Assembly: GCA_900769665.1 (NCBI GenBank)
Contig: CAAGHL010000060.1
Coordinates: forward strand, 264-64,263
Direction: 5' to 3'
DNA: 64,000 bases
From: Clostridia bacterium
Lineage (GTDB): Bacteria > Bacillota > Clostridia > Christensenellales > CAG-314
Of the stretch, positions 1 through 64,000 are shown piece after piece. The position numbers and the translations under genes are program-made. Within the stretch, counting starts at the first letter, position 1. The number at the start of each line of letters is the position of its first letter. The notes below the pieces were generated by a model that ran no database searches, was not told the origin of the DNA, and was given only the letters and a program-made list of their open reading frames with translations.

Positions 1-86
1 ATCGTGTTTGCGCAAAGTCTGTCGTTGCTCTGTACGTGTAGATAGGTTAGGTTGTTGCGACGTGCTTATCACGTGCCGTACGTACA

Positions 87-971
87 TCACTTGTGTTTTC
101 GTCTGTAATACGACGGGGCGTGGCCGAATGTTTTGCGGAAGACTTTACCGAAGTAGTTGTAGTCGTGTACGCCTACTTTGTCGGCGATGTCCGTCAGCGG
201 TTCGTCGGTGTTTTCGATTAGCTCTCGTGCGCCAAGCATGCGTTGCGCCGTGACGTATTTCTTGGGTGGCATGCCCGTAGCCTTGACCACGGCGGTGTAA
301 ATTTGCTTCTCCGACATACAAAACACTTCGCACAGCTCGTCGGAGCCTAGCGGTTTGTCTAGGTTTGCCTTGACGTAGGGCGCAATGGTGTTTTCAAATA
401 CGTTATGTTTGACGGTGATCAGGTTTTTGTTTACGGCGTACTCGAATATGGCAAGGGTCAATTCCTTTACGGCTTCAAACTTTTGCTCCGAAAACCTCGT
501 TGTCTTGAAGTAAAAGTTGCGCATTTCCTTTTCATTAAGTCCGTACTCGGCGCAGTACTTTCCAATGGTTGCCAGCGACTGCTTTTCGGTGCGTGTGTCG
601 CGCATCGGTCCTATGACAATATATCCGTAAATTATCTTGCCGCGTTGCAACTTTATTACCGTTTCCTTCATGCCGAAGTGGCATGTGTAGTGCATGCTGT
701 TGCCGTCGGCTTGTTTCACTTTTTGCATGGCGCAACTGTCGGAGTTTCGGCAACGGTCGGCGTAGTGGCACTTGACCATTTGGCAAAACTTGTTGCCCGG
801 CTCGGTGCAAGCGTAGGTGCCTTCAAAGTTTTCGTCGTACAGTTGCACGGAAGCTTTTGCAAGGTAGCCTAGGTGCGTCAAGAGTTTTTTGATAAGTTGT
901 AGGTCGAAGTTAAGCATGTTTCGAGTATAGCACGTTTGGCGTAAAAACTCAACAAAATAAACAAAAGACAT
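87..971 (-). CDS. AraC-family transcriptional regulator with Cys-rich PocR-like N-terminal sensor domain
   Basis: 294-aa ORF. The C-terminus carries an AraC-type HTH (LTDIADKVGVHDYNYFGKVFRKTFGHAPSYYRR). The N-terminal region is Cys/His-rich (FCQMVKCHYADRCRNSDSC...YTCHFGMKE), as in PocR sensors. It is divergent from the GH20/GH112 genes. Confidence 0.85.
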   Translation of the reverse strand: MSFVYFVEFLRQTCYTRNMLNFDLQLIKKLLTHLGYLAKASVQLYDENFEGTYACTEPGNKFCQMVKCHYADRCRNSDSCAMQKVKQADGNSMHYTCHFGMKETVIKLQRGKIIYGYIVIGPMRDTRTEKQSLATIGKYCAEYGLNEKEMRNFYFKTTRFSEQKFEAVKELTLAIFEYAVNKNLITVKHNVFENTIAPYVKANLDKPLGSDELCEVFCMSEKQIYTAVVKATGMPPKKYVTAQRMLGARELIENTDEPLTDIADKVGVHDYNYFGKVFRKTFGHAPSYYRRKHK

Positions 972-1185
972 AACAAACTTGCTTTATTTGGCGAAAAATT
1001 ACCTATTTTTTGTCGATTTTGCTACTATAAACACCGTCGTGCAAGTGATATAATGTATATGTAAGCCGAAAGTGTCACCGCGGTTGCCGATTTTGGTGCG
1101 GTTAAGTAACTTTCGCTTATGCTATCGTGCCTTTTCGATGCAACGGGCGTCGAAAAGGGACGTTTTGAAATTTGAGGAAGAGAAA

Positions 1186-2778
1186 ATGACGAAAAAAAAA
1201 TTCGGAGCACTTGTGTGCTGTGCAAGCAACGGCGTGATGAAACCGTCAGTGGTAAAAAAGCTTGTCGATATATTGGAGAAAATCGGCTACAATTTGTTGG
1301 AGTTGTGTATCGACGACTTGTACCAAATCGACGGCGAACCCTTCTTCGGTTACATGCGCGGCGGATACACTCACGACGAAATCAAGGATATGGACGCATA
1401 TGCGCAGGCACACGGCGTGGAGTTGGTGCCGTGCATACAAACGCTGTCCCACTTGGACAATTTGGTCAAGTTGCCCGTGTACGCCGACATTGTCGACATA
1501 GACAACATTTTGCTTGTGGACGAACCGAAAACATACGAGCTGATAGACAAAATGTTTGCTTCCCTCGCGGCTGACTTCACTACGCGCAACGTCAACATCG
1601 GTTTCGACGAGGCGCAACACGTAGGTTTGGGCAAGTATTTGGACAAGCACGGATACGTCGACCGCCACAAATTATTGCTCCGACATCTAAACAAGGTTGT
1701 GGAAATCGCCGCAAAATACGGCTTTAAGGTGCACATGTGGAGCGATATGTTTTACCGCCTGTCCAACCACGGCGAGTACAGCGTGTCAAACCCCGTTTTG
1801 CCGCAAGACGTAATCGACAACGTGCCCGACGTTGAGTTGTGTTACTGGGACTACTACAACACCGACGAAAAAATGTACGACGTAATGATGACTTCGCACG
1901 AGCGGTTCGGTAAGCCTCTGTGGTTTACTTGCGCCGCTTGGACGAGCCAAGGCTTTGCTCCGCTCAATCACTATGCACTAAAAACCATTGCCCCCGCAAT
2001 GAAGCAAGTCGCCAAGCACGGCATAAACAACGTTTTGGTTGCACTGTGGGGCGACAATGGACATGATTGCAGTTACTTTGCCGCTTTGCCCGTGTTGTAT
2101 GCCGCCAAGCAATACGCCGAAGGAAACTTTGACGAGAATGCGATTAGACAAGGCTTTGACAAACTGTTTGGCGTAAGTTACGATGACTTTATGTTGCTGG
2201 ACGCACCCAACGTGACGGCTGACAACGCTGACTATTCCAAACCGTATAGCAGTTGCAAGGCGTTGCTGTTCAACGACCCGTTTTTGGGTTGGAAGGACAG
2301 CGCAATAGTGAACACGTCGTTGCCCGATTACCTACATATCGCCGAGAAGCTTACTTCGGCAGGTGAGCGCAACAAGCAATACAAATACCTGTTTGACAAT
2401 ATGGCGGCACTATGCAATATGCTTGCGCTTAAAGCGACGCTTGGAGTGGATACTCGCAGAGCATATCGAGAAAACGACCATAAAGAATTGTTGAAACTGC
2501 AAAAGAGGTACATAGAAACTGCAAAAACGGTACATAACTTCAAACGTGCCTTGCAAAAGGTGTGGTTTGCCGACAACAAACCATTCGGGTGGGAAATACA
2601 CGAAATCCGCCTCGGAGGTTTGGCTTCGCGCTTGGAAGACTGCGCCGCACGCATACAAGATTACCTGCAAGGAAAAGTGAACGACATTCCCGAACTAGAC
2701 ATCGATGTGTTGCCGTACGGAGCAAACAACTTGGATTGCAACGTGTACAAAGCGCTTGTAAGCGTATCGCAATTGTGA
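1186..2778 (+). CDS. GH20-family beta-N-acetylhexosaminidase-like enzyme (cytoplasmic, no signal peptide)
   Basis: The ORF track starts at 1072, but an ATG at 1186 follows a GAGGAAG RBS (MTKKKFG...). NIGFDEAQHVG resembles the GH20 H-x-G-G-D-E catalytic motif, and HMWSDMF and CYWDYY motifs are present. It is adjacent to GH112. Confidence 0.72.
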   Translation: MTKKKFGALVCCASNGVMKPSVVKKLVDILEKIGYNLLELCIDDLYQIDGEPFFGYMRGGYTHDEIKDMDAYAQAHGVELVPCIQTLSHLDNLVKLPVYADIVDIDNILLVDEPKTYELIDKMFASLAADFTTRNVNIGFDEAQHVGLGKYLDKHGYVDRHKLLLRHLNKVVEIAAKYGFKVHMWSDMFYRLSNHGEYSVSNPVLPQDVIDNVPDVELCYWDYYNTDEKMYDVMMTSHERFGKPLWFTCAAWTSQGFAPLNHYALKTIAPAMKQVAKHGINNVLVALWGDNGHDCSYFAALPVLYAAKQYAEGNFDENAIRQGFDKLFGVSYDDFMLLDAPNVTADNADYSKPYSSCKALLFNDPFLGWKDSAIVNTSLPDYLHIAEKLTSAGERNKQYKYLFDNMAALCNMLALKATLGVDTRRAYRENDHKELLKLQKRYIETAKTVHNFKRALQKVWFADNKPFGWEIHEIRLGGLASRLEDCAARIQDYLQGKVNDIPELDIDVLPYGANNLDCNVYKALVSVSQL

Positions 2779-2911
2779 TGAAACGCAAGCTTTGCGATTT
2801 TGCATATGTCGCAAAAATCTTTGCAACACGATGAGAAAATCGCCACTTGATTTGCCGTTGTAACCTGTGCAAAACGACTAGCCGCAACGGAGTAAAACCA
2901 AAGGAAAGTAT

Positions 2912-5071
2912 ATGAGTAAAGGAAGAGTTACGATACCTACCGACGAAAGTTTTGTCGATGGTACAAAGAGAATTGCCGAGCTGTGGGGTGCCGACGCCGT
3001 GCGCGACTGTGACGGGACTCGCCTGCCGAGTAACGCCGCCGAGCTTGCCGAAAAGGTGTACAACACATACTTTATCGTACGTGGCGACAACGAGTGGGGA
3101 CGCGCGCATCCCGAGGAAGCGCATCGCACCTTTTTGCTGTCCGAGCGAGTGACGGCTTTTGAACATAGTTTTGTAATCGACCCCATGGAAGACTACTTCG
3201 CCGACCAAATTTGCCCCGATAGGGAGCAGGTAAAACGTTGGCAAGTGTACGACCGCACGACGGGCAAATTGCACGCCGATTGGGAGTTGAACGACGACGG
3301 CACTGTGACGGTAAACAATGCAACGTTGTATCACGAGTACACGCTGACTTTTATGGCGCGGCTTACTTGGCACCCCGTGCAAATATACAACTACCTTACC
3401 AACAATTGGACGTGCGAAAAGCAACTGATGTACGACCCGTCCTACCCCTGCACAAAAAAGTATATCGAAAGTTTTATGCAAGCTTGGTGTGACGCTCATC
3501 CCGAAACAAACGTGGTGCGTTTTACTACGTTTTTGTACCAGTTTACGCTGATATTCAACAAGCACGGCAAGGAGAAATACGTCGATTGGTTTGGCTACAC
3601 GTTGGCGGCTTCGCCCGTGTTGCTTGACGAATTTGCGGCGGAATACGGCTATGAGCTGACCGCCGAAGACATTGTGGACGGCGGTTGCTACAACAATCCG
3701 TTTCGTGTGCCTAGCAAAAAGTTTCCGGATTACATGGATTTTGTGTGTCGCAGAGTTAGCCAAACGGTGCGCCGACTGACGAACATTGCCCACGCAAACG
3801 GCAAGGAAGCGATGATGTTTCTCGGCGACGACTGGATCGGTGCGGAACCATACGGAAAGTACTTTGCGGAAATGAACCTCGACGCTGTTGTCGGTAGTAT
3901 CGGCGGCGGCGTTACCGAGCGCATGTTGGCGGAAATTCCGTCGGTCAAGTACCGCGAGGGGCGTTTCCTGCCGTACTTCTTCCCCGATACGTTTTTTGAC
4001 GGAAACGAGGACGGCGCGATTGCCGACCTCAACAAGAATTGGAACACGGCACGCCGAGCGATGTTGCGTTGTCCGTTGGACAGGATGGGTTTCGGCGGTT
4101 ACTTGTCGCTTGCGGCAAAGTTTCCCAAGTTTGTGGCTCGGGTTGCCGAGGTGTGCGACGAGTTTCGTGCTATTTGCGATGCCGCCGAAAAGCAAAAACC
4201 ATTTGCGGCGCTTACGGTGGCTGTTCTCAACTGTTGGGGTGCGTTGCGTAGTTGGCAAAGTCACATGGTAGCGCACGAGTTGTGGTATCAGCAAATTTAC
4301 TCCTACCAAGGCGTGTTGGAAAGCTTGTCCGGACAGGCGGTAAACGTCAAGTTTATTTCCTTCGACGACGTTCGTGACGGCATTGCCGATGACATCGATG
4401 TGATTGTCAACGTCGGTGCGGAAAACACCGCATACAGCGGCGGCAATGAGTGGGACGACCCCGTTGTGGCGGAAACAATCCGCAAATGGGTTGCCGACGG
4501 ACACGGCTTTGTAGGTATAGGCGAGCCGACTGCATATCAAAAGGACGGACGTTGCTTTGTGCTTGCCGACGTGCTTGGCGTGGACAAGGAAAAAGGTTTT
4601 ACGCTTAGCGAGGACAAGTACAATATCCAACCGCACGCAAGCTTTATTACCGAGGACGTTGTCGGCGAAATCGACTACGGCGAGGACACCAAAAACATCT
4701 ATGCGCTTGCCAAAACCACCGTTGTGGACATCTCGTTGTCCAAGCGTTTTGTGCGTAACGTAAACATCGGCGAGGTAAAAATCGCCACAAACGACTACGG
4801 CAAGGGGCGCGGCGTGTATATTGCAGGCTTGCCATACAGTGCGCAAAACGCAAGGTTGCTGTACCGTGCGTTGTACTTCGCCGCACACAAGGAAGCGGAC
4901 ATGTACCGTGCGTTCAGCACCAATCCGCTTACGGAGTGCACCTACTACCCCAGTAGCGGCAAATACGCCGTTGTCAACAATTCCGACAGCGACCAAACGA
5001 CGACGTTCTACGACGTTGACGGCACAAGCAAGCAACTTGTAGTGCCTGCGGCAAGTATACTGTGGTTGTGA
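2912..5071 (+). CDS. gnpA: 1,3-beta-galactosyl-N-acetylhexosamine phosphorylase (GH112, GNB/LNB phosphorylase)
   Basis: 719 aa. Long stretches match my recollection of Bifidobacterium LNBP: ELWGADAVRDCDGT, VVRFTTFLYQFTLIF, GKEAMMFLGDDWIGAEPY, KYREGRFLPYFFPDTFF, GGYLSLAAKFPKFV, ATNDYGKGRGVYIAGLPYSAQNARLL. Confidence 0.96.
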   Translation: MSKGRVTIPTDESFVDGTKRIAELWGADAVRDCDGTRLPSNAAELAEKVYNTYFIVRGDNEWGRAHPEEAHRTFLLSERVTAFEHSFVIDPMEDYFADQICPDREQVKRWQVYDRTTGKLHADWELNDDGTVTVNNATLYHEYTLTFMARLTWHPVQIYNYLTNNWTCEKQLMYDPSYPCTKKYIESFMQAWCDAHPETNVVRFTTFLYQFTLIFNKHGKEKYVDWFGYTLAASPVLLDEFAAEYGYELTAEDIVDGGCYNNPFRVPSKKFPDYMDFVCRRVSQTVRRLTNIAHANGKEAMMFLGDDWIGAEPYGKYFAEMNLDAVVGSIGGGVTERMLAEIPSVKYREGRFLPYFFPDTFFDGNEDGAIADLNKNWNTARRAMLRCPLDRMGFGGYLSLAAKFPKFVARVAEVCDEFRAICDAAEKQKPFAALTVAVLNCWGALRSWQSHMVAHELWYQQIYSYQGVLESLSGQAVNVKFISFDDVRDGIADDIDVIVNVGAENTAYSGGNEWDDPVVAETIRKWVADGHGFVGIGEPTAYQKDGRCFVLADVLGVDKEKGFTLSEDKYNIQPHASFITEDVVGEIDYGEDTKNIYALAKTTVVDISLSKRFVRNVNIGEVKIATNDYGKGRGVYIAGLPYSAQNARLLYRALYFAAHKEADMYRAFSTNPLTECTYYPSSGKYAVVNNSDSDQTTTFYDVDGTSKQLVVPAASILWL

Positions 5072-5182
5072 CGCACGATGCACTAATGTCGCACTTTATA
5101 TTGTTAAATATGCAAAAGAGATACGCACAAAGACATTTGGTGGTACAAATTGTCTTTGTGTTACGCAATGGAGGTTTGTAAG

Positions 5183-6115
5183 TTGAAACGGAATAACGTC
5201 GACAACCCGAAACGCAAAAAGATATTTCGCAGACGATTTTTCATCTTCTGCTTTTTGGCGTTTCCCGTTGTAAACTTCCTTATATTTTACGTGTACGTCA
5301 ACTTCGACGCCTTCTTCATGGCGTTTCAACGTCCCGTCACGGGGCAAGGTTTCGGCGCGACGGAGTGGAGCTTGGACAACTTCAAGACGATATTCAAACT
5401 GCTGAGTTTTTCCGAAGAGGGCGTGCTGTGGCAAGCGTTCCTCAACACGGTGCTGTTTTTCCTAGCAGGCATGCTTGTCGGACTTCCGCTGTCCATACTG
5501 ATGAGCTATTTTATATACAAAAAGATAAAAGGCTACAAGCTGTTTCGGTTCGTCACCTATTTGCCCAACATCATTACCAGCTCCGCACTGGTGATATTGT
5601 TCAAAAACGCCGTCGGTCCGGGCGGTCCGATAGACGCGATAATCACCAATCTCGGCGGCGAATACATCGATCCGCTAACCGTCAACGAAACGTCAATTTG
5701 GATGATAATTTTTTACTCCGTCAGTTTCGGTTTCGGCACAAACCTGATTGTGCTAAACGGCGCAATGAACGGCATAAATCAGGAAATGTTGGAAGCGGCA
5801 GAGATAGACGGTTGCAACTGGTTTAAGGAATTGATCTACATAATCATCCCCTCAGTGTGGCCTACGATAAGCACCATTGTGGTATTGGCAACGGCAGGTT
5901 TTCTCGGCGCAACGGGACCGATACTTGCGTTTACCAAGGGTACAAACGGCACAATGACGTTGGCGTTTTACATCTACCAACTTGTCAGTGGCGTAGGCAA
6001 CGGCGGACAGCAAGACGTTTACCTTGCCTCGGCAATCGGCGTAATCATGACGTTGATTTCCTTCCCGTTGGCGCTGTTGGTGCGCAAGCTTGTGTACGGC
6101 AAGGAGGAGGCGTAG
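5183..6115 (+). CDS. Sugar ABC transporter permease (CUT1, MalF/LplB-like)
   Basis: Multi-TM protein with an EAA-like loop (EAAEIDGCNWFKELIYIIIP). The start is uncertain: a TTG at 5183 lies 8 nt after GGAGG, an alternative ATG lies at 5168, and the ORF track starts at 5150. Confidence 0.88.
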   Translation: MKRNNVDNPKRKKIFRRRFFIFCFLAFPVVNFLIFYVYVNFDAFFMAFQRPVTGQGFGATEWSLDNFKTIFKLLSFSEEGVLWQAFLNTVLFFLAGMLVGLPLSILMSYFIYKKIKGYKLFRFVTYLPNIITSSALVILFKNAVGPGGPIDAIITNLGGEYIDPLTVNETSIWMIIFYSVSFGFGTNLIVLNGAMNGINQEMLEAAEIDGCNWFKELIYIIIPSVWPTISTIVVLATAGFLGATGPILAFTKGTNGTMTLAFYIYQLVSGVGNGGQQDVYLASAIGVIMTLISFPLALLVRKLVYGKEEA

Positions 6116-6116
6116 T

Positions 6117-7016
6117 ATGCTAAACTCAAACGCAACGTTGTCTAAACGTAAAAAGTCCGTTTCGCGCAATGTGGTGTTTACAATTGCGTTTGTACTGCTG
6201 ATGTTGTACGTGGTGTACGTGTTGTTTTTCTTCGTGTTTGCATTTGTGTGCGCCACCAAGACGGACAATAGCCGGTACACGCAGGACAAAATCAACGACA
6301 AACTGTTCAGTTTCGGCGGCGGATTCAACCTCAAAAACTTTGTCACCGCCTTCGACCAGTTGGAAACGGTCGTGCAAGGTTGCTCCTTTGGCAACATGCT
6401 GTGGAACTCCGTTTGGCGTACCGTCACAAGCTCGGTGCTGTCCATCATGGCAAGCAGCATGGTGTGCTACATTTTGGTGTTTTACCGCAGCAAAATGACC
6501 AAGTTTATCTACAACCTCGGCTTGTTTGTGTCGGTGTTGCCCGTGTACGGCTCGGCAGGATCCTCCTACCGATTGATGTACAACTTGGGACTAATCAACA
6601 ATCCGCTCAACATGTTTTTGAGCGTTACGTTGTACGGCGGATACTTCTTCTATATGTATGCGTTCTTCAAGTCGCTCAGTTGGGACTACGCCGAGGCGGC
6701 GTTTGTGGACGGCGCAGGACACTTTACCGTGTTTTTCAAGGTCATGTTTCCCATGGCGCTCCCGAGTGTGTCGGCGTTGTTTATTATGTCCTTTATCGCC
6801 GGATGGAACGACTACGAAAGCACGCTACTCCACATGAACAAGTACCCCAACCTTGCCTACGGCGTGTACGCATTCAGCGAAAACCAAAAGTACGTAGCCA
6901 ACATGCCCGGGCTATTTGCCGGCGTATTGATTACGCTAATACCCGTCCTAATACTGTTTCTAATCTTCCAAAATACTATTATGGAGAGGGTGCACCTAGG
7001 CGGATTGAAAGGGTAA
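6117..7016 (+). CDS. Sugar ABC transporter permease (CUT1, MalG/LplC-like)
   Basis: The ATG at 6117 follows AAGGAGGAGG, 1 nt after the upstream stop. The protein has 6 TM segments and an EAAFVDGAGHFTVFFKVMFPMALP EAA motif. Confidence 0.9.
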   Translation: MLNSNATLSKRKKSVSRNVVFTIAFVLLMLYVVYVLFFFVFAFVCATKTDNSRYTQDKINDKLFSFGGGFNLKNFVTAFDQLETVVQGCSFGNMLWNSVWRTVTSSVLSIMASSMVCYILVFYRSKMTKFIYNLGLFVSVLPVYGSAGSSYRLMYNLGLINNPLNMFLSVTLYGGYFFYMYAFFKSLSWDYAEAAFVDGAGHFTVFFKVMFPMALPSVSALFIMSFIAGWNDYESTLLHMNKYPNLAYGVYAFSENQKYVANMPGLFAGVLITLIPVLILFLIFQNTIMERVHLGGLKG

Positions 7017-7583
7017 GCTTGTGAGGTGTGATGTGGGACAACGGCGTATATTCGCACATCTTGCGGCTACGCTTGCCCGACCCACTCGTCATGTACGCTT
7101 TAGTACATTAGGCGAGCATGTCGGGCAACTGTTGCCACAATCTGCACAAATCTCCGCCGTTGCTTTGCAGTAAGGCTAAGGATGTTTATTAAGATGTTTG
7201 CAATTCTAAGTTGACGATAGGTTTCCAGCCTTATTTTGCAGTAAGTCTAAGGTGAGGTAGTGCAACGTTATCTATCAATATCAAGTGGCACTAATTGTAT
7301 CAACTTGCAACAAGCTTGATGGTGTAAGTTTAAGAATATGTCATCCCGAGGCACCATGTTGTTACTAGTTTTTTTGTGACAACAACCCCGTAGACGTGCA
7401 CGTTAGGTGCCGTGGGGATCTCGCGGAAGCGCCCTTGTGAATAAGGTTGTTCCATGTCGGAGTATTCAATTATTGCAAATTCGGCTAGTTTTTAAGTTGG
7501 CTGTCGTATGTAATCAAAAATCACATACGTATTGAAAAATTCGTGACCAAACAAAGTATTCTTGCTTTTTAGGAGGACTTAAT

Positions 7584-9167
7584 ATGAAGAAAATCGTAGC
7601 AGTAGTGGCATTGTTGCTTGTGGCGGTGTTTAGCCTTGGTGCATTTGCCGCTTGCAACCAAAAGCCTGACGAAAACACCCTTACAATCGAGGCGGTCAAC
7701 CTCGGTTTCGGGTTGGATTGGCTATATGCGTTGGGCAACGCCTACACGGCAAAGCACCCCGAAATAAAGGTTAACATCCAACCCTTTGTCGGGCAAGTCG
7801 GCAACGACACAATCAATGGTCACAGCGAGGCGGCGGCAGGGTACACCGACATTTTCGTTTACCGCCCGACCAATTACCACTTCAACGCCTACCAAGGTGC
7901 GGTCAACACTTCCGCAGGCAAAATCGATTGCTTGTACGCCGACCTTACCGACATCTACACCTCTGCCTACGAGGACGGCTCCACGATGGAAGGCAAGATG
8001 GATGCGCAAGTAGCCAACTACCTAAAAGTAAACGGCAAGTACTACGGCGTCAACTGGGTGGACGACTTCATGGGTATCGTGCGCAACAAGGACGCTTGGG
8101 CGAAACTCGGCTTGACGGATGACGATATCCCCGTCACCACCAACGAAATGTTTGCTTTGGGCAACAAAATCAACGGCAAAAATCAAGGCATTGCGCCATT
8201 TATTTACAGCAAAACCGAGGAGTACTACACGTCCGTTTGGGAAGTTTGGATGGCACAATACGAAGGCGAAGAACGCATGGATTACTTCACGCGCGGACTA
8301 AACCCGATGGGCGAATTTGACGAAAACTTGTACAGCTTCCCGGGGCAAAAGGTGGCGTTGGAAGTCGTTTCTCGTCTGTTGGAAAAGAGCGGTAAAAAGT
8401 ACAAGTACCAACACGAAAACAGCGACTCGTTGAGTTTCACCGACATGCAAAGTTACTTCCTCGAAGGTCAAGCGGCGCTGTGCGTAAACGGAAGTTGGCT
8501 GGAAATCGAAATGAACAAGAGTTCCTCCGCAGACAAAACCAACTACAACATCGACTATATCCGTATGCCCGTTGTCAGCGACCTTATCAAGCTTGACGTT
8601 GTCAAAAACGGCGGCGTGGATACCGACGCAAAACTTGCCGAAGTAATCCGCTACGTGGATGCCGTGGACGGCGGCGATACAACGGCAACCAAGCCGACTT
8701 ACGCAAGCGACGAGGCAATAGCGCGTGTGCGTGAAGCAAGACATTTCTCCTACGCTCGCGGCGGTAGCGACCACACAATGGTTGTCGCCGGTTGGTCGGA
8801 AAAGATTGCCCTTGCAAAGGACTTTATCAAGTTTATGTATTCCGACGAAGGAATGAAGGCGTACTACAATGCGCAAGGCGGCATGACTTTGCCTGCAAAA
8901 CTTGCAAGCGGCAACTACGACGAGTTGCAACTAAGCACCTTTACGCAGTCTGTCGTCAATGCAATGAACAACGCCTATTACTCGCAACTTTGCTTCTTCA
9001 AGGCGGCAAAGGTGTACTGTTTAGGCGGCGTAAGTGTCACATACACCAACGGTAGCGGCAATTTTGTCAACGAGCTTCTTGCAGGCAAAACGCCCGACGA
9101 CATCATCAACACAAACAAAACCTACCTAAAACAAAATTGGACTTCCATTGCCAACAAGTGCAAATAA
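7584..9167 (+). CDS. Extracellular solute-binding lipoprotein of the ABC transporter (large LplA-like family 1 SBP)
   Basis: Signal peptide with lipobox (LGAFAAC). The 527-aa length and composition are typical of polysaccharide/oligosaccharide SBPs. An AGGAGG RBS is present. Confidence 0.85.
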   Translation: MKKIVAVVALLLVAVFSLGAFAACNQKPDENTLTIEAVNLGFGLDWLYALGNAYTAKHPEIKVNIQPFVGQVGNDTINGHSEAAAGYTDIFVYRPTNYHFNAYQGAVNTSAGKIDCLYADLTDIYTSAYEDGSTMEGKMDAQVANYLKVNGKYYGVNWVDDFMGIVRNKDAWAKLGLTDDDIPVTTNEMFALGNKINGKNQGIAPFIYSKTEEYYTSVWEVWMAQYEGEERMDYFTRGLNPMGEFDENLYSFPGQKVALEVVSRLLEKSGKKYKYQHENSDSLSFTDMQSYFLEGQAALCVNGSWLEIEMNKSSSADKTNYNIDYIRMPVVSDLIKLDVVKNGGVDTDAKLAEVIRYVDAVDGGDTTATKPTYASDEAIARVREARHFSYARGGSDHTMVVAGWSEKIALAKDFIKFMYSDEGMKAYYNAQGGMTLPAKLASGNYDELQLSTFTQSVVNAMNNAYYSQLCFFKAAKVYCLGGVSVTYTNGSGNFVNELLAGKTPDDIINTNKTYLKQNWTSIANKCK

Positions 9168-9275
9168 TCGTCTTACGATTGTTGGCAAAAACAATGCCGA
9201 CTTTCGGCAAAACAACGGCTGTTTATAGCTAACGCCGACAATCGTGGCTAGCCGACAAACGGCAAACTTACTACA

Positions 9276-11711
9276 ATGAAAACACATTCGACATCATACA
9301 AAATACTTGCGCTTGTTGCGCTGTCGACGCTATGCTTTTGTTTGCTGTGCGCTTGCGCGCCTACCGACGACCGCCCCAACTACGAAGTGTGGAGTACCTA
9401 CAACACCACAAAGGTAATTGCGCAAACCTACAAAAACGACACCTACCAAAAGCTTGCGCCTAGTCTGTCCGTGCAAATGATGCGCGGCGAGTACGAAGGC
9501 GCGCAACTGATTGTCACGTTCAACAAGGGAAGTGGCAAGGTTACGCTGACCAAAGGCGAATTATCCGACGAAAATGGCAACAAAATCCCCGACGAGGCGG
9601 TGGCTGTGTACCGACAAATGTACACGCAAATCGACCGCAACTACAACGGCGGAACCACCTTTGTGGCAGGGGACAAAATCCCCGATATGCTTTTGCCCGA
9701 GGCAACGGCGGTGGCGTACGGCAAGGACGGCTACACGGCGGACACCAACCAAGCCTTTACGGTGGAAATTTGCTCGGACAATCTTGCCGCAGGCGTGTAC
9801 ACGGGCAACTTTGTGCTGACGGTGGACGGCGAACAAACGCTTGTACCCGTTTCCGTTACGGTGTGGGACATCGAACTTGACGGCAAAAGCGAATTTATGT
9901 CGAGTTTCCTCATCTACCGCGAATATATGGCTTACGGCGAGTACCGCAACGACAAGCAAATTACCGACAATTACGTGGAGTTTTTGACGAGATACAACGT
10001 GGATAGTTACGTCGTGCGTGACAACCACGAAGCCGAGCGTTTTAGCGAAAGCCTACAAAATTACGTCGACAACAAACGGGTAACGAGCATTGTCATCCCT
10101 GTGGACTTTCCGCTAAACTACACGGTAAGCATCACCAACACGCAGTTTAACGAGGCAATTGCCTACATCACCGAGCTTGCGCTTGCCAGCACGGAGGAGT
10201 GGTGCCTTGTCGAACACGCCTACTTCTACCCGTCTACCTACGACGAGGCGGACATCGTGCCCGAGCGCGTTGCCAAAGCGGAGGAGTTTTTCGCCGAGGA
10301 CGGACTGTACTTCCAAACCCTCGATGCGGCGGTGGAAGCGTTGCAAAACAACCAAACATACATGCAAAAGTCGGCGGAGTTGCGAGCACGTATCGAAAAG
10401 GCAATACGCAACATCCCTGCCGTGTTTACAAATGTCAACTACATTGCCGATTGGGTGGCAAACCTTACCGACGCAACCTTTTGCCCCTACGTAAGCGTGT
10501 TTGACAATTACGCTACGTTACAACGCTATCAAGACCAATCGGCAGGCGTCAACGGCAATTTGTGGACATACACTTGCAACGCAACCAACTACCCCTATCC
10601 AACGTTGGATATCGACGACGTGTCGCTTGGCATACGTGTAAACGGGTGGCTAAACAAAGCTTACGGAATCAACGGATATTTGTATTGGGCGGTAAACAAG
10701 TATTACTCCAACTTTGAAGATCGTCCCAATGCGCATGTCAATCCATACGATGACGCCTATCGAGGCGGACATAGTAACGGCGACGGTTGGTTGTTGTATC
10801 CCGGCGCATACTACGACAGCGATTACCCGTTTGCCACACTTCGTTTGGCGGCGTATCGTGACGGAGTGGACGACTACAACATGCTTACCGTGTACGAGCG
10901 CAAACTTAACGCTCTTGCAGACAAATACGGCGTGGAAATTGACTTTGCCGACTACGTAACCGACCTTTACGACAGCTTGTTTAGCGGCACAGTGGTGTAC
11001 GAAAACGTCGACCAAACGCTGTACGAGGCTCGCGCAGAGCTTGCCAAGCGTATTTTGGATTTGGACAACGCCGACAACCTACTTGTAACACGGGTGTGTG
11101 CGGATGACGAAACGACGATAAATGCGTACTCCACCCAAGCCGATGTCAAGATTGACGGCAAAAGGGTGCAAGGCACGGCTTGCGGCGAAGGCTATGTGTA
11201 CAGCGTTACCAACGGAGCGGATCGCCACACGTTTGAGATAGATACGGGTATACGCAAGGTTGATTACAGCGTTGCCGCACACGTGACGTTGGCTTGCGCT
11301 TCGGCGAAACTGTCCGAAGGTAGCACGTTTGACAAAGCAACAAACTTATTTACGATAAAAGCCATCGACGGCGAACTGAAAGACTTGTATCGACCCTACA
11401 TTCGATTGGCGGTCAACAACGTAAAGCACGGCGCAAAACTGTACTTCGAGTACGCAAATTTGTCCGACGAGGAAGTGGAAATCCGCATCCGACTGAAAAA
11501 TACCGACGGCACAAACGTGGAAGTTTCCACCAACTACTGCAAGGGCAATTCGTCAAGAAAGGTGGCGATTACCCTTGCCGACAACATCGATTGGAGCAAC
11601 GTTGCCTACGTCGAAATAAGCTTCGACAACGTGGTGTTGCGTGACGGCGCATACGTGCTTGCACTCGACCGACATATTACCCTGTCCGACCTGTGGTTGG
11701 ACGTGATGTAG
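9276..11711 (+). CDS. DUF4091 / GH123-like glycoside hydrolase lipoprotein
   Basis: Lipobox LLCAC. Motifs LWTYTCNATNYPYPT, GINGYLYWAVNKY, GDGWLLYPG and LRLAAYRDGVDDYNML match my recollection of DUF4091 (the GH123 catalytic region). Confidence 0.7.
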   Translation: MKTHSTSYKILALVALSTLCFCLLCACAPTDDRPNYEVWSTYNTTKVIAQTYKNDTYQKLAPSLSVQMMRGEYEGAQLIVTFNKGSGKVTLTKGELSDENGNKIPDEAVAVYRQMYTQIDRNYNGGTTFVAGDKIPDMLLPEATAVAYGKDGYTADTNQAFTVEICSDNLAAGVYTGNFVLTVDGEQTLVPVSVTVWDIELDGKSEFMSSFLIYREYMAYGEYRNDKQITDNYVEFLTRYNVDSYVVRDNHEAERFSESLQNYVDNKRVTSIVIPVDFPLNYTVSITNTQFNEAIAYITELALASTEEWCLVEHAYFYPSTYDEADIVPERVAKAEEFFAEDGLYFQTLDAAVEALQNNQTYMQKSAELRARIEKAIRNIPAVFTNVNYIADWVANLTDATFCPYVSVFDNYATLQRYQDQSAGVNGNLWTYTCNATNYPYPTLDIDDVSLGIRVNGWLNKAYGINGYLYWAVNKYYSNFEDRPNAHVNPYDDAYRGGHSNGDGWLLYPGAYYDSDYPFATLRLAAYRDGVDDYNMLTVYERKLNALADKYGVEIDFADYVTDLYDSLFSGTVVYENVDQTLYEARAELAKRILDLDNADNLLVTRVCADDETTINAYSTQADVKIDGKRVQGTACGEGYVYSVTNGADRHTFEIDTGIRKVDYSVAAHVTLACASAKLSEGSTFDKATNLFTIKAIDGELKDLYRPYIRLAVNNVKHGAKLYFEYANLSDEEVEIRIRLKNTDGTNVEVSTNYCKGNSSRKVAITLADNIDWSNVAYVEISFDNVVLRDGAYVLALDRHITLSDLWLDVM

Positions 11712-11721
11712 GAGGTGCGCC

Positions 11722-14700
11722 ATGAACAAAACAATAAATTTTTTGTGCGTTTTGCTTGCCGTTGTACTGCTTGCCGCTTGTTTCGCGTGCGTGGCATGCA
11801 ACAAAACAGACGACACTCCGAAGCCTCAACCGCAACCGACCGACCCCACGCTTGTTACGAGTTTTGAAAACGTTGACGATTTGTACGCCCTGACGGCAAT
11901 AGAAATCGCACCCGACGACGAGTACCGACTGAGTATTTCTACCGACAAAAGCTACGTCAGCGACGGCAACGCAAGCTTGCGGTACACGTTCGCTTCCGGC
12001 GGCTCCCACTTGTTTTGCCAATACATTGCCGACAGCCACCTGCCGCAACTCGACGTAACCAAACTAAAAGCCGTTTCGGTGGACTTTTTCAACACAAGCG
12101 ACAGTGCGCAAAACGTGACTTTGTCCGTGACGACAAGTAGCGGCGCGGCGTTGTTCAGCAAGCAACAGTCTATCTTGCCAAAGGCAAAAACGACCGTCGT
12201 TTACGACGAACTTGCCACATTTTCGTACAAGAAAAAAGCAAACGTAGCAGGATTTTCCGTACGTTTCGACGTGGAAAGCCCCGTTACCATATATGTGGAC
12301 AACATGCGCGTGACCCTTGGCGCAACAGACGTCGCACCCGACGATTTCAACGACTTTGTGGAGGGCATAAGCAACGTTCCCGAGCAAGCCGTGACGGGCG
12401 AAACGTTGGATCAAAACATTGCCTTTGTGGATGCGGTAGGCTACGCAAAACAGCTGTACAACGCTCTTGCCGACAAGTCCACGGCAAAATCGGAAAACGT
12501 GACCAAACTTGCAAATTACGAGGCTTTGGCAAACGGTTACGCCGCAGTGTACACTCCTCGCAACGACACCGATATTGTGGACAAGTGGGAGTACGGCGTG
12601 GGACTGACCGTCGGTACGGATGTCGACGTCGGCTACGGCGCAGTGTGGACAATTGCCGTCAACGCCAAACGCGACGGACAGCAAAGTTTCCGCTTTACAA
12701 ACATCGACGTGGACGGCTTCGGCGAAGTGACGTACTACGTGTACAACCCCAACGACTTCGAGCTTGGGTACAATTTGCACGGCGGTTGGCAAAGTTTCAA
12801 TGCGCAAAACGGCAAATTGGCGGCAAAAAGTTGGAGCAAAATCTCGCTCAATGCAAAACTGATAGAAAACGACACCGTCGGCGCGTTGTTTATGATTGTG
12901 TACCGCATGGACAACGGCGTGCGTTTGCCCTTTGAAGGCGTGTTTGGTTTTACCGCACTGTACGGCGTGCCTGCAAGTATCGTGGCGGCGGATGTGGTGG
13001 CGCAAATAGAAGTGCTACCGCAAACGGACGACATTACCCTTGCCGACAAACCGACCGTGGAGCAAATACGCAACAAATACGACGATTTGTCCAAGTCGGC
13101 GCGTAGTGCGGTAACCAATTACGACAAACTTGCCAAGGCGGAGCAAAAGATTGCTTCCGTCGAGGCGAAGGCGTTTGACAACGCCGTAAACGCTCTTCCC
13201 GACGTGACTGCCGACAACGCATTGGCTGTGTACAACGCCGTGCAAAGCTTGTATGCGCAGTACGAAAACTTGTCCGACATTGCCGTCGGTTTGGTGACGA
13301 GTATTGCCAAGTTGCGTGCCGTGGAAGCGGAAGTCCGCACACATATGCCGCGTATTGTCAAAGATATGGTGGACATTTTGCCCTCGGCAAGCCAAATTTC
13401 ATTGCCGCTGATGTACGACGACGTGGTGTTGGCATGCAGTTTGTTTGACGATTTGACCGCCGCCCAACAAGCCGACGTGGACAAAGATAAACTTGCCGCC
13501 CTTGCGGAGTCGGCAAGCCGCTACAAGGAACTCAAACCGTCGTTTGACAGCGACAAAATACCTACGGCGTTCCGCGGATACCAAAATTACTACCTACTTG
13601 TGTACAACCCGACCTCTTCCGCCGTGGAGTTCTTCTACCAAAGCGGCAAGGATTGGCACGGTTGTGTGCCTACGCAATTGGCGGCAAACGCATGGACTTG
13701 CATCGAGTTGGACCGCGCCGCCGCCGAGTACGGAAACATCTACACTTACCTTGGCGGCAAGGCTAGCAATCTGTCCGCCGACGGTTGGCAGTGCCGTGTG
13801 TTCGGTTTTGCCGACAGCCAAGCCGACCAAGAAGCGCTTGCCGAGTTTTACGACAAGTTGGACGGCATACCCGACGTTGACAACCTGACAATTTCCGACA
13901 GCGACCCCGTTGCCGCCGTGCGACAAGCCTACGACGCATTGTCCGACTACATCAAGAGCATAGTCGACCCAAAACGCCTTGCAAAGCTTACGCAGGCGGA
14001 AGAAAAGTTGGCGCAATTGTCGGGCGAGGAAGATTTGAGGCGGTTTCAAGATGCGGTTGCCACGCTGGGCGATACTTCCGACGGCGCGGACGTGTACAAC
14101 GCATTGTGGTTGTATGTCAACTTATCTGACGGCGTAAAAGCAAACGTTGCCGCCGACGTTAAAAACAAACTAGACGAACAAATAGTGTTGCGCGGTACGG
14201 CTTTGATTACCGAGCTGGACAGGCAAATAGAAGCATTGTACGCCGTGTGCGACTTTCCCAAAGACAACGCAACGGTTTTGGCGATGTATGAGTTGTTCAA
14301 GTATATCCCGTCGGACATCCGCAAAACGTCCGCCAACAAAACCAAACTCGGCGAGATGTACAACACGGCAATGTCGGTCAAAACGGTGTTACAACCCGAC
14401 GGTACAAGCCAAATCGACCCGACCTACGGCACGGTACACAAATTGTACGTCGGAGCCGAGCAATCGGGCAGTGCCAACCTTATGTTCAAGTTGCCAAAGG
14501 GCGTTGCCGCAAACAAAAAGATTGTGTTTTACGTCTATTGTCCGCAAGGCGCAAGCAAGGCTCGGCTGTATTTCGCCGTGGACGACGGCAGTTGGACGGT
14601 GAAGGAAAATCAGTCCGTTACTATCGCTCAAGAGGGGTGGATTCGTATCGAGTTTGACGCTAGTACCGTACAAAACGATTACGACACTTACTGGTATATT

Positions 14701-14766
14701 TACACTTCCGACAGCACTCTCGACGAACAGACAGGTTGGCTGATAAGTGACATATACGCATATTAA
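11722..14766 (+). CDS. Large surface lipoprotein with beta-sandwich (CBM-like) modules and helical-hairpin spacers; paralogous to the C-terminal half of 14832..18725
   Basis: Lipobox LLAAC. It has recurrent modules (YYLLVYNPTSSAVEFFYQSG..., VTYYVYNPNDFELGYNLHGG..., KIVFYVYCPQGASKARLYF) and helical units (VAAVRQAYDALSDYIKSIVDPKRLAKLTQAEEKLAQL). Confidence 0.8.
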   Translation: MNKTINFLCVLLAVVLLAACFACVACNKTDDTPKPQPQPTDPTLVTSFENVDDLYALTAIEIAPDDEYRLSISTDKSYVSDGNASLRYTFASGGSHLFCQYIADSHLPQLDVTKLKAVSVDFFNTSDSAQNVTLSVTTSSGAALFSKQQSILPKAKTTVVYDELATFSYKKKANVAGFSVRFDVESPVTIYVDNMRVTLGATDVAPDDFNDFVEGISNVPEQAVTGETLDQNIAFVDAVGYAKQLYNALADKSTAKSENVTKLANYEALANGYAAVYTPRNDTDIVDKWEYGVGLTVGTDVDVGYGAVWTIAVNAKRDGQQSFRFTNIDVDGFGEVTYYVYNPNDFELGYNLHGGWQSFNAQNGKLAAKSWSKISLNAKLIENDTVGALFMIVYRMDNGVRLPFEGVFGFTALYGVPASIVAADVVAQIEVLPQTDDITLADKPTVEQIRNKYDDLSKSARSAVTNYDKLAKAEQKIASVEAKAFDNAVNALPDVTADNALAVYNAVQSLYAQYENLSDIAVGLVTSIAKLRAVEAEVRTHMPRIVKDMVDILPSASQISLPLMYDDVVLACSLFDDLTAAQQADVDKDKLAALAESASRYKELKPSFDSDKIPTAFRGYQNYYLLVYNPTSSAVEFFYQSGKDWHGCVPTQLAANAWTCIELDRAAAEYGNIYTYLGGKASNLSADGWQCRVFGFADSQADQEALAEFYDKLDGIPDVDNLTISDSDPVAAVRQAYDALSDYIKSIVDPKRLAKLTQAEEKLAQLSGEEDLRRFQDAVATLGDTSDGADVYNALWLYVNLSDGVKANVAADVKNKLDEQIVLRGTALITELDRQIEALYAVCDFPKDNATVLAMYELFKYIPSDIRKTSANKTKLGEMYNTAMSVKTVLQPDGTSQIDPTYGTVHKLYVGAEQSGSANLMFKLPKGVAANKKIVFYVYCPQGASKARLYFAVDDGSWTVKENQSVTIAQEGWIRIEFDASTVQNDYDTYWYIYTSDSTLDEQTGWLISDIYAY

Positions 14767-14831
14767 AACGGCTTTAATGTAGCGTTGTACTACACAAATT
14801 ACAACAATAAACAAAAATAAGGAGAAACGCT

Positions 14832-17800
14832 ATGAACAACAAAAAGCTTTCGTTGTTGCTGTGCTTGGTTGTTGTGATCGTATGTTTGTTGGGCGCCGCC
14901 GCGTGTGAAGTAAACGCGCACGAACACGCCTATGTCGAGCATAAAGCAGTCGCCGCAACCTGTACGGAAGACGGCAACCAATTGTATTACACCTGTGAAG
15001 GTTGCGACAAAATTTTCGACGCGGACAAAAAGGAAATTTCCGCAGTGCCGACGATTAAAGCAACGGGACATACCTACACGGAACACGCCGCGGTGCTTGC
15101 GACATGCACAACCGACGGCAACGAGCTGTACTACACATGCGACGTTTGCAACAAGATTTTCGACAAAAACAAGGCGGAAATAGAAGCCGTCCCAACCGTG
15201 GCAAAGGGCGAACACGGCTACCGTGAAATCCCTGCCAAGGACGCAACTTGTACGGAAGACGGCAACGAGCTGTACTACGTGTGCGACGGTTGCAACGGTT
15301 ACTTTGACAAAAACAAAAATTCCATTACCGAAGCACCCGTGATACCTGCCAAAAACCACGCATATCACAAAGTGGAAGAGAAGTCCGCTACGTGTGAAGC
15401 CGAAGGAAATCAAGAGTATTACACATGCGACAACGGATGCGGACAATTGTTTGACAAAGATAAAAAGGAAATAACCGCAATTCCGTCTATCCCTGCAAAC
15501 GGGCATAAGTATGTCAAGCATGACGCTGTTGCCGCCACTTGCGAAATTGACGGTAACGAGGCGTACTTCTCTTGCGAAAACTGCACAAAGTTGTTTGATG
15601 TCGACAAAAATGAAATTGACAAAATCGTCATAATACCCGCAACGGGACACGCATTCGGATGGAAAAAAGACGAAGCTAACCATACGGCGGAACTGAAATG
15701 TATACACGACGGTTGTACTAAGAGTAAAGGTACGATCAAAACGAGTCTTGGCGAGGAAGACCGCTTAATTGTCGATTACGACAGTGACGGTAATTTGACC
15801 TACGACCTTAACAAATTCGGAAAGGGTTTGTTTGCCGTAAATGTCAGTTTTGACAACAAAACCATTGTTTTTGAAAATGCGCAAGCCGATACAATGACCG
15901 TTGGCATACAGCAATTGTTTGCACACTCGGTCAAAATGGGCAAAGTGTCGGTAACCATTTCCGTTAAAATGGATGAAGGACCTACGATTTACGTAGACGC
16001 GCCAATTACTCTTGCCAAACTGATAAACAACGTTGATGACCTGATTGCGATTCGTCCTACCGTTGTCGACGGTAGAGCAACCGTTACGGGCGGTGTTGTG
16101 ACGGAACAAGACGGACACAAAGTTGTCACTCGCTATTACTACGTGCTTACCGCCGAACTAGACGGCGACGAAGACGAAATGGGCGTAAAACCCGTGTTTG
16201 GCGGCGCAAGCCTTGCCGACGTCGGCTACACGAGCGGTGACGCAAAGAGCGGTTTTGTAGGCGTGTTTGACGGAAACGGTCATACTATCAAAAACTTTAC
16301 GCTTAATGTGCGCGGATTCTTCGGGCATGTGGGCGGCGGTACTATCGACAACGTCACGTTTGAAAACATCGTGTTAAACAATGCCGACAGCGCAGTTTTG
16401 GGTAAGTTGATGGACGCGACCGTGACAAACGTTACGATCAAAAATGTGGAAACGGCAGTTAAACTGTCGGATACGTCGGGCATTGTGGCTTATCACGAAA
16501 TATTCGGCAGTAAGATAAACAAGTTGAACATCGACTTGACCGACGGAAAAGCCGCAGGACATATTTTTGCAAGGCAACTTACCGACGGAACGGGCGAATG
16601 GAAAGCAAATGATTTCAGCGATATTGTCGTTAAAACCAATTACGATTTGAAGTTGTCACTTACTGCAACTCAGGCTTTGACGGACAATATTAGCGGCGTT
16701 TCGGTAAAATTCAATCCGTTTACCGTGGCTAAACCCGCCGCGGATCAAACTACCTTCTACTACACGGGACACCAACTGACGTACAACGTCACGGAAAACC
16801 CATTGTACACGGTGTCGGGCAACAAACAAACGGAAATAGGTTCATACACAGTTACGGTAACGCTTAAACCCTACGACGGACTGACGTGGGAAGACGGTAC
16901 AACCGCCGAAGTGACCTTTACGTTTGAAATTGTGGAAATGACGGATTCTGCCGCTGCGGACCTTGCGCAAGCGTTTGCAAACAAAGTGACCGCCCTCAAC
17001 GGACAATTGTTGTTGCCGCGCGACAAAACGGCGGTGGACGAGCTTGTTGCCGACTACGAAGTGTTGCACGACAAGGTAAAAGCGTTGCTTGCCGACGTCA
17101 AGACGACATTGGACGGAATGAAAGCGCAAGCCGACAAGTATACGCAGTTGGAAGTGGTGTTTATCGATCGTATTCGTACCGCACTAAAAGATTACGAAAA
17201 ATATTACATCGTATTTAACAACCACACCGACGCGGAAATCAGCGTTTTCTTTGGCGGAAACACAACAAACGGCAAATGGGGACAAACCAATCAGACAAAA
17301 ATAGCGGCTAACACTTTGGCGCAAATTGACTATCTCGCCGAGTATGCGGAAGCCGGAAATATCTACATTTATGTAAACGGTGCCGACATAAACAGCAGTA
17401 GCGGATATGTGTTCTTTGTATACGGCTACTTGGATGCGCAAGCAAATGCCGAAGCGCTAAAAGCATTTAGCGACGCTTTGAACGCATTTGAAACGGGCAA
17501 TTTGACGGTTGCCGACGAAGCAAAAGTTGTTGCGGCTCGAACCGCATACGACGCCTTGTCTGCATTTGTCAAAAAACAAGTTACAGAGGAACAACTGACA
17601 AAATTAGTTAATGCGGAAAATGAAATCCTCGTTGCTAAGGATAAAGCCGCGGCAAAGACGGTTGCGGACATGATTGACGCACTGACAAACGACAGCTCGG
17701 CGGAAGACGTGGTTGCGGCAAGCAACGCCTACGACAGACTTACCGAGGCACAAAAGGCGTACATTACCGAAGCGCAACTTGCCGTGCTAAACGCACAAGT

Positions 17801-18725
17801 CAAGCGTGTGGAAGAAGCCGTAGTGCAAGCCAAAGCCGATGTGTTCAAAACAAAGGTTGAAGCACTCGGTACGCCGACGTTCCCCAAGGATAAACATGTC
17901 GTGGAGGCGTTGGAAACGGAATACAATGCATTGGAAGAAACCGTGCAAGCCAAGTTGACCGACATAAAAGCAACTTTGGACGGGTATGTCGAAAAGGCAA
18001 GTAAATATGTGCAGTTGGAAGTGACGTTCGGTAGCGACAGAATTGTTAGCAAATTTTCGGGTTACGACACGTATTATTTGGTAATTTACAATCCGAAGGA
18101 TACGGCTGTCAGTTTCTACTATTCCGGCGAAGCCAGCAGTTGGGCGGCTTGCGGACAAACGACTTTGCCGAGCAAGAGCTACACGCAAATTGCATACGAC
18201 AGCCGTTTTGCGGCGGCAGGTAATGCGTATATGTACAGCGATGGAGGTGCAACAATCAACTTCAACGATACCGAAAGCGGTTGGATTTGCAATGTTTACG
18301 GCAGAAAAACCGAGGCTGGTGCGGAAGTTGTGATAAAGAGCTTTGGCGGAAGCACGTCTACGGATGACTATGGTATGGTTTGGAGCGGAAGCGGTGCCCT
18401 GAACACAGATAAAACGATATTCAATTTGTGGTGCGGAACACTTTCGGCTACTGATATGGCGAAGTTTTCTGAGTACAATGACGTACATTTCTTCATTTTC
18501 AACCCCAACGATGTTGATGTTAAATTCTTTTTCCAAGATGATCCAAATTGGAAAAACTCCGACATTACTACATTGAAAGCAAAAGCGTGGACGAAAGTTT
18601 CTGTCAGCGAACTTTTGGCACTGAGTGGAGTTAAAACGGTATACTTAAATGTATTGGTTGGTGATGCCGATTCTTTCGTGACCGACGGTTGGATGATTTC
18701 CGACTTCTACGGCACGGCAAAGTAA
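14832..18725 (+). CDS. Giant secreted/surface protein with N-terminal His/Cys-rich ~48-aa tandem repeats, a beta-helix-like middle and CBM-like/helical modules
   Basis: Signal peptide present. Five full repeats of H-x-Y-x3-5-ATC-x2-DGN-x-LYYTC-x2-C-x2-FD-x-[DN]K-x-EI lie at about 14920-15660. The C-terminal modules are homologous to 11722..14766. Confidence 0.82.
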   Translation: MNNKKLSLLLCLVVVIVCLLGAAACEVNAHEHAYVEHKAVAATCTEDGNQLYYTCEGCDKIFDADKKEISAVPTIKATGHTYTEHAAVLATCTTDGNELYYTCDVCNKIFDKNKAEIEAVPTVAKGEHGYREIPAKDATCTEDGNELYYVCDGCNGYFDKNKNSITEAPVIPAKNHAYHKVEEKSATCEAEGNQEYYTCDNGCGQLFDKDKKEITAIPSIPANGHKYVKHDAVAATCEIDGNEAYFSCENCTKLFDVDKNEIDKIVIIPATGHAFGWKKDEANHTAELKCIHDGCTKSKGTIKTSLGEEDRLIVDYDSDGNLTYDLNKFGKGLFAVNVSFDNKTIVFENAQADTMTVGIQQLFAHSVKMGKVSVTISVKMDEGPTIYVDAPITLAKLINNVDDLIAIRPTVVDGRATVTGGVVTEQDGHKVVTRYYYVLTAELDGDEDEMGVKPVFGGASLADVGYTSGDAKSGFVGVFDGNGHTIKNFTLNVRGFFGHVGGGTIDNVTFENIVLNNADSAVLGKLMDATVTNVTIKNVETAVKLSDTSGIVAYHEIFGSKINKLNIDLTDGKAAGHIFARQLTDGTGEWKANDFSDIVVKTNYDLKLSLTATQALTDNISGVSVKFNPFTVAKPAADQTTFYYTGHQLTYNVTENPLYTVSGNKQTEIGSYTVTVTLKPYDGLTWEDGTTAEVTFTFEIVEMTDSAAADLAQAFANKVTALNGQLLLPRDKTAVDELVADYEVLHDKVKALLADVKTTLDGMKAQADKYTQLEVVFIDRIRTALKDYEKYYIVFNNHTDAEISVFFGGNTTNGKWGQTNQTKIAANTLAQIDYLAEYAEAGNIYIYVNGADINSSSGYVFFVYGYLDAQANAEALKAFSDALNAFETGNLTVADEAKVVAARTAYDALSAFVKKQVTEEQLTKLVNAENEILVAKDKAAAKTVADMIDALTNDSSAEDVVAASNAYDRLTEAQKAYITEAQLAVLNAQVKRVEEAVVQAKADVFKTKVEALGTPTFPKDKHVVEALETEYNALEETVQAKLTDIKATLDGYVEKASKYVQLEVTFGSDRIVSKFSGYDTYYLVIYNPKDTAVSFYYSGEASSWAACGQTTLPSKSYTQIAYDSRFAAAGNAYMYSDGGATINFNDTESGWICNVYGRKTEAGAEVVIKSFGGSTSTDDYGMVWSGSGALNTDKTIFNLWCGTLSATDMAKFSEYNDVHFFIFNPNDVDVKFFFQDDPNWKNSDITTLKAKAWTKVSVSELLALSGVKTVYLNVLVGDADSFVTDGWMISDFYGTAK

Positions 18726-18740
18726 TACAAATTTTACACT

Positions 18741-18770
18741 TGACCCACCGAGTTTTCGGCTCGGTGGGTC
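18741..18770 (+). terminator. Stem-loop after the giant surface-protein gene (no clear U-tract)
   Basis: GACCCACCGAG / CTCGGTGGGTC form a perfect 11-bp stem with a 7-nt loop. The structure starts 16 nt after the stop codon. Confidence 0.5.
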
Positions 18771-18905
18771 AACTAAATTGCAAGTGTTTCGTCAAACGTC
18801 GGTCGGGCGGCGCTTGCCAAAGCACTTGACAATTACAAAACTATTGAAAACAACGTGCTTGTATGGTACAATATTACACGACAACTTTGTATCGGAGTTT
18901 TTGAC

Positions 18906-21900
18906 ATGATTACACCTAACATCGAGGAAAAACTTTCCACAGTTTGTAGCAAACTTAATGCTTTGCAACAAGTTGCACGGATTGACTTTGACGTGCAATA
19001 TGCCCCGTGTAACGCCGATTGTCGACACGCATTGCCGACTTCTCGCACCGATTGGCAGGATTTTTCCTACCCATACTATTTGTTTGAACAAAACAAGTAC
19101 TATTGGTTTCACGCCAAGTTTACCGTGACCAAACTGCAACCGCACCAAAAGGCGTATTTGTGCGTGGAAACATTTATCGACGGCGTGTCGAGTACTATCC
19201 GTCCGCAGGGGTTGTTGTACCTCAACGGAAAGGAAGTCTGCGGCATAGACATCAAGCATACCGACGTGTTGCTTGACGGCGAGGGCGAGTACGAAATGTA
19301 CTTGCATTTTTACACGCACGTGTTTGGTACGGGTTTGCCGTTGTACTTCCTCATTAAGATACGCGACGAACGCATTATGCGCGCATATTACGACTTTAGC
19401 GTGCCACTTTCGGCTGTTAAACTGCTTAACTTGCGCACTAACGAGCTGTCGCGAAGTCTTGCCGTATTGGAAAAAGCTACCAATATCGTGGACTTCCGTA
19501 CGCCGTATTCCGACGAGTTTTTTGCCTCTTTGGAGCATGCTTGCGAGTACTTGAAGAAGGAGTATTACGAGGCGCTCGGCGGTAGTTTTAATACTGCGTT
19601 GTGCATCGGACACACGCACATCGACGTTGCATGGCTGTGGAATTTGGAACAAACTCGCCAAAAGGTAGAACGCAGTTTTGCCACCGTTTTGAAGCTTATG
19701 GACGAGTACCCCGAGTACCGTTTTATGATGTCACAACCGCAACTGTTTACCTACTTGAAGGCGACCGACCCCGAATTGTTTGCCCGTGTAAAGCAACGTG
19801 TTGCCGAGGGGCGTTGGGAAGTTGATGGCGCAATGTGGTTGGAAGCCGACACCAACCTGACTAGCGGAGAAAGCCTTGTGCGACAACTGATGTACGGACA
19901 AAAGTTTTTCCGCGAGGAGTTTGGCGTGGATTGCACATGCGTGTGGTTGCCCGACGTGTTCGGTTACAGCGGACAACTGCCGCAAATAATGGCAAAAAGC
20001 GGCATTAGGCGTTTTGTCACGGCAAAAATAGGTTGGAACGACACCGACCGCTTCCCGTATGATGTATTCGATTGGTACGGTATAGACGGAAGCAAAGTTT
20101 TTGCATATTTGCTGTCCACGTGCGACACCGATCCGCGCAACGGAGTTTACGACCACACCTACACAAGCTACTGCGAGCCGCTTACCGCCAAGAGTGCGCT
20201 CGGCACTTGGAATAGGTTTCAGCAAAAGGACTACACCGACAGCGTGTTGATGAGCTACGGCTATGGCGACGGCGGAGGTGGACCGACAAGGGAGGACCTC
20301 GAACGTCAGCGCAGACTTGCCTACGGCGTGCTCGGCTTGCCAAAGACAAAAATTGTCGGTTTGCACGAGGCGTTGGATGTGGTTGAGGGCAACTTCCGCA
20401 AGGCGTGTGCTGAACTGCGACGTACCCCAAAGTGGCACGGGGAATTGTACTTCGAGTTTCACCGCGGTACGTTGACCAGTGTGCCTAGGGTAAAGAAGAA
20501 TAACCGCATGGCGGAAATTGCGCTTGGTAACGCCGAGGCGATGTCCGTTGCGGCAAACAAGCTGTGCGGCGTGACATACCCGAAGGAAACAATCGAACGT
20601 AATTGGAAGACGGCATTGCTAAATCAATTTCACGACATTTTGCCCGGTTCGGCGGTGGAAGAGGTGTACGCCGACAGCGATAAGCAATACGCCGAGTTGT
20701 TTGTCGAGGTGGGTGGCGTAGCGCAAAAGGCGTTGCAGGTCTTGGCGGAAAATATCGGCGCAGGTGGCAAAAATGTGGTGTTCAACAACACTCCGTTTGC
20801 GGCAAACGGCACGGTGACCGTTGACGGAAAAACTCGCATTGTGCGTGACATCCCGTCGCACGGATATAAGGTTGTCGACGTTGACGGCGCAAACGAAAGC
20901 GGTGCGGAACAAGTGTCGGTAAATGGCAATATGTTGCAAAATTCCTACTACGTATTGACTTTTTCGCGCAACGGAAGTATCGAAAGCTTGCTCGACAAAC
21001 GTAATAATCGCCAAATTGTGCCCGACGGGCAACGCCTAAACGAGTTTGTCGCATACGAGGATTTACCCTACGAATACGACAACTGGGAGATGACGCCCTA
21101 CCACAAGCAAAAGTTTTGTGTGCTGAACGATGCGGCGGAGTTTTCTGTCGTGGAAAACGGCGATCGAAAAGGTTTTGCTATCGTAAAGACGTACGGCAAG
21201 TCCACGATTACACAACACGTGTGGCTGTATGCCGATGGTATCGACCGTATCGATTTCGACGCCGACGTGGATTGGCAGGAAAAGGGACAGTTGCTGAAAG
21301 TGCGTTTCCCGTTGGATGTGATGTGCGACAATGCTCGCTACGACGTGCAATTCGGTAGCGTTTTGCGCAGTACGCACGACAACACAAGTTGGGACAGCGC
21401 ACGGTTTGAAAGCGTGGCGCACAAGTGGGTGGATATGTCGGAAGGTAACTATGGCGTGGCGTTGCTAAACAACGGCAAGTATGGTTTCGGCACAGAAGAC
21501 AACGTGCTGACAATGACGGTGTTGAAGTCGGGCAGTTTCCCTTACGACGGCGCAAGCGATGTAGTACCGAACTTTACTTATTCGCTTTTGCCGCACGCAA
21601 AAGACTACACAAACGGCGTAATAAGTGCCGCTTATGTGCTTAATAACCCGTTTACTGTCGCAAAAGGCGGCAACGGACAACTTGCGCAAGAGTATTCGCT
21701 TGTGTCGACAAACGACGGCGGCGTTGTGTGCGAAACGGTCAAACAAGCCGAGGAAGGCAGCGGAATGGTAGTGCGCGTATACGAGGCAAACGGCGCGCGC
21801 CACAATGCGACAATTACATTCGGTTTGCCGGTCAAGCAAGCATATTTGTGCGACCTTAACGAGAATGAAATCGAACAACTGCAAACGGACGGTAACGACG

Positions 21901-21950
21901 TGCATGTTACAGTAAAACCGTTTGAAATATTGACAATAAAAGTGCTATGA
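18906..21950 (+). CDS. GH38 alpha-mannosidase
   Basis: HTHIDVAWLW metal-binding signature, ADTNLTSGESLVRQ and WLPDVFGYS. The length is about 1015 aa. The start is set at the ATG at 18906 (MITPNIEEK). Confidence 0.93.
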   Translation: MITPNIEEKLSTVCSKLNALQQVARIDFDVQYAPCNADCRHALPTSRTDWQDFSYPYYLFEQNKYYWFHAKFTVTKLQPHQKAYLCVETFIDGVSSTIRPQGLLYLNGKEVCGIDIKHTDVLLDGEGEYEMYLHFYTHVFGTGLPLYFLIKIRDERIMRAYYDFSVPLSAVKLLNLRTNELSRSLAVLEKATNIVDFRTPYSDEFFASLEHACEYLKKEYYEALGGSFNTALCIGHTHIDVAWLWNLEQTRQKVERSFATVLKLMDEYPEYRFMMSQPQLFTYLKATDPELFARVKQRVAEGRWEVDGAMWLEADTNLTSGESLVRQLMYGQKFFREEFGVDCTCVWLPDVFGYSGQLPQIMAKSGIRRFVTAKIGWNDTDRFPYDVFDWYGIDGSKVFAYLLSTCDTDPRNGVYDHTYTSYCEPLTAKSALGTWNRFQQKDYTDSVLMSYGYGDGGGGPTREDLERQRRLAYGVLGLPKTKIVGLHEALDVVEGNFRKACAELRRTPKWHGELYFEFHRGTLTSVPRVKKNNRMAEIALGNAEAMSVAANKLCGVTYPKETIERNWKTALLNQFHDILPGSAVEEVYADSDKQYAELFVEVGGVAQKALQVLAENIGAGGKNVVFNNTPFAANGTVTVDGKTRIVRDIPSHGYKVVDVDGANESGAEQVSVNGNMLQNSYYVLTFSRNGSIESLLDKRNNRQIVPDGQRLNEFVAYEDLPYEYDNWEMTPYHKQKFCVLNDAAEFSVVENGDRKGFAIVKTYGKSTITQHVWLYADGIDRIDFDADVDWQEKGQLLKVRFPLDVMCDNARYDVQFGSVLRSTHDNTSWDSARFESVAHKWVDMSEGNYGVALLNNGKYGFGTEDNVLTMTVLKSGSFPYDGASDVVPNFTYSLLPHAKDYTNGVISAAYVLNNPFTVAKGGNGQLAQEYSLVSTNDGGVVCETVKQAEEGSGMVVRVYEANGARHNATITFGLPVKQAYLCDLNENEIEQLQTDGNDVHVTVKPFEILTIKVL

Positions 21951-24070
21951 TAAAAAATTTTGAGTTGACCGACAATTCGATGTTTTCCGTAAACTTGTCG
22001 GACGGTTGTTTTGCCGACATTGTAGTGTATGGGCAAAGGTTGAATTGCGGTAAAGTGAGTTTGTTTTCCGTCAAACTGCGTGACAAAAACGGTTGTGGCA
22101 AGGTGATTTCCGCCGAAGATTGCCGTTTTATCGGCTTTGATGGCGTATTGGCAAAGTACACGTGTGACGACGTGGACGTTGCCGTGCGTTTTTCTTTGTC
22201 AAGCGACAACTCGGCATTGTCGTTGCGCATGGACGTAACCAACAGAACCGATTTGCTTGTGGAGTGGGTGGAGTTGATGTCGGTGTTCGTCGGCGGAAAA
22301 CTTCGTGACGAAGAGGGTGGAACGGGCGCAATTGTGTACCCGTTTAACGAAGGTGGACTTGTGACAAATATGGCTTTCCGCGAAAGCATGCCCTACCGTT
22401 ACGACGAGCCGCAGTACCCTAGTAAAAGCGGTTATTCGATATTTCCAAACATGATTTGTTCGCAATTTTTAGCATACGTATCAAAAAATTGCGGACTTTA
22501 CCTCGGTATGCACGACCACGAACGCACCACAAAACACATCGACTTTCGCTATTGCAACGGCAACATCAAATTGCAAATGCGCACGTTTTGCAATGTCGAC
22601 TACGGGCAAAACTACGTCATGCCGTTTGATTGCGTAATGCAACCGTTTGTTGGCGACTGGCACGACGCATGCGAAATTTATCGCAAGTGGTTCGAGCAAA
22701 ACTTGCCTACAGGTTTGACCAAAATCGTCGACAACAAAACCTTGCCAAGCTGGTACGCAAAGTCGCCCGTCACCATCATTTACCCCGTGCGCGGACGTAA
22801 AGATACCGGCGACATGACCCCAAACGGCATGTACCCGTACGCAAACGGACTGCCGTTTTTGCAAGAGGTAGCGGCGGCGACGGACAGCTCCGTCATGGCA
22901 CTCTTGATGCACTGGGAAGGGACTGCGCCTTGGGCACCGCCTTACGTGTATCCGCCCTTTGGCGGAGCGGAGCAGTTTGCCGATTTTTTACGTCGTGCGC
23001 ACGATAAAAATATGTTTGTCGGCTTGTATATGAGCGGCATGGGTTACACGCTTAAAAGCAATGTTTTGCCCGATTACGACCGCACTACGGATTTCGAGCG
23101 CGACCACATTGCTGACATAGTTTGCACGGACAGCGACGGCAGTAAAAAGGGCATTATTTGTACGCAACAGCGCGTCGGGTACGACTTGTGCCCTGCATGC
23201 GACAAAACCAAACAAATTATGTCCGACGAAATAACAAAGCTTTGCGACATGGGTGTGGATTACGTGCAGGCGCTAGATCAAAACCATGGTGGCGTAAGCT
23301 ATTTCTGCTACAGCGACAAGCACGGGCATATCCCCGCCCCGGGCAAGTGGCAAGAGGAAGAAACGTGCAAAATGCTCGATCTTGTGCGTGCAAACGGCGC
23401 GCTTATGGGGTGTGAGTCGGCGGCAAGCGAGCCGATGATTGCGCATTTGCCGTACAGCGACAACCGTTTTCAGCTAAATCTCTACGTCGGAACTCCCGTC
23501 CCTGTGTACAGCTACATTTACCACGAGTATGTCAACAATTTTATGGGCAATCAGGTGTGCGCCATGATGAACAAGGTGGAGGAAAACTACACCTACCGCC
23601 TTGCGTACAGTTTTACCGCCGGAGATATGCTTAGCCTTGTTACGCTTGGCGACGGCAAGGTGGAGTACAGCTGGGACGATTGGATTGCACCGCACGACAA
23701 AACCGTCGACAAACAAGTTGCTTACAACTTCATACGCACGCTAAACGGTTGGAGACAAGGTGCGGCAGGCAAGTATTTGCATGTCGGGCGTATGGTAAAA
23801 CCCGTTGCCGTGACGTGCGGCAAACAACACTTTACTTTGGATGACGGCAGTAGTTACGCTCCCGACGAGGTACTTACGACAGCGTATACGTTGGACGGCA
23901 CTACGTTGCAGTTTGTTGTCAACTACAATCGCTGCGAAGTAAATGTGACTTTGCCGTATGCGTTAGGCGGCTTCCTCGATAGCACCCTGACCAAGGAATT
24001 TGCCCCGACCCAAACCCTCACTCTTGCACCCCTTTCTGTAATCGCCCTTAAACTATCTCCCCAACAATAA
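21947..24070 (+). CDS. Uncharacterised 707-aa cytoplasmic protein, putative glycan-active enzyme (family not recognised)
   Basis: The start ATG overlaps the GH38 stop (ATGA at 21947-21950). There is no signal peptide and the coding composition is clean. Function is inferred only from operon context. Confidence 0.6.
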   Translation: MIKNFELTDNSMFSVNLSDGCFADIVVYGQRLNCGKVSLFSVKLRDKNGCGKVISAEDCRFIGFDGVLAKYTCDDVDVAVRFSLSSDNSALSLRMDVTNRTDLLVEWVELMSVFVGGKLRDEEGGTGAIVYPFNEGGLVTNMAFRESMPYRYDEPQYPSKSGYSIFPNMICSQFLAYVSKNCGLYLGMHDHERTTKHIDFRYCNGNIKLQMRTFCNVDYGQNYVMPFDCVMQPFVGDWHDACEIYRKWFEQNLPTGLTKIVDNKTLPSWYAKSPVTIIYPVRGRKDTGDMTPNGMYPYANGLPFLQEVAAATDSSVMALLMHWEGTAPWAPPYVYPPFGGAEQFADFLRRAHDKNMFVGLYMSGMGYTLKSNVLPDYDRTTDFERDHIADIVCTDSDGSKKGIICTQQRVGYDLCPACDKTKQIMSDEITKLCDMGVDYVQALDQNHGGVSYFCYSDKHGHIPAPGKWQEEETCKMLDLVRANGALMGCESAASEPMIAHLPYSDNRFQLNLYVGTPVPVYSYIYHEYVNNFMGNQVCAMMNKVEENYTYRLAYSFTAGDMLSLVTLGDGKVEYSWDDWIAPHDKTVDKQVAYNFIRTLNGWRQGAAGKYLHVGRMVKPVAVTCGKQHFTLDDGSSYAPDEVLTTAYTLDGTTLQFVVNYNRCEVNVTLPYALGGFLDSTLTKEFAPTQTLTLAPLSVIALKLSPQQ

Positions 24071-24085
24071 CTCCGCCCAATATAA

Positions 24086-24125
24086 CTAAAAAATCAATAC
24101 GTATGTAAAAGTTACTTACATTTTT
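24086..24125 (+). promoter_or_regulatory. Recurrent bipartite intergenic motif, copy A (A-tract, ATACGTAT, N12, TACATTTTT)
   Basis: CTAAAAAATCAATACGTATGTAAAAGTTACTTACATTTTT. The same architecture occurs at 7513, 30904, 50319, 55953, 60474 and 62895, with a partial copy at 49396. Confidence 0.5.
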
Positions 24126-24482
24126 GTGAAATTCAAACGTATTTAGCAGTGATATTATTGTACAAAGTTGCAATTCGTGTAATTGGCAGTCCTCGTGCAT
24201 TTGAAAAATACCGATGGCGACAAAAGTAACTATACGCATTATATCTAAATATAGGAATATGTAAAAATCATCTTAATTGCAAGGTTTTGTGTCGATTGGC
24301 GCAAGACCTTGTTTTTTGTATTTGTGAAACTTTGAAAAGATGTCTTTAGCGACTGTCGAATGAGTGTTGTAAGTTTTGATGTTCAAAAGATGTGAAATTT
24401 TTTAATGAAAAGTGCAACGTTACATAAATAATGCGACAATGTGCTTTATAGTTTACGTACAAACAAATTACGGGAGGTTTTT

Positions 24483-24683
24483 ATGGATAACTGCAATGAC
24501 AAGCAAATGCCGCTTTCCGCCGAGGAATGCGAGGTGCGCTACGGCAAGCCTATCACCACAAGCATACTGCAAATAAAGTTGGAAATCGGTTACAACCACG
24601 CAAGCCGAATCCTAAAAAGGTTGGACGAGGTCGGTTTGCTGGTGGCGGACAACAAAGGCAACAAGTACATCGCCGTCGAGTAG
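24483..24683 (+). CDS. Stand-alone FtsK-gamma-like winged-helix protein (66 aa)
   Basis: A GGGAGG RBS precedes the ATG at 24483. ITTSILQIKLEIGYNHASRILKRLDEVGLLV matches the FtsK gamma consensus (S-x-LQR-x-L-x-IGYNRAAR-x-I-x2-ME-x2-GIV). Confidence 0.75.
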   Translation: MDNCNDKQMPLSAEECEVRYGKPITTSILQIKLEIGYNHASRILKRLDEVGLLVADNKGNKYIAVE

Positions 24684-24843
24684 CGGCTTAAACCCATTGC
24701 AATGCGTTGTTTGCTTGCGGAGGAATGTGTTGCTGTGGCAAACCAATCCTCGCTTACACGTTAGATAAATTGCAAAATGTACACATTGTTGCCAACCTAG
24801 TTGTCAAACGACCGACAACGCCAAACAAAACAGGAGATTACAA

Positions 24844-25962
24844 ATGAATATACAACCGGAAAGAACGGAGTACGACCATCACTTTGCACTTGCGCTGATT
24901 GCCATGGCGAGAGCCGATTGGATAGGCGCGCATGAGGAGTTGAGTCTTGCCGCCGACAGCTTGTACAAGTTTAGCGCACAGCAAAATTCCTTCGAGCAAA
25001 ACGTCACCAAGGGGTGGCTGTACGACATAATCCGAGAGTTGAAACGTATCGAATTGCACAACAACAACCAAGCCGCACGCGCCAAAATGGAAGCGCGCAT
25101 GCAGAAAAAAAGCGGCGGCACCGACAGCGGTATACAAGCCTGTACGCCGATGTGGAAGTTTGACGACATTGCAGGTTTGTCCGACGTCAAAGAAGAGGTA
25201 AACTACAACGTCGTATTGCCCGTCAAGTACCCCGATTTGTACAAATTGTTCCGTAAAAAGACCAACGGCGGCATACTGATGTACGGCTTGCCGGGTACGG
25301 GCAAAACAATGATTGCCGAAGCCATTGCCGGCGAAATCGGCGCAAAGTTTTTCCCCGTTAGATGCTCTGACCTTGGCAGTAAGTGGTTTGGCGAAACGGA
25401 ACAAAACATTAAAAAACTGTTTGAGGCGGCGCGGAAAGCCGACAAATCCGTGATATTTTTTGACGAGGTGGAAGCCTACGCCTCCAACCGTAGCGACGGC
25501 GAAACAATGGTGCGCGCCACAAACGAGCTGTTGTCGCAGTTGCAGGGCGCGTGCACCGAACAAATAAACAAAAACATACTTGTCATTGCCGCCACAAACA
25601 AACCGTGGGCATTGGACGGCGCATTTTGGCGACCCGGGCGGTTTGATGAAAAAATTTACGTGCCGTTGCCCGACAAAGCGGCTCGCAAACGTATCATGGA
25701 GCTATCCTTTGCCGAAGTGCCGAGCGAGGACATTGACCTTGGCGAATACGCCGAACGTTGCGAGGGCTTCAACGGCGCGGACGTCAAGTACTTGTGCGAA
25801 AAGGCAAAGGAAGCAGCAATCAAACGTGTGCTTGCCGACCAAGACTCCGCACGCAAACTACTGCGCAACGACTTGGAACAAGCAATGCGCATTGTCGGTA
25901 GCTCCGTCATTGTGCAAGACAAAACGCAAATGCAAAACTGGTGCGCGCGGCTCGGCGCATAG
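24844..25962 (+). CDS. Classical-clade AAA+ ATPase (Vps4/katanin/FtsH-like single AAA module) with a short helical N-domain
   Basis: Walker A GLPGTGKT, Walker B VIFFDEVE, SRH region ATNKPWALDGAFWRPGRFDEKIYVPLPD. An N-terminal region of about 100 aa is all-helical. Confidence 0.9.
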   Translation: MNIQPERTEYDHHFALALIAMARADWIGAHEELSLAADSLYKFSAQQNSFEQNVTKGWLYDIIRELKRIELHNNNQAARAKMEARMQKKSGGTDSGIQACTPMWKFDDIAGLSDVKEEVNYNVVLPVKYPDLYKLFRKKTNGGILMYGLPGTGKTMIAEAIAGEIGAKFFPVRCSDLGSKWFGETEQNIKKLFEAARKADKSVIFFDEVEAYASNRSDGETMVRATNELLSQLQGACTEQINKNILVIAATNKPWALDGAFWRPGRFDEKIYVPLPDKAARKRIMELSFAEVPSEDIDLGEYAERCEGFNGADVKYLCEKAKEAAIKRVLADQDSARKLLRNDLEQAMRIVGSSVIVQDKTQMQNWCARLGA

Positions 25963-26016
25963 GGCGTCGGCGGTGGCAAACACCTACACGCGCAACGCAA
26001 AACAAGAGAGGGTAAT

Positions 26017-27309
26017 ATGTATTTCAAGAAAAACGACAAATTCACATGCGACAACAATCAAACGTACGTTGTCGAGGACTTGCTCGGCGAGGGCGGACAA
26101 GGCGAGGTGTACCTTGTGTCAAACGGCGTGCAAAAGTATGCGCTTAAAATCTACAAAAAGCAGGAAACAAGCGACTTCAAGTACAACCTGCGCAACAACA
26201 TCGAAAACGGCAGTCCGTCGGCGGATTTTTTGTGGCCAAAGCGTTTGTATGAGTGCGACGACGGGCGCATAGGTTACTTTATGGATTTGCGCCCCAAAAA
26301 CTACGTGTCGTTTGTATCCTACCTTACGGGCAAAAACCAATTCAAAAACAAGGCAACGTTGCTAAAGTGGTGCGTTTCGCTGTGTTCGGCGTTCAAAAAG
26401 TTGCACGAGCAAGGGTTTTCCTACCAAGACCTCAACGACGGCAGTTTCTTCTTCGACCCCGACACGGGCGCATTGCTTATTTGCGACAACGATAACGTGA
26501 CCGCCGACAAAAAGAACCTCGGCATCCTTGGCAAAATGCGCTACATGGCGCCGGAAATCGTCACCGGCAAGTGCTTGCCCGACGTGCACTCGGATAGGTT
26601 TTCGTTGGCGGTGATACTGTTTATGGCGTTGTGCTTAGGCAATCCTTTCGAGGGAGAACGGCTGAAAGACTACGACATCGTGGATGAAAAAGCCGAGTAC
26701 GAGATGTTCGGTAGCGACCCCGTGTTTGTCTACCACAAGACGAGGAAAACCAACCGCCCCATACGCGGCTACCACTCCGCAGTGCTCAAACGTTGGGCGT
26801 ATTTGCCGATGTACGTCAAGGAAGCGTTCCATCGCACCTTTGTGGACGGACTTGTCGACCGTGAAAACGAACGCACCACCGAGATAGAGTGGCTGAAACT
26901 GCTGACCAAGTACAGGGACGAGCTGATTACCTGCCCTCACTGCGGCTATGAGTACGTATTGGGGTTGGAAGATAAAAAGCGGTACGACGTTTGCCCGTTG
27001 TGCGGCAAGCCTACAAAAGAAGTGTGTTTGCTGACGATCGGCAAGAGCAAAATAGCGTTGGAACCCGACAAATACTTGTACAAAAGCCATATAGACAAGT
27101 ACACGGACGACTACTCGACTGTTGTCGGAAAAGTAATACGTAACAAGAAAAACCCGACATTGTGGGGCATAAAACTTGCTCTCGGTAACGCCGTAGAGGT
27201 GGAAGACGCAAGCGGCGACAAACGTATTATTGCCGCCGACGGCGTGATACCCGTCGTGCGTAATCTAAAAATCAGGTTTGGTAGTAGTTTGGTCGGCGAA
27301 ATTAAGTAA
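26017..27309 (+). CDS. Ser/Thr protein kinase-like protein with C-terminal zinc ribbon and FHA-like beta domain (TerY-P-type kinase)
   Basis: Gly loop LGEGGQGEVY, YALKIY lysine, atypical catalytic loop YQDLNDGS, CDNDN in place of DFG, and YMAPEI. A CPHCG...CPLCG ribbon is followed by about 100 aa rich in beta strands. Confidence 0.85.
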   Translation: MYFKKNDKFTCDNNQTYVVEDLLGEGGQGEVYLVSNGVQKYALKIYKKQETSDFKYNLRNNIENGSPSADFLWPKRLYECDDGRIGYFMDLRPKNYVSFVSYLTGKNQFKNKATLLKWCVSLCSAFKKLHEQGFSYQDLNDGSFFFDPDTGALLICDNDNVTADKKNLGILGKMRYMAPEIVTGKCLPDVHSDRFSLAVILFMALCLGNPFEGERLKDYDIVDEKAEYEMFGSDPVFVYHKTRKTNRPIRGYHSAVLKRWAYLPMYVKEAFHRTFVDGLVDRENERTTEIEWLKLLTKYRDELITCPHCGYEYVLGLEDKKRYDVCPLCGKPTKEVCLLTIGKSKIALEPDKYLYKSHIDKYTDDYSTVVGKVIRNKKNPTLWGIKLALGNAVEVEDASGDKRIIAADGVIPVVRNLKIRFGSSLVGEIK

Positions 27310-27434
27310 CGTATTGCTTTTTTAGTGACATAAAGGGCTAATTCGATATGGATTTTGATGTAGATTGACAGCGGTTTTGCAACCGAAATTACACTACGAA
27401 AGTAGCAAAAAAATAACACGAGAGAGGTAGAAAC

Positions 27435-28163
27435 ATGGAAGACAGAGTGCTAGGCGACGGCATTGCCCGTCAGGAACTGAATTTGTTGTTTGTAATCGAC
27501 ATATCGGGATCGATGGACGGCGAAAAAATCGGTGCGGTAAACAACGCCATACGCGACGTAATGAGCATAATGCCCGAGATACAGGACGACACGTCGGACG
27601 CGGTGATAAAGATTTCGGCGTTGAAGTTTAGCGACAATGCGGAGTGGGTGTACCCCGAACCCAAGTCTATTGCCGACTTCAAGTGGAAGGACGTGACCGC
27701 CGAAACGGGTACGAACTTGTCGGCGGCGTTGGACGCAATGTCGGCGTGGTTGTGCAAACGTAGCAAGGGCGGACAAATGCCCGACATCGGCGGTATTGCG
27801 CCCATCATCATTTTGATGACCGACGGTATGCCGACAAGTTACGATTGGCAAGACCACTTGTTCAATCTAAAAAAGAAGGGTTGGTTTCGAGTGGCGTTGA
27901 AGTACGCCCTTGCCATCGGCGTGGAAGATCAAGAAGCCATGGACGTGCTGACGGCATTTACCGGCAACTCGGAAACGGTGCTGAAAGTGTACACGGCGGA
28001 AGCGTTGCGCAAGGTGATTAAGGTAATTGCCGTGACGGCATCCAAGGTCAAGTCCAACAGCGCATCCACAAGCGGCGTAGGCGGTGCGGTGGTGGACAAC
28101 AACCAAGTGGCGCAGGCGCAAATCGCCGACAAGTTGGAAGAGGTGACGGACGTTGAGTGGTAG
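27435..28163 (+). CDS. vWA-domain protein, TerY-like (copy 1)
   Basis: MIDAS motif VIDISGSM with downstream LMTDGMPT. Its size (242 aa) and C-terminal acidic tail (VTDVEW) are like TerY. Confidence 0.88.
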   Translation: MEDRVLGDGIARQELNLLFVIDISGSMDGEKIGAVNNAIRDVMSIMPEIQDDTSDAVIKISALKFSDNAEWVYPEPKSIADFKWKDVTAETGTNLSAALDAMSAWLCKRSKGGQMPDIGGIAPIIILMTDGMPTSYDWQDHLFNLKKKGWFRVALKYALAIGVEDQEAMDVLTAFTGNSETVLKVYTAEALRKVIKVIAVTASKVKSNSASTSGVGGAVVDNNQVAQAQIADKLEEVTDVEW

Positions 28164-28887
28164 CTTGCCTGCGGTTGTCGCTGACCGAATTGCAAAACAG
28201 CGACTAAACGTAATATTGGTTGTGGATTGCTCAACAAGCATGCGCGGCGAACGTATTGCGCAAGTCAATGCGGCGATACACGACATAAAACGCTACCTAA
28301 GCAAACTGCAAGGGGACAACTCCAACGTCGACTTTTACATCACTGTCATCACCTACTCCACCGACGCGTTTTTCCTCAATCGGGACAAATGCAAGGCAGT
28401 GGATGAATTTGAGTTTTTCGACATCAAGGCAGGCGGTTGGAGCAATCTGCACATCGCCTACAAACGCCTTTCCGAAATCTTGCGTAAGGAATCCAAGGGC
28501 GGACAAATGCCCGACTACGGCGGCGTTGCGCCAATTGTGTTGCTGATGACCGACGGACACCCCACCAAGGACAACGTCGAAGACCAGTTGAAGGCGTTGA
28601 AAAAGTTGCCTTGGTTTAACGTAGCGTTGCGCTACGGCATTGCAATCGAGCTAAACGACAAACGGACAATGAAGTGCCTCACCGATTTTGTCGGCGGCAA
28701 CGGTGACGTGGTGGAGTGCTACGACGCTCGACTGCTGGAACGTATCATCAAGGTGATTGTGTTGACGGCTTCCAAGGTCAAGTCGAGTTCCGCAAGCGTG
28801 CGCGCCGAGGGTGTGCCCGACGTGACGGAAGAGGTCCGGCAGGAAGTGCGACAAGCTATTTCCGAAGTGGATGATTGGGAGTGGTGA
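28153..28887 (+). CDS. vWA-domain protein, TerY-like (copy 2)
   Basis: The TTG start lies 6 nt after GGAAGAGGTGA and overlaps the copy 1 stop by 11 nt. MIDAS motif VVDCSTSM with LMTDGHPT. The tail EVDDWEW parallels that of copy 1. Confidence 0.85.
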   Translation: MSGSLPAVVADRIAKQRLNVILVVDCSTSMRGERIAQVNAAIHDIKRYLSKLQGDNSNVDFYITVITYSTDAFFLNRDKCKAVDEFEFFDIKAGGWSNLHIAYKRLSEILRKESKGGQMPDYGGVAPIVLLMTDGHPTKDNVEDQLKALKKLPWFNVALRYGIAIELNDKRTMKCLTDFVGGNGDVVECYDARLLERIIKVIVLTASKVKSSSASVRAEGVPDVTEEVRQEVRQAISEVDDWEW

Positions 28888-28888
28888 C

Positions 28889-29728
28889 ATGCTGAGATTT
28901 TTTACAAAGACGGCAATAGGGTACAACCATTTGCAACATGGCAAGCCTTGCCAAGACTTCTCCGCAAGCTATCACGACGAGGAACGCACCATTGTTACGG
29001 CATGCGACGGACACGGTAGTGAGGTGCATGTGCGTAGCGCCCTCGGTAGTAAATTTGCGGCGGAAGCGGTGATAAATGTATTCAAAAAAGTAACACGTAT
29101 GCTGTTTTTCCGCACAAAAACGGAAGAAGCAAACAAAAAATTGCGGTTGGAAATCTTGTGCGAATGGAATGCGCTTGTGGAACGTCACCTTGCTGAACAT
29201 CCGTTAAGCAAGGCGGAGCTGTCAACGCTGGACGAAGACAAGGTGTTTCGCTTGAAGACCGACCCGACGGTGGCGTACGGCACCACGTTGCAAGGCGCAA
29301 TGTTTTTCGGCAACAAGGTGGTGTGTGTTTCCTTGGGTGACGGCGGCTGTTTTGTAGTAAAGCGCGGTATGCTGTATCCGCTGTTCGAGGATGTCGAGGA
29401 AGAGGAAAACGTGGCAAACGTCACTTGCTCTATGTGCCAATCGGACGCATACAAACACTTGCATGTCGCCGTGTTTGATGCAAAAAGCGTGCAAGGCGTA
29501 ATAGTACTAACCGACGGACTGATAAACCCCTACCGCAACTTGGGCAACTTTGCCGAAAAGTTTGTTGCGCCCACTGTGACCAATTTGCTTGACGGTAATG
29601 CGGGCGTGGTGAATGAATTTATTACTAGGTTGGGTGCGGAATTGGGCATTGGCGACGACGTGTCGTTAGGCATTATTTTGCGAGATAACCGCACTTCTGC
29701 AAGCCGAGTCAGGGAGAAGCAAACATGA
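28889..29728 (+). CDS. PP2C-family Ser/Thr phosphatase (TerY-P-type)
   Basis: GYNHLQHGKPCQDF, ACDGHGS and VLTDGL metal-binding motifs. The start is the ATG at 28889, after GGGAGTGG; the ORF track allows 28871. Confidence 0.85.
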   Translation: MLRFFTKTAIGYNHLQHGKPCQDFSASYHDEERTIVTACDGHGSEVHVRSALGSKFAAEAVINVFKKVTRMLFFRTKTEEANKKLRLEILCEWNALVERHLAEHPLSKAELSTLDEDKVFRLKTDPTVAYGTTLQGAMFFGNKVVCVSLGDGGCFVVKRGMLYPLFEDVEEEENVANVTCSMCQSDAYKHLHVAVFDAKSVQGVIVLTDGLINPYRNLGNFAEKFVAPTVTNLLDGNAGVVNEFITRLGAELGIGDDVSLGIILRDNRTSASRVREKQT

Positions 29729-30804
29729 AGTTTCGCGAAGCATTGAAGTATTGTTTCGACAATCGCACGACGGACGACGACATTGTTGCGCCGTTTAGGC
29801 TGTATTGCAAGTTGTGCGACATGACGGACAGCGGATATGCAAACGCCAAGAAATTGCGTAACTTTTTTGCCGTGGACAAGAGGGTTGCATTGGTGGAAAG
29901 TATGGTGAAGGAAGGGGTTGCAAGCGTTGAACCATTGACGGAAAAGTATGCTCTCGTAAAGGATTTCCTGTCGCAAAAAAGTTACTACGTATTGGTTTTC
30001 CTTGTGCAAAACACGCTGTTTCCGCATTGGGACAACGATGTCGCCGAACTGAAAAACAAGCTTGTTCCGCAAAAAAAGGTTGCAGACAAACCGACGGCAA
30101 ACAATGTGGCGAAAAAGCCGACTGTAACCCGTGCGCCTACATCGGGCGGTAGCCAAAGTGGCAAAGGCAATCCCAACGGCTCGGGCAGTGGCGGTGCGGC
30201 AACGACGACAAATCAATCGACAACGCAAAGTCAATATGCAACAAGCCAAAACGCAACCACGCAATCGACAACAAGTCAAACAACATCGACCCCGACGTAC
30301 CGTTCCTCAACAAGCGGTGTGTCGTACGGCAGTTACTACCATGACTTTGCGGAAACAAACTTCGACGACGTCATTTTGCCGTTTAGGTTTGTATTTGTCT
30401 TTTTGTTGGCGGCGGTTGCCGTGGCTACGGGCATATGCGCAATATTCTTTGCCCAATATGGTTGGACGTATTGGCAGTGGGTTGTCGGCGCGGCAATTGC
30501 CGTTGTGTTGCCGTACTTGTTTTTCGAGGGCGAAAACCTGATTAACAGCATGTACGCAACCTTCCCTTTGGCGTTGGCTGTGTATGCATTTTGCATTTGT
30601 GGCGTGGTGCTCAATCACGTGTTTCGCAACGACTTTGCCTTGGTTGCCCATTGGCTGTACGGCGCAATGTTTGCAACAAGTTTTGTGGTTGCATTTGTGT
30701 ATGTAGGCGACAAGAAAAGGCGTGCGCACACAAGAATGTATCTCGTGGCGCTGTTGGTAAGCGCGGTGTTGTTCGTTGCGGAGTTTTTCGTGGATTTTGC
30801 GTAA
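29725..30804 (+). CDS. Polytopic membrane protein: N-terminal soluble domain, S/T/Q/G-rich low-complexity linker, C-terminal 4-5 TM helices
   Basis: ATGA overlap with the PP2C stop. The linker is GGSQSGKGNPNGSGSGGAATTTNQSTTQSQYATSQNATTQSTTSQTTSTPTYRSSTSG, followed by hydrophobic helices. Confidence 0.75.
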   Translation: MKFREALKYCFDNRTTDDDIVAPFRLYCKLCDMTDSGYANAKKLRNFFAVDKRVALVESMVKEGVASVEPLTEKYALVKDFLSQKSYYVLVFLVQNTLFPHWDNDVAELKNKLVPQKKVADKPTANNVAKKPTVTRAPTSGGSQSGKGNPNGSGSGGAATTTNQSTTQSQYATSQNATTQSTTSQTTSTPTYRSSTSGVSYGSYYHDFAETNFDDVILPFRFVFVFLLAAVAVATGICAIFFAQYGWTYWQWVVGAAIAVVLPYLFFEGENLINSMYATFPLALAVYAFCICGVVLNHVFRNDFALVAHWLYGAMFATSFVVAFVYVGDKKRRAHTRMYLVALLVSAVLFVAEFFVDFA

Positions 30805-30903
30805 TTCTCGACCATTGAACAAACGATTCGGACGGCAATATTTGTCGCTTACGGCCGGAAAATTCTTTACAACCAAAAGAATAAAAACAGCACGTTAAAA
30901 CAT

Positions 30904-30941
30904 CAAAAAATGATACGTATGCAAAAATTAACTACATTTTT
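30904..30941 (+). promoter_or_regulatory. Recurrent bipartite motif, copy B, 23 nt upstream of the lemA RBS
   Basis: CAAAAAATGATACGTATGCAAAAATTAACTACATTTTT. Confidence 0.5.
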
Positions 30942-30963
30942 ACAAATCTACGGAGGATAAATC

Positions 30964-31470
30964 ATGGGATTTTGGGGTTGGACGTTGACAATCATCGGGG
31001 CAATTTTGGTTGTCGTGGTGTTTGTGGTGTTGCCGATCAAGTTTTGCAACACGGTACTTCGCAAAAAAGAAGAAATCGAAAAAGCAAAAAGCCGAGTGCG
31101 CATTGCCAAGGCTAAGTACTTGCAAGTTTTGCGCAAAATGGGCACAACGCAACAGGAAGCTTACGACGCTCACGGCGGCGCCTACAACAAGGCAAACAGT
31201 GGCAGAGCCGGTTATTTTATTAGCGGCGCAATAGGCAACATCGAAAGCGAGTTTGACAAAACGCAACAAGTGGTGTTGACCTTGGCGGACGACTACCAAG
31301 CGGCGCAACAATCGCTCAACGAGCTTGTCAACGACTACAACGTGTACATCACAACCTTTCCGCGCGTGATATTTGCCAAGCTGTTCCGCTACCAAAAGGA
31401 AAAGTACGTCGACTCCGCCAATTTGGACGCCAGTACCGAGCTTCGCGGCTTCGACGACAACGACATTTAG
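30964..31470 (+). CDS. lemA: LemA-family membrane protein
   Basis: N-terminal TM helix and a GGAGGA RBS. The size of about 170 aa and YNVYITTFPRVIFAKLF fit the LemA Y-N-x-I-x2-FP-x3-A motif. Confidence 0.75.
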   Translation: MGFWGWTLTIIGAILVVVVFVVLPIKFCNTVLRKKEEIEKAKSRVRIAKAKYLQVLRKMGTTQQEAYDAHGGAYNKANSGRAGYFISGAIGNIESEFDKTQQVVLTLADDYQAAQQSLNELVNDYNVYITTFPRVIFAKLFRYQKEKYVDSANLDASTELRGFDDNDI

Positions 31471-31574
31471 CCGACAACCGCGACACCCAATGCCACCTAA
31501 CGTGGACGCAACCAAACGTTGACGGGTAGGGCAGGTGGAGTAAAAATTAAAAGTTTATACTAAGGAGAAATGCT

Positions 31575-31901
31575 ATGAAACTAATTTGTGCGTTAATCAA
31601 ATGGGGCATCCGAGTTGCGTTCTTTTACTTCGTTATGATGCCGACGGCTTATGCCACCAAGTCCATCATTTTGTTGGTCGCCGAGCTTATTGCCAGTGGC
31701 ATATCGCTAAGCCGTTACGAGTCGGACGAAATCTTCCAAGTAATCACGGGTTGGGGTCCGTTCGGCGATTTCGGTCACTACGAGTACACGGATCACACAG
31801 GCAAAAGAGTTCTCGGTTGGCTGTTTTGGCTCGGCGCAATGGCTTGTCGCATATTCATGATTTACTGCATGGCTAATCCGCAAATCTTGTTGGCGGAGTA
31901 A
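31575..31901 (+). CDS. Small membrane protein (108 aa, 3 predicted TM)
   Basis: AAGGAGA RBS and hydrophobic segments. I recognise no family. Confidence 0.6.
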   Translation: MKLICALIKWGIRVAFFYFVMMPTAYATKSIILLVAELIASGISLSRYESDEIFQVITGWGPFGDFGHYEYTDHTGKRVLGWLFWLGAMACRIFMIYCMANPQILLAE

Positions 31902-32083
31902 ACCTCAACCGCCGCTTGTTACCATTGCTAACCGCGCGCTCACATCTTTATTCCTTCTCCCTCCCCCACCACGCAACGCAGTGCCAAAGCGCATTTGCAA
32001 CGCTTGTTATATCACATTCAACGCAAAACCAAGCCGTTACAGCCGCATTTTTGCTTAATTTGCGACAAATTTCGTCAAACCTA

Positions 32084-32113
32084 TTGACAATGGGGAGGGG
32101 CGTGTATTATAAT
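32084..32113 (+). promoter_or_regulatory. Sigma-A-type promoter upstream of the WYL regulator
   Basis: TTGACA (32084-32089), an 18-nt spacer, then TATAAT (32108-32113). It would give a 5' leader of about 185 nt. Confidence 0.45.
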
Positions 32114-32303
32114 ACACATACTTGGTTTTGTAGTCTATTGTATATATTATTAGCAAACCAATGTTGTTAGAGGGATTGAAAATGATTGTCTTGTATGGCA
32201 AACTAGATATGTAGTGTCGCGGGACGGGCAGTAGCCCGGCTCCGTTTTCGCATACCTTTTTGCTGTCGCAATCGTCGTGCGCATTGCGCTTTTGAGGAGA
32301 ATT

Positions 32304-33260
32304 ATGAACAAAACGGCAAATTGCCTAAAAATGTTGCAGTATCTCAACTCCGGCAGAGTGTACAAAATCAGCGAACTCGCCGAGCGGTTGGAAACAAACC
32401 CACGCAACATCATCGAATACCGCAACGAGTTGGAAAACGCCGGCTACGTCATCATCAGCATAGCAGGAAAGTACGGTGGCTACAAGTTGGACGAAACTTC
32501 CACGTTGCCCACGGTCAAGCTCACTGCGGATGAGAAGCTCGCCCTTGTAGAAGGTGCGGGCTATTTGGCTGCCCGAAACGACTTTTTGTACAAGGCGCAG
32601 TACGAGTCGGCAATGAGCAAGGTGTATTCGGCGGTCAACCACACGGACAATCGCGAGGTATTGCCCACGGTGATTACGCGCTTCCCCCTTGCCATGAGTG
32701 AGGAAGAAATCTCCCGTCGCTACAATGCGGTGCAACGATGTATTTACGGACGTCTGAAACTGAAAATCACCTACCTTTCCGCCAAAAACGAGCAATCGCA
32801 ACGCACAATCCACCCCTACAATTTGTATATGTACAACAATGCGTGGTTTGTCATTGCGTTTGACGAGTTGCGCGGCGAGGTAAAGTACTTCAAGCTAAAC
32901 CGCATAAAGGCGTTAGAAGTGCGTGACGGCGAGCGGTTTAGGCGGTTGCTTTCGTACAAGGCAAGCGACTACGTGGACCGCTTCGGCATGAAAAACAACG
33001 GCGAGTGGTACGAGTTTGAGCTGGAACTGACCGGCAAGTACGCAATGTTGGTGCAGGAGCGCATTTATGGGCGCGACCAAGTGGTGACACCGATCGATGC
33101 GGAGCGCACGCGACTGAAAGTGACCATGCAAAACAAAACCGACGTCGTGTCCTTCGTGATGGGCTTCGGCAAGTATTGCAAAGTGCTTGAACCGGAGTGG
33201 TTGAAAGAGGAAGTTGCCGAAAGTTGTAAACTGATTTTGGATGGACTGAATAGTGGGTGA
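32304..33260 (+). CDS. HTH-WYL transcriptional regulator (YafY/CapW/BrxR-like architecture)
   Basis: N-terminal wHTH (LKMLQYLNSGRVYKISELAERLETNPRNIIEYRNELENAGYVI). Central WYL-like block (IHPYNLYMYNNAWFVIAFDE). C-terminal WCX-like extension. GAGGAG RBS before 32304. Confidence 0.85.
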   Translation: MNKTANCLKMLQYLNSGRVYKISELAERLETNPRNIIEYRNELENAGYVIISIAGKYGGYKLDETSTLPTVKLTADEKLALVEGAGYLAARNDFLYKAQYESAMSKVYSAVNHTDNREVLPTVITRFPLAMSEEEISRRYNAVQRCIYGRLKLKITYLSAKNEQSQRTIHPYNLYMYNNAWFVIAFDELRGEVKYFKLNRIKALEVRDGERFRRLLSYKASDYVDRFGMKNNGEWYEFELELTGKYAMLVQERIYGRDQVVTPIDAERTRLKVTMQNKTDVVSFVMGFGKYCKVLEPEWLKEEVAESCKLILDGLNSG

Positions 33261-33301
33261 GAGGGAACAAGCAGGGAGATTGTTAGTGAATTTGTGATTT
33301 G

Positions 33302-33329
33302 TAAAAAAATCCCGACCGAAGTCGGGATT
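33302..33329 (-). terminator. Intrinsic terminator for the minus-strand small lipoprotein gene; it may also stop the WYL transcript
   Basis: ATCCCGAC-CGAA-GTCGGGAT hairpin. An A7 run on the + strand gives a U-tract on the - strand. Confidence 0.75.
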
Positions 33330-33332
33330 AGT

Positions 33333-33518
33333 TTAGGCGATGAGGTTGTACGAAGGAACAACAAATCCTTCAAAGTCGTCGTCGATTGTCGGCGGATTGG
33401 TGTCCGTTGGAGTTTTGTTGTCGTCTTTCTTGTCCGTATCTTCTCCACAAGCAGCCAAGCAAGTGAAGCAAGCTACTAAAAGAGCCAAAACCAACAAAAG
33501 ACAAATCAGCTTTTTCAT
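33333..33518 (-). CDS. Small secreted lipoprotein (61 aa)
   Basis: MKKLICLLLVLALLVACFTCLAAC lipobox followed by an acidic, proline-rich tail. It has its own terminator. Confidence 0.6.
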   Translation of the reverse strand: MKKLICLLLVLALLVACFTCLAACGEDTDKKDDNKTPTDTNPPTIDDDFEGFVVPSYNLIA

Positions 33519-33612
33519 AATGAATCTCCCTTGTGTTAATTTAGCTATGCTGAATTAGCTATACGTTTATTTTATCAATATTGTAGTCAATTGTCAAGTA
33601 GGAGAAAACAAA

Positions 33613-36600
33613 ATGACAAGAGAAAAAAGAACAAGAGTTATGGCTGTGGCTATCCTTGCCGTAGTAATGGTATGCAGTTGTATATTCGCGGCATTTGCAG
33701 ACGGCTTTGGTGGAAATACCGCAAATGCGCTGTCCATTACGCAAGAAGAAGCTTCGCAATCTTATGTGGACAGCTTGCGCTACGGATACAATGTTACGGC
33801 GGGTAAATCGATATACGAAATCGATGCTTTTCAAGATGCCGCACCTATATTGAAACCATTTAGCGAAGGTTTGTACAAGTATGTTAACAAGCGTGAGGTT
33901 AATACCAAGAGTGATGCAGGAAACTACGAGGCAAATAACGCTTTAAGCATTGCTAAACAGTACAGTAGAACATTGAGTGGTGGCATAGAAGCTAATGTAA
34001 GGGTAGTCCAAGCCGACCTTAATGCAACATTTGATTTGAGTAATAGATTTGCAAAGACGTATGATGAGTACTATGCGGTTTATTATCAAGAAATCACACG
34101 TAATACCTACGTGATAATGGAATCCGTAGATTTGCGTGATTACCTCACGGACGAATTCAAGTCCGACATGGCTAAGATTAAGACAGAAACAGATGCTTCC
34201 AATTTTATACAAAGATACGGAACTCATTTGTTTACAGGCTTAAAGTGGGGCGGTATGTTGCAAGTGTCCAACTACCAACAAACACAAAGTAGAACCGAAC
34301 GTATTTCTACTGACATTGCTTTGTCGGCTAAAATAGGTAATACAATTGCGGCAAACGGAAGTTTTAGTTTTGCCGAAAACGTGGAAGCGCAAGAAAACTC
34401 TAGTAACAAAACCAGTCGTTACAGATGTACCCTATACGGAGGAAAAGCTGTTACTTCCGCTACTGTAGACCAAGTGTTCAAATACAATTCTGGGGAACTT
34501 AGCGGAAAAGGAAACTATGTATACAAAGAATGGGTTGACTCTATCAATGAAAACCAAAATCTTGCAATAATCGGTAGACCAGACAATGCAAGGTATGTGC
34601 CCGTGTGGGATTTATTGCCGGACGGAACAGAGTATTTGGCGGCTAAAAGATGTTTGCGCAACGCCTATACTACTCTTTGTGGAGATCAATATGATGAGTT
34701 TTTGAAAAAGTATCCTACCACAAGCCGCGAAATAGGTGAATCCGGTGTTGAAACAGGCGTCGGAACAATTGACGGATACACAATGACATATGCCGGCAAT
34801 ACATCTTACAATCAATTGAGTAAAAGCGCGACAGAATGCTCTGTTTACCGCGGCTCGACAATATCAATGAATTGTACCACTGATACCATACCTGCCGGTA
34901 TGAAAAATTGGAAGGTGGAAGGCAATCCCGATTGGGTGGAAGTTGTTGACTCAGTATCGGGCATATTCCGCATAAAAGGTAATGCTATAGCCGGACGTAC
35001 ATTTAATTTACAATTGTACAGTGGTGATACATTAGCAAAAGACCTCGGTGAAATTTTTGTTGTAAAATCCGCTAGTTTCTCAGGCGGTGAAGGTACTGAA
35101 GAAAGCCCATATATATTGTCTACAAAAGAGGATTTGTTAACTTTGTCTGCGGACAGCAGTTTGTGGGAAAAATCTTATCGACTTTCAACGGATATTGATT
35201 TGGAAAACACAAGTTGGTCGCCGTTAGGTGTTAGTGACAACCTATTTGGCGGTACGTTTGACGGCAATCATTGTACAATTTCCAATGTCAAGATAAATTC
35301 ACCTCGAGATAAAGCTGTTGGATTGTTTGGGTACATCGACAAGAATGCAACGATAAAAGACTTGTTTGTCAACAACGTTACTATCGGATACGAAGATAAG
35401 CAAATGTTGGAGTCTGACGTATCTTATGCGGGCGGATTGGTTGGCAATAGCAAAGGTACATTGGAAAACTGCCTTGTGGACAACTTGTGTATAAATGCTC
35501 GTTGTGTAATCTCAAACTCGCAAAACAATCTTTCCGTGGGCGGCTTGGTAGGAACAGCAAGCGGTACTATCAAACAATGTGGAGTAAGAAATTGTGCCAT
35601 TATTTCCGGATATTTGATGGATGAATTGGTTGGCGACCCTAATGCAGATGCTAATAAAGTAAAGGATTCTATAAATGAATTTGGAAAAAATCCTAAAACA
35701 GCAATTGTGTATGTAGGTGGATTTATAGGCGAAGCATCAGATTGTAAAATTTCCAACTGCTATGTGAATAGCGTTGCAAAATTGTCTTCTCAAGCTGCTA
35801 CGTATACAACAACGGTAAGTGTTGGCGGCTTGTGTGGATATGTAGGAACGTCAACTAAAGTTGATACTTCAGTCGTTGGGGAGATTACTAAATTTCTTTC
35901 CTCTGTAGTTTCAAATAATTCAAGAAAATGTAAATCTTCTTTTGTGGGAGATAAAACAAATACACTCGAAAAAGATGCCGTACCTACTTTTAGTAAGTGT
36001 TATGCTCAAAAGGTCGATGGTATCGAATCCGGTGTTGACAGCGGATGTACCGTACTGGGAGAAATTACATGGTCGGCAGTTGTAAATGAAAATGGTTTGA
36101 GCAAAACCATTTGGTGTGCAGAAAAAGGAACTCAATTCCCGATTTTGATTAAACAAGAAATAGGGACTGAAGCCTTGAGCTATGACGTTTCAAAAGCAAA
36201 AACCGAATTTTATTATGGTGAAAGTTTTGATATCGCCGGCGTGTCGGTTAGCGGAACGTATCGTAGCAGTGGAGAAGAAATCCAACTTGATGTGTTCTCT
36301 TATGATAGTTCTGCTTACAATCCAATGCAGGAGGGTACATACAAAATCAAAATTTATGCAATGGGCAAAGAAACGGCGTATGAAGTCGTTGTACGCAAAA
36401 TTAAGGTTGTAAACATCAAAGTGGAAGCAATAGACCCGTCCAAGACGTACTATGTGGACGAAACAATTGACGTAAACGACTACAAAGTTAGTTACGTGTT
36501 GGAAGACGGATCGCTGCTCGACCCTACTGCCGAAAAATTGTCGTATGTGCAATATCCTACAGGTAAGATTGTAGCCGACAATACTCGTTATACATATGCG

Positions 36601-38286
36601 CTTGGTGACAACGAAATCATATTCAACTGCGGTAGCATGAGCGCAAGTACGATAGTGGAAGGTATAGAAAAAGTTGTATCGAGTATCCGCATTGGCAAAA
36701 ATCCCAAGAAAATGAGCTACATTGCTGGTGAAACGTTCAACCGTGAGGAAATGGAAGTAATCGCCAACTATACCGACGGAACAAGCGAAATTGTGGACGA
36801 CAAGGAATTGGAAATAATCGGTGAAAGAATTTCCGAAGGTGAAAACGAAGTCATCATTTCGTACGGCGCATACAAGACTGCAGCTGTAGTAGTGCAAGGC
36901 GAGCCTGCACCGAGCGAAACTTATATTGTTAAGTTTGTTGACTATGACGGAAGTTTGATTTCCGAAAAAACCTATACAAGTGGCTCTTCAGTGAATGTGC
37001 CATCCAATCCTACAAGAAGTAGTGACAATACGTACAAATATACATTTAGCGGTTGGTCGCCTAATGTGGCGACGACATGTACGGCAAACGCTACGTACAC
37101 AGCGCAATACACGCAAACGTACATGGAGTATACCATTGTATTTGTGGGCGAAGACGGCAGAGAAATTGCTCGAAACACGTACCACTATGGTGATACCGTT
37201 ACAGCACCGGAATTGCCCGACAAAACAATTGGCGGAGTAAAGTATGTCGGTAGTTGGGATAGCGATTTTGTTGCTATATGTAACGGAAACAAGACTTACA
37301 CGGCAAAGTATACCAAGAGTGGTTCGGACGTCGGAGATGGTGAGTACGCGATAGTATTTAAGTACGATGACGGCACGATTATCGAAACTCAACATCACAA
37401 CTTTGGCGAAGATGTTGTTGCACCTATCAATGTGACAAAAGCATCCGACAATGTGTATAGTTACAAGTTTGTCGGTTGGGATAAGACTGTCAAAAACGTA
37501 TGTATAGCCAATGCGGAATACATTGCAGTGTTTGAGAAAATCTACATTGAGTATACGATTAAGTTCGTAGATTCGGACGGAACGATAATTTCGTCCAATA
37601 CATACCACTATGGCGATACCGTGACCGCACCTAAATTGCCCGACAAAACAATTGACGGCGTAAAATACGTCGGAAGTTGGGGTAGTGATTTTGTTGCTAT
37701 ATGTAACGGAAACAAGACCTATACTGCACAATATACAAAGAACGGTTCCGATAGTGGTTCTGGTGAGTATACGGTAGTGTTTAAGTATGATGACGGAACT
37801 ATTATCGAAAGTCAACATCACGATTTCGGTGATGACGTCGTAGCGCCTACCAATGTAACAAAAGAATCTGATAAAGTGTACAGCTACAAATTTGTCGGTT
37901 GGGATAAGACTGTCAAAAACGTGTGCATAGCCAATGCAGAATACATTGCAGTATTTGAAAAGGTGTATATCGAATATACAGTCGAATTTGTAAACTATGA
38001 CGGGACTGTTATTTCGTCCAAAACATATCATTACGGTGACGAACTGATTTTGCCTGAAGAGCCGACACGCGAAGATACTAAAAACACCGCCTACAAGTTT
38101 GTCGGTTGGGGAACTGTGCGTAGTTTGGTTGTGGACGACGTAACTTATACTGCTCAATATACAGAGTCGCCTATTGCCGAAAAAGGCGTAATGACAATAA
38201 AAACTTGGCTGTTTGTTGTAATTATCCTTGCCCTTGCAATATCCTTTATATGGGCATTGGTTTATACAATCAAGTGGGGATTATGA
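33613..38286 (+). CDS. Giant surface protein: signal peptide, MACPF pore-forming domain, GLUG/beta-helix region, Ig-like domains, Listeria-Bacteroides (Flg_new) repeats, C-terminal TM anchor
   Basis: MACPF core RYGTHLFTGLKWGGML (Y-G-T-H-x7-G-G) with N-terminal YGYNVTAGKS. GLUG motifs GGLVGNSKG, VGGLVGTASG and VGGFIGEAS. Repeats ending Y-x-Y-x-F-x-GW. Terminal hydrophobic helix WLFVVIILALAISFIWALVY. Confidence 0.85.
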   Translation: MTREKRTRVMAVAILAVVMVCSCIFAAFADGFGGNTANALSITQEEASQSYVDSLRYGYNVTAGKSIYEIDAFQDAAPILKPFSEGLYKYVNKREVNTKSDAGNYEANNALSIAKQYSRTLSGGIEANVRVVQADLNATFDLSNRFAKTYDEYYAVYYQEITRNTYVIMESVDLRDYLTDEFKSDMAKIKTETDASNFIQRYGTHLFTGLKWGGMLQVSNYQQTQSRTERISTDIALSAKIGNTIAANGSFSFAENVEAQENSSNKTSRYRCTLYGGKAVTSATVDQVFKYNSGELSGKGNYVYKEWVDSINENQNLAIIGRPDNARYVPVWDLLPDGTEYLAAKRCLRNAYTTLCGDQYDEFLKKYPTTSREIGESGVETGVGTIDGYTMTYAGNTSYNQLSKSATECSVYRGSTISMNCTTDTIPAGMKNWKVEGNPDWVEVVDSVSGIFRIKGNAIAGRTFNLQLYSGDTLAKDLGEIFVVKSASFSGGEGTEESPYILSTKEDLLTLSADSSLWEKSYRLSTDIDLENTSWSPLGVSDNLFGGTFDGNHCTISNVKINSPRDKAVGLFGYIDKNATIKDLFVNNVTIGYEDKQMLESDVSYAGGLVGNSKGTLENCLVDNLCINARCVISNSQNNLSVGGLVGTASGTIKQCGVRNCAIISGYLMDELVGDPNADANKVKDSINEFGKNPKTAIVYVGGFIGEASDCKISNCYVNSVAKLSSQAATYTTTVSVGGLCGYVGTSTKVDTSVVGEITKFLSSVVSNNSRKCKSSFVGDKTNTLEKDAVPTFSKCYAQKVDGIESGVDSGCTVLGEITWSAVVNENGLSKTIWCAEKGTQFPILIKQEIGTEALSYDVSKAKTEFYYGESFDIAGVSVSGTYRSSGEEIQLDVFSYDSSAYNPMQEGTYKIKIYAMGKETAYEVVVRKIKVVNIKVEAIDPSKTYYVDETIDVNDYKVSYVLEDGSLLDPTAEKLSYVQYPTGKIVADNTRYTYALGDNEIIFNCGSMSASTIVEGIEKVVSSIRIGKNPKKMSYIAGETFNREEMEVIANYTDGTSEIVDDKELEIIGERISEGENEVIISYGAYKTAAVVVQGEPAPSETYIVKFVDYDGSLISEKTYTSGSSVNVPSNPTRSSDNTYKYTFSGWSPNVATTCTANATYTAQYTQTYMEYTIVFVGEDGREIARNTYHYGDTVTAPELPDKTIGGVKYVGSWDSDFVAICNGNKTYTAKYTKSGSDVGDGEYAIVFKYDDGTIIETQHHNFGEDVVAPINVTKASDNVYSYKFVGWDKTVKNVCIANAEYIAVFEKIYIEYTIKFVDSDGTIISSNTYHYGDTVTAPKLPDKTIDGVKYVGSWGSDFVAICNGNKTYTAQYTKNGSDSGSGEYTVVFKYDDGTIIESQHHDFGDDVVAPTNVTKESDKVYSYKFVGWDKTVKNVCIANAEYIAVFEKVYIEYTVEFVNYDGTVISSKTYHYGDELILPEEPTREDTKNTAYKFVGWGTVRSLVVDDVTYTAQYTESPIAEKGVMTIKTWLFVVIILALAISFIWALVYTIKWGL
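37120..37965 (+). repeat. Near-identical 423-bp (141-aa) tandem duplication inside the MACPF gene
   Basis: Unit 1 (37120-37542) and unit 2 (37543-37965) encode YTIVFVGEDG...IAVFEKIYIE and YTIKFVDSDG...IAVFEKVYIE with only scattered substitutions. A diverged third unit follows. Confidence 0.9.
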
Positions 38287-40619
38287 GAACAGTATCTATT
38301 CTATTAAGTTGTATTTTGACAGCTTTGCTTGTGTTGGCTGCGTTTGTTCCCGTCGTCGCATTTAGTGACGACGGTGAGCAAACTTCGTCCGATCAACCGC
38401 TTACAAACGACGACATAAACATCTATTTCTATCCGTTGCATACTGACAGCAAAGGAAATTTGGTGCAAAGCGATGCGGAGGGCGACAGCTATATTATTAC
38501 TGTCGGTGATGTCGAAATACTTGTTGACGGCGGCTCGGACGTTAATGCGGCAACGGCAATCATGAGCCAAATGAAGAAGTTTGTTAGCACGGACAAACAC
38601 TGGGACTACATCATTGTCACGCATGCGGACTCGGATCATATAGGGGCGTTTACGGGCAAAAATGGTGGTATATTCAGTTTGTTTTCCGACGAACAAGAAG
38701 ATGAAAAACTATCACTTGGTACGTTAATCGACTTTGACATCGAACAAGACGAAACGGCGAAGGCAACATATCCACAGTATAACAGCTTATTTTCGACCAT
38801 TGTTTGTGATAAATACCGACAGTTTCGAGATTCGACCGTGAGAAACAAAAAAGCAACGTATTATACAGCTTCTCAATGTTGTTGGAAGCAACGCGGTGTC
38901 GAACGGTCAAAGTGCAAAAATGCAACGGACTATTTCCCTCTGTCGGACAAGGTTGCTTTGCGTATATTGTACAACAAATACAATGACAACAAGTTCAATC
39001 CCAACACCGATGTTAGCTCAGGTGATAAAAACAACTTGAGCGTTTGCTTTACGCTGGAGTATACCAAGGATAACGGCGTAGTGGAACAATTTTTGTTTAC
39101 AGGTGACTTGGAAGAGTACGACAGCACAAAGGGGTACAGTCAGATATTCGGTGAAACGGAACTTGTCAAAAACAATCCCCAACTTGCAGGCGGCAAGATA
39201 AGTGCTATGGCAAACAAAGAGTACGGCAATGGTGTGATTTTTTACAAGGCAGGACACCACGGCAGTAGAACATCGTCGTCGGAATCGTTTGTCGATGTTA
39301 TTCGCCCGAGATACGTTGTTATCCCTGCAGTTGCCGGTAACAATTCGTACAAACACGAGCCAAATTCCGACGAGTCGTTTCCTTCATCGGCGGTAATGAA
39401 AAACTTGTTTAAGTATACCGATTATATCTACATACCTGCCGTGGCGGAATACGACAGCAACGGAAACAAAACCAAAACAAACGATTACTATGGGTACATT
39501 ACCATAGGTTATTCGGGCGAAGAGTTGAACGTACTTACGTCAAACAATTGCGATGCGAACAATAAGCCGAGTTTGATACAGGATACCGAATGGTTTTCCG
39601 AGTACCGTGAGGCGGCGTTGAATACGTTTGTGTTTGACGGGTACAAATCCGAAACGGAAGCAATACTCGGCGACTGCACGTTGGTTAAGCTCGGGCACGT
39701 CGAGATACTGATCGATTGTGGCAACTGGGCAATGAACGGCGTTAGTGACGACAACACAATACTCATTGACAAAGTGAAGAAGTACTGCGTTGACGGCGTA
39801 TTGGAGTACGTTGTGATTACATCTCCGTATCGAAATGCTCTGTCGGGCATGGTGGATTACGTTGACGGAAATTCCAATGTTTTGCGGAAAGGAATTTTTA
39901 GCGAATTTAAGGTGGAAAACCTAATTGACTACGGAAAAGGCAACTACATTTCAAAACTGGGAAGTTTGCCTAAGTACGAAAAGTACACGAGTGACAAAGC
40001 AAATGTGGTTGACGAGGCGCATTACTACTCGGCGCAAAAATATTGCAAAACAACGCCTAAGACGTTGAATGTGGCTCCGAATTTGGATTTGACTATCCTT
40101 GCTAATCCCAATTGCGGCGACAATGACGAAGGAGCAGTGTCGTTGACGGTGGAATACTTCGGCAAAAAGCTTTTGTTTGTGGGTGGAAGGATAACAGAGG
40201 AAGGCGAAACGGCAATTGCTAGATACAACGACTTAAACAATGTCGTGTTTTACAGGGTAAACGATTACGGATTTGAACTCTGCGCTTCGCAAACGCTACT
40301 CAATGCAATCAATAGCGGTAGCGATAAGCTGTTTATCGTCGTAAACTCGATCGCCAACGGAGAGTACTCGGGCAAACAAATTGTAACAAACAATTTTTGC
40401 AGTAGAATTATCAACAAAACGCCATATTGCTATGTAACGACAGAACAAAAAACAGTTGGCGGACGTAAACAATACAGCGAGATATGCGGCGATATTTGCT
40501 TTTCTATTACAAATAAGGCAAATAAGCTGAGCTATTCGCTTGTTGGTAGTCGTAGTAATGTTATTCTATCTGAAAGTCAATACTTTAGAAATCTCAACCC
40601 GTTTGGGCGTTTTAATTAG
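38283..40619 (+). CDS. Secreted protein with two tandem ComEC/Rec2-type metallo-beta-lactamase-fold domains
   Basis: ATGA overlap with the MACPF stop, and a signal peptide. Domain 1 has GDSYIITVGDVEILVDGG, IIVTHADSDHIG and KAGHHGS. Domain 2 has GDCTLVKLGHVEILIDCG, but VITSPYRNALSG replaces the His motif. Confidence 0.8.
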   Translation: MRTVSILLSCILTALLVLAAFVPVVAFSDDGEQTSSDQPLTNDDINIYFYPLHTDSKGNLVQSDAEGDSYIITVGDVEILVDGGSDVNAATAIMSQMKKFVSTDKHWDYIIVTHADSDHIGAFTGKNGGIFSLFSDEQEDEKLSLGTLIDFDIEQDETAKATYPQYNSLFSTIVCDKYRQFRDSTVRNKKATYYTASQCCWKQRGVERSKCKNATDYFPLSDKVALRILYNKYNDNKFNPNTDVSSGDKNNLSVCFTLEYTKDNGVVEQFLFTGDLEEYDSTKGYSQIFGETELVKNNPQLAGGKISAMANKEYGNGVIFYKAGHHGSRTSSSESFVDVIRPRYVVIPAVAGNNSYKHEPNSDESFPSSAVMKNLFKYTDYIYIPAVAEYDSNGNKTKTNDYYGYITIGYSGEELNVLTSNNCDANNKPSLIQDTEWFSEYREAALNTFVFDGYKSETEAILGDCTLVKLGHVEILIDCGNWAMNGVSDDNTILIDKVKKYCVDGVLEYVVITSPYRNALSGMVDYVDGNSNVLRKGIFSEFKVENLIDYGKGNYISKLGSLPKYEKYTSDKANVVDEAHYYSAQKYCKTTPKTLNVAPNLDLTILANPNCGDNDEGAVSLTVEYFGKKLLFVGGRITEEGETAIARYNDLNNVVFYRVNDYGFELCASQTLLNAINSGSDKLFIVVNSIANGEYSGKQIVTNNFCSRIINKTPYCYVTTEQKTVGGRKQYSEICGDICFSITNKANKLSYSLVGSRSNVILSESQYFRNLNPFGRFN

Positions 40620-40722
40620 TGATGTGGGCGAAAGGAACGGTTGGTTTAGCGTTTGAAGCATATTTTTAGCCTAAATCCGCTAAAAAAGTGCAAAAAAATG
40701 TAAAAAAAATTCAAAATGGGTA

Positions 40723-40751
40723 TTGACATTCGGTAATACGGGTGTTATACT
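40723..40751 (+). promoter_or_regulatory. Near-consensus sigma-A promoter with extended -10
   Basis: TTGACA (40723-40728), a 17-nt spacer ending TGT, then TATACT (40746-40751). The predicted TSS coincides with the first P1 nucleotide of the riboswitch. Confidence 0.75.
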
Positions 40752-40757
40752 AGTCAT

Positions 40758-40825
40758 GGTTTATATAGGTTTGGAAAAATGGTAACAAACGTTTCTACCA
40801 ACTACCTCACAGTTGACTATAGACC
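40758..40825 (+). promoter_or_regulatory. Purine riboswitch aptamer, guanine/hypoxanthine class (C at the specificity position)
   Basis: P1 GGUUUAUA/UAUAGACC. J1-2 UAG. P2 GUUUG..CAAAC with an L2 ending AUGG. J2-3 GUUUCUAC, identical to B. subtilis xpt. P3 CAACU/AGUUG with L3 ACCUCAC. A-C precedes the P1 3' strand. Confidence 0.8.
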
Positions 40826-40878
40826 CCCTCCATGCCTTAGTTGATTTCATACCGAATCAAACTCCATAAAAAAGGAAG

Positions 40879-40909
40879 AACCGACGCTCCATCCGTCGGT
40901 TTTTCTTTT
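40879..40909 (+). terminator. Intrinsic terminator (riboswitch expression platform)
   Basis: AACCGACG-CUCCAUC-CGUCGGUU hairpin followed by UUUUCUUUU. Confidence 0.8.
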
Positions 40910-41068
40910 GCCTCGGGTTGCCCTTTGCCGCCCCATGGGAAATGCCCTTTTGCGACACCGACGTTAGTAAAATTAGCGGCAGTAGAAGTGCAAACCCCAC
41001 TCGCTGGTATACTTCGGCGCGCTTTTGCACAAAATCTACAAAAAATATTCAATATGCCACCAAAAAGC

Positions 41069-41097
41069 TTGACAAATATTTTGCGAAGGCGTATCAT
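41069..41097 (+). promoter_or_regulatory. Sigma-A promoter of tRNA-fMet
   Basis: TTGACA (41069-41074), a 17-nt spacer, then TATCAT (41092-41097). It lies about 38 nt upstream of the tRNA 5' end. Confidence 0.7.
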
Positions 41098-41134
41098 ATA
41101 TTAGCACTGTGAGAGCGGTGCGCATATTTTATAT

Positions 41135-41211
41135 CGCGGGGTAGAGCAGTCTGGTAGCTCATCGGGCTCATAACCCGAAGGTCGTTGGTTCAAATCCTTC
41201 CCCCGCAACCA
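41135..41211 (+). tRNA. Initiator tRNA-fMet (anticodon CAT), CCA-encoded
   Basis: 77 nt. The 5' CGCGGGG paired with a 3' CCCCGCAACCA end gives the C1:A72 mismatch. Three G:C pairs (GGG/CCC) flank the CUCAUAA anticodon loop. T-arm GGTTCAAATCC. The sequence is close to the E. coli initiator as I recall it. Confidence 0.95.
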
Positions 41212-41217
41212 TTAAAG

Positions 41218-41242
41218 AAGCAGTCTTCGGACTGCTTTTTTT
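41218..41242 (+). terminator. Intrinsic terminator after tRNA-fMet
   Basis: AAGCAGTC-TTCG-GACTGCTT hairpin followed by a T-run. Confidence 0.85.
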
Positions 41243-41340
41243 ATATCTATTCGGGTTATGCTTTGCCGCAAGGCAAAGGTTGCTCCTGAGCAACAGCCCG
41301 ATCGGGCTCCTAGTTGAGCCTTGGCGAAACCAACGTAGTT

Positions 41341-41384
41341 ATAACCCGAAGGTCGTTGGTTCAAATCCTTCCCCCGCAACCATT
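41341..41384 (+). repeat. 44-bp exact duplicate of the tRNA-fMet 3' half (att-like direct repeat / truncated pseudo-tRNA)
   Basis: ATAACCCGAAGGTCGTTGGTTCAAATCCTTCCCCCGCAACCATT is identical to 41170-41213. No matching 5' acceptor or D-arm lies upstream. Confidence 0.9.
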
Positions 41385-41415
41385 CGCGCGGCTCGTTAGG
41401 AGTCGCAAAAATAAG

Positions 41416-41442
41416 GAACGCAAAAACGGCGTTCTTTTTTTT
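41416..41442 (+). terminator. Intrinsic terminator after the partial tRNA copy
   Basis: GAACGC-AAAAACG-GCGTTC hairpin followed by T8. Confidence 0.65.
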
Positions 41443-41629
41443 GCTTTCATTACTTCGCGCGCTAAGGTTTCGGGAGTGCGGATGAACAACATATGTAGCG
41501 CTCCGCAACAAAATTTGGCATACGTATTGAATTTTTTATTACAACTTTTGAAGTTTTTATTTACAATTACACACGCAAAAATAGTCTGTGATGCCTACAA
41601 AAAACTTGAAATAACTCAGTTTTCACCTA

Positions 41630-41658
41630 TTGACAAATCAAAAATTTTATGATAGATT
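41630..41658 (+). promoter_or_regulatory. Sigma-A promoter of the LytTR/AgrC-like operon
   Basis: TTGACA (41630-41635), a 17-nt spacer containing TGa, then TAGATT (41653-41658). Confidence 0.55.
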
Positions 41659-41742
41659 TACTTTTGATTTTCAATGGAAGCGGTTTTGATGCGAAAAACG
41701 CATACTATTTATTGTTAAATGTGATAGAAAGAGAGGCAAAAA

Positions 41743-42453
41743 ATGAGAAATATTGCCATAGTAGAGGACGACAAAAATTCTTCCAAACTCCTTAGCGAGT
41801 ATTTGGATAAATTTTCAAAAGATCACGATTGCAAATTTACGACTTCGACTTTTTTTACTGCCGGTGACTACATCGAAAACTGTCGTTCAGGTTTCGATAT
41901 TGTCTTTATGGACATCGAATTACCTGACGGCAACGGCATGGAATCTGTCCGTCGCATACGTGAATTAGGCGTGGAATCGCTTGTGATTTTCGTGACTAAC
42001 CTTGCCAAGTATGCTGTTCAGGGCTACGAGGTTAAAGCTTTTGACTTTATCGTCAAACCTGTCAATTACTACAATTTCGAGCTGAAACTTTTAAGCGCAT
42101 TGGAGTGTCTCGACAAAAACGGCGACAAGGAGTTTTGGGTAAAAACAAAAGAAGGAAAAGTGATTTTGCGTGGTTCCGATATTACTTACGTTGAAGTTTT
42201 GCGGCACTATTTGACCTATCATACAAAAAACGGAGATTATTCCGTATTAGGATCAATCGGCGAAGCTGCGGAACTTTTGAAGGAATGTAGATCTTTTGTC
42301 TTTTGTAATAGGTGTTACTTGGTTAATCTCCGTTATGTTACGCAGATTAAAAAGTCGACTGTGACCGTAGCGGGGCAGGAGTTGCAAATTTCCAGACAAA
42401 AGAGAGCAAATTTTTTGAAAGAACTCAACGATTACTTCGGCGGAGGAAAATAG
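41743..42453 (+). CDS. LytR/AlgR-family response regulator (REC + LytTR DNA-binding domain)
   Basis: REC motifs (IAIVEDD, DIVFMDIELPDGNG, FVTNLAKYA) and a C-terminal LytTR-like region (ITYVEV...CNRCYLVNLRYV). Confidence 0.9.
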   Translation: MRNIAIVEDDKNSSKLLSEYLDKFSKDHDCKFTTSTFFTAGDYIENCRSGFDIVFMDIELPDGNGMESVRRIRELGVESLVIFVTNLAKYAVQGYEVKAFDFIVKPVNYYNFELKLLSALECLDKNGDKEFWVKTKEGKVILRGSDITYVEVLRHYLTYHTKNGDYSVLGSIGEAAELLKECRSFVFCNRCYLVNLRYVTQIKKSTVTVAGQELQISRQKRANFLKELNDYFGGGK

Positions 42454-42454
42454 T

Positions 42455-43789
42455 ATGTTTTCCAATCTACTTTTTATCATCGAAATATTTATCTGCGGAC
42501 ATTTGTTTGCATTTAGATTAAAACATCGAAACAAGTACGCATTGCGTCTTGTTTCCAGTGCGGCGGTTTGTATCGGCGTAGGTGCTTTTCTCGGACTTTT
42601 CTTTGTCGAAAACGTTTTTTACTCGTTTTTTGTTTATATGGCACTTTTTGCCGTGTCGATACTTGCGCTGTGGTTTACTTACGACGAGCCGATAGTTAAT
42701 ATCTTTTTTTGTGGCATTGCGGCGTATACGACTCAACACTTCGCTTACCAATTTGCAAACCTTGTGTTTACACTCGTTATGACAGGGGCAAGTCCTTTGC
42801 TGGGTATTTACCACATTAAGTTTTTCGATATTACCAAGTTGAACGCCAACTTTTTGCTTGTTGCGTCGATTTACGTAATGTGTTACTTTACGATTTACGG
42901 ATTAGTCTACATTATCTTTGGCAGGCGTATCGAAAAACAAGGCGGATTGGAGATAAAAAACAAAAATATTTTGGTGTTGTTGGGCTTTTGCCTTATTCTA
43001 AACATTGTATTAAACTCCGTCATGCTGTATCTTGGTGACCATTTGCCCTTTGTCAACTCGGTGATTTTTTACATATACATCTGTTTGTGTTGTTTTTTGT
43101 TGTTACAGTGGCAATTCGAGCTTAGTTACTCCAAGAGTTTAAGCACGGAGCTCGATTTTGTAAAAAAACTGCTTCAACAGGAAAAAGAACACTACAAATT
43201 GTTTCGCGACAACATACAAATCATCGACATCAAATGTCACGACATGAAACACCAAATTCGTCAAATCGGTATAAACAAGGGTTTGGACAGTGAAACGGTG
43301 GAAGAAATTGAAAAGTCGATTTCCATATACGATTCGGATGTAAAAACCGACAATGAAGCTCTTGACGTGATTCTTGCCGAAAAAAGTCTTAAATGTATAA
43401 AGTATAACATCACTTTCAGTTGTATGGCGGATGGAAAAAGGCTGAATTTCATGAAAGACTCCGACGTATATTCTCTGTTCGGCAATGCGCTAGATAATGC
43501 AATCGAAGCGGTAGTAAAGCTCAAAGACAAATCGCAAAGAGTAATCGGTCTTAAAGTATGCGCAGTAGGGGACATGACGTCGATAAACGTGAAAAACTTT
43601 TACGACGGAAAAATCGAGTTCAACAAGGAGGGTATTCCCGATTCGACCAAACTCGACAAGAGCTTTCACGGATTCGGACTAAAAAGTATAGCCATGATTG
43701 TGGAAAAGTACGGCGGTTCGTTGTCTATCGTGGCGCATGACGAAATATTCAACCTAAATATACTTTTGCCCGGTCAAACGTCAAAATGA
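42455..43789 (+). CDS. AgrC-like (HPK10) GHKL sensor histidine kinase with a 6-7 TM sensor domain
   Basis: Polytopic N-terminal half. H-box region IKCHDMKHQIRQI. N-box LFGNALDNAIEA. G-box GFGLKSIAMIVEKYGG. The start lies 1 nt after the response regulator stop. Confidence 0.88.
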   Translation: MFSNLLFIIEIFICGHLFAFRLKHRNKYALRLVSSAAVCIGVGAFLGLFFVENVFYSFFVYMALFAVSILALWFTYDEPIVNIFFCGIAAYTTQHFAYQFANLVFTLVMTGASPLLGIYHIKFFDITKLNANFLLVASIYVMCYFTIYGLVYIIFGRRIEKQGGLEIKNKNILVLLGFCLILNIVLNSVMLYLGDHLPFVNSVIFYIYICLCCFLLLQWQFELSYSKSLSTELDFVKKLLQQEKEHYKLFRDNIQIIDIKCHDMKHQIRQIGINKGLDSETVEEIEKSISIYDSDVKTDNEALDVILAEKSLKCIKYNITFSCMADGKRLNFMKDSDVYSLFGNALDNAIEAVVKLKDKSQRVIGLKVCAVGDMTSINVKNFYDGKIEFNKEGIPDSTKLDKSFHGFGLKSIAMIVEKYGGSLSIVAHDEIFNLNILLPGQTSK

Positions 43790-43915
43790 TTACGAAAATT
43801 GTACGAAACAATACCACTGGGGCATAATTTGATACGTAACGTGCAAACGCTATTGACAGCGATTGCACGTTTTTTTATACTTAGCTTGCATGCAAAACAA
43901 CTTGGAGGTGACTCG

Positions 43916-44194
43916 ATGGAAAACGAAGAAAAGGCAAATATTCGCAAATCATGGAGGTTGCCGTGGGGCATATTCGCGGCGGTAATTGCAATGATTTGGT
44001 CGTTTGTGACGATAGGTATAATTGCAGGGGTTGTGATGGTAACGACGGGCTTCGGAAAGACGTATTCCATAACAAACGGCTTGTTCGACACGGGCTGGCT
44101 GATAGCTTTGTACGTGGCGGAAGTAGTACTTATTGCAGGCTTTGTAGCGTGTATTATTTTGCGTTGCAAACAAGCAAAAGAGAAACAGGAGTAA
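43916..44194 (+). CDS. Small membrane protein (92 aa, 2 TM)
   Basis: GGAGGTG RBS and two long hydrophobic helices. I recognise no family. Confidence 0.6.
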   Translation: MENEEKANIRKSWRLPWGIFAAVIAMIWSFVTIGIIAGVVMVTTGFGKTYSITNGLFDTGWLIALYVAEVVLIAGFVACIILRCKQAKEKQE

Positions 44195-44201
44195 GAAACA
44201 A

Positions 44202-47200
44202 ATGAAAATTTTTAAAAGATCCGTTTGGGCATGTCTTACCGTGTACCTTGCGATATGGCTGTGTATAGCCATTACCGCGGGAGTAGTGCTTAGCGGTTAC
44301 AGAAAAACCATCAATAATACCTTGGGACTGCGCGGTTACACAACGGTCAACAAGGAAAACAGCGGTGATGAGGATTTGGAATACTACAAATCCGCTTACG
44401 TCAAGAAGGACAGCAACGGCAATCCCTTGACTGTTACCGATGCTAACGGTTACAAACATCAGGTTTACGACGACAAAGCGTTGCGTCAAGCCAATATAGA
44501 AAAAGCCGACGCCGTGCAAAGGGAAGGCGCTACATTGCTTTGGAACAACGATGTCGACGGCAATATCGGCTTACCTCTTGCCGATGGCAACAAGGTAAGT
44601 TTGTTCAGCCATTCCAGCGTCGACTACGCACATACTGCCTCGGTGACATCCTCCGGCAAGGCTTATCTCGGCGGAGTAAGCAATCTCAAACAAGCATCCG
44701 AAAACGCCGGTTTGACGGTAAACCCCACGTTGTGGGATTTCTACAATACGGGCGACGGAAGCTCTTATGTACGTACGGATTTTTCCAAGGTGAACGAGGT
44801 TCCTTGGAACCGCTACACAGATATGGTCAAGCGTAGTTTCTCCAACTACGGCGATGCTGCTGTGGTGGTCATCAGTCGTGTTTGCGGCGAAAGCGGTGCA
44901 ACCGACGCTACGCAACTGTATGCGGACACGATCTCCAAGGACTACTTCGACTTTTCGCAAGAAGAACACGATATGTTTGCCAATATTCTCAAATATAAAG
45001 CAGACGGCGTGTTTAAGAAAGTAATCGTATTACTTAATACCCCCACGGGATTTAACTTCGACGCATTCAAAAACTACCGTGACAAAATCGACAGCTGTAT
45101 TTGGGTTGGTCAAGGCGGTTGGGAAGGCATCAACGAAGTCGGCAGAATTCTCGCCGGAAAGTCAATCCCGAGCGGACACTTGATGGACACCTACGCATAC
45201 AACGGACAATCGGCACCTGCCGCAGTCAATAGTATATTCCAATCCTACGAAAACCTGCGCAAAATGAAGTTGAAGGACATCAACTTCCAAGGAACCTACC
45301 TTGTTTATGCGGAAAACATTTACGTAGGCTACAAATATTACGAAACTCGCTACGAGGACGCCGTACTCGGACAAGGCAACGCAACATCCACAAAAGGAAC
45401 GGTCAATTCGACTGACGGGTGGGTGTACGGCGAAGAAGTTGCATTCCCGTTCGGTTACGGTGCGGCATATACTACGTTTGCTTATGAAAACTTCTCTGCC
45501 AAAAAACAATCCGACGGCAGTTGGAAAGTTACGCTTACCGTAAGAAATACAGGTGGCGTTGCCGGACAAGACGCAGTACAAGTGTACGTGCAAAAGCCCT
45601 ATACCGATTACGACAAACAATACGGTTTGGAGCAAGCTTCCGTAAACTTGTGCGGATATGCCAAAACAGGTATGATCGCTCCCGGCGATACGGAAAAGGT
45701 GGAAATTACCGTTTCTGCTGACTCGTTCCGCACGTATGACGACGAAAAACAAAAGACTTACATCTTTGAAAAGGGTACCTACTACATCACGGCGGCACAA
45801 GACGCGCACGAAGCGGTAAACAATATCCTTGCCGCCAAGGGCAAAACTCCTGCCAATACCGACGGGGTAATGGATGCGGAAGGCAATCAAAAGTTGGTCG
45901 AATCGTTTGTGAACTCGGCAAATGACTTTGAAAAGTACTCTAAGTCGGCAAACGGCACAAAGATAACCAACCAATTCGAAACCACCGACTGGAACAAGTA
46001 TCCCAACAGAAACGAAGGTGAAACGGTAGTGTATTTGTCCAGAAACGATTGGGAAAGCACATATCCTACAAAAAAACAATTCCGTTTCACTTTGACTAAC
46101 GCAATGGTGGAGGAACTCGGCGGAAACAATACAACCAGCGAGTGGAACCACACCGTCGAAGTTAAGCCCGGAGACGAAATGCCGACGTACGGCGCAACAA
46201 ACGACTTGAAGTTTGTCGATATGAAGGGACTTTCCTACGATGATCCTGCTTGGAACGATTTGTTGGACAAAATGACGTTGTTGGAACAATCCACGCTGTG
46301 CGCGACGGCGTTTTGGGGTACTGCGGCGATAGAAAGCATCAGCAAACCCGAAGATAAAACTGCCGACGGACCGATGGGCATACGTTACAAAATGACGTCA
46401 AGCGACACCCGCACGATGTCGTTCCCCGCCAACAGTTTGCTTGCCGCAACGTTTAACGACAAATTGGCTTACGACGTTGCTGCCGGTATGGGCGAAGATA
46501 TGTTGCATTCCGACTGTGAAAGTATGTACGGTACTGCGCCTAACCTTCACCGCTCGTTGTACGGCGGTAGAGCGTTTGAGTACTATTCCGAGGACGGTTT
46601 CCTGTCCGGTATGATGTGTAATCAACAAACGAAGGGCATGCAAGATAAAGGCGTATACGTAGTTATCAAGCACCTTGCCTTAAACGATCAGGAAACAAAC
46701 CGTCACGGTGTAGGTATTTGGGCAAACGAACAATCCATACGTGAAGTGTATCTCGAAGCATTTCGTCCTTCCGTAGAAGACGGCAACGCTCGTTCGATGA
46801 TGTCGTCGTTCACTCGTTTCGGCACTGTGTGGAGCGGTGCTTACGGCAATCTGAACAATCAGGTGCTTCGCGGCGAGTGGGGCTTTGACGGATATGTAAT
46901 CAGCGACTGCAGTTGGCGTGCTTACATGGGTATTATCGACGGACTTATGGGCGGAAACGATTGTATTTTGATGGAATTGGCTGCCGATTCGTACGTGCCG
47001 TATGCCGAAAACAATGCAACCGTCGCACTCGCCTTGCGTGAGGCAGTACACAGAATCTTGTATGTTACCGTCAATACGAGTGCGGTAAACGGCATCGGTT
47101 CCAATACGGAAATCGTACAAGTAAAGACTTGGTGGGAAAATGCGCTCGATATCTTCCTTACCGTCACGATTGTCCTTACGTCTTGCTCCGCAGCTATGCT

Positions 47201-47246
47201 CGTGACGTCCATAGTGATACACGCAAAGGGCAAGAAAAACAGTTAA
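44202..47246 (+). CDS. GH3 glycoside hydrolase (beta-glucosidase/xylosidase type) with N- and C-terminal TM helices and permuted-looking domain order
   Basis: PFGYGAAYTTFAYENFS (GH3 C-terminal/Fn3-like junction) lies upstream of the catalytic-domain motifs KHLALNDQETNR and GFDGYVISDC (nucleophile Asp). Hydrophobic helices occur at both termini. Confidence 0.82.
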   Translation: MKIFKRSVWACLTVYLAIWLCIAITAGVVLSGYRKTINNTLGLRGYTTVNKENSGDEDLEYYKSAYVKKDSNGNPLTVTDANGYKHQVYDDKALRQANIEKADAVQREGATLLWNNDVDGNIGLPLADGNKVSLFSHSSVDYAHTASVTSSGKAYLGGVSNLKQASENAGLTVNPTLWDFYNTGDGSSYVRTDFSKVNEVPWNRYTDMVKRSFSNYGDAAVVVISRVCGESGATDATQLYADTISKDYFDFSQEEHDMFANILKYKADGVFKKVIVLLNTPTGFNFDAFKNYRDKIDSCIWVGQGGWEGINEVGRILAGKSIPSGHLMDTYAYNGQSAPAAVNSIFQSYENLRKMKLKDINFQGTYLVYAENIYVGYKYYETRYEDAVLGQGNATSTKGTVNSTDGWVYGEEVAFPFGYGAAYTTFAYENFSAKKQSDGSWKVTLTVRNTGGVAGQDAVQVYVQKPYTDYDKQYGLEQASVNLCGYAKTGMIAPGDTEKVEITVSADSFRTYDDEKQKTYIFEKGTYYITAAQDAHEAVNNILAAKGKTPANTDGVMDAEGNQKLVESFVNSANDFEKYSKSANGTKITNQFETTDWNKYPNRNEGETVVYLSRNDWESTYPTKKQFRFTLTNAMVEELGGNNTTSEWNHTVEVKPGDEMPTYGATNDLKFVDMKGLSYDDPAWNDLLDKMTLLEQSTLCATAFWGTAAIESISKPEDKTADGPMGIRYKMTSSDTRTMSFPANSLLAATFNDKLAYDVAAGMGEDMLHSDCESMYGTAPNLHRSLYGGRAFEYYSEDGFLSGMMCNQQTKGMQDKGVYVVIKHLALNDQETNRHGVGIWANEQSIREVYLEAFRPSVEDGNARSMMSSFTRFGTVWSGAYGNLNNQVLRGEWGFDGYVISDCSWRAYMGIIDGLMGGNDCILMELAADSYVPYAENNATVALALREAVHRILYVTVNTSAVNGIGSNTEIVQVKTWWENALDIFLTVTIVLTSCSAAMLVTSIVIHAKGKKNS

Positions 47247-47322
47247 TTATTTCGCTATGCCGTTTGAGTTTGTCAACGAAGCGCAAACGGCTACGCGTAA
47301 AAAAAATCAAAGGAGAAACAAA

Positions 47323-49329
47323 ATGAAAACTAAAATCATGAAGCTTGTTTTGGCCGTGATTATGGTCGTTTGTCTGTCGGCAGCAGTGCTTGTTGCATGC
47401 AACGAAAAGCACGTTTGTCAACACGTTTGCCCCGAATGTGGCAAATGCTTGTCCGATTGTGACAATGAGGTGTGTAAGGACAAGTGCAAAGGACATGACA
47501 ATCCGAAGCCCGATCCGAAGCCGTCCGAGAACGACAAAGTTATTCCCGAAGGCGCAACGCTCGGAGCATGCACTTGTGAAAACGGCACCGTCTGGCAGCC
47601 TGAAGAAGTTGCTGTAAGAATTATCCCCACCGAAAACGATGCCGGTATTGTAGGCTCCGTTTGTAAAAAGTGTGGCTACTCGGCATACTACTGGGATATC
47701 CCTGCGTTTAAGGACGGCGGTTACACCAAAAACGTTGTTACCGAAGCAGGCGAAAGCACGTTCGGCTCCGCCGAGTACTCCATCGAAGTAGGCGGCAAAA
47801 CATTCACGTTTACTTCCGCCCTTTATCCTACGGGAAAAACCTACACTCACCGCGAAGAGTGCGAAAGCATGGACTTGGTTGGTTGCCGCATTTCTTCCGA
47901 AGCCGGCGCAAACAATCCGTCCAACGGCGCATATGCCGGCGGTATGTCTTGGTCGGCCGGAAGATCCGTCAGTTACACGTTTGCGGCAAATACTCGCGGA
48001 CAAGCATTGTTGTACATCGGCTGGGCAAACAGCTACGATAGTTACATAGGGAAGGGCAAAGAACAATTGCGCTTGACAGTGAACGGAGTCGACCTCGAAC
48101 CGGGAACAAGATTTATCTCCAACTACGACAAAGATTTGCGCTATTTCGAGTGGACGCGCTACGAAATATGTGTAATTGACATCGTCGACGATATCAATAC
48201 CATTACCCTTACAAACGTTGACGGTGCTCCTGCTTCCAACTTGGACTACTTTGACCTTATTTCTACGGTGGAAATTCTTCCCAAAAACCAAGCTCACGTT
48301 TGTTCGGAACAATGCCCGCAATGCGGATTGTGTTTGAACCCCGACTGCACAAAGAAAGCTTGCGCCAACAAGTGCCAAGGTCACGAAAACACCAAGCACG
48401 ACGGTTGGTGGACGGAAGCCGCAATGGAAGTGGCTGACGACTTCATACCGCAATCAGTAACGTTGCAACCCGACGCACTGTACAACGCCGCAGTCGAAGC
48501 GCTTGTCGATGACAACAACGGCAAGGGTTTGGACTTGGCAAAGACGCCTGTCGGTACAAAAATCGGCTACTATTTGACCGCAACAAGCGATTTGGACGCA
48601 ATCTTCAAACTGTACTTTACGCCTAAGACGGCATTGGCAGAGGGCGGCACCTACAACCTTGCCGAGTATGTCAAGATTACCGTCGGCGGCACGGAAATTA
48701 CAAGCTACGCACACAGCGCAAACTGGACGGGTAGCGGCTACGTTGCACTCGGCGACGCAACCAAACAATACAAACTTGCCGTCGGACAGGAGTTGGCGGT
48801 TGTCATTGAAGTACTCAAGAGCGACGACGATGCGCCCGTGTTTAACGAGTTTACGTTTAGCAAGTACGTGTACGGACACACCTTTATGTGGTCGGATACG
48901 CAGTTGGAACTTGGAGGTAGATCAAAAGTCAACGCCAAGGAAGAGTGCGTCGGTATGGTGTTCGGGTATGAAAACTCCATCACCATCAAGTTTATGGTAA
49001 ACAAGGCAGTCAAGGGCGCAAAGTTGTACATCACTACGTCATCCAACACGGACGAGCACTCCATAAACGACGCATACGGCATGACTTTGAACGGCGTTGC
49101 AATCGACAGCCAAAACAATATGCCCATCGGCAAGAGATACTTTGATTACACCGAAAGCTTCGTTGCCGAGGTAGACCTTGTTGAGGGACTAAATACCATC
49201 GTCATCAACGCCAATTGGACAGGCGACAAGAACAAGAACACGTGGGTGTACAACTTCAGACAACTTGCCTTGCGCGATATTGCCACCGACGTTGAAATCA
49301 CTTACGCCGAAACAACGGAAAACGCGTAA
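47323..49329 (+). CDS. Surface lipoprotein with two Cys-knot motifs and CBM-like beta-sandwich modules
   Basis: Lipobox LVAC. HVCQHVCPECGKCLSDCDNEVCKDKCKGH and HVCSEQCPQCGLCLNPDCTKKACANKCQGHE. Galactose-binding/CBM6-35-like segments (HREECESMDL..., LDYFDL). AAAGGAG RBS. Confidence 0.75.
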   Translation: MKTKIMKLVLAVIMVVCLSAAVLVACNEKHVCQHVCPECGKCLSDCDNEVCKDKCKGHDNPKPDPKPSENDKVIPEGATLGACTCENGTVWQPEEVAVRIIPTENDAGIVGSVCKKCGYSAYYWDIPAFKDGGYTKNVVTEAGESTFGSAEYSIEVGGKTFTFTSALYPTGKTYTHREECESMDLVGCRISSEAGANNPSNGAYAGGMSWSAGRSVSYTFAANTRGQALLYIGWANSYDSYIGKGKEQLRLTVNGVDLEPGTRFISNYDKDLRYFEWTRYEICVIDIVDDINTITLTNVDGAPASNLDYFDLISTVEILPKNQAHVCSEQCPQCGLCLNPDCTKKACANKCQGHENTKHDGWWTEAAMEVADDFIPQSVTLQPDALYNAAVEALVDDNNGKGLDLAKTPVGTKIGYYLTATSDLDAIFKLYFTPKTALAEGGTYNLAEYVKITVGGTEITSYAHSANWTGSGYVALGDATKQYKLAVGQELAVVIEVLKSDDDAPVFNEFTFSKYVYGHTFMWSDTQLELGGRSKVNAKEECVGMVFGYENSITIKFMVNKAVKGAKLYITTSSNTDEHSINDAYGMTLNGVAIDSQNNMPIGKRYFDYTESFVAEVDLVEGLNTIVINANWTGDKNKNTWVYNFRQLALRDIATDVEITYAETTENA

Positions 49330-49453
49330 TGAGTATTTGGATTTAGCGTTTGATCGTTCGTCAATCGACACCGAAAGTTGCCGTTGACGACAAAGAAAAT
49401 TGCTAACGTATGTAAAAATCCGTAACCGGCAACCCTATATATTAAAGGTAAGG

Positions 49454-49490
49454 AGTGTTGTCGACCTTTTGTCGGCAACACTTTCTTTTA
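49454..49490 (+). terminator. Intrinsic terminator of the GH3/lipoprotein operon
   Basis: AGTGTTGTCGAC-CTTTT-GTCGGCAACACT hairpin followed by TTCTTTTATT. Confidence 0.85.
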
Positions 49491-49588
49491 TTAAATGATA
49501 TGGAGTGCATTTCAATGCCAAACTAACCATTGCCACACTCGCAAAAATGATTGATTGCAACGGAGCATACGAAAAATTCGTTTTGGGG

Positions 49589-49617
49589 TTGACTTTGTGT
49601 CTAAACTGGGATATAAT
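49589..49617 (+). promoter_or_regulatory. Sigma-A promoter of rubrerythrin
   Basis: TTGACT, a 17-nt spacer, then TATAAT. It would give a leader of about 125 nt. Confidence 0.7.
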
Positions 49618-49751
49618 TGTGGCGACAAAGGGAATAATGGTAGTGTGGGCGTTGCGTTGTCGACTAGGCTTGACGGCAAAGTGGCGGCTTGCTTGTATTT
49701 GCAGTTGCGGCGCCGACTTACTAAAAATACCCTGTCAAGGAGAAATTTGCT

Positions 49752-50300
49752 ATGGACAAGAAAACCAATAAATATGCAGGTACGCAAACGGAGCAAAATC
49801 TTCACGCCGCATTCTCGGGCGAGTCGCAAGCACGCAACAAGTACACGTTTTTTGCTTCCGTTGCCAAAAAGGAAGGCTACGAACAAATTGCTTCGCTGTT
49901 TTTGAAGACAGCGGAAAACGAGCGCGAACACGCCAAAATGTGGTTTAAGGAACTTAGCGGTATCGGCACGACAGCCGAAAACTTGCTTGCCGCGGCAGAG
50001 GGCGAAAACTACGAGTGGACGGACATGTACGAGGAGTTTGCCAAGACCGCCGAGGAAGAAGGCTTCCCCGAGTTGGCACGCAAATTCCGCTTGGTCGGCG
50101 CAATCGAAAAGCACCACGAGGAGCGTTACCGCGCACTGTTGCACAACGTGGAAACTGCCGAAGTGTTTGCCAAGAGCGAAGTAAAAGTGTGGGAATGCCG
50201 CAACTGCGGACATATTGTAATCGGCGTAAAAGCGCCTGAAGTTTGCCCGACATGCAACCATCCGCAAAGCTACTTCGAGGTACATGCCGAAAACTACTAA
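49752..50300 (+). CDS. rbr: Rubrerythrin
   Basis: Diiron four-helix motifs ([33 protein letters not shown]) and a C-terminal rubredoxin-like CRNCG...CPTC. Confidence 0.95.
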
Positions 50301-50370
50301 GTCGGCGCTTGCGTAACGAAAAAATCAATACGTATATGAATTTTTACTACATTTAATGCCCAAAACAGCA

Positions 50371-50403
50371 AAAATGTCCGCACAAAAGTACGGACATTTT
50401 TTG
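50371..50403. terminator. Bidirectional intrinsic terminator between rubrerythrin (+) and AraC (-)
   Basis: ATGTCCG-CACAAAAGTA-CGGACAT hairpin flanked by A4 on the left and T6 on the right. Confidence 0.85.
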
Positions 50404-50439
50404 TTTGTGTAGTGGTGCAATGCAATCTTTGCTTGCTGT

Positions 50440-51321
50440 CTAATCGGCAGTGGACGGCTTGCCTGCGGTGCGTTTGCCGCTGTGGCGGTACTCCGTCGGG
50501 GTCATGCCCGTTTCCTTCCTAAATTGTCGCATAAACAGGTGTTCGTCCTCGTATCCGGTAAAGCACGCCACGTCCTTTACCGAGCAATTGCTGGATATGA
50601 GTATGGACTTGGCAAAATCTATCTTGCTTTGTGTGATGTATCTTTTGGGGCTAACCCCCAACTCCTTTTTGAACAAATACGTCAAATATTTTTCGTGGCA
50701 CATGCACGCTTCGGCAACGTCGGCGACGGTTATCGGGTCGCAACGGTTGTCGCGTATGTATACAAGCGCCGTTTGCAGTTTGCGGCTGTGGCGGGCGGCT
50801 TCGGGCAACAGTTTGCGCACAAGTTGTTTGGTCAACTCCAACATCAGCGACGTTACGGTGTAGTCGCCCTCCGTTTGGTTGTGTTCGGTGCGCCAAGTGG
50901 CAAACAAGTCGCCGCATTGCATAAAAAATCGTTGTCTATCGGCAAGCGGAAAGTACTGCGGTACGACGATTTTGTTTGCCAAAAAGTCCGTGCTGTTGGT
51001 CAACGCCTCGGCTAGTTGCGGCATGGTCAGCACAACGGGGTCGGCTTCGGTGGTAAAGTGCAACCAGTAAAACTCCACGTAGTTTGGTTCCGTGCCGTAT
51101 TGTATCACGTGCGGCAGGTGGAAGAACACGTCGCCTTGGTTGCCTACAAAGTCGTAGTCGCCCTGTTTCATTGCCAATTTGCCGCTTTTTATCACAAACA
51201 ACTCGTAGTCGGGCATTATGCGGCGCGTATGCACGTAGTCTTGGTCGCCAGTGTGGTCGCCGATGTTGACAAAGTGTAGCGGTTTGCTTACGTCAAAGAC
51301 GTAGTATTTGTCGGGTTGCAT
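50440..51321 (-). CDS. AraC-family transcriptional regulator (cupin sensor + HTH)
   Basis: C-terminal HTH_AraC (VKDVACFTGYEDEHLFMRQFRKETGMTPTEYR). It is divergent from the GH127-like gene. Confidence 0.88.
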   Translation of the reverse strand: MQPDKYYVFDVSKPLHFVNIGDHTGDQDYVHTRRIMPDYELFVIKSGKLAMKQGDYDFVGNQGDVFFHLPHVIQYGTEPNYVEFYWLHFTTEADPVVLTMPQLAEALTNSTDFLANKIVVPQYFPLADRQRFFMQCGDLFATWRTEHNQTEGDYTVTSLMLELTKQLVRKLLPEAARHSRKLQTALVYIRDNRCDPITVADVAEACMCHEKYLTYLFKKELGVSPKRYITQSKIDFAKSILISSNCSVKDVACFTGYEDEHLFMRQFRKETGMTPTEYRHSGKRTAGKPSTAD

Positions 51322-51625
51322 TGTTCCTCCTAGGTGCGTCGCATACGATCTTACTTTTATCCACCATATTTTACCTTTTGGTATTTATTTTGTCAATAGG
51401 CTTACGATATAATTTCACTTGTAAGGTGTGGCAATACGCCGCATTGCTAACCGATACGGGCGGTTTCGACGTTTTGTAAAAGAGATGTTTGCCCGTACGT
51501 ATACATTTAAGACATTACGCAACTACACAAAATAGTATTGTGTTTTCGTTTGTCGTCGCACGCATGTTGGCACTCCGACGTGAGGAAAATCGGTAACGGC
51601 GGCGGAAACCCAATAGAAGGAGAGA

Positions 51626-54600
51626 ATGATGAAAAAATACCTAAGTTGCTTGTTGGCAATCGTATTTGCGCTAAGCACATTGTCGAGCGCATTGTTTGCC
51701 CTTGCGGACACTGGCGAAAGCGGACTTGTTGCCAAGTTCGACTTCGACAGCGGACTTTCCGCAAACGGCTACACGGCAACGCTCGGCGGCGGTGCAACGG
51801 TAAAGGACGGCGGACGTAGCGGCAAATACGTTAGCTTGGACGGCGGTTCGTCCTACCTGTCGTTGTCGTCAACATTGCTCGACCAAGGCGACGGCTACTC
51901 GATAAGCTTGTGGTTGCACTTGCCTGTGGCGTCATCTCCGTGGTCGCGCATATTGGAAATCGGCGCATATAACACGGCAAACGTCCCCTATAAGTACACG
52001 TCGCTCGGTTTCGACGGCGAAAGCAAAATGCGCGTGGCAACGTCGGCAAACATCGTTTCTTCGCAAAACGTGGCGTATGCCGATGCGCAACCCGATGTCG
52101 GCGGCTGGTCGCACCTAGTGTTTGCCGTCGGGGCGGACGGTACGCACACGGTGTATCTCAACGGACAACGAGTATTGTCGGCAAAGTTTGCCACAAACCC
52201 TGCCAACACCAAACACGACCTTATTTATATAGGCAAGTCGTTGTTTGAAAGCGACCCCTACGCAACGATGGACTTTGATGACGTCAAGGTGTACAGCCGT
52301 GCGCTTACCGCGGACGAAGTGGCAACGACGGCGGAAATCACCGACCGACAAGCCGTCGACGCCGACGTAGCCTCAGTCAACATCGCCAAGGTGACAACCT
52401 CCACCAAACTAAACTTGTTCAAACGCGGCAACAACGGTTCGGCGGTCACTTGGACGTCGAGCAACCCCTCGGTAATCGACGGCAACGGCTACGTGTTTAG
52501 CTCCGACCAAGACAAAACGGTCAAACTTACCGCAGTATTCAGCAGAGGAAATGTCACCGTGCAAAAGGAATTTGAAACATTGGTAAAGGCGCAAAGCAGC
52601 AACGTGTATGCCGACAACACCGACCCGTCGGACGTTACGTTGCTCGGCGACAACTACTTCACCCAAACAAGACAACTAAACAAGGACTACATGATGAGTT
52701 TCGACGCCGAGCGTTTGCTTGTCAACTACAAAAAGACAAGCGGACTGCCAACCGGTGCAACGCAGTACGAAGGTTGGATAACGGCGGAAAACGGCGGCTC
52801 GGGCAACACGATGGGGCACTATCTGTCCGCGCTTACCTACCTGTACGCCGAAGAGGGCGATACGGAAGTGGGCGAAAGGCTGGACTACATGCTCGCCGAG
52901 CTTGTCCTTTGCATGGACAACTACGGCAAACTTCATCCGAGCGAAAAGGGTTACTGGGGCGGCGTGAGTAGTAGCGTACTGACCGACCTCGAAAACGGCG
53001 GCAACCCCTTTGTGCCGTACTACGTAATAGAAAAGAATATTTGGGGTGCATACAACGCCTACACGATACTAGGCAACCAAGACGCAAAAGCGTTGATGTA
53101 CGGCTTGGGCGAATACACGGCAAACCGAATCAACTCCTACAGCGACGAAATGCTTACCCGCGTGCTAAAAAGAGAGTACGGCGGCATAGGCACGATGATG
53201 TTTATGCTGTACGGACTGAGCGGCAACAAAGCCTACCTCACGGCGGCGCAAAAGTTCCTCGAGCCTGCGGTGTTCGACCTCATCGACCGCGACGAAGACC
53301 CCTTTGCTTGGAAGCACGCCAACACGCAAATACCCAAGATTTACAGTGCGGCGTGGGGTTACTACGTGACGGGCGACCAACATTACTTGGAGCTTGCCAA
53401 GAAAGGCTTTGATTACCTCACCGTCGGGCGCACGTTTGCGACGGGCAACATCAGCGAAACGGAAGACCTGCATCCGCAACACGAAACGGACACGGGCGGC
53501 TTCCAAAGTTGCGAAACTTGCTGTGCGTACAACCTTATGCGCCTGTCCGACATGCTGTACCGCTTGACGGGCGAAAAGTCCTACATGGACTACTACGAAA
53601 AGCTGTTTTACAACTGCATTTTGGCTTCCATCGACCCCGAAACGGGCATGAAAACTTACTACGTATCCATGGACAGCGGCTACTACAAGGTTTACCACAC
53701 GGCGTACACGTCGTTTTGGTGCTGTACGGGTACGGGGTTGGAAAGCTTTGCCAAGATGAACCAAAACATTTACTACCTTACGCCCGACAGTTTGACTGTT
53801 AACCTGTTTGTTCCGTCGTCGTATACCGACAAAACTACGGGTTTAGGCGTAAAAATGCAAACAAATCTTCCCGACGAGGATACGGTAAAAATCACCGTGA
53901 CCAAGGGCGCAAACACGACCTTGCGTATTCGTAACCCCTATTGGAGTAACGGTACCGTATTGACAATCAACGGAAAGAGTGCGGAATTGAATATCGACGG
54001 CAACGGTTACATCAACGTGACGCGCAACTTTGCCGTAGGCGACGTAATCGAAGTGACCTTCCCGATGTCCTTCCGCTTGGACAGGCTGGACAGCACAACC
54101 CAACCGCACAGCGACGCAATCATGTACGGACCGCTTGTAATGAACGGCGTAATCGACAGTATCGGCGACGTAAGCCCCATACAAAACAACGCCAACACAG
54201 GCAAGATGGACGGCGACATAGACGAAAATCTGTTCTACACGGGTAACAGTGTGTTTGACGGACTTACGCAAACCGGCGTGTTGGAGTACGACCTTGCCGT
54301 TGCCAACCAAACGGTACACATCAAGCCGTTTTTCCGTTGCCATAGGGAGCGTTACATCATTTATTGGAATGTATACAAGGTCGGTTCTCCCGAACAAGCG
54401 GCGCACGTGGACAGCCAAAACGCCGACAAAACATACCTTATCGACACGGTGGACTGCGGCAACTGGTTTGAAGAAAGTCCGCACGGTTTGCAGTACGAAG
54501 GCACTTGGATAGGTAATTACAGCACCGAGCATAACCGCGGCTTGGTAAAAGGCGGCTGGTTCAGCTACAACATGCGTGTGGAGCGCGGCGTCGGCAACTA

Positions 54601-55942
54601 CTTGCGCTTTATGCACTTCGGTACGGACAGCGGCTACGGTTACGACGTATATGTCAACGGAACGAAAATTGCAAGTGCGGACATCACCGCCAAGGGCAAA
54701 ATGTTCTACTGGAACACGTACCCAATCCCCGACAAGTATACGGCAAACGCAGACTACATCACGGTAAAGGTGGTGTGCACTTACGGCACTTTGACGACGG
54801 GTATCTATACGGTGGAAACACGTCGCGACGGACTAGCCAAGGCAACGGAGGAAAAGTTGACGATTGCCTCGGGCGACAGCCGCACGATTGCGCTAAACAA
54901 CTTGCTTTGCGACAAGTTTGAAGTAACGGGCGTAGGCAACGTCACGATAGAGGGCGTGCGCGACGGCGTTACGGAACACATCTACACCGGCGGCACGGGC
55001 ATTGCGGAAAAGCTTGCGCAGTACAGCCAAATTACGATACGCGCCAACACCGACTTTGACGGAACGGTAGCGGTGTACGGCGACAAGATACAATCGATAG
55101 ACAAACTTAGCTATACGGCGGCGTCCCCGACGTCACACATCAAGGCTGATATGTACGCAACCGTCAACACGCAAAACTGCGGCACGGTGCGTATGCTAAT
55201 AGACTGGTTTGGCGAAACGCTCGGCGGCAACTCTAGCGGACAAGCCAAGGTGTACGGTTTGTCGGACAAAGTGAGCTACGAGGTTGTTTGCAAAAAGCTC
55301 AACGACGGCTTGATTGCTTACTACGACTTTGAAGAAGTAACTAACGGCGTTGTTGCGGACGAGAGCGGCAACGGCAATGACGGACAAACGAGCGGTCGTG
55401 TACGCGCGGCGCACGGCAAGTACGGCAACGGACTTAACCTAGGCGGTTTGGACGGTTGCGTGCTACTGCCCACGGTGCGGAGCGCAAACGGCATTACCAT
55501 GAGCATGTGGGTGCGCTTCAACTCCGACAAGGACGTGACCTACCAACGCTTGTTTGACCTCGGCAACGATCGTCACAATTATCTCACCTATGCTGCGTGC
55601 GGATACGTAGGCGGCGCAAAGAACGGTACAGTCACTAGCGTTGCGGAAAAGGTGTGGTCGTTCGGTACGGACAAGTGGCATCACTATGTGGTGACCGTCG
55701 GCAACGGTGTGGCAATTGCCTACTTGGACGGTGTGGAATTGGCACGCAACGAAAACTTCACCTTCGACCTAGCCGCCGTAAGTACCTTTACTCGCAACGC
55801 AATCGGACGTGCAAGTATCAACTACTCGCCCTACCTAAACGGCGTTGTGGACGAGTTCCGCATGTACGACTACGCACTGTCGGCAAGCCAAGTTAAGGGA
55901 CTGTTCAACCTTACTGACTTAGCACAGGAATACTTTGAGTAA
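51626..55942 (+). CDS. Secreted GH127/GH146-like (DUF1680, beta-L-arabinofuranosidase family) enzyme flanked by LamG/ConA-like lectin domains
   Basis: Signal peptide present. The N-terminal region (LVAKFDFDSGL...SLWLHL) and C-terminal region (LIAYYDFEE...MSMWVRF) are Laminin_G_3-like. The core has Cys motifs SCETCCAYNLMRL and FWCCTGTGLESF, as in the GH127 Zn/Cys active site. An alternative start lies at 51629. Confidence 0.72.
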   Translation: MMKKYLSCLLAIVFALSTLSSALFALADTGESGLVAKFDFDSGLSANGYTATLGGGATVKDGGRSGKYVSLDGGSSYLSLSSTLLDQGDGYSISLWLHLPVASSPWSRILEIGAYNTANVPYKYTSLGFDGESKMRVATSANIVSSQNVAYADAQPDVGGWSHLVFAVGADGTHTVYLNGQRVLSAKFATNPANTKHDLIYIGKSLFESDPYATMDFDDVKVYSRALTADEVATTAEITDRQAVDADVASVNIAKVTTSTKLNLFKRGNNGSAVTWTSSNPSVIDGNGYVFSSDQDKTVKLTAVFSRGNVTVQKEFETLVKAQSSNVYADNTDPSDVTLLGDNYFTQTRQLNKDYMMSFDAERLLVNYKKTSGLPTGATQYEGWITAENGGSGNTMGHYLSALTYLYAEEGDTEVGERLDYMLAELVLCMDNYGKLHPSEKGYWGGVSSSVLTDLENGGNPFVPYYVIEKNIWGAYNAYTILGNQDAKALMYGLGEYTANRINSYSDEMLTRVLKREYGGIGTMMFMLYGLSGNKAYLTAAQKFLEPAVFDLIDRDEDPFAWKHANTQIPKIYSAAWGYYVTGDQHYLELAKKGFDYLTVGRTFATGNISETEDLHPQHETDTGGFQSCETCCAYNLMRLSDMLYRLTGEKSYMDYYEKLFYNCILASIDPETGMKTYYVSMDSGYYKVYHTAYTSFWCCTGTGLESFAKMNQNIYYLTPDSLTVNLFVPSSYTDKTTGLGVKMQTNLPDEDTVKITVTKGANTTLRIRNPYWSNGTVLTINGKSAELNIDGNGYINVTRNFAVGDVIEVTFPMSFRLDRLDSTTQPHSDAIMYGPLVMNGVIDSIGDVSPIQNNANTGKMDGDIDENLFYTGNSVFDGLTQTGVLEYDLAVANQTVHIKPFFRCHRERYIIYWNVYKVGSPEQAAHVDSQNADKTYLIDTVDCGNWFEESPHGLQYEGTWIGNYSTEHNRGLVKGGWFSYNMRVERGVGNYLRFMHFGTDSGYGYDVYVNGTKIASADITAKGKMFYWNTYPIPDKYTANADYITVKVVCTYGTLTTGIYTVETRRDGLAKATEEKLTIASGDSRTIALNNLLCDKFEVTGVGNVTIEGVRDGVTEHIYTGGTGIAEKLAQYSQITIRANTDFDGTVAVYGDKIQSIDKLSYTAASPTSHIKADMYATVNTQNCGTVRMLIDWFGETLGGNSSGQAKVYGLSDKVSYEVVCKKLNDGLIAYYDFEEVTNGVVADESGNGNDGQTSGRVRAAHGKYGNGLNLGGLDGCVLLPTVRSANGITMSMWVRFNSDKDVTYQRLFDLGNDRHNYLTYAACGYVGGAKNGTVTSVAEKVWSFGTDKWHHYVVTVGNGVAIAYLDGVELARNENFTFDLAAVSTFTRNAIGRASINYSPYLNGVVDEFRMYDYALSASQVKGLFNLTDLAQEYFE

Positions 55943-56066
55943 TGTAACGAAATTTTTAATACGGTGTAAAAAATCGATGACATTTTGCGACATTTTGCAT
56001 GGCTTTTCACACCGATAAACAACAATGAACTTTGCCCTTTGCGGGTAAAAATAATTGGAGGAACAT

Positions 56067-59000
56067 ATGAAAAAACAAACACGTTTTGCTGTTTTGGCGG
56101 CGTTGGCGTTGGTTTGCGTTGCTTCGCTGTGCGCGGTGCTTTTGCCCGTAGGTACGGGCGCGCAAGCCGACGGATTGTACAGCCAAAACTTTGAAAACTA
56201 CGACGGCTCGACGGCAGCCAACAGTTGGGTGTGGAACAACGCCGGGTTGATTAACGACTCGGCATACGGTCCCGAGAAGCTGATAAACGACGCGTACGCA
56301 ATCGACGGTTGGTCGATCAAGGTCGGTAGCACATCGGCAGGCACGCCTTCGATGACTGCGTTGTTGGCGTTTCAAGGCGGACAACTGCCAAATGACGGCG
56401 GCAACTACTGGTTGAAACTCGACGCGCGTTTTGTCGGCGTTTCGCAGTTCGGCTTCAGATTTTTGGAGGCTAACACCGACGCAGTGCTTAGCGTGGCAAG
56501 CATTGACGACATCGGCGCAATAGCCGACAAAGGCGTAAACTACAAGTCGGAAAAGCACGACGACGAACAAGGTGGCTACTACACGATTTGGCTTAGCCTC
56601 AGCGGTACTCCTGCCGACGGACGAGCTACTTGGGGCGGATTTACCGCCACGATGACGGGCGACAACGGCGGCTACGTGGTGATGGACAACATCGAAGTGG
56701 TTGCCAACACCGACAACGACAAGGTGACGGAACGTGACCTAGCCGACTACACGTGGGGCGCAAACTTTGCCAACTATGACGGAACGATGGCTACCAACGC
56801 TTATGTGTGGAATCACGTCGGATTTGCTTGCGATGCCGAAAGTAAAAGCATGATTTATTCCAAAACCGATCCCATGGCTATTGACGGTTGGTCCATCAAA
56901 ATCGGTAAGTCCGCCGAAGGACATGTGGAAAGCAATAACTTCCTTTGCTTCAAAAGTGACGTGTTGCCTACCGACGGAAAGCCCTTCGAGTTGACGTTCG
57001 ACGTTCGTTTCGACAACATCACCAAGTTCGGATTTGTATACTTGTTGGGCGGCGCTGACAGCGTACTAAGTCGTGTTGACATTGACGTTAGCGACGTACA
57101 AAAAGCAACTTACTCCGGTAAGTATTACCAAGCAACGCAAAACGAAAACGGTTACTACTCGATTTCCGTCGATATGATCGGCGACAATGGCGGTAAAAAT
57201 ACGTGGGGTTACTTCTACGCCGATTACGGACAAAACGGCGGAAACGTGGTTTTGGACAACATCGCTTACAAACCCAGCACTCGCGACTACGACAAAACGG
57301 TAACTCTCAACGAAACGTTCGAAGGTTACACAAGCGGTTCCGCGGCGGAATATGTGTGGAACAATTCCCACTTGTACTGCGACGCTCCCGACGCGAAAAT
57401 TGAACAAGCTTTTGACGGCAACGCACTTGTCGTTCGTCAAGCGACGGCGGCTACCATTGCCGACGGAACATTTATCGGTCTGAAAGGTCGTGGCGGCGAC
57501 CCGACCACCGTTGGCAAGTACTACGAAATTGCCTTTGACATGCAAACAACCAACGTCACGACCTTTGGATTGAAGGTAAAAGCCGTTCATCCGGAAAACG
57601 GCGACGTGGATCAAGCAACCATTACGGTAAACCCGACAACGCAAACATACTCTGCCGATTGTTACGCCAAGGTGGAGTTTGTCGGCAACAACGTTATTCA
57701 CGTGGTGATTCAGTTTGTCGCTGTCGGTACGGAAATATTCGGCGGCTTCTTTGCGACGACGGACAACAATGCCGTACTTGCGCTGGACAACTACACTATT
57801 ACTTCGATAAAGTCGACAAATCTGCCTTTTATTGTGACAGAAACAGGCTTTGAAAGTGGTGAACTGTCACCTTTCACGGTGGAAACACGCTTTAATGCCG
57901 ACAATCAATTCTTGGGTATGCTTACCGTCGACCCCGACAAAGTTATCAACGGCGCGCTGAGCGTGTATGCAGGTTTCGACGCAACCAACCTTACCGACAA
58001 GTGGGGCAAGTTGCTCGGACTTGACTTCGATTTCGAGGCAGGCGCATATGCGATACAGTTCCGCTACAAGGTGCATGCGGCAAGCGAAAACTATTTCTAC
58101 TTGGAAGTGGGCGGTTCGTCCGGTAAGTATGTCAGATTTAACGGAAACGAAGTTGTGGAAGCAAGCCAAGGCGTAAACGCAAGCGTAGACGCCGAAGCCG
58201 ACAACGTAAAAGTGTTGAAGGCGGTCGTGACGTTGGACGAAGCCAAGAGCGGATTGCTTATCGGCAGTTTCGGTGGCGGTTTTATTTCCATCGACGATAT
58301 GTCCGTGGGCAAAGGCTCGACTTTTGCTGAGTTGCCCGTTGTAGAACGCAAGACTTTGACGGTAGGCACAAAACTGTTTGAAGAAAACTTCGAGAACCAA
58401 AACGTCGGCGACAACTTGGAAGTATTCAAGTTTACAAGCGGCGTGGACGCATTCGGCTACGAGTACGCATACAGCGCAATCGACGGCAAAATTTCGTTGG
58501 TTATGTACAACGGCGGCGATTGGAGCGAAGTAGTAAAGACCAAGGTGGGACTTATGCAAAACGGCAAGGTGTACACCCTTGTGTTCCGCTACAAAAAGCT
58601 TGTCGACGACGTCGCCGACGAGGTAAGCAACGTAAACGTGATGATCAACAACGGTCAAACCAACGCCAAGTATATTGCGTTTAGCACCGACGGCAAAGTG
58701 CGTGCCTTTACGACTGCGGGCGGCGGATTTTGGAAGGACATCAGCCTTGCTTCCGTCAAACAAGGCAACGGCTGCTTCGAGGCGAGCGTGACCTTTGTCG
58801 CAACGGAAAACGCGCGCATAGTGCTAGGTCAATACGGCTCGGCAAAGATTGCGCTGGACAACATTGCATTGTTTGAGGGCTTTGTCGGCGAGTTTGCTTC
58901 CGCCGCAACGACGGTGGACGCACCCGACAAAAACGCATTGCTTAAAACATTGGAAAACGCCAAGTCGTTGGACGGCACGGTGTACACTGCGGAAAGCTTT

Positions 59001-59441
59001 GCAACCTTGACAGAAAAAATCGCCGCCGCCGAGAGCGTGTACGACAATTTGGACGCTACGGCGCAACAAGTGGAAACGGCGCTTACCGAGTTGGAACAAG
59101 CAATCGACGGACTTGTGGAAAAGGAAACCGCGGCACGCAACGCATTTGCCCAAGCCGTGGCTGAGATAGCAAACGCCAAGACGAAGGCGGAAATGTTTGA
59201 CAAGATCAACGCCGCGATCACGGCATACAAGCAAGTGACCGACAAAGCGGCGGTGGCGGATGACTACGCCAAGTTGCAAGCGGCAGTCGGTGCGTACAAC
59301 GAGTATGTAACAACCGCAAACGACGAAGTGACTACGGCAAACGACGTGGCAACAAAAGTATTTGTAACGGCAGGCGGCGTGACGGCTGTGGTGGCTTGTG
59401 TGTACGTAGCAATCAAAAAACTGTTGGGAGGTGCGCTGTAA
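56067..59441 (+). CDS. Giant surface protein with repeated CBM-like modules, FIVAR-like helical repeats and a C-terminal TM anchor
   Basis: Signal peptide present. Three or more homologous modules begin NFENYDGS..., NFANYDGT... and ETFEGYTSGS.... The helical region runs DKNALLKTLENAKSLDGTVYTAESFATL.... The terminal helix is GVTAVVACVYVAIKKLL. Confidence 0.8.
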   Translation: MKKQTRFAVLAALALVCVASLCAVLLPVGTGAQADGLYSQNFENYDGSTAANSWVWNNAGLINDSAYGPEKLINDAYAIDGWSIKVGSTSAGTPSMTALLAFQGGQLPNDGGNYWLKLDARFVGVSQFGFRFLEANTDAVLSVASIDDIGAIADKGVNYKSEKHDDEQGGYYTIWLSLSGTPADGRATWGGFTATMTGDNGGYVVMDNIEVVANTDNDKVTERDLADYTWGANFANYDGTMATNAYVWNHVGFACDAESKSMIYSKTDPMAIDGWSIKIGKSAEGHVESNNFLCFKSDVLPTDGKPFELTFDVRFDNITKFGFVYLLGGADSVLSRVDIDVSDVQKATYSGKYYQATQNENGYYSISVDMIGDNGGKNTWGYFYADYGQNGGNVVLDNIAYKPSTRDYDKTVTLNETFEGYTSGSAAEYVWNNSHLYCDAPDAKIEQAFDGNALVVRQATAATIADGTFIGLKGRGGDPTTVGKYYEIAFDMQTTNVTTFGLKVKAVHPENGDVDQATITVNPTTQTYSADCYAKVEFVGNNVIHVVIQFVAVGTEIFGGFFATTDNNAVLALDNYTITSIKSTNLPFIVTETGFESGELSPFTVETRFNADNQFLGMLTVDPDKVINGALSVYAGFDATNLTDKWGKLLGLDFDFEAGAYAIQFRYKVHAASENYFYLEVGGSSGKYVRFNGNEVVEASQGVNASVDAEADNVKVLKAVVTLDEAKSGLLIGSFGGGFISIDDMSVGKGSTFAELPVVERKTLTVGTKLFEENFENQNVGDNLEVFKFTSGVDAFGYEYAYSAIDGKISLVMYNGGDWSEVVKTKVGLMQNGKVYTLVFRYKKLVDDVADEVSNVNVMINNGQTNAKYIAFSTDGKVRAFTTAGGGFWKDISLASVKQGNGCFEASVTFVATENARIVLGQYGSAKIALDNIALFEGFVGEFASAATTVDAPDKNALLKTLENAKSLDGTVYTAESFATLTEKIAAAESVYDNLDATAQQVETALTELEQAIDGLVEKETAARNAFAQAVAEIANAKTKAEMFDKINAAITAYKQVTDKAAVADDYAKLQAAVGAYNEYVTTANDEVTTANDVATKVFVTAGGVTAVVACVYVAIKKLLGGAL

Positions 59442-60073
59442 TGAACAAAAGACTATTTGCGGCACTGCTGTGCGTGGTGCTTGCGTTGAGCGTGTTTATG
59501 CTTGTCGCATGTGTAAACGAACCGAACAATCCCCCTAAACCGGACGACAATCCGCCAGAGCCGCAAAAGACGGTGTACGAAACTCTTAACGAGCTTGCGA
59601 CAAAACCGCATGACAACGGCAAACTGACGGTTATTACAACGGTTGGCGAAGACGTACTTACAAGTACTTACACGTTGACGACCAACGCCGACGGAGTCAA
59701 GGTGGAGTATGCAATACAAACTCTTGCTACTTTGTCCCTTGAAGAAACCACAACGGAACGCATAGTTACTACAAGCGGAAGTTACGTGGTAAAGGACGGC
59801 AAAGTCGTTCAACAAAACGGTCAAAACTGCGACATAGCATTGGAAAATGTAACTGCCGAGGGCATAAAGTTTGACAAAACTTACTTTGCCGAAGCCAAGG
59901 AAACCGACGGCAAGTTTGTAGCTAACGTAACAAACGTAAAGGGCTTCATCGGTGACGTTGCCGCAACGGACATGGCGATAGAAGTGACCTACACCGCACA
60001 AGCAATAACTAATCTTGTAATAAACTACAAGACGACAAACTCAACGGTAACGATGACTTACTCCTTTGCGTAA
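59441..60073 (+). CDS. Lipoprotein (210 aa), function unknown
   Basis: The ATG overlaps the upstream TAA (TAATG). Lipobox MLVAC. GGGAGGTG RBS. Confidence 0.75.
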   Translation: MNKRLFAALLCVVLALSVFMLVACVNEPNNPPKPDDNPPEPQKTVYETLNELATKPHDNGKLTVITTVGEDVLTSTYTLTTNADGVKVEYAIQTLATLSLEETTTERIVTTSGSYVVKDGKVVQQNGQNCDIALENVTAEGIKFDKTYFAEAKETDGKFVANVTNVKGFIGDVAATDMAIEVTYTAQAITNLVINYKTTNSTVTMTYSFA

Positions 60074-60215
60074 AACGCAGTTGTCGTAATTGTCTACAAG
60101 GCCGCGAGCCGAGATTGTTACGACGAAAAAATTTACCATCTACGGTATAGCGGACAACAATCCGCCATGCCGTAGACCATAATCTTCCCCTCGGATCGAG
60201 TATCCTCTCGGTCCA

Positions 60216-60261
60216 CCAAACGCCGCGCCGAGGCAATTCCCTCGGTGCGGCGTTTGGTTTT
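60216..60261 (+). terminator. Strong intrinsic terminator
   Basis: CCAAACGCCGCGCCGAGG / CCTCGGTGCGGCGTTTGG form an ~18-bp stem followed by TTTT. Confidence 0.85.
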
Positions 60262-60689
60262 CCCGTTAAAGCGCACGCAAAGCGACGAAATTCGTTTTGC
60301 GTGTTTTTTATGGTTTGTGTCATTGTAGGAATAAAAAAAAGTAATTTTGCGTCAAAAGTCGTAGCGCAAAAATTTTCACTTGGTAAATTGTTTCCATGTT
60401 TGTTTTTTTTTGTTTGCCGTTCGAGGGGGCTCGGGCAGTCGATTTTTTTTGTTGGCAAAACAGGGTTATGTTGTAAAAATCATGATACGTATGCAGATTT
60501 TTGCGACATTTTGTCGGTTTTTAGTCGGGGAAACGATATTTTTTACTGCAAGTTTTCGGTAGTATTAAGCCGTCGCGGCAAGGATTGGCGGTCTACAAAA
60601 CGCCGAAAAAACGAACATTTTGCCGACTTATTCAAAAAATGAACAAATCAAAAATTTTTTTTATTTTTGAAAAAAAATGCGTTATTTGC

Positions 60690-60719
60690 TTGTCAAAAAG
60701 CAAGGGGGGGGGGTATGAT
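60690..60719 (+). promoter_or_regulatory. Candidate sigma-A promoter whose spacer contains a G10 homopolymer
   Basis: TTGTCA (60690-60695), an 18-nt spacer AAAAGCAA+G10 (G-tract at 60704-60713), then TATGAT (60714-60719). Confidence 0.45.
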
Positions 60720-61031
60720 ATTTAGTAGTAACTGATGTTATTGTAGGAGATTAACGCAATACAGTAGGTTTTTTATTCAAAATTTTGCTTTTTACTTGCC
60801 GTCCTTTCGGACGGCGGTTGTCGCCTACAAAAATATTAGTGTTTTTCGTTTGCCGCCGTTTCGGACAATTGGCGGTAAGCGTGTTTTCGATGTTTCCATT
60901 TGCAATGTTTGTCCTGCGTGCCTATTTTTTTGTTAAAAAACAGGACATACAAACGGAAATAAAGTCATACACTTTCTCGACAACACACGCGCAAGCGTTG
61001 TTGAATATAAAACATGAAAGGAGAAAAACTA

Positions 61032-62375
61032 ATGAAAGCAAGTAAAAAACGCGGCTTTACGATTGTGGAACTAATCATAGTCATTGCCGTAATTGCAATT
61101 CTTGCGGCGGTACTTATACCTACGTTTAGCAATTTGATCAGTAGAGCCAACGAGTCGGTAGATATCCAAGCGGCAAGAAACATGAACACGTTCTTGGCAA
61201 CGGCAAAATATACGGACGGCGTAAATTCTATTCTCGACGTGTACGATGTATTTGAGGGCTCCGGTTTCAAGGTAGAAAATTACAGCCCGTTGTACAAAGG
61301 TCGTCACTATTACTACGACATCGGCTACAACCAAATATTGTACGTTGACGATGGCGGCACCGTTTTGTATCCCGAGGAACACAAAGGTGAGCAAAAAGGA
61401 ACCCGCAATTGGTGTTCACTCAGTATGCAAACGATGAAAACAACTATACCTAATGGTGAGGGCAGCAGTTACGAAAATAAGGATAATAAAATCACCGCAA
61501 CGGTGAAAAGTGCCGAGGAATACGCATACGTAGTGGATAAGTACAACAAAGCCGGATCATCTTTGCTAAATCTTGACTTGACGTTGAAAAATGACCTTGA
61601 TTTTATGGGTGCAAACTGTGCGATTAAGGAAGCAAAAGGCACCGTTACAATCAAAGGTGAGAACGGTAAAACCGTAACTATTAAAAACATTACATCCAAT
61701 GTGGAATTGGAAACGGACGCGATCCGCAACGCTCAAGGCATTAAAGCAGGCTACTATTCTGGCGGACTTATTTCCAAATGTACAGGCACTGTAAATATTG
61801 AAAATGTGGTTATCGAAAACATCAACGTAAAAACACCCACGGCAGGACAGGTAGGCGTTGTAATCGGTGTAGCGCAAGGCGCAAGTGCAAAAGTTACATT
61901 CAAAAACGTGACCATAAAAAATTGTTCCGTAATAGGACATCGCGATGTAGGCACGCTCGTCGGCGGTGCGCAAAATGGAGCCACAGTAACGCTTGAAGGA
62001 AACGTAAATATTGAAAACGTGAAGGTAAAAACGACAGGCGGTCGCTCCGCTCTTGTTATCGGTAAACTTAACGGTGCATCTAAAATCGTATGTCCCAGTG
62101 CTAATGTAAGGATTACAAATTCCGCGTTAGAAGTATACAAAATGGAATCGCTTAAACAACAATTTGCCAATGCAATCGGCAGTTGGACTGAAAAGCCGTC
62201 AACTATCGAGGGACAAACACAGTACATTCGCAGTCTGAAAGCAACGGACGGCTCGGAGGGTTACTCTGTTTATGGTTTCCGTGCCGACGCACTTGTTTTG
62301 CTTGAACAAAAGGACGGTGCTCCCTACAAGGCTGTGACGTCAGAGAGCGGTCTTAACGGTGCTGCTGCACAATAA
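61032..62375 (+). CDS. Prepilin-type N-terminal cleavage/methylation-domain protein fused to a repetitive beta-helix-like C-terminal domain
   Basis: KKRGFTIVELIIVIAVIAILAAVLIP is a class III (type IV pilin/pseudopilin) leader. The C-terminus has repeated coils TIKNITSNV, VIENINVKT, TIKNCSVIG and NIENVKVKT. GGAG RBS 8 nt upstream. Confidence 0.82.
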   Translation: MKASKKRGFTIVELIIVIAVIAILAAVLIPTFSNLISRANESVDIQAARNMNTFLATAKYTDGVNSILDVYDVFEGSGFKVENYSPLYKGRHYYYDIGYNQILYVDDGGTVLYPEEHKGEQKGTRNWCSLSMQTMKTTIPNGEGSSYENKDNKITATVKSAEEYAYVVDKYNKAGSSLLNLDLTLKNDLDFMGANCAIKEAKGTVTIKGENGKTVTIKNITSNVELETDAIRNAQGIKAGYYSGGLISKCTGTVNIENVVIENINVKTPTAGQVGVVIGVAQGASAKVTFKNVTIKNCSVIGHRDVGTLVGGAQNGATVTLEGNVNIENVKVKTTGGRSALVIGKLNGASKIVCPSANVRITNSALEVYKMESLKQQFANAIGSWTEKPSTIEGQTQYIRSLKATDGSEGYSVYGFRADALVLLEQKDGAPYKAVTSESGLNGAAAQ

Positions 62376-62424
62376 TTTAGTTTCTCCTACGCTTCGCCGT
62401 ATTAGGTGGTAGCGCATGTTTCTC

Positions 62425-62458
62425 AAAAGAGGTTGTCGATTTTGGCAACCTCTTTTTC
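62425..62458 (+). terminator. Intrinsic terminator after the pilin-like gene
   Basis: AGAGGTTG-(10 nt)-CAACCTCT hairpin followed by TTTTT. A second hairpin CAAGGGA...TCCCTTG+T5 lies at about 62501-62545. Confidence 0.8.
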
Positions 62459-62647
62459 TGTCTTCCCCTCAATGTAAGTGTCAAAACAAAAAAATACTAC
62501 TCAAGGGATATCGTAACAAGCGGTGTCCCTTGTTTTTGTTTTGCGGTGGTGTTGCATTTGCACGGTTTTGTCAAAGGCATATGGAAGTAAGGCGCAATGT
62601 CGGTCAACTATTACGTACCAAGGCTACAAATTTACAAATAATACCGA

Positions 62648-62676
62648 TTGACTTGAAGTTAGTCATGTGTTACAAT
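62648..62676 (+). promoter_or_regulatory. Near-consensus sigma-A promoter of an orphan ~270-nt transcription unit
   Basis: TTGACT (62648-62653), a 17-nt spacer ending TGT, then TACAAT (62671-62676). Confidence 0.65.
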
Positions 62677-62921
62677 ACAATCAACTATTACAACAGTCGT
62701 GGAAAGTCGCGGCGTACATTGTGGCGTACAGCACGGTGCTGACCTTTGTCAACAAGGTGTTCAATGAACTTTGCGCAGGCAAACTGTACACGGTGCAAGC
62801 AAAAATAATCAACCACACCGAGGGCGTATCCGGCGAAATCGAAGGCATTGTGACAAAAGTAAACGCTTGAACCCCTCAAACGAGCAAATTGTAACTAAAA
62901 AATCAATACGTACACAAAAAT

Positions 62922-62955
62922 CGCTTACATTTTCACGAATGTAGGCGTTTTTTTT
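62922..62955 (+). terminator. Intrinsic terminator closing the orphan unit (overlaps motif copy E)
   Basis: CGCTTACAT-TTTCACGA-ATGTAGGCG hairpin (one G:U pair) followed by T8. Confidence 0.8.
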
Positions 62956-63058
62956 GTTGGTTGTGCGGTTGGTGATTTTGTATGTGAATAAACGAGTGCA
63001 TTGGGAAAAATCGCATTTTTTTGTAAATTGTATTTTGTTTTTGTCTTTGCAAGATTAC

Positions 63059-63087
63059 TTGAATCTTCGTTGCTTGTTTGGTATAAT
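63059..63087 (+). promoter_or_regulatory. Sigma-A promoter of the 63123 gene
   Basis: TTGAAT (63059-63064), a 17-nt spacer ending TGG, then TATAAT (63082-63087). Confidence 0.6.
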
Positions 63088-63122
63088 GGACTTAACGATA
63101 ATAGGTTTTTTATGGAGAAAAT

Positions 63123-63584
63123 ATGCCATATCAAGACGCATTGAACAAATATCTTCAAATAATTGTGGGAAAAAGATTGGACGCGTTAAATCTTGCTTGC
63201 GAGATGATGATGTTCAACTTTGAAGATTACGCGCTGCATACATTGTGTTTGACACGCATTATTGGAGATAACGACATTTTAGTGACGACTTTTGACTACC
63301 AAAGTTGGGACGGAGTGAACGATACCAACAACGACGAACGATATTTTGTGGAAAAATATAGGGATAAAATAGTCGGCGGCACTGTCACTTCGGTGTGCGT
63401 TTCCGCTGTATATGACGTTGAAATTGTATTGGATAGTGGTGTAAGAATTGAATCGTTTATCAAAAACGGTTATCACCACTTTGACGACGAGCAAGATCAG
63501 TGGATGTTTTTCAAGCAGGGCGACAACTCGTATCCGTTTATTACTGTGCGCAACAAAACAGTAGACATTACAGAAAAATGGTAG
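63123..63584 (+). CDS. Hypothetical cytosolic protein (153 aa)
   Basis: Clean ORF with a GGAGAAAAT RBS context and its own promoter. It has no recognisable motifs, and its size and context resemble immunity-type small proteins. Confidence 0.6.
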   Translation: MPYQDALNKYLQIIVGKRLDALNLACEMMMFNFEDYALHTLCLTRIIGDNDILVTTFDYQSWDGVNDTNNDERYFVEKYRDKIVGGTVTSVCVSAVYDVEIVLDSGVRIESFIKNGYHHFDDEQDQWMFFKQGDNSYPFITVRNKTVDITEKW

Positions 63585-63657
63585 GAGTAATGTTGAATTG
63601 AAAACAGCGTAACGTTAACAGCGCATGTTGCGTAAATTTGACGCAAAAGTATATCCG

Positions 63658-64000
63658 CCCACCTTATTTGTCGAAATACACGGCAATGTTGCAGGGTGGT
63701 GCTTTAACCTGCTGAACAAAAAAATAACCACTCTACTATAGAGTGGTTGTGGTAGAAGCAAGTGGACCGTAAGGAGTGCACAGATAAAGACGCAAGCGAT
63801 GCAGTGGAAACACGACGGAATAGTGAGCCCCTAATCACAAGAGTTGCCCTATTTCTGCAGTCTAGGCTCACGTCACCACCGACCCCCCCCCACCTTATTT
63901 GCCGAAAGACACGGCAATGTTGCAGGGCGGTGCTCTAACCTGCTGAACAAAAAAAATAACCACTCTACTATAGAGTGGTTGTGGTAGAAGCAAGTGGACC
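63658..64000. repeat. Tandem direct repeat, period ~231 bp, at least 1.5 units (truncated by the window end)
   Basis: 63658-63770 and 63889-64000 align over about 112 nt with about 5 substitutions and 1 indel. Each copy holds three hairpins, including the perfect AACCACTCTA-CTA-TAGAGTGGTT. Confidence 0.85.

Follow-up and report, generated by a model that had tools for sequence, protein, structure and literature searches.

Nine genes in the 64-kb window, which is the whole stretch of DNA that was analysed, probably form a lineage-specific, elaborated TerY-P-type phosphorylation cassette of gut and rumen Clostridia, Erysipelotrichaceae and relatives, a reading that includes a putative switch mechanism and a likely role. 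Comparison of the predicted proteins shows a conserved unit, made up of a putative kinase whose C-terminal part comprises a Zn ribbon and FHA-like domain, a pair of paralogous vWA proteins with MIDAS motifs, a phosphatase of the PP2C family, and an N-domain protein (N-domain of about 100 aa), which here carries five membrane helices. ORF calls on the window gave g1–g9, all on the plus strand and at the positions of the original prediction, and the same contig in another public assembly yielded identical calls (66, 372, 430, 242, 244, 279, 359, 168 and 108 aa, respectively). ORF calls, profiles and junctions agreed with the nine co-directional genes, domains and overlaps predicted earlier: all three predicted junctions were found in the sequence, namely an 11-nt overlap of g4 and g5 at a TTG start (GAGGTG 6 nt 5' of it), a 1-nt gap between g5 and g6, and an ATGA overlap of g6 and g7. 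The other intergenic gaps, of 160, 54, 125, 159 and 104 nt, leave room for more than one operon, which counts against our preferred explanation. Since the core gene order was found again in 27 distinct related loci, it was judged not to be due to chance. The glycan operon on the 5' side (GH38/DUF6259) ends in a predicted intrinsic terminator (24279..24312, plus strand; 15-bp stem followed by a T run), which was found in scans whose terminator and promoter matches were at chance level and which marks the 5' boundary of the module. Profile searches supported the VWA, PP2C, Pkinase, AAA and LemA assignments, with FtsK_gamma just under its gathering score (g1: E 8e-7, 29.1 bits vs 30.6).

Relatives of the module were detected in at least 566 species genomes, in a patchy, cross-phylum distribution covering Clostridia, Bacteroidota, Spirochaetota and Synergistota. 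They were divided into clade A, the 27 close relatives of the window locus (denominators differ by gene: 17, 23 or 27 loci), and the more distant clade B, 57 loci. The conserved block of clade A consists of kinase, vWA1, vWA2, PP2C and the N-domain protein, with a WYL-WCX gene usually next. Clade B consists of plain triads, with TerY_C (Pfam 1.5e-10) adjoining in 21 loci and TerD (7e-71) in four.

The g3 gene (26017–27309, plus strand) encodes an atypical Ser/Thr kinase, whose kinase domain (residues 1–295, 26017..26901, plus strand; Pkinase 1.4e-15) was modelled by AF2 with a pLDDT of 92.3 and matched CaMK-type kinases at 1e-11 in Foldseek. Residues invariant in the homologue alignment include the G-loop, K44, D138, D157/D159 and the APE motif. 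Invariant Cys and fold search delimited a C-terminal Zn ribbon and FHA-like beta sandwich (residues ~335–430; 26923..27306, plus strand): the Zn-ribbon residues C306, C309, C326 and C329 were invariant across 54 sequences, and the tail domain was modelled with a pLDDT of 93.6. Its top PDB folds were the FHA domains of DgcB, ArnA (5a8i) and APLF (probability 0.99–1.0, TMt ~0.6, with marginal Foldseek E-values of 0.03–0.06); alignment A5 showed no conservation of the residues by which canonical FHA domains bind phosphothreonine (Arg of GR; SxxH). The fold search thus bore out the FHA-like tail proposed earlier, and on the model this tail, with its Zn ribbon and FHA-like sandwich, has the make-up of archaeal ArnA. 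In Sulfolobus acidocaldarius, ArnA and ArnB are a motility-repression module that controls archaellum genes, in which ArnA, composed of Zn ribbon and FHA, binds the vWA protein ArnB at its C-terminus when this is phosphorylated (PMC6509490). Like the window module, this pair combines a Zn-ribbon/FHA unit with a vWA protein, the ArnB phosphosites lie in the C-terminal region, and the state of the pair is set by Ser/Thr kinases and a phosphatase (PMC6509490), which we liken to the kinase and PP2C of the window. Unlike the window module, it is archaeal, its FHA domain and kinase are separate proteins, its phosphatase is PP2A and not PP2C, and ArnB has extra domains; the likeness lies in architecture and fold rather than in demonstrated sequence homology.

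The vWA proteins g4 (vWA1, 27435..28163; VWA 1.2e-9) and g5 (vWA2, TTG start, 28153..28887; VWA 4.7e-10), both on the plus strand, each contain a DxSxS MIDAS motif and share 42% identity. The single vWA of clade B matched vWA1 at 1e-40 to 1e-49 and vWA2 only at 1e-21 to 1e-29; vWA1 is the predicted orthologue of the plain triads' single TerY-type vWA, and vWA2 is a predicted diverged paralogue. A conserved linker rich in Ser and an acidic tail with a terminal Trp are found in vWA1, and the vWA tails are conserved in clades A and B alike. The PP2C phosphatase g6 (28889..29728, plus strand; PP2C_2 1.1e-28) contains the motifs DGHGS, GDGG and TDG. TM scan and composition divided g7 (29725..30804, plus strand) into an N-domain, an S/T/Q-rich linker and a 5-TM C-terminal region. 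The N-domain (residues 1–100) is common to Toastrack-ended proteins at the same locus position, and g7 has only 56 representative clusters among 1.84 billion proteins.

The TerY-P triad of ter (tellurite-resistance) loci was reportedly defined by Anantharaman, Iyer and Aravind in 2012. It is summarised in PMC11090510. By sequence comparison, the kinase, vWA and PP2C of the window are remote but genuine relatives of the classical ter-locus genes, in keeping with the TerY-P type originally assigned. Over residues 10–397, Zn ribbon included, the kinase aligned with its TerY-P counterpart from the Klebsiella ter locus (E 5e-28), vWA1 matched vWA genes of the same ter plasmids (tblastn 2e-8), and g6 aligned weakly with the ter-locus PP2C (E 1e-3). 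The ter locus of K. pneumoniae plasmid NZ_CP129850.1 has the order VWA, TerD, VWA, VWA/TerY-C, PP2C, kinase. As in the window, co-directional genes for a TerY-type MIDAS vWA, PP2C and a Zn-ribbon Ser/Thr kinase adjoin, more than one vWA copy is present, and the kinases are homologous over nearly their full length; distant relatives of the window kinase also adjoin TerY-C and TerD. The second vWA, formerly taken as an addition to the triad, is not new, since three vWA genes are already present in the classical ter locus. On the other hand, identity is only ~24–28%, the gene order is inverted (kinase first in the window, last in the ter locus), and the window lacks TerD, TerY-C and other Ter genes but has the N-domain membrane protein, WYL-WCX, AAA+, wHTH and LemA in addition. 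Gao et al. are said to have described in 2020 an anti-phage system, Gao_TerY or PADLOC TerY-P. It has the same three enzyme/domain classes in one operon as the window; an OB fold is reported for the C-terminal end of its kinase (PMC11090510), whereas the window kinase ends in the Zn ribbon and FHA-like sandwich, and it has anti-phage activity, whereas that of the window module is a prediction. With E-values allowed up to 0.1, the PADLOC TerY model matched none of the window proteins, and its match to a clade B vWA reached only E 0.012, so that the membership in Gao_TerY given in the original prediction was not established.

Two genes precede the kinase on the plus strand: g1 (24483..24683), encoding a 66-aa FtsK-gamma-like winged helix (wHTH) protein, and g2 (24844..25962), encoding a single-module classical AAA+ ATPase with a helical N-domain of ~100 aa. 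g1 has GGGAGG 5 nt 5' of its ATG and is a homologue of the FtsK_gamma domain at the C-terminus of the L012 c4 protein (81.8 bits and 3e-23 to Pfam for that domain; tblastn 1e-5). g2 matched AAA (1.6e-37), AAA_lid_3 (4e-9), CdvC (2e-59) and CDC48 (8.5e-59), and because the last two both match, its sub-clade is not resolved. Its Walker A (GLPGTGKT), Walker B (IFFDE), pore loop (SKWFGE) and RPGRFD motifs are conserved in orthologue alignment A2. Orthologues of g2 adjoin c4, wHTH or kinase genes in 13/14 loci, and c4 is an HslV/BPH-like proteasome homologue whose profile matches BPH (5ovu) at 1e-9 and HslV (1m4y) at 7e-8. Some c4 paralogues retain Ser/Thr-2, Asp and Lys, and others have lost them. 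c4 genes occur in 13/27 clade A loci, and AAA+ orthologues usually lie beside two to four of them in tandem. The wHTH stands alone in L001-3, L096 and L100; L012 and L099 have it as a fusion with c4, and L027 as a fusion with an FtsH-like ATPase. Gene neighbourhoods indicate that the AAA+ and wHTH are specific to the TerY-P-like system of the window, and show them as parts of an optional proteolysis-type accessory set, to which relatives add c4 and in some cases a soluble FtsH-like protein. Of this set, only the ATPase and wHTH are retained in the window, with no c4 gene anywhere in its 64 kb. Since the AAA+ pairs elsewhere with c4, what the window holds is a cut-down accessory set rather than an enlarged machine, and the g2 ATPase may be orphaned or have another job here.

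The AAA+/Ntn-hydrolase partnership of HslUV and BPH/Anbu is paralleled in the relatives by AAA+ beside c4, but this AAA+ belongs with the classical CDC48/Vps4-like ATPases rather than with HslU, and the c4 peptidases, absent from the window, are diverged paralogues. Type III-A CoCoNuT extensions likewise have a classical AAA+ within an operon with duplicated TerY-like vWA and a TerY-P triad (PMC11090510). That ATPase is SpoVK/CDC48-like, with tandem modules, LRR and beta-barrel domains, lies between vWA genes, and belongs to systems tied to McrBC-type nucleases (PMC11090510), whereas the window ATPase is a single module 5' of the kinase, linked in relatives to proteasome homologues, and no CoCoNuT genes lie near the window module. 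We consider it distinctly unlikely that g1 and g2 are decaying, non-functional remnants of a lost AAA+/proteasome-like module. Decay would fit the missing c4, which six of eight AAA+ loci with usable flanks possess, and L109, a relative in visible decay that has a c4 fragment but no kinase; however, g2 is full length with every ATPase motif intact, g1 has a strong ribosome-binding site, the g1-g2-g3 arrangement recurs with 98% identity in L096, which comes from an independent sample, and again in another assembly, and AAA, wHTH and kinase are consecutive at 58% identity in L100.

At the 3' end, g8 (30964..31470, plus strand) encodes a LemA-like single-pass membrane protein (LemA 3.6e-7, above the gathering score) and g9 (31575..31901, plus strand) a small 3-TM protein. 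Among the related loci compared, LemA homologues occur only in L001-3, L007 and L009, each followed by a small hydrophobic protein unrelated in sequence; g9, with no homologue in any locus compared, is the positional partner of LemA. This distribution shows LemA and the small membrane protein as a second optional insert, restricted to a sub-lineage. Beyond it lie a sigma-70-type promoter (32084..32113, plus strand; TTGACA-18-TATAAT, 12/12 matches), a consensus match only, and g10 (32304..33260, plus strand; WYL 3.9e-16, WCX 4.3e-11), an HTH-WYL-WCX regulator whose ORF opens at 32277 and whose likely start is the ATG after GAGGAGA. WYL homologues lie immediately 3' of the module in 11/17 clade A loci and 5' of it in L016. 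Rather than the mere neighbour assumed before, the WYL-WCX regulator, with its own predicted promoter, thus belongs to the conserved block and usually closes it. These counts also bear on the reading of the region as nothing more than the known TerY-P (Gao_TerY) triad beside six unrelated neighbours, which we regard as very improbable. In its favour, AAA+, wHTH and LemA are each confined to a minority of clade A loci (6/23, 5/27 and 4/17, respectively) and occur in none of the 57 clade B triads, g9 lacks homologues, and gaps of 104–160 nt surround g1, g2, g8 and g9. Yet vWA2 and the N-domain protein each occur in 16/17 loci, in overlapping or abutting frames, and the conservation in clade A already contradicts this reading for vWA2, g7 and WYL, while the PADLOC TerY model finds no match. 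Moreover, a metagenome scan seeded with g2, in which the kinase was not used, recovered eight orthologues with the g2 N-domain, of which seven adjoin c4, wHTH or kinase genes, the eighth contig being too short to judge. The proposed expansion is thus borne out in part: of the extra partners named for it originally, vWA2 and g7 proved conserved and AAA+ and wHTH system-specific, but AAA+, wHTH and LemA are optional.

The original prediction also likened the setting of the module to that of defence islands, but its flanks are a GH123/GH38 glycan operon (GH123, GH38 and DUF6259 on the 5' side) and genes for a MACPF surface protein, an MBL protein, a LytTR two-component system and GH3, with no defence genes within ~10 kb of the module. 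In most clade A loci, too, the neighbours are housekeeping or surface-protein genes, and MACPF and MBL homologues recur 3' of WYL in L020, L024 and L011. Together with the membrane-stress-type partners (LemA, and Toastrack at the g7 position) and the regulatory nature of ArnA/ArnB (PMC6509490), these neighbours favour a housekeeping phospho-signalling role, such as envelope or surface control (for example of the adjoining MACPF and MBL) through the WYL regulator. We hold this to be possible, though somewhat unlikely. Against it stand the patchy cross-phylum spread, the rapid turnover of accessory genes even between close relatives, a serine recombinase and Rep gene beside L001-3, and a few copies on IMG/VR contigs. 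WYL regulators are frequent in defence loci, and g10 matched the PADLOC WYL profile at 8e-36. Tested TerY-P systems, with a variant in P. aeruginosa (bioRxiv 10.1101/2022.08.12.503731), protect against phage without culture collapse (PMC7699616; bioRxiv 10.1101/2022.08.12.503731).

In the elaborated cassette that we favour, the kinase would phosphorylate the Ser-rich linker in the vWA1 and vWA2 tails, by analogy with ArnA/ArnB, and vWA-kinase assembly would then be altered either by the FHA-like domain or by a MIDAS site that binds the acidic tail with its terminal Trp. PP2C would reset this phospho-switch, whose state would pass to the membrane protein g7. Where the AAA+/peptidase module is present, the state would also pass there, leading to unfolding or degradation of a target, with the wHTH steering the activity to DNA or a DNA-bound protein. 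By analogy with the tested TerY-P systems, the module is likely to serve in phage or stress defence.

Nine co-directional genes, g1 through g9, occupy the + strand, and the ORF listing returned them in the stretch and order that the original prediction had given. A public assembly encoding the same AAA+ protein carries identical gene calls, with products of 66, 372, 430, 242, 244, 279, 359, 168, and 108 aa. The domain assignments made in that prediction were likewise supported by profile searches: g1 (24483-24683) matched FtsK_gamma (E 8e-7, 29.1 bits) as a wHTH, g2 (24844-25962) matched AAA (1.6e-37) together with AAA_lid_3 (4e-9), g3 (26017-27309) matched Pkinase (1.4e-15), g4 (vWA1, 27435-28163) and g5 (vWA2, 28153-28887) matched VWA (1.2e-9 and 4.7e-10), g6 (28889-29728) matched PP2C_2 (1.1e-28), and g8 (30964-31470), which has one TM segment at residues 7-25, matched LemA (3.6e-7). 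A hydropathy scan revealed five TM segments after a linker in g7 (29725-30804) and three in g9 (31575-31901). All three tight junctions were found as predicted: g5 starts with TTG 11 nt ahead of the g4 stop, with GAGGTG 6 nt upstream of the TTG, the g5 stop and the g6 start are separated by a 1-nt gap, and g6 and g7 overlap by ATGA. The upstream GH38/DUF6259 operon is closed by a strong terminator at 24279-24312, and a sigma-70 consensus with 12/12 matches lies at 32084-32113, ahead of the gene for the WYL regulator (g10). Apart from these two elements, promoter and terminator scans of the window gave counts at shuffle level, and an Rfam search of 23800-33800 returned zero known RNA families. 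Direct repeats 5' of g1 and of the WYL gene were considered as operators and rejected as short and unconvincing. The WYL leader, ~190 nt from the consensus promoter to the start codon (32114-32303), matches no Rfam family and includes, at 32225-32238, a GC-rich hairpin with a T run behind it.

The core of this block was compared with the TerY-P triad in the sense of Anantharaman et al. 2012, as summarised in PMC11090510. Both vWA proteins carry the MIDAS motif DxSxS in addition to the VWA profile match, the PP2C gene directly follows vWA2, and the kinase has a C-terminal zinc ribbon whose four Cys do not vary among 54 sequences. In tblastn searches, vWA1 matched vWA genes of ter plasmids at 2e-8, and on ~2,300 enterobacterial plasmids the kinase and vWA1 each have a distant homologue; in one case the locus has the order VWA, TerD, VWA, VWA/TerY-C, PP2C, kinase. 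Against this classical TerY-P locus, exemplified by the K. pneumoniae plasmid NZ_CP129850.1, the window kinase aligned over residues 10-397, through the Zn ribbon (E 5e-28), and the PP2C aligned weakly (E 1e-3). Because of these kinase and PP2C alignments, the window core is, on sequence grounds, a remote TerY-P member. The second vWA had been counted as an extra beyond the described triad; the second copy is indeed present, but the classical ter locus, like the window, already has more than one vWA copy. With PADLOC profiles at E up to 0.1, vWA1, vWA2, and PP2C had no match and the kinase matched mad6 and PD-T4-6 only. The TerY model of PADLOC (PDLC02224), which a vWA of the distant relatives described below (clade B) barely reaches (E 0.012), failed to match the window proteins, so PADLOC would not call this branch TerY-P, and the suggested membership in Gao_TerY-type defence systems was not borne out by these profiles.

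More than 5,000 database proteins matched the kinase, and at least 566 species genomes contain a kinase relative. We fetched 86 loci, numbered with an L prefix, and analysed them with a codon-trained gene caller, protein clustering, and family HMM searches. The close relatives (clade A) comprise 27 distinct loci including the window, with kinase identities of 60-82%, in gut and rumen Clostridia, Erysipelotrichaceae, and Anaeroplasmataceae; their order is kinase, vWA1, vWA2, PP2C, and an N-domain protein, named after the ~100-aa start of g7. Clade B comprises 57 loci from Bacteroidales, Treponema, Clostridia, and Synergistaceae, with kinase identities of ~38-43% and the order kinase, vWA, PP2C, that is, the plain triad. 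The single clade B vWA matched vWA1 at 1e-40 to 1e-49 and vWA2 at 1e-21 to 1e-29, and vWA1 is, by these scores, its orthologue; the two window vWA proteins share 42% mutual identity. Near the clade B triad, 21 loci have a stand-alone TerY-C protein (PF15616, 1.5e-10) and 4 have TerD genes (7e-71). The TerY-C proteins are zinc-binding, ~120-180 aa long, and adjoin the kinases (L038:9585-9947, L040:15591-15956, L051:9579-9998, and 18 others), and each carries Gly-Gly close to its C-terminal end, with one or two further residues behind it (SGGDL, GGDM, AGGY, GGDF). Two or three tandem TerD genes, with a gene for an 860-900-aa protein before them, lie directly 5' of some clade B kinases (L040:8678-9976, L062:7404-8588, and 5' of the kinase in L072 and L085), which ties clade B to Ter systems. 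TerY_C and TerD neighbours were confined to clade B, and in the window no Ter genes (TerD, TerY-C) or DNA-processing systems were found within ~10 kb of the module; such linkage is frequent in the TerY-P family, yet not obligatory.

The kinase ends in what had been predicted to be an FHA-like tail. An AlphaFold2 model built from 54 kinase sequences reached a pLDDT of 92.3, and the last 135 residues modelled alone reached 93.6. A fold search with the whole kinase returned kinases only, and the tail had to be searched on its own. In the model, a Zn ribbon with four Cys comes first in the tail and a beta sandwich second; for the sandwich, the best PDB folds were all FHA domains, those of DgcB (6hc0), ArnA (5a8i), and APLF (5w7y), with Foldseek probabilities of 0.99-1.0, TMt of 0.60-0.64, and marginal E values of 0.03-0.06. 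The FHA-like tail thus holds at the level of fold. The canonical phosphothreonine-binding residues (Arg of GR, Ser and His of SxxH, Asn) are not conserved: the alignment of kinase tails (A5) has Gly followed by K/R/N/H and no conserved SxxH, and its near-invariant positions are N81 and a few Gly only. Phosphopeptide binding by the FHA-like fold is therefore hypothetical. Gao-type kinases (Gao_TerY/PADLOC TerY-P) are reported to have a C-terminal OB fold (PMC11090510), whereas the window kinase tail is best matched by FHA, with no OB fold among the top matches. All vWA proteins of both clades (L001-L086; window 28050-28163 and 28770-28887) share one tail type, in which a Ser-rich linker (SKVKSxS or SKIGSKSS) leads into a short helix and then an acidic end closed by Trp (DVEW, DWEW, GDDW, DDWD). 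The linker is likely a phosphorylation site and the end a likely docking peptide. In Sulfolobus, ArnA, which combines a Zn ribbon with an FHA domain, binds the phosphorylated C-terminal region of the vWA protein ArnB, whose state is controlled by kinases together with a phosphatase (PMC6509490).

The remaining genes had been proposed to form one larger machine with the core. Counting only clade A loci with enough flanking sequence, two vWA genes and an N-domain protein after PP2C were each found in 16/17, and the WYL-WCX regulator in 11/17, with one more located upstream. The product of the window WYL gene matched HTH_11 (8.6e-5), WYL (3.9e-16), and WCX (4.3e-11) in that order, and the PADLOC WYL profile at 8.4e-36. 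LemA was present in 4/17, only where kinases are at least 76% identical to that of the window, the g2-type AAA+ in 6/23, the FtsK-gamma wHTH in 5/27, and g9 in none; none of the 57 clade B loci contained the AAA+, wHTH, or LemA gene. These counts support vWA2 and the N-domain protein as regular partners, but not the AAA+, wHTH, and LemA, which are optional. The N-domain is followed by a TM bundle in some proteins, such as g7, and by a Toastrack (DUF4097) domain in others. It is rare, with 56 representative clusters among 1.84 billion proteins when searched alone with HMMER; a word-indexed search with whole g7 returned a single 98% identical protein, the words being dominated by the low-complexity linker. 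This linker, located before the TM segments, contains 36 Ser or Thr in 110 residues. Two candidate counterparts in clade B were rejected: an HMM found the N-domain in only two loci among the post-PP2C proteins, and the long PP2C proteins have coiled coils in place of the g7 membrane part. The g8 product scored 30.5 bits against the cut-off of 26.2 for LemA (PF04011), over profile positions 83-138 only. In the relatives, each LemA is followed by a small hydrophobic protein, and since these proteins are non-homologous between loci, g9 is a positional partner of LemA and not a family member.

The ATPase g2 has the Walker A and B motifs, sensor 1, arginine fingers, aromatic pore loop, and AAA lid of a classical AAA+ protein; these motifs are kept in the alignment of its orthologues (A2), and the window ATPase is intact. 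Sub-clade profiles gave no clear preference for the predicted Vps4/katanin group (CdvC 201.4 bits, CDC48 199.6, PAN 186.7), and the N-terminal domain of g2, where that group would have a three-helix MIT domain, had no Pfam match. The g1 score against PF09397 (29.1 bits) lies just under the gathering cut-off of 30.6, and homologous wHTH copies score 81.8 (L012) and 38.6 bits (L100). In 13/27 clade A loci, we found a family of 190-215-aa proteins, here c4, always as 2-4 tandem paralogues, whose profile matched the beta-proteobacterial proteasome homologue (5ovu, 1e-9) and HslV (1m4y, 7e-8), with a Pfam Proteasome score of 1.9e-4. Some c4 paralogues start with MS/MT-(V/I)3-A and have the Ntn-hydrolase Asp and Lys, and their neighbours are without these residues. 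Paralogues keeping Ser/Thr-2, Asp, and Lys alternate with paralogues lacking them, and arrays were seen at L004:7508-9850, L012:7449-8855, L013:1509-3774, L021:18714-21024, and L010:13660-15963. The arrays adjoin g2-type AAA+ genes in L008, L012, L015, and L021. Metagenome contigs were scanned with the AAA+ alignment alone as an unbiased test, which gave eight matches with its N-domain; c4 was a neighbour in L097, L099, L109, and L110, the wHTH in L096, L098, L099, and L100, and the kinase in L096 and L100, and the 1.7-kb contig L104, which showed no neighbour, is too short to tell. The wHTH is fused to the c4 C-terminus in L012 (FtsK_gamma 3e-23) and L099 and to a soluble FtsH-like AAA-M41 protein in L027, and stands alone in the window, L001-3, and L100. 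In the 64-kb window, tblastn and HMM searches found no c4 homologue, so that no Ntn-hydrolase gene neighbours its ATPase. The AAA+ and wHTH genes would thereby point to a proteolysis module that is absent from the window: the idea of the AAA+ as an added partner gains from orthologues that adjoin c4, wHTH, and kinase genes, but the set found in the window is a reduced one. In HslV/BPH systems the peptidase gene lies beside the AAA+ gene, whereas the window has the AAA+ alone, and in CoCoNuT operons AAA+ ATPases lie between duplicated TerY-like vWA genes (PMC11090510).

Other ATPases recur around the family. Soluble FtsH-like proteins (AAA plus Peptidase_M41), in which no TM segment was noticed, lie near clade A modules (L004:2994-4307, L027:118-1704, L041:6006-7367, L109:6988-8268), and the L027 copy ends in the FtsK-gamma-like wHTH. 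L109:5273-13868 encodes WYL, FtsH-like, Sel1, and g2-type AAA+ proteins, two c4 proteins, a vWA1-like protein, a fragment of c4, and an N-domain protein lacking TM segments; kinase and PP2C are both missing, and the locus suggests a relative that has been rearranged or is decaying. In the IMG/VR viral contig L095 (8210-9943), a Ser/Thr kinase (4e-33) is fused to a classical AAA domain (1.8e-32) directly 5' of a clade B TerY-P kinase, which by its gene arrangement is a second, independent link of AAA ATPases to the triads.

Since the TerY-P systems that have been tested confer phage protection with survival of the cells (PMC7699616; bioRxiv 10.1101/2022.08.12.503731), defence is, by analogy, the leading role for the module. 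The defence-island setting that had been claimed was not seen; the module is flanked by glycan and surface-protein genes, with GH123, GH38, and DUF6259 on the 5' side and a 1,557-aa MACPF surface protein, an MBL-fold protein, a LytTR two-component pair, and GH3 on the 3' side. These flanks fit a regulatory, non-defence role that the module may have instead, as does the occurrence of MACPF and MBL homologues after WYL in at least three relatives whose kinases are only 61-69% identical (L020:15723-19595, L024:8404-13207, L011:20573-21310). The very large MACPF protein (33613-38286) contains Big_3, Glug, and Listeria-Bacteroides repeats, and with the secreted MBL-fold protein (38205-40619) it lies just 3' of WYL; co-regulation of the two genes with the module and plain synteny would both explain this arrangement. 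Other findings favour a mobile, conflict-type cassette, namely a patchy distribution across phyla, nine clade B copies on IMG/VR contigs, and the neighbours in L001-3 and L004-6. In L001-3, the module is bounded by a serine recombinase with a Rep_ORF2-G2P gene and, at its other end, by a gene for a 706-aa ThiF/E1-like protein with radical-SAM/SPASM genes (L001:4172-6820 and 16579-21293), and in L004-6 (L004:14737-20070) NYN, ThiF, and a WCX protein follow the module; these flanks may be further conflict-type systems, as in FtsH-ternary systems (PMC7159879). A Pfam scan of 144 clade A neighbour proteins found mostly housekeeping proteins, with Sel1 (5), ThiF (2), NERD (2), and MACPF (2).

By analogy with ArnA/ArnB, the vWA tails would be targets of phosphorylation by the kinase. 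How the kinase assembles with vWA1 and vWA2 would then be altered, either by the FHA-like domain or by a MIDAS site that has the acidic tail as its ligand, and PP2C would reset this switch. Output could pass through the N-domain protein, as membrane bundle or Toastrack, and also through the AAA+ and peptidase set where present, with the wHTH as a targeting domain, and WYL-WCX, from its own promoter, would set expression. A further scheme, which we consider rather improbable, is that in this Firmicute lineage the TerY-P switch controls an ATP-dependent protease not described before, made of a CDC48/Vps4-like AAA+ ring and a heteromeric HslV/BPH-like proteasome of active and inactive paralogues, in which the FtsK-gamma wHTH would direct it to DNA or DNA-bound targets and the vWA proteins would be phospho-regulated substrate receptors like Rpn10 of the eukaryotic proteasome, the window being a peptidase-less variant with the unfoldase acting alone.

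The kinase/vWA/PP2C core and the kinase with a Zn ribbon and a beta-rich domain are already described (PMC11090510; PMC7159879). In the searchable literature, we found neither the five-gene core of clade A, with its N-domain protein and WYL, nor a single-module classical AAA+ with HslV/BPH-like arrays and FtsK-gamma, although Anantharaman et al. 2012 may mention them, and no link of HslV/proteasome homologues with vWA, PP2C, and anti-phage systems. The natural variants described here suggest outputs of the TerY-P switch, an experimentally supported anti-phage system: a membrane or Toastrack protein, an AAA+ unfoldase, proteasome-like peptidases, and a DNA-binding wHTH. Candidate kinase substrates and docking sites are the conserved vWA tails, with their Ser-rich linker and terminal Trp, and the FHA-like end of the kinase. 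The window itself carries the most interesting part in reduced form and allows a direct comparison with and without peptidases; if the link between AAA+ and c4 is functional, it would represent a new kind of bacterial proteasome-like machine.

Follow-up and report, generated by a model that had tools for sequence, protein, structure and literature searches.

How a giant surface protein with a MACPF domain and a secreted tandem metallo-beta-lactamase (MBL) protein of the ComEC type could act together, and whether the two belong together at all, is the question raised by a pair of overlapping genes, ORF1 and ORF2, in a Clostridia bacterium. Both lie in the window, by which is meant the whole stretch of 64,000 nucleotides that was analysed (Table 1). 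The answer preferred here, tentatively and with somewhat less than even confidence, is that the two genes are conserved, inherited together, and encode an extracellular effector module in uncultured gut Firmicutes, in which a MACPF pore would be combined with a ComEC-type nuclease.

Table 1. Features of the MACPF-MBL locus and its surroundings, in window coordinates.
Feature	Position	Strand	Basis
15,451-bp segment missing from other strains of the same species	24447..39897	.	L174, L175, L176 junctions
HTH-WYL-WCX transcription regulator, directly upstream	32304..33260	+	Pfam WYL 59 bits, WCX 43 bits
Small lipoprotein, 61 aa, LAAC lipobox, acidic tail	33333..33518	-	Translation; divergent from ORF1
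14-nt tandem repeat, promoter region common to lipoprotein and ORF1	33534-33561		Repeat search
ORF1, surface-tethered giant MACPF protein, 1557 aa	33613..38286	+	ORF list, translation, Pfam
ORF1 putative signal peptide, aa 1-29	33613..33699	+	Reading of translation
MACPF domain, aa ~40-375	33730..34737	+	Pfam, AF2, Foldseek
Predicted membrane-inserting TMH1, aa 108-150	33934-34062	+	
MACPF signature YGTHLFTGLKWGG, aa 202-214	34216-34254	+	Translation
Predicted membrane-inserting TMH2, aa 225-265	34285-34407	+	
GLUG-repeat region, approximately aa 489-800	35077..36012	+	Pfam Glug, family profile vs PDB
Big_3 Ig-like domains and Flg_new (Listeria-Bacteroides) repeats, remainder of stalk	36190..38172	+	Pfam, repeat search
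C-terminal TM anchor, aa 1531-1553	38203..38271	+	Hydropathy, position
ORF2, secreted tandem ComEC-type MBL protein, 778 aa	38283..40619	+	Translation, AF2
MBL domain 1, aa 45-445, predicted active	38415..39617	+	Motif conservation, ComEC alignment, fold match
Domain 1 motif I, LVDGG	38520-38540	+	
Domain 1 motif II, THADSDH (HADSDH, aa 114-119)	38619-38639	+	
Domain 1 motif III, Asn250	39030-39050	+	
Domain 1 motif IV, FTGDLEE	39096-39116	+	
Domain 1 motif V, GHHGS (aa 324-328)	39252-39266	+	
MBL domain 2, aa 446-778, degenerate pseudo-enzyme	39618..40616	+	hhalign, family alignment
Domain 2 motif I, LIDCG, kept	39708-39728	+	
Domain 2 motif II, replaced by ITSPYRNALSG	39816-39848	+	
tRNA-Met	41135-41211		
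Perfect 44-nt copy of tRNA-Met 3' end	41341-41384		

The MACPF protein and its tether

The domain order that the first-pass annotation gave for ORF1 (signal peptide, MACPF, GLUG, Ig-like domains, Flg_new repeats, and transmembrane (TM) anchor) was found again, with exact coordinates and with the domains recovered by Pfam. As read from the translation, the putative signal peptide starts with a basic n-region, followed by an h-region of 20 aa and a site between AFA and DG. The MACPF domain passes both the Pfam search (aa 137-315, 51.3 bits against a cut-off of 21.5) and the fold searches, in which its AF2 model (pLDDT 85.4) matches Mpf2Ba1, GNIP1Aa, Plu-MACPF, C9, perforin, and MPEG-1 with Foldseek E values from 1e-12 to 1e-8. 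Residues Y202, G203, T204, H205, G213, and G214 of the signature are invariant or nearly so across 38 relatives; TMH1 and TMH2 have a beta-amphipathic moment of ~1.0 versus 0.36 for a control region, and signature and amphipathic regions are kept throughout the MACPF family. Taken together, the Pfam match, the fold match, the invariant signature, and the two amphipathic regions suggest a domain competent to form pores. Two points count against the preferred module: no lytic activity is known for Plu-MACPF and certain other bacterial members of the superfamily, and a thick Gram-positive wall would block the MACPF.

The closest solved folds (Mpf2Ba1, GNIP1Aa, and Plu-MACPF) are insecticidal or eukaryote-directed, which fits a cytolysin acting on an animal, protist, or fungal gut cell, with the nuclease handling released or trap DNA. 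Eukaryotic membranes would be directly accessible, and where a source record names its origin, this is always an animal-gut metagenome. However, the fold similarity is remote (13-17% identity), and the turnover of allelic cassettes within a species, described below, resembles that of interbacterial toxins. A eukaryotic target is considered rather unlikely, and it would make the proposal a variant of the preferred module with another target.

The remainder of ORF1 is rich in repeats. Glug was detected at aa 700-719 (27 bits, cut-off 20.5), and the family profile gives a match (E 3.8e-15) to PDB 3n6z, which is a “putative IgA1 protease” of the GLUG type; the GLUG region is probably a beta-helix stalk. 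Two Big_3 domains (54 bits, aa 1030-1091), three Flg_new repeats (56 bits, aa 1455-1517), and a 423-nt internal tandem repeat (37115-37837, repeat family D1) make up further parts of the stalk. The C-terminal hydrophobic helix reaches a KD19 maximum of 2.85 within the last 26 residues and is followed by four residues. Since the MACPF domain is N-terminal and the TM anchor C-terminal, the pore-forming domain would face away from the anchoring membrane. The same arrangement is found in MPEG1/perforin-2, one of the fold matches, although MPEG1 is a eukaryotic immune protein that has neither a long repeat stalk nor an enzyme partner. All 12 partner MACPFs of the loci compared below are tethered, seven by a TM anchor and five by a dockerin, and a cohesin-like gene lies downstream in exactly the five dockerin loci. 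These interchangeable anchor types were absent from the first-pass annotation, as were the WYL regulator and the wider strain-variable block.

The tandem ComEC-type protein

ORF2 had been read as two ComEC-like MBL domains, the first with the metal motif HADSDH plus GHHGS and the second without it. Pfam detects Lactamase_B at aa 67-124 only and NCBIfam detects ComEC_Rec2 at aa 322-360; the profiles of the N- and C-half align with each other (hhalign probability 100%, E = 4e-46, 298 columns), and the C-half alone matches single-domain ComEC-like MBL genes over its full length (E about 1e-20). The tandem-MBL claim therefore holds and, judged by its sequence, ORF2 is an internally duplicated ComEC-type MBL domain. 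Both motifs named for domain 1 are present, its metal-motif residues do not vary among 31 family members, and it aligns with solved ComEC chains at every motif. The ligand set (HxDxDH, Asn in motif III, LFTGDLEE, and HHGS) is ComEC-specific, and the best match of ORF2 by both sequence and fold is the ComEC domain (AF2 model pLDDT 88.7, pTM 0.89; beta-lactamase-like domain 9ic4, TM 0.78). In domain 2, VITSPYRNALSG aligns at the position of motif II, and the loss is family-wide, as motifs II-V are missing in 31/31 aligned members.

The ComEC C-terminal domain is a Mn2+-dependent DNA endo- and exonuclease (PMC8579336; PMC12455585). ORF2 resembles it in motifs II-V and in being extracytoplasmic; unlike ComEC, it is a free secreted protein without competence channel or OB fold, and it is duplicated, with one copy dead. 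Tandem duplication of an MBL nuclease with loss of one catalytic half, resulting in a pseudo-dimer, is also a feature of ELAC2 (long-form RNase Z), which is among the fold matches of ORF2. However, the dead half of ELAC2 is the N-terminal one, ELAC2 is an intracellular tRNA-processing enzyme, and the domain arrangements of the two proteins do not superpose (TM 0.24, rmsd ~25 A).

The MBL fold also supports phosphodiesterases that are not nucleases, which counts against a nuclease, as does the acidic character of ORF2 (pI 4.99), in which no DNA-binding module such as the ComEC OB fold is recognisable. If ORF2 were such a phosphodiesterase, it could strip the envelope so that the MACPF reaches the membrane, with teichoic acids, phosphocholine decorations, or phospholipids of the target or of the producer itself as substrates; this would account for MACPF action on walled Gram-positive neighbours. 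The second-best solved relative of ORF2 is the pneumococcal teichoic-acid phosphorylcholine esterase Pce/CbpE (sequence E 2e-4, fold TM 0.68), likewise an extracellular Gram-positive MBL-fold phosphodiesterase, and the ComEC domain itself cleaves the generic diester bis-pNPP (PMC8579336). On the other hand, the ligands of domain 1 are those of ComEC (motif II Asp, motif III Asn) and not the HxHxDH plus His of CbpE, and ORF2 scores 5-7 orders of magnitude better against ComEC chains than against CbpE. Pce/CbpE is, moreover, a single-domain enzyme with choline-binding repeats, whereas neither choline-binding nor wall-binding repeats were found in ORF2. A role in breaching the envelope is regarded as unlikely.

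Pairing, co-divergence, and exchange of the cassette

The giant MACPF gene adjoins a tandem-MBL orthologue in 12/12 independent loci with readable flanks (L002, L003, L004, L009, L161, L163, L165, L166, L168, L169, L170, and L171), and the pair has been found again in at least 12 other genomes. The tandem form was found only beside MACPF genes; single-domain secreted ComEC-like MBLs without a MACPF gene are widespread in the same taxa, and loci with solely such genes gave no MACPF match, save weak ones in L063. The reverse survey, from MACPF to MBL, added two loci, one of them interrupted by a contig end. A distant MACPF subfamily (806 aa, L173) shares one cluster with WYL, MBL, and ABC transporter genes. 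Divergence in one protein tracks that in the other (Mantel r = 0.72, p <= 0.0002), and within one species the whole cassette has been replaced between 99%-identical flanks: between L161 and L003 the flanks are 99.3% and 98.7% identical (nt), whereas the cassettes are unalignable, with 33% and 30% aa identity. The pair of L004 also follows WYL at this site, but with its two genes in the opposite order (~31% identity) and between flanking proteins that are 40-69% identical. The pairing is therefore real and no local accident, and, as the first-pass annotation had supposed, no published description of it was found in the literature. The overlap behind the earlier claim of translational coupling, in which the ORF2 ATG at 38283 meets the ORF1 TGA at 38284-38286 (ATGA), is particular to this locus and not a trait of the family: elsewhere the two genes overlap by up to 23 nt or lie up to 37 nt apart.

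These data also bear on the possibility that ORF1 is a non-lytic giant adhesin with a MACPF domain used for binding and ORF2 a housekeeping exo-nuclease digesting extracellular DNA for nutrition or biofilm matrix remodelling, the two being linked by co-regulation at the cell surface only. GLUG, Big_3, and Flg_new are modules typical of adhesins, non-lytic MACPF proteins exist, and the single-domain MBLs occur widely by themselves. However, strict pairing, co-divergence, and cassette replacement indicate diversifying, conflict-type selection and not housekeeping, and the family-wide conservation of the MACPF signature and amphipathic regions, together with the restriction of the tandem form to MACPF neighbourhoods, speaks against an adhesin, which is judged quite unlikely.

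Genomic context and strain variability

The MACPF-MBL pair is dispensable and strain-variable. In three loci of the same species (L174, L175, and L176; 97-99% nt identity to the window), position 24446 is fused directly to 39898, with a TTTA microhomology at the junction. The segment that they lack carries an IetA-like AAA gene, a Ser/Thr kinase, two vWA genes, PP2C, a 359-aa gene, LemA, a 108-aa gene, WYL, the lipoprotein, MACPF, and ORF2 codons 1-538; ORF2 remnants of 241 aa are common within the 90% cluster. Another reading is that the pair belongs to an intracellular anti-phage defence island, with MACPF and MBL as abortive-infection effectors under kinase/vWA/PP2C/AAA/WYL control. In its favour, the AAA gene scores 133 bits as IetA-like, CRISPR-associated models are among the matches of the WYL gene, the motif region at the N-terminus of ORF2 resembles MBL effectors known from DRT, Lamassu, and Avs systems, and TIR and DarT genes lie upstream of the pair in L172. 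Yet an export signal is predicted at the N-terminus of both ORF1 and ORF2, the architecture of ORF1 (stalk plus TM or dockerin anchor) is made for surface display, no PADLOC match was obtained for the MACPF domain nor any TerY-P match, and searches of viral, phage, and plasmid collections gave no relatives. Anti-phage defence is considered highly improbable.

The WYL/WCX gene adjoins the pair in 8/14 loci and is likely its local regulator. A tiny lipoprotein gene occupies the equivalent position in L161, L163, L166, and L171; an LHH toxin and SUKH immunity gene lie upstream of the pair in L168, and ABC transporters lie within or adjoining the cluster in L161, L003, and L173. The toxin, immunity, and transporter genes, together with TIR and DarT in L172 and the dispensability of the pair, provide a setting of conflict that favours the preferred module. 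No cognate immunity gene is evident within the window, which counts against that module.

The impression that the block is more AT-rich than its flanks was borne out by GC per kb (0.38-0.45 over 33-44 kb versus mostly 0.46-0.55) and by GC3, which is 0.384 for MACPF and 0.50 for MBL, compared with 0.56-0.72 for 20 upstream genes and 0.52-0.69 downstream to 60 kb. The argument for acquisition at a tRNA, in contrast, fails. The supposed att-like scar was rejected, being a tandem repeat of variable copy number that has no relation to the pair: the 44-nt copy belongs to a 171-nt unit present in 1, 2, or 3 copies among same-species strains, independently of the pair. No integrase lies near the pair, no tRNA was found at eight other loci (0/8; 11-22 kb scanned per locus), and the breakpoints of the missing segment are distant from the tRNA.

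Proposed mechanism and relation to known systems

The data above show the architecture, the folds, the conservation of motifs and of the pairing, co-divergence, exchange of the cassette, and its loss in some strains. For the preferred module, we infer pore formation, substrate, target cell, and regulation as follows. ORF1 would be exported and remain on the cell that makes it, through its C-terminal helix or, among relatives, through a dockerin that binds the cohesin-like lipoprotein, so that a stalk of ~1100 residues (GLUG, Big_3, Flg_new) projects the MACPF domain outward from the cell surface. On contact with a foreign membrane, MACPF domains would oligomerise and their two helical clusters refold into amphipathic beta-hairpins, forming a large pore. 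ORF2, co-expressed and secreted, would be an intramolecular pseudo-dimer of a ComEC-type phosphodiesterase/nuclease half, probably Mn2+-dependent, and a catalytically dead half, which may be retained for substrate or partner binding. It could break down nucleic acid inside the perforated cell, having entered through the pore, or in the contents that leak out. The neighbouring WYL regulator probably turns the module on.

Streptolysin O and NAD-glycohydrolase, encoded in the nga-ifs-slo operon of Streptococcus pyogenes, are linked by cytolysin-mediated translocation. By analogy with them and with perforin/granzymes, the pair described here would combine a pore former of the MACPF/CDC superfamily with a secreted enzyme acting on the perforated cell. 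It differs in four respects: the pore former, a true MACPF, is attached to the producing cell through a long stalk; a tandem ComEC-type MBL takes the place of the NADase or protease; an immunity gene is not evident; and translocation is hypothetical. The BSAP-1 to -4 proteins of Bacteroidales are MACPF proteins of gut commensals that mediate interbacterial killing; like the present pair, they vary between strains, with one allele replacing another at the locus. BSAPs, however, are smaller proteins of Gram-negative bacteria that diffuse or travel in vesicles and adjoin a replaced receptor gene, whereas ORF1, at 1557 aa, is cell-anchored, belongs to Firmicutes, and has an obligatory MBL partner. 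On the evidence of its sequence, the MACPF-MBL pair has the look of a weapon or feeding device in two parts, of a kind not yet described, the outcome of which would be killing of neighbours (antagonism), scavenging of nucleotides or phosphate, or both.

The MACPF domain of ORF1

Pore formers of the MACPF type have a central role in animal immunity; in bacteria, the known cases are mainly a handful of insecticidal toxins and the Bacteroidales BSAPs. In ORF1, the giant protein of the pair, Pfam places a MACPF domain (PF01823) at aa 137-315 with 51.3 bits against a cut-off of 21.5, together with Glug, two Big_3 and three Flg_new stretches; its counterparts at other loci score 40-45 bits. The signature Y/W-G-T/S-H-F/Y-x6-G-G appears at aa 202-214 as YGTH-L-FTGLKW-GG, in which Leu replaces F/Y, and 38 aligned relatives show little or no variation at Y202, G203, T204, H205, G213 and G214. 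At its N-terminus ORF1 has what reads like a Sec signal peptide, with a basic n-region, a 20-residue h-region and an AFA/DG site, and a strongly hydrophobic helix (aa 1531-1553) lies within the last 26 residues. An AlphaFold (AF2) model of the MACPF domain, built on the 38-relative alignment (pLDDT 85.4), shows the MACPF/CDC fold, a bent central sheet with two flanking helical clusters at aa 108-150 (TMH1) and 225-265 (TMH2). Averaged over the family, the 180-degree hydrophobic moment is 1.01 and 1.02 in these two clusters versus 0.36 in a control helical region, and such an alternation of hydrophobic and polar residues is as expected of segments that refold into membrane-spanning amphipathic beta-hairpins. 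The domain called by the first-pass annotation is genuine: the profile and structure searches that it had proposed were run and passed, with Pfam above its cut-off and Foldseek matches to 8b6v, 6fbm, 2qp2, 3kk7, 6cxo, 3nsj and 6u2l (E 1e-12 to 1e-8), and the signature agrees. Judged by sequence and model, the domain also looks pore-competent.

The model resembles the insecticidal pore formers Mpf2Ba1 and GNIP1Aa as well as Plu-MACPF, Bth-MACPF, complement C9, perforin and MPEG-1, and the sequence profile also reaches Plu-MACPF and GNIP1Aa. A cytolysin directed at eukaryotic cells, in favour of which these insecticidal likenesses speak, is one rival reading of the pair, and we consider it quite unlikely. 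When 1.8 billion cluster representatives were searched exhaustively with phmmer, 279 MACPF relatives passed E <= 1e-3, of which 80 also passed E <= 1e-30, counted as clusters at 50% identity; most are 1200-2000 aa long with the MACPF domain N-terminal. The exhaustive search was required, as word-indexed protein searches with this domain gave one match for a single sequence and two for an 11-sequence profile. Relatives carry the labels Eubacteriales, Clostridiales, Clostridia or Bacilli, and in NCBI they are named only "MAC/perforin domain-containing protein" or "hypothetical protein". A BSAP-type bacteriocin is ruled out by size, anchor, the Firmicutes-type labels and the MBL neighbour: BSAPs are small secreted Bacteroidales toxins, whereas ORF1 is an anchored protein of 1557 aa, and the gene adjacent to a BSAP is that of its replaced receptor (an outer-membrane protein or LPS gene), unlike the MBL gene next to ORF1.

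The tandem MBL protein ORF2

Both reading frames and their ATGA overlap are exactly as first described. Pfam detects MBL in ORF2 at aa 67-124 only, and the NCBIfam ComEC model touches aa 322-360. Thirty full-length homologues, all from uncultured Clostridia-type bacteria, were aligned at 29-49% identity; the profile of the N-terminal half matches that of the C-terminal half with 100% probability (E 4e-46, 298 columns), and the C-terminal half alone matches single-domain MBL genes along its whole length. The tandem ComEC-type architecture, the metal motif of the first domain (HADSDH plus GHHGS) and its loss from the second, all noticed at first reading, hold across the family. Domain 1 retains motifs I (LVDGG), II (T-H-A-D-S-D-H), IV (LFTGDLEE) and V (GHHGS) and Asn250, the residues H114, D116, D118, H119, N250, D275, H325 and H326 being invariant in 31 sequences. 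It carries the ComEC ligand set of HxDxDH (II), Asn (III), Asp (IV) and HHGS (V), as defined in PMC8579336, and aligns residue for residue with solved ComEC chains (THPDADH, LNDQSV, LFTGDLEE, GHHGS). Domain 2 keeps motif I alone; in every family member motifs II-V are replaced, here by ITSPYRNALSG, EGAVSL, FVGGRITE and VNDYGF, and the ligand set is lost. ORF2 contains a ComEC-type MBL domain duplicated in tandem, of which one copy is, by its motifs, dead. Of the 31 sequences, at least 90% keep Cys465, Cys479 and Cys502 of the dead domain; the active domain has an invariant Cys255 and a "QCCW" pair that agrees with the family consensus. Disulfides or a structural metal site are possible roles for these cysteines.

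The AlphaFold model of ORF2 (pLDDT 88.7, pTM 0.89) matches best the ComEC beta-lactamase-like domain 9ic4 (E 2e-14, target TM 0.78), followed by ELAC2 and Pce/CbpE, and the ORF2 profile reaches ComEC chains in the PDB at E 3.5e-11 to 7e-8. The C-terminal domain of ComEC is a Mn2+-dependent phosphodiesterase, acting on DNA as endo- and exonuclease (PMC8579336). It differs from its nearest solved relative, CbpE, in having Asp for the second His of motif II (PMC8579336) and Asn for the His of motif III (Silale et al., PMC8579336). Both distinguishing features are present in domain 1 of ORF2. The rival reading of an envelope-stripping phosphodiesterase, in favour of which the Pce/CbpE fold match speaks, appears unlikely. 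A tandem MBL with one half dead already occurs in nature as ELAC2; an ELAC2-like domain arrangement for ORF2 was rejected, the fold match being local only (TM 0.24) with no superposition. The ComEC/Rec2 model (NCBIfam, TIGR00361) scores 25.9 bits against a cut-off of 190, in the motif V region only, and ORF2 has a single N-terminal hydrophobic segment and no other, with channel domain and OB fold absent. ORF2 is therefore not a ComEC, and a ComEC/Rec2 competence protein is ruled out.

Conservation of the pair

Metagenome assemblies and a collection of species-representative genomes supplied the tandem-MBL orthologues. The survey of MACPF-MBL adjacency suggested at the outset found the two genes together in all 12 orthologous loci with readable flanks, a giant MACPF gene adjoining the tandem MBL gene in each (table). 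Pairwise identities of MACPF domains and MBL proteins correlate (r = 0.72, Mantel p <= 0.0002), partly driven by one close pair of loci, L166 and L171. At loci with only single-domain MBL genes no MACPF match was found, except at L063, where the matches are weak (tblastn, E 1.6e-11 to 4.9e-11) and are not recovered by the family HMM even at E 1e-3. Four apparent two-domain MBLs (L082, L049, L059, L064) were rejected as having a different architecture or being two adjacent single-domain genes; they are without MACPF. A distant 806-aa MACPF subfamily (L173) lies in one cluster with a WYL gene, a 560-aa MBL and a MacB-type ABC transporter, and at L172 the gene 3' of the MACPF gene encodes not the MBL but a repeat lipoprotein resembling that of the middle gene of L003, and the contig ends before showing whether an MBL gene follows. 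The pairing is conserved, and a non-lytic adhesin beside a housekeeping nuclease, a reading to be set against this joint conservation, is distinctly unlikely. The translational coupling proposed initially is not a trait of the family, as at other loci the two genes overlap by up to 23 nt or lie up to 37 nt apart. Full-text searches of the literature yielded no description of MACPF with MBL, in keeping with the first-pass remark that the pairing was not known to be described, nor of MACPF with dockerin.

Coordinates of features in the window and in compared loci, with protein lengths at the loci that carry the pair
Feature	Position	MACPF protein	MBL protein	Remark
ORF1	33613-38286 (+)	1557 aa
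ORF2	38283-40619 (+)		778 aa	ATG at 38283; start overlaps ORF1 stop as ATGA
Site of variant insert	24001-24279
Deletion allele	24447-39897			15,451 bp
AAA/kinase/vWA/PP2C set	24844-30804
Small lipoprotein gene	33333-33518 (-)			61 aa
14-nt tandem repeat	33534-33561
Cysteines of dead MBL domain	~39675-39788			aa 465-502
Near-consensus promoter	40723-40751			second hexamer overlaps first bases of aptamer
Purine riboswitch aptamer, RF00167	40741-40839			39.1 bits, cut-off 37
Terminator hairpin	40879-40901			after aptamer
171-nt tandem unit	window 41170-41384; L174 11293-11661; L175 8529-8553
Further loss in L174	window 42130-49222; L174 12615-12624
Second low-GC block	60310-64000			right end of window
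Swapped stretch	L161 2406-9785; L003 3502-12572
LHH-domain toxin and SUKH immunity gene	L168 3426-5021
TIR_2 and DarT genes	L172 1-3588
L002		1433 aa	715 aa
L003		1294 aa	839 aa	one extra gene between
L004		not complete	791 aa	MBL first
L009		1259 aa	750 aa
L161		1583 aa	756 aa
L163		1353 aa	809 aa
L165		1991 aa	765 aa
L166		1790 aa	751 aa
L168		1530 aa	740 aa
L169		1328 aa	790 aa
L170		truncated, confirmed by HMM	785 aa
L171		1724 aa	757 aa

The partner MACPF proteins end in two ways. A hydrophobic C-terminal helix is present in seven of twelve (window, L003, L009, L161, L163, L169, L170), and the other five (L002, L165, L166, L168, L171) end in a type I dockerin (Dockerin_1). Exactly these five have, downstream, a cohesin gene (L168) or a gene of a ~150-220-aa lipoprotein family. 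The cohesin is clear in L168 only; the small lipoprotein of L171 scores 21.8 bits, below the cut-off of 24.1, and a four-sequence lipoprotein profile gives only weak cohesin matches in the PDB (E 0.016-0.4). The lipoprotein family is probably a cohesin, and surface tethering is, as predicted from these termini, universal among the twelve.

Cassette exchange and loss

Two of the compared loci, L161 and L003, have nearly the same flanks (2405 bp upstream, 99.3% identical; 1263 bp downstream, 98.7%), and the cassettes that these enclose are unalignable, the MACPF proteins being 33% and the MBL proteins 30% identical. In L003 an additional gene, for an 816-aa lipoprotein with G-x-x-G-x-D-G repeats, separates the MACPF gene from the MBL gene. 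The pair of L004 (~31% identity) has the position downstream of the WYL gene that it has in the window, with the gene order reversed; around it, the kinase, vWA, PP2C and WYL proteins share 40-69% identity with those of the window. Many contigs of the window's species hold only a 241-aa C-terminal remnant of ORF2 (GTG start), and in three of these (97-99% nucleotide identity) position 24446 is joined directly to 39898 at a TTTA microhomology. This deletion allele, common in the species, takes the AAA, kinase, two vWA, PP2C, toastrack-like, LemA, WYL, lipoprotein and MACPF genes as well as ORF2 codons 1-538. The pair thus behaves as an exchangeable, dispensable cassette.

One strain of the species, L174, is also without the LytTR 3' part, the histidine kinase, the GH3 gene and most of a 690-aa ORF, and another variant carries, in place of 24001-24279, a ~1.6-kb insert with a 470-480-aa gene. 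The 24-49 kb stretch of the window is a structural-variation hotspot.

The AT-richness of the block, first judged by eye, is confirmed (GC 0.38-0.45 per kb versus mostly 0.46-0.55 in the flanks), and the codon-usage profile that had been proposed gives a GC3 of 0.384 (MACPF) and 0.50 (MBL) versus 0.56-0.72 in upstream genes. The GC3 of the pair lies far below the flanks in the window and L009 and matches them at most other loci. Low GC3 fits import of the cassette from a lower-GC donor. The second low-GC block has GC 0.40-0.43 and GC3 0.35-0.47.

Acquisition at a tRNA, which the first-pass annotation had inferred from an att-like scar, was rejected. The 44-nt repeat of the tRNA-Met 3' end is part of a 171-nt tandem unit (tRNA 3' end plus spacer) present in one, two or three copies among strains of one species regardless of the pair; the repeats are 171 nt apart with the pair outside them, and no integrase is present near the pair in the window. 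Eight other MACPF-MBL loci were scanned over the 11-22 kb of DNA available for each, and no tRNA was found. The tRNA-Met repeat is a variable tandem repeat, not an att pair. Between the RF00167 aptamer and the tRNA-Met promoter there is no plausible ORF, and the promoter-aptamer-terminator element (40723-40901) looks like an orphan riboswitch or small RNA.

Carriage by phage, plasmid or prophage likewise gained no support: searches of IMG/VR, INPHARED and PLSDB found no MACPF relative, and the IMG/VR matches to the MBL are distant (24-34% identity).

Neighbouring genes

An HTH-WYL-WCX regulator adjoins the pair in 8 of 14 loci, and kinase/vWA/PP2C genes with AAA or proteasome-like genes lie near it in about six, inverted in L168. 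Upstream of the window's pair, Pfam finds Pkinase, two VWA and PP2C_2 in one run. This region encodes an IetA-like AAA ATPase (PADLOC, 133 bits), a Ser/Thr kinase, two vWA proteins, PP2C and a 359-aa protein whose positional counterpart in L004 and L173 has a weak toastrack (DUF4097) match. The set, co-deleted with the pair, resembles a TerY-P-like phospho-switch; no PADLOC model matched the window's vWA and PP2C proteins. Other neighbours are conflict-type genes: the toxin-immunity genes of L168 lie directly upstream of the MACPF gene, TIR_2 and DarT genes precede WYL-MACPF in L172, and ABC transporters occur in L161, L003 and L173. A known defence system gained no support, the MACPF domain being without PADLOC match and the MBL having generic motif matches only; with conflict-type neighbours on one side and these PADLOC results on the other, an effector of a defence island is highly improbable. 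The LytTR/histidine-kinase pair of the same low-GC block was rejected as a conserved partner, since the sole other LytTR among 160 loci is at L061, which is MACPF-less.

Divergent from ORF1 lies the small lipoprotein gene, whose product has an acidic disordered tail; lipoprotein genes of 44-100 aa stand at the equivalent place in L161, L163, L166 and L171. It is pure speculation that the 61-aa lipoprotein could, like CD59, protect the cell that makes it. The 14-nt tandem repeat, in the promoter region shared by this gene and ORF1, may be an operator.

Function and significance

Tentatively, and with confidence a little short of even, we propose that the pair is an extracellular effector acting on another cell, in which a tethered pore former and a ComEC-type phosphodiesterase/nuclease would serve killing, nutrient capture or both. 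Functionally, such a device would come nearest to SLO with NADase and to perforin with granzyme, and MPEG1 is closest to ORF1 in topology. A stronger version, a bacterial counterpart of perforin-granzyme, seems rather unlikely as a whole. It assumes that the MACPF ring is a conduit through which the folded 83-kDa tandem-MBL nuclease would enter the contacted cell, and that the dead second MBL domain would be an adaptor docking on the pore or stalk. Target specificity would be set by interchangeable MACPF-MBL cassettes, and the WYL regulator with the co-deleted kinase, vWA, PP2C and AAA genes would time display of the weapon.

With about 280 clusters, the MACPF family of gut Firmicutes delineated here is sizeable and uncharacterised; the members examined are always surface-tethered, and the giant-form members examined adjoin a dedicated ComEC-type hydrolase. 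Natural deletion and cassette-swap alleles provide ready comparisons for an ecological effect in metagenomic time series. If the pair does perforate and digest, it would represent a new mode of contact-dependent antagonism or predation in Gram-positive bacteria, the second pore former genetically coupled to an enzyme cargo after SLO-NADase, and a new extracellular role of the ComEC nuclease fold.

Follow-up and report, generated by a model that had tools for sequence, protein, structure and literature searches.

A conserved, free-standing purine-aptamer RNA proposed to act in trans

The segment 40723–40909 (+) of the window, that is, the whole 64,000-nt stretch of DNA from Clostridia bacterium that was analysed here, is best described as a free-standing, conserved purine-aptamer small RNA (sRNA), a variant among the riboswitch-associated sRNAs. 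It is very probably a selected, stand-alone non-coding RNA gene. That its product acts in trans and is tuned by a purine is the reading we lean towards, and the specific mechanism proposed below, in which pairing to Shine-Dalgarno sequences is combined with gating by the ligand, is offered tentatively. The unit, which lacks a cargo gene, is kept across four species, and this argues that it is neither a switch minus its cargo nor a controller of the tRNA-fMet gene next door.

Promoter, aptamer and 3' domain

The features of the element are the following:

40683–40751 (+), promoter, comprising an A-tract UP-element-like region (40683–40715), a -35 box, a 17-nt spacer and an extended -10 box
40758–40909 (+), predicted mature small RNA of ~150 nt, with predicted start and end
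40758–40825 (+), guanine-class purine aptamer of 68 nt, a three-way junction assigned by Rfam RF00167 and by its pocket nucleotides
40758–65 and 40818–25 (+), P1, an AU-rich helix at the extreme 5' end
U40766 (+), in J1/2 (UAG), between P1 and P2
40769–73 and 40786–90 (+), P2
40781–82 (+), GG of L2
40791–98 (+), J2/3, GUUUCUAC, 8 nt, unaltered
40799–803 and 40811–15 (+), short P3
40805–06 (+), CC of L3 (ACCUCAC)
C40817 (+), specificity-position C in J3/1 (A-C)
40826–40833 (+), motif 1, CCCUCCAU, directly after the 3' strand of P1, anti-Shine-Dalgarno-like and invariant in four species
40841–40860 (+), small hairpin 2, UUGAUU-UCAUACCG-AAUCAA, whose sequence is kept better than its fold
40861–40867 (+), motif 2, ACUCCAU, in a single-stranded linker before the A-run, kept in four species (ACUCCU in one of them, L011)
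40871–40909 (+), intrinsic terminator, with an A-run/purine arm base-paired to a pyrimidine arm plus U-tract

A first-pass annotation of the window had described a near-consensus promoter that fires directly into a 68-nt aptamer, and this description is borne out. The -35 hexamer TTGACA (40723–28) and the extended -10 element TGtTATACT (40743–51) are separated by a 17-nt gap, and 11 of 12 consensus positions are matched, the TG of the extended -10 included. Judging by these elements, the promoter is of a strong, housekeeping type. Transcription is expected to start at G40758, 7 nt past the -10 element, which would be the first base of P1 or adjoin it, and the 3' end of the RNA presumably lies within the U-tract. 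The predicted transcripts of the window and of the three other species that carry the element (L011, L096 and L130) all begin at the AUGG/GG of P1. One may speculate that the G start, together with the likeness to stable-RNA promoters, could add sensitivity to the GTP pool.

The assignment of the 68-nt fold was examined with the Rfam model named for this purpose in the first-pass annotation, and it passed: RF00167 (Purine) matches positions 40741–40839 (+) with 39.1 bits, above the gathering score of 37 (E = 0.008 in the whole window; E = 5.5e-05 when 40700–41140 is searched alone). The copy on the same-species contig L002 scores 41.1 bits, and those of the three other species score 49.5–51.4. 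The pocket of guanine-class aptamers is recognized by a U in J1/2, an unaltered J2/3 and a C at position 74, while a U at position 74 would mean the adenine class (PMC9295807, PMC11477304). These places are taken by U40766, the segment 40791–98 and C40817, which are invariant in all homologues. By every sequence criterion tested, the aptamer is of the guanine class of purine aptamers. The GG of L2 and the CC of L3, which could form the L2–L3 kiss, are kept in all four species. P3 and L3 together span 17 nt, compared with 21 in the Rfam consensus (four alignment gaps), and some of the loop-loop contacts may be missing.

The window copy carries a G·A mismatch in P2 and reaches 39 bits, which together with the shortened P3/L3 counts against taking ligand binding as proven. 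The mismatch falls on the sixth P2 pair, for which L096 has U-A and L011 A-U, and partly explains why this copy has the lowest score. In the alignment of the four species, 98.9% of the cells of the aptamer helices are paired, versus 30–46% when the partner strand is slid. Double compensatory changes are absent from the aptamer helices of this four-species family, where the only changes are three wobble substitutions in P1. As the helices are near-invariant within the family, the support for the fold comes from the Rfam model and not from within-family covariation. RNAalifold, run without guidance, recovers P1, P2 and P3, the small hairpin and the terminator.

The 3' part of the RNA comprises 84 nt, with 46–55 nt between the aptamer and the terminator across the species. 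The three copies of CUCCAU reported earlier are found as described; in DNA terms, CTCCAT starts at 40828, 40862 and 40887, and the hexamer occurs only 15 times on both strands of the whole window. By our estimate, about 0.005 occurrences of three copies within 65 nt would be expected window-wide by chance. Motif 1 has an unpaired probability of 0.90–0.98 with the aptamer folded, and motif 2 one of 0.57–0.73. Motif 3, CUCCAU (40887–92), lies in the loop of the terminator, where CUCCA is invariant and is predicted to be unpaired with a probability of 0.88–1.0. With its own promoter and terminator, its non-coding character and three CUCCA motifs with a predicted unpaired probability of 0.57–1.0, the element has the attributes expected of a base-pairing sRNA with C-rich anti-Shine-Dalgarno seeds. 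At -3.7 to -5.0 kcal/mol, hairpin 2 is a weak fold, and some of its pairs are lost in L096 and L011. The preservation of its sequence in spite of this points to a sequence-level role of the stretch UUUCAUACCGAAUCAAACUCCAU, a conserved 23-nt segment inside the 3' domain.

An intrinsic terminator had been placed 55 nt past the aptamer, and it is confirmed at 40871–40909. Its arms (40871–86 and 40894–909) are 88% complementary and fold with -20 kcal/mol, followed by UUUUUCUUUU. Across the four species, the energy ranges from -18.5 to -20.9 kcal/mol, and the stems are fully paired with differing sequences (CCGACG/CGUCGG, GGC/GCC, GGUU/AACC and GGC/GCC at their tops). G positions in the purine arm co-vary with C positions in the pyrimidine arm while the loop CUCCA is unchanged. 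The hairpin also resembles a terminator for the minus strand. Between 40826 and 40870, no hairpin with a U-tract that might act as a premature internal terminator was found. Inspection and the RNAalifold consensus revealed no antiterminator either, and the top of the terminator has no upstream complement and no upstream covariation. The pairing probability of the terminator is the same whether P1 is enforced or forbidden, a comparison that also leaves most canonical xpt-type controls unchanged and so does not discriminate. By inspection, the terminator appears uncoupled from the aptamer. Searches of 40700–41140 against Rfam at E values up to 10 returned, besides Purine, sub-threshold matches only, mostly overlapping the terminator hairpin; they included no family for the 3' domain, and neither RsaE nor a further sRNA family was hit.

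Conservation across species

Homologues were sought in one genome per GTDB species with a pattern based on the unusual spacing of the window copy, which requires 7–8 nt from the GG of L2 to J2/3 and a short P3/L3 of 14–16 nt. At least 120 loci match this short-P3 purine-aptamer pattern. The whole element is present in three other species among the matches listed, and hence in at least four species of gut Clostridia including that of the window. Common to the four are the A-tract region, the -35 box, TGnTATACT, the aptamer, CCCUCCAU, UUGAUUUCAUACCGAAUCAA, ACUCCAU, the A-run and a terminator with a CUCCA(U) loop. The promoters of L011, L096 and L130 retain the -35 box, TGnTATACT and, farther upstream, the GCAAAAAA/A-tracts, and they differ in the spacer.

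Pairwise identity of the RNA is 78–86% among the four species, and the 200-nt flanks are 51–64% identical, compared with 60% for shuffled sequence. With the flanks at the random level, these lineages are neutrally saturated and the RNA has nonetheless been kept. Purifying selection on the 3' domain is clear from this comparison. Within the species of the window, contigs L001, L002 and L131 carry the element nearly unchanged, apart from one U-G pair of P1 that has become U-A. A metagenome scan with an element-specific pattern returned one contig only (L131), which belongs to the window species. The element had no match in a scan of viral contigs, and a phage database search yielded tRNA matches only. 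A search by nhmmer with the 3' domain alone through ~0.9 Mb of collected sequence brought up no additional and no aptamer-less copies.

No reading frame on either strand of the element is conserved in the four species. An antisense ORF of 29 aa in the window (MKSTKAW...), preceded by GGAG 11 nt upstream, was rejected as a gene: its frame survives in L096, but L130 has it shifted and L011 offers no start for it.

The other short-P3 aptamers provide a contrast set. Among the 117 listed, 109 have, no more than 600 nt downstream, the start of an ORF that is preceded by an RBS and codes for 80 aa or more, and six of the eight exceptions are no farther than 400 nt from where the stretch examined ends. 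About half of the downstream ORFs of these 117 look like xpt. Sampled cargo includes a phosphoribosyltransferase, a Bmp/PnrA-type binding protein, a xanthine/uracil permease, PurE, an FAD-dependent protein and an amidohydrolase. At none of the 117 aptamers listed does CTCCA occur more than once within 140 nt, as opposed to two to three times at each of the four sRNA-type loci.

Proposed action in trans and relation to known RNAs

CUCC is an anti-Shine-Dalgarno core, the complement of which, (AU)GGAG, is a ribosome-binding site. Firmicutes sRNAs of the RsaE/RoxS type carry UCCC or CCCC loops, target Shine-Dalgarno sequences and have no metabolite aptamer. The element resembles them in its repeated short C-rich anti-Shine-Dalgarno motif in loops and unpaired stretches, including the terminator-proximal loop, and differs in that it shares no sequence or structural homology with them, has CUCCAU instead of CCCC as its motif and bears an aptamer. 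It is this repetition of a CUCC-bearing motif in loops and linkers, as in Firmicutes sRNAs that target Shine-Dalgarno sequences, that leads us to propose action in trans.

Transcription from the promoter would begin at the initial nucleotide of P1 or beside it, and the 5' 68 nt of the RNA would fold as a guanine-class aptamer. The 3' part would act as an effector domain exposing three CUCCA(U) motifs, one abutting P1, one in the linker and one in the terminator loop. The anti-Shine-Dalgarno-like CUCCAU would pair with (AU)GGAG ribosome-binding sites of distant mRNAs, and such pairing would bring about repression in trans and, occasionally, activation. Purine occupancy of the aptamer would tune the activity of the sRNA in one of two ways. 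The ligand may stabilize the AU-rich P1 at the 5' end and shield the RNA from 5'-end-dependent decay, or it may free motif 1, which adjoins P1. It is possible, at a level of confidence well short of that for the gene itself, that the RNA is an allosteric riboregulator, in which purine binding directly alters how active or how long-lived an sRNA is that represses or activates distant mRNAs through its three anti-Shine-Dalgarno motifs. Sensing of the metabolite and regulation in trans would then be united in one dedicated RNA gene that has neither a cis target nor a ligand-controlled terminator. The part played by the ligand is the weakest link of the proposed mechanism. A site complementary to the conserved stretch was absent from the 64-kb window, and the duplex scores of the translation-start regions in the window equal the background. 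CUCC would be complementary to nearly every strong Shine-Dalgarno sequence; this clouds the target specificity, and we count it against the pairing proposal.

Among the three hypotheses of the first-pass annotation, that of a terminated RNA of ~150 nt acting in trans comes closest. The ~150-nt terminated unit stands. The idea of a by-product of a cis riboswitch does not, since the RNA is encoded by a dedicated gene conserved in four species, and ligand-dependent termination likewise finds no support, with no antiterminator to be seen and a terminator top that varies without an upstream match.

Instead of pairing to mRNAs, the RNA could serve as a sponge or buffer that titrates either its purine ligand or a protein recognizing CUCCAU (a YCAY-like motif), with the aptamer setting when the protein sites are presented. 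The strong UP-element-like promoter suggests a high copy number, and one short motif repeated three times in loop and single-stranded contexts is a typical protein-titrating layout. In Bdellovibrio, an orphan c-di-GMP riboswitch RNA that is expressed at massive levels has reportedly been proposed to serve as a ligand sink. An orphan c-di-GMP riboswitch is also listed, without an assigned function, for C. difficile (PMC11477304), and Rli55/EutX exemplifies a riboswitch-linked sRNA that works by protein sequestration (PMC5449094). Nevertheless, no candidate binding protein is encoded beside the element in the four species, the conserved 3' domain would be superfluous for a pure ligand sink, and CUCC is the exact anti-Shine-Dalgarno core, which favours RNA–RNA pairing. 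We regard a sponge as unlikely.

The aptamer fold might also have become a mere stable 5' module that protects the end or provides a scaffold, with the ligand response gone. The shortened P3/L3, the P2 mismatch and marginal Rfam score of the window copy, and the lack of alternative pairing between aptamer and terminator are consistent with such a module, as is the behaviour of the motifs. Only motif 1 responds to the state of the aptamer, and only in two of the four species: the unliganded ensemble partly hides it in the window and L011, and not in L096 or L130, while motifs 2 and 3 are open in either state. General gating of the seeds is for this reason not supported. By contrast, all ligand-contact and junction nucleotides and the GG and CC of the putative kiss are invariant in the four species despite their randomized flanks, and a hairpin cap would need none of them. 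Moreover, among the matches listed, ordinary purine genes follow aptamers with an equally short P3/L3 in more than 100 species, implying that the short build is functional. The loss of the ligand response appears quite improbable to us, and the purine-tuned, trans-acting sRNA remains the preferred reading.

Riboswitches are defined by the control, in cis, of an adjacent gene. The element shares with the guanine-I riboswitch (xpt-pbuX, RF00167) the three-way junction, U22, U47/U51, C74 and the GG and CC that could form the loop-loop kiss. In other respects it departs from that riboswitch. The two marks of a cis switch, a P1-overlapping expression platform and an adjacent purine gene downstream, are both missing. 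The terminator lies 46–55 nt off, behind the effector domain, and P3/L3 is 4 nt shorter. Furthermore, it forms an independent gene, whose promoter is placed such that transcription should begin at P1.

Other RNAs come closer in one respect or another. Rli55 of Listeria and EutX of Enterococcus are B12-riboswitch sRNAs in which a premature terminator set by the ligand decides on the synthesis of the effector, an ANTAR-like protein-binding site (PMC5449094). They too have a 5' aptamer in a stand-alone RNA with the regulatory part at the 3' side (the activity of the 3' part being a prediction for the element). Unlike them, the element has no internal terminator, belongs to the purine ligand class and bears an effector that resembles a base-pairing seed. 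SreA and SreB are SAM-riboswitch transcripts that act in trans on prfA (PMC5449094), and a similar dual-function SAM-I RNA occurs in Desulfovibrio (bioRxiv 10.1101/803072). The likeness to these RNAs resides in a short riboswitch RNA that pairs with a distant 5' UTR or Shine-Dalgarno sequence, which is what we propose for the element. SreA and SreB are operon leaders that function both in cis and in trans, whereas the element has no operon and has a dedicated, conserved 3' domain. An orphan c-di-GMP-I riboswitch lies between CD2517 and CD2517.1 of C. difficile (PMC11477304), and it resembles the element as a known aptamer class without a gene to control. It is a single-genome case, while the orphan state of the element is kept across species and goes along with an effector domain. 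The full-text literature searched and Rfam yielded no description of a purine-aptamer sRNA, an absence that is not proof.

The few known exceptions to cis control are by-products of cis switches (SreA/SreB) or cases in which the ligand decides on the transcription of an effector (Rli55/EutX). If confirmed, the element would represent a third design, in which the ligand acts on a finished trans-acting RNA, and a natural counterpart of engineered aptamer–sRNA devices. It would also provide a new route from purine pools to the translation of distant genes in uncultured, abundant gut anaerobes. For annotation, gene-less Rfam Purine matches should not be written off as pseudo-switches.

Missing cargo and the neighbouring tRNA gene

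The surroundings of the element in the four species are as follows:

Window: genes for MACPF and metallo-beta-lactamase-fold proteins upstream; tRNA-fMet and then a LytTR two-component system downstream
L011, Clostridia MAG from roe deer, whole element: GH13 gene upstream; nrdD downstream, at a distance of 740 nt and preceded by conserved NrdR-box-like palindromes
L096, Oscillospiraceae MAG, whole element: CotH gene upstream; convergent gene downstream
L130, unclassified MAG, whole element: oppositely oriented tRNA-Pro upstream; convergent RimK-like genes downstream

The orphan status claimed in the first-pass annotation withstood closer analysis. In the window, no RBS-preceded ORF is found 3' of the element, and the ORFs that overlap it have no Pfam match. 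When 109 proteins typical of riboswitch cargo were run by tblastn against the sequence that follows the element, no remnant came up in the four species, the best E value being 0.13, and none of these species has an operon there. The comparison with relatives that had been suggested showed that no conserved gene follows the homologous element and that the neighbours differ from species to species. A related abundant species keeps the GH13–nrdD synteny without the element at that place, and in the L096 MAG nrdD is located on a separate contig that lacks the sRNA. Relatives traced via the response regulator downstream in the window (60–81% identity) have neither the sRNA nor the tRNA upstream of it.

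The first-pass annotation had suggested that the riboswitch lost its cargo through rearrangement at a tRNA integration hot spot. The tRNA in question and its promoter are located as follows:

41069–41097 (+), tRNA promoter TTGACA-17-TATCAT, near-consensus
41135–41211 (+), tRNA-Met(CAT), initiator

A decayed cis riboswitch of this kind would fit two observations. A 44-nt direct repeat of the 3' half of the tRNA (41170–41213 and 41341–41384), att-like and situated 3' of the tRNA, shows past integration nearby, and strains L001 and L002 have different genes upstream. Against it, the cargo-less unit with its 3' domain recurs in three further species, where its contexts are unrelated, no trace of cargo is left, and the att-like repeats lie downstream of the tRNA instead of separating it from the switch. 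The purifying selection on the 3' domain likewise argues against decay, and we consider this origin highly improbable.

Ligand-dependent read-through, which would make transcription into tRNA-fMet here and into nrdD in L011 responsive to purines, is equally hard to credit. The RNA and the tRNA are co-oriented with a gap of 225 nt, and the next co-oriented gene in L011 is indeed one of nucleotide metabolism, but as a conserved function it fails: tRNA-fMet is a neighbour in the window species only (the 8 kb around the element are free of tRNA genes in L011 and L096, and the sole tRNA gene near it in L130 is the upstream, oppositely oriented tRNA-Pro), the downstream genes of L096 and L130 are convergent, the GH13–nrdD synteny persists in a related species that lacks the element, and the strong terminator of -20 kcal/mol with its long U-tract has no evident antiterminator. 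In addition, nrdD has a control region of its own with the NrdR-box-like palindromes, and the tRNA gene has its own near-consensus promoter, located at 41069, about 160 nt past the element, as had been noted in the first-pass annotation. The initiator identity of this tRNA is apparent from its C1xA72 mismatch, three G-C pairs in the anticodon stem and A11:U24.

Variable DNA around the sRNA gene

The stretch that precedes the sRNA gene differs from the remainder of the window in base composition, and the tRNA-fMet gene that follows it is accompanied by a partial copy of itself.

33613-40619, low-GC stretch (GC 40-44% versus about 50% elsewhere)
41170-41213 and 41341-41384, exact 44-nt direct repeat of the tRNA-fMet 3' half, spacing 171 nt
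5210-5253 and 5381-5424 of L002, the same repeat, with a third partial copy near 5611-5640

The low-GC stretch encodes a 1557-aa secreted-type protein with MACPF/perforin, Big_3, GLUG and Listeria-Bacteroides repeat domains, followed by a 778-804-aa protein of the metallo-beta-lactamase (MBL) fold. In L002, a contig from another strain of the same species, positions 1-4657 carry GH38, DUF6259 and other genes in place of the MACPF and MBL genes, and the latter persists only as a remnant, its last ~600 nt or less, inside a 241-aa ORF. The island is strain-variable and ends just upstream of the sRNA gene. On the other side, L002 has the extra partial repeat copy together with a duplication of the downstream segment. 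The repeats of the tRNA-fMet 3' half look like att-site scars, as if integration at the 3' end of the tRNA, followed by excision, had occurred more than once.

The spacers behind the two terminators also resemble each other in part. Positions 40900-40931, after the sRNA terminator, and 41238-41269, after the tRNA terminator, share 72% identity over 32 nt (TTTTT..TCGGGTT..CTTTGCCGC), and a 12-nt inverted repeat (40948-40959 / 41399-41410) connects the same two spacers. This similarity may be due to chance or may be a trace of local duplication.

The strand opposite the sRNA and the region upstream of nrdD

40757-40846, minus strand, 29-aa ORF MKSTKAWRGSIVNCEVVGRNVCYHFSKPI antisense to the sRNA, GGAG 11 nt 5' of the ATG
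2950-3060 of L011 and 2860-2960 of L138, two palindromic boxes CATACTATATCTTGTG ... ACCACAATATATTGTGTTT upstream of nrdD

Of the other species that carry the sRNA, L096 keeps the antisense ORF in frame, L130 has a frame shift in it and L011 lacks its start codon. Because GGAG lies 11 nt before the ATG, the conserved sRNA stretch is complementary to what resembles a translation-initiation region (GGAG-N11-AUG-AAA), and this may give a clue to the type of target with which the stretch would pair.

The boxes upstream of nrdD are conserved in both species, L011 and L138, and look like NrdR operator sites. Outside them, the GH13-nrdD spacers of the two species do not align.

Related aptamers and neighboring gene clusters

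The matches listed (L012-L129) include a large number of purine aptamers in which P3/L3 is shortened, with 14-16 nt from J2/3 to GACUAU; their hosts belong to Clostridia, Bacilli and Treponema. Many have a P1 of the form GCCAAUAUA...GACUAUUGG. The genes 3' of these aptamers encode xpt-like phosphoribosyltransferases, Bmp lipoproteins, permeases and purE, as well as a COG2509-like FAD-dependent protein, which is not a classical purine gene product.

Two further clusters lie in the window.

24844-30804 and 32277-33260, AAA+ ATPase, Ser/Thr protein kinase, two VWA-domain proteins, PP2C phosphatase and a 359-aa protein without assigned function, then a WYL/WCX-domain regulator
41743-47246, LytTR response regulator, GHKL histidine kinase, 92-aa protein and 1014-aa GH3 glycosidase

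In its layout, the former recalls signalling modules of the conflict or defence type. The latter, which may constitute a peptide- or glycan-sensing unit, is conserved in the relatives L132 and L135 with identities of 60-72%.
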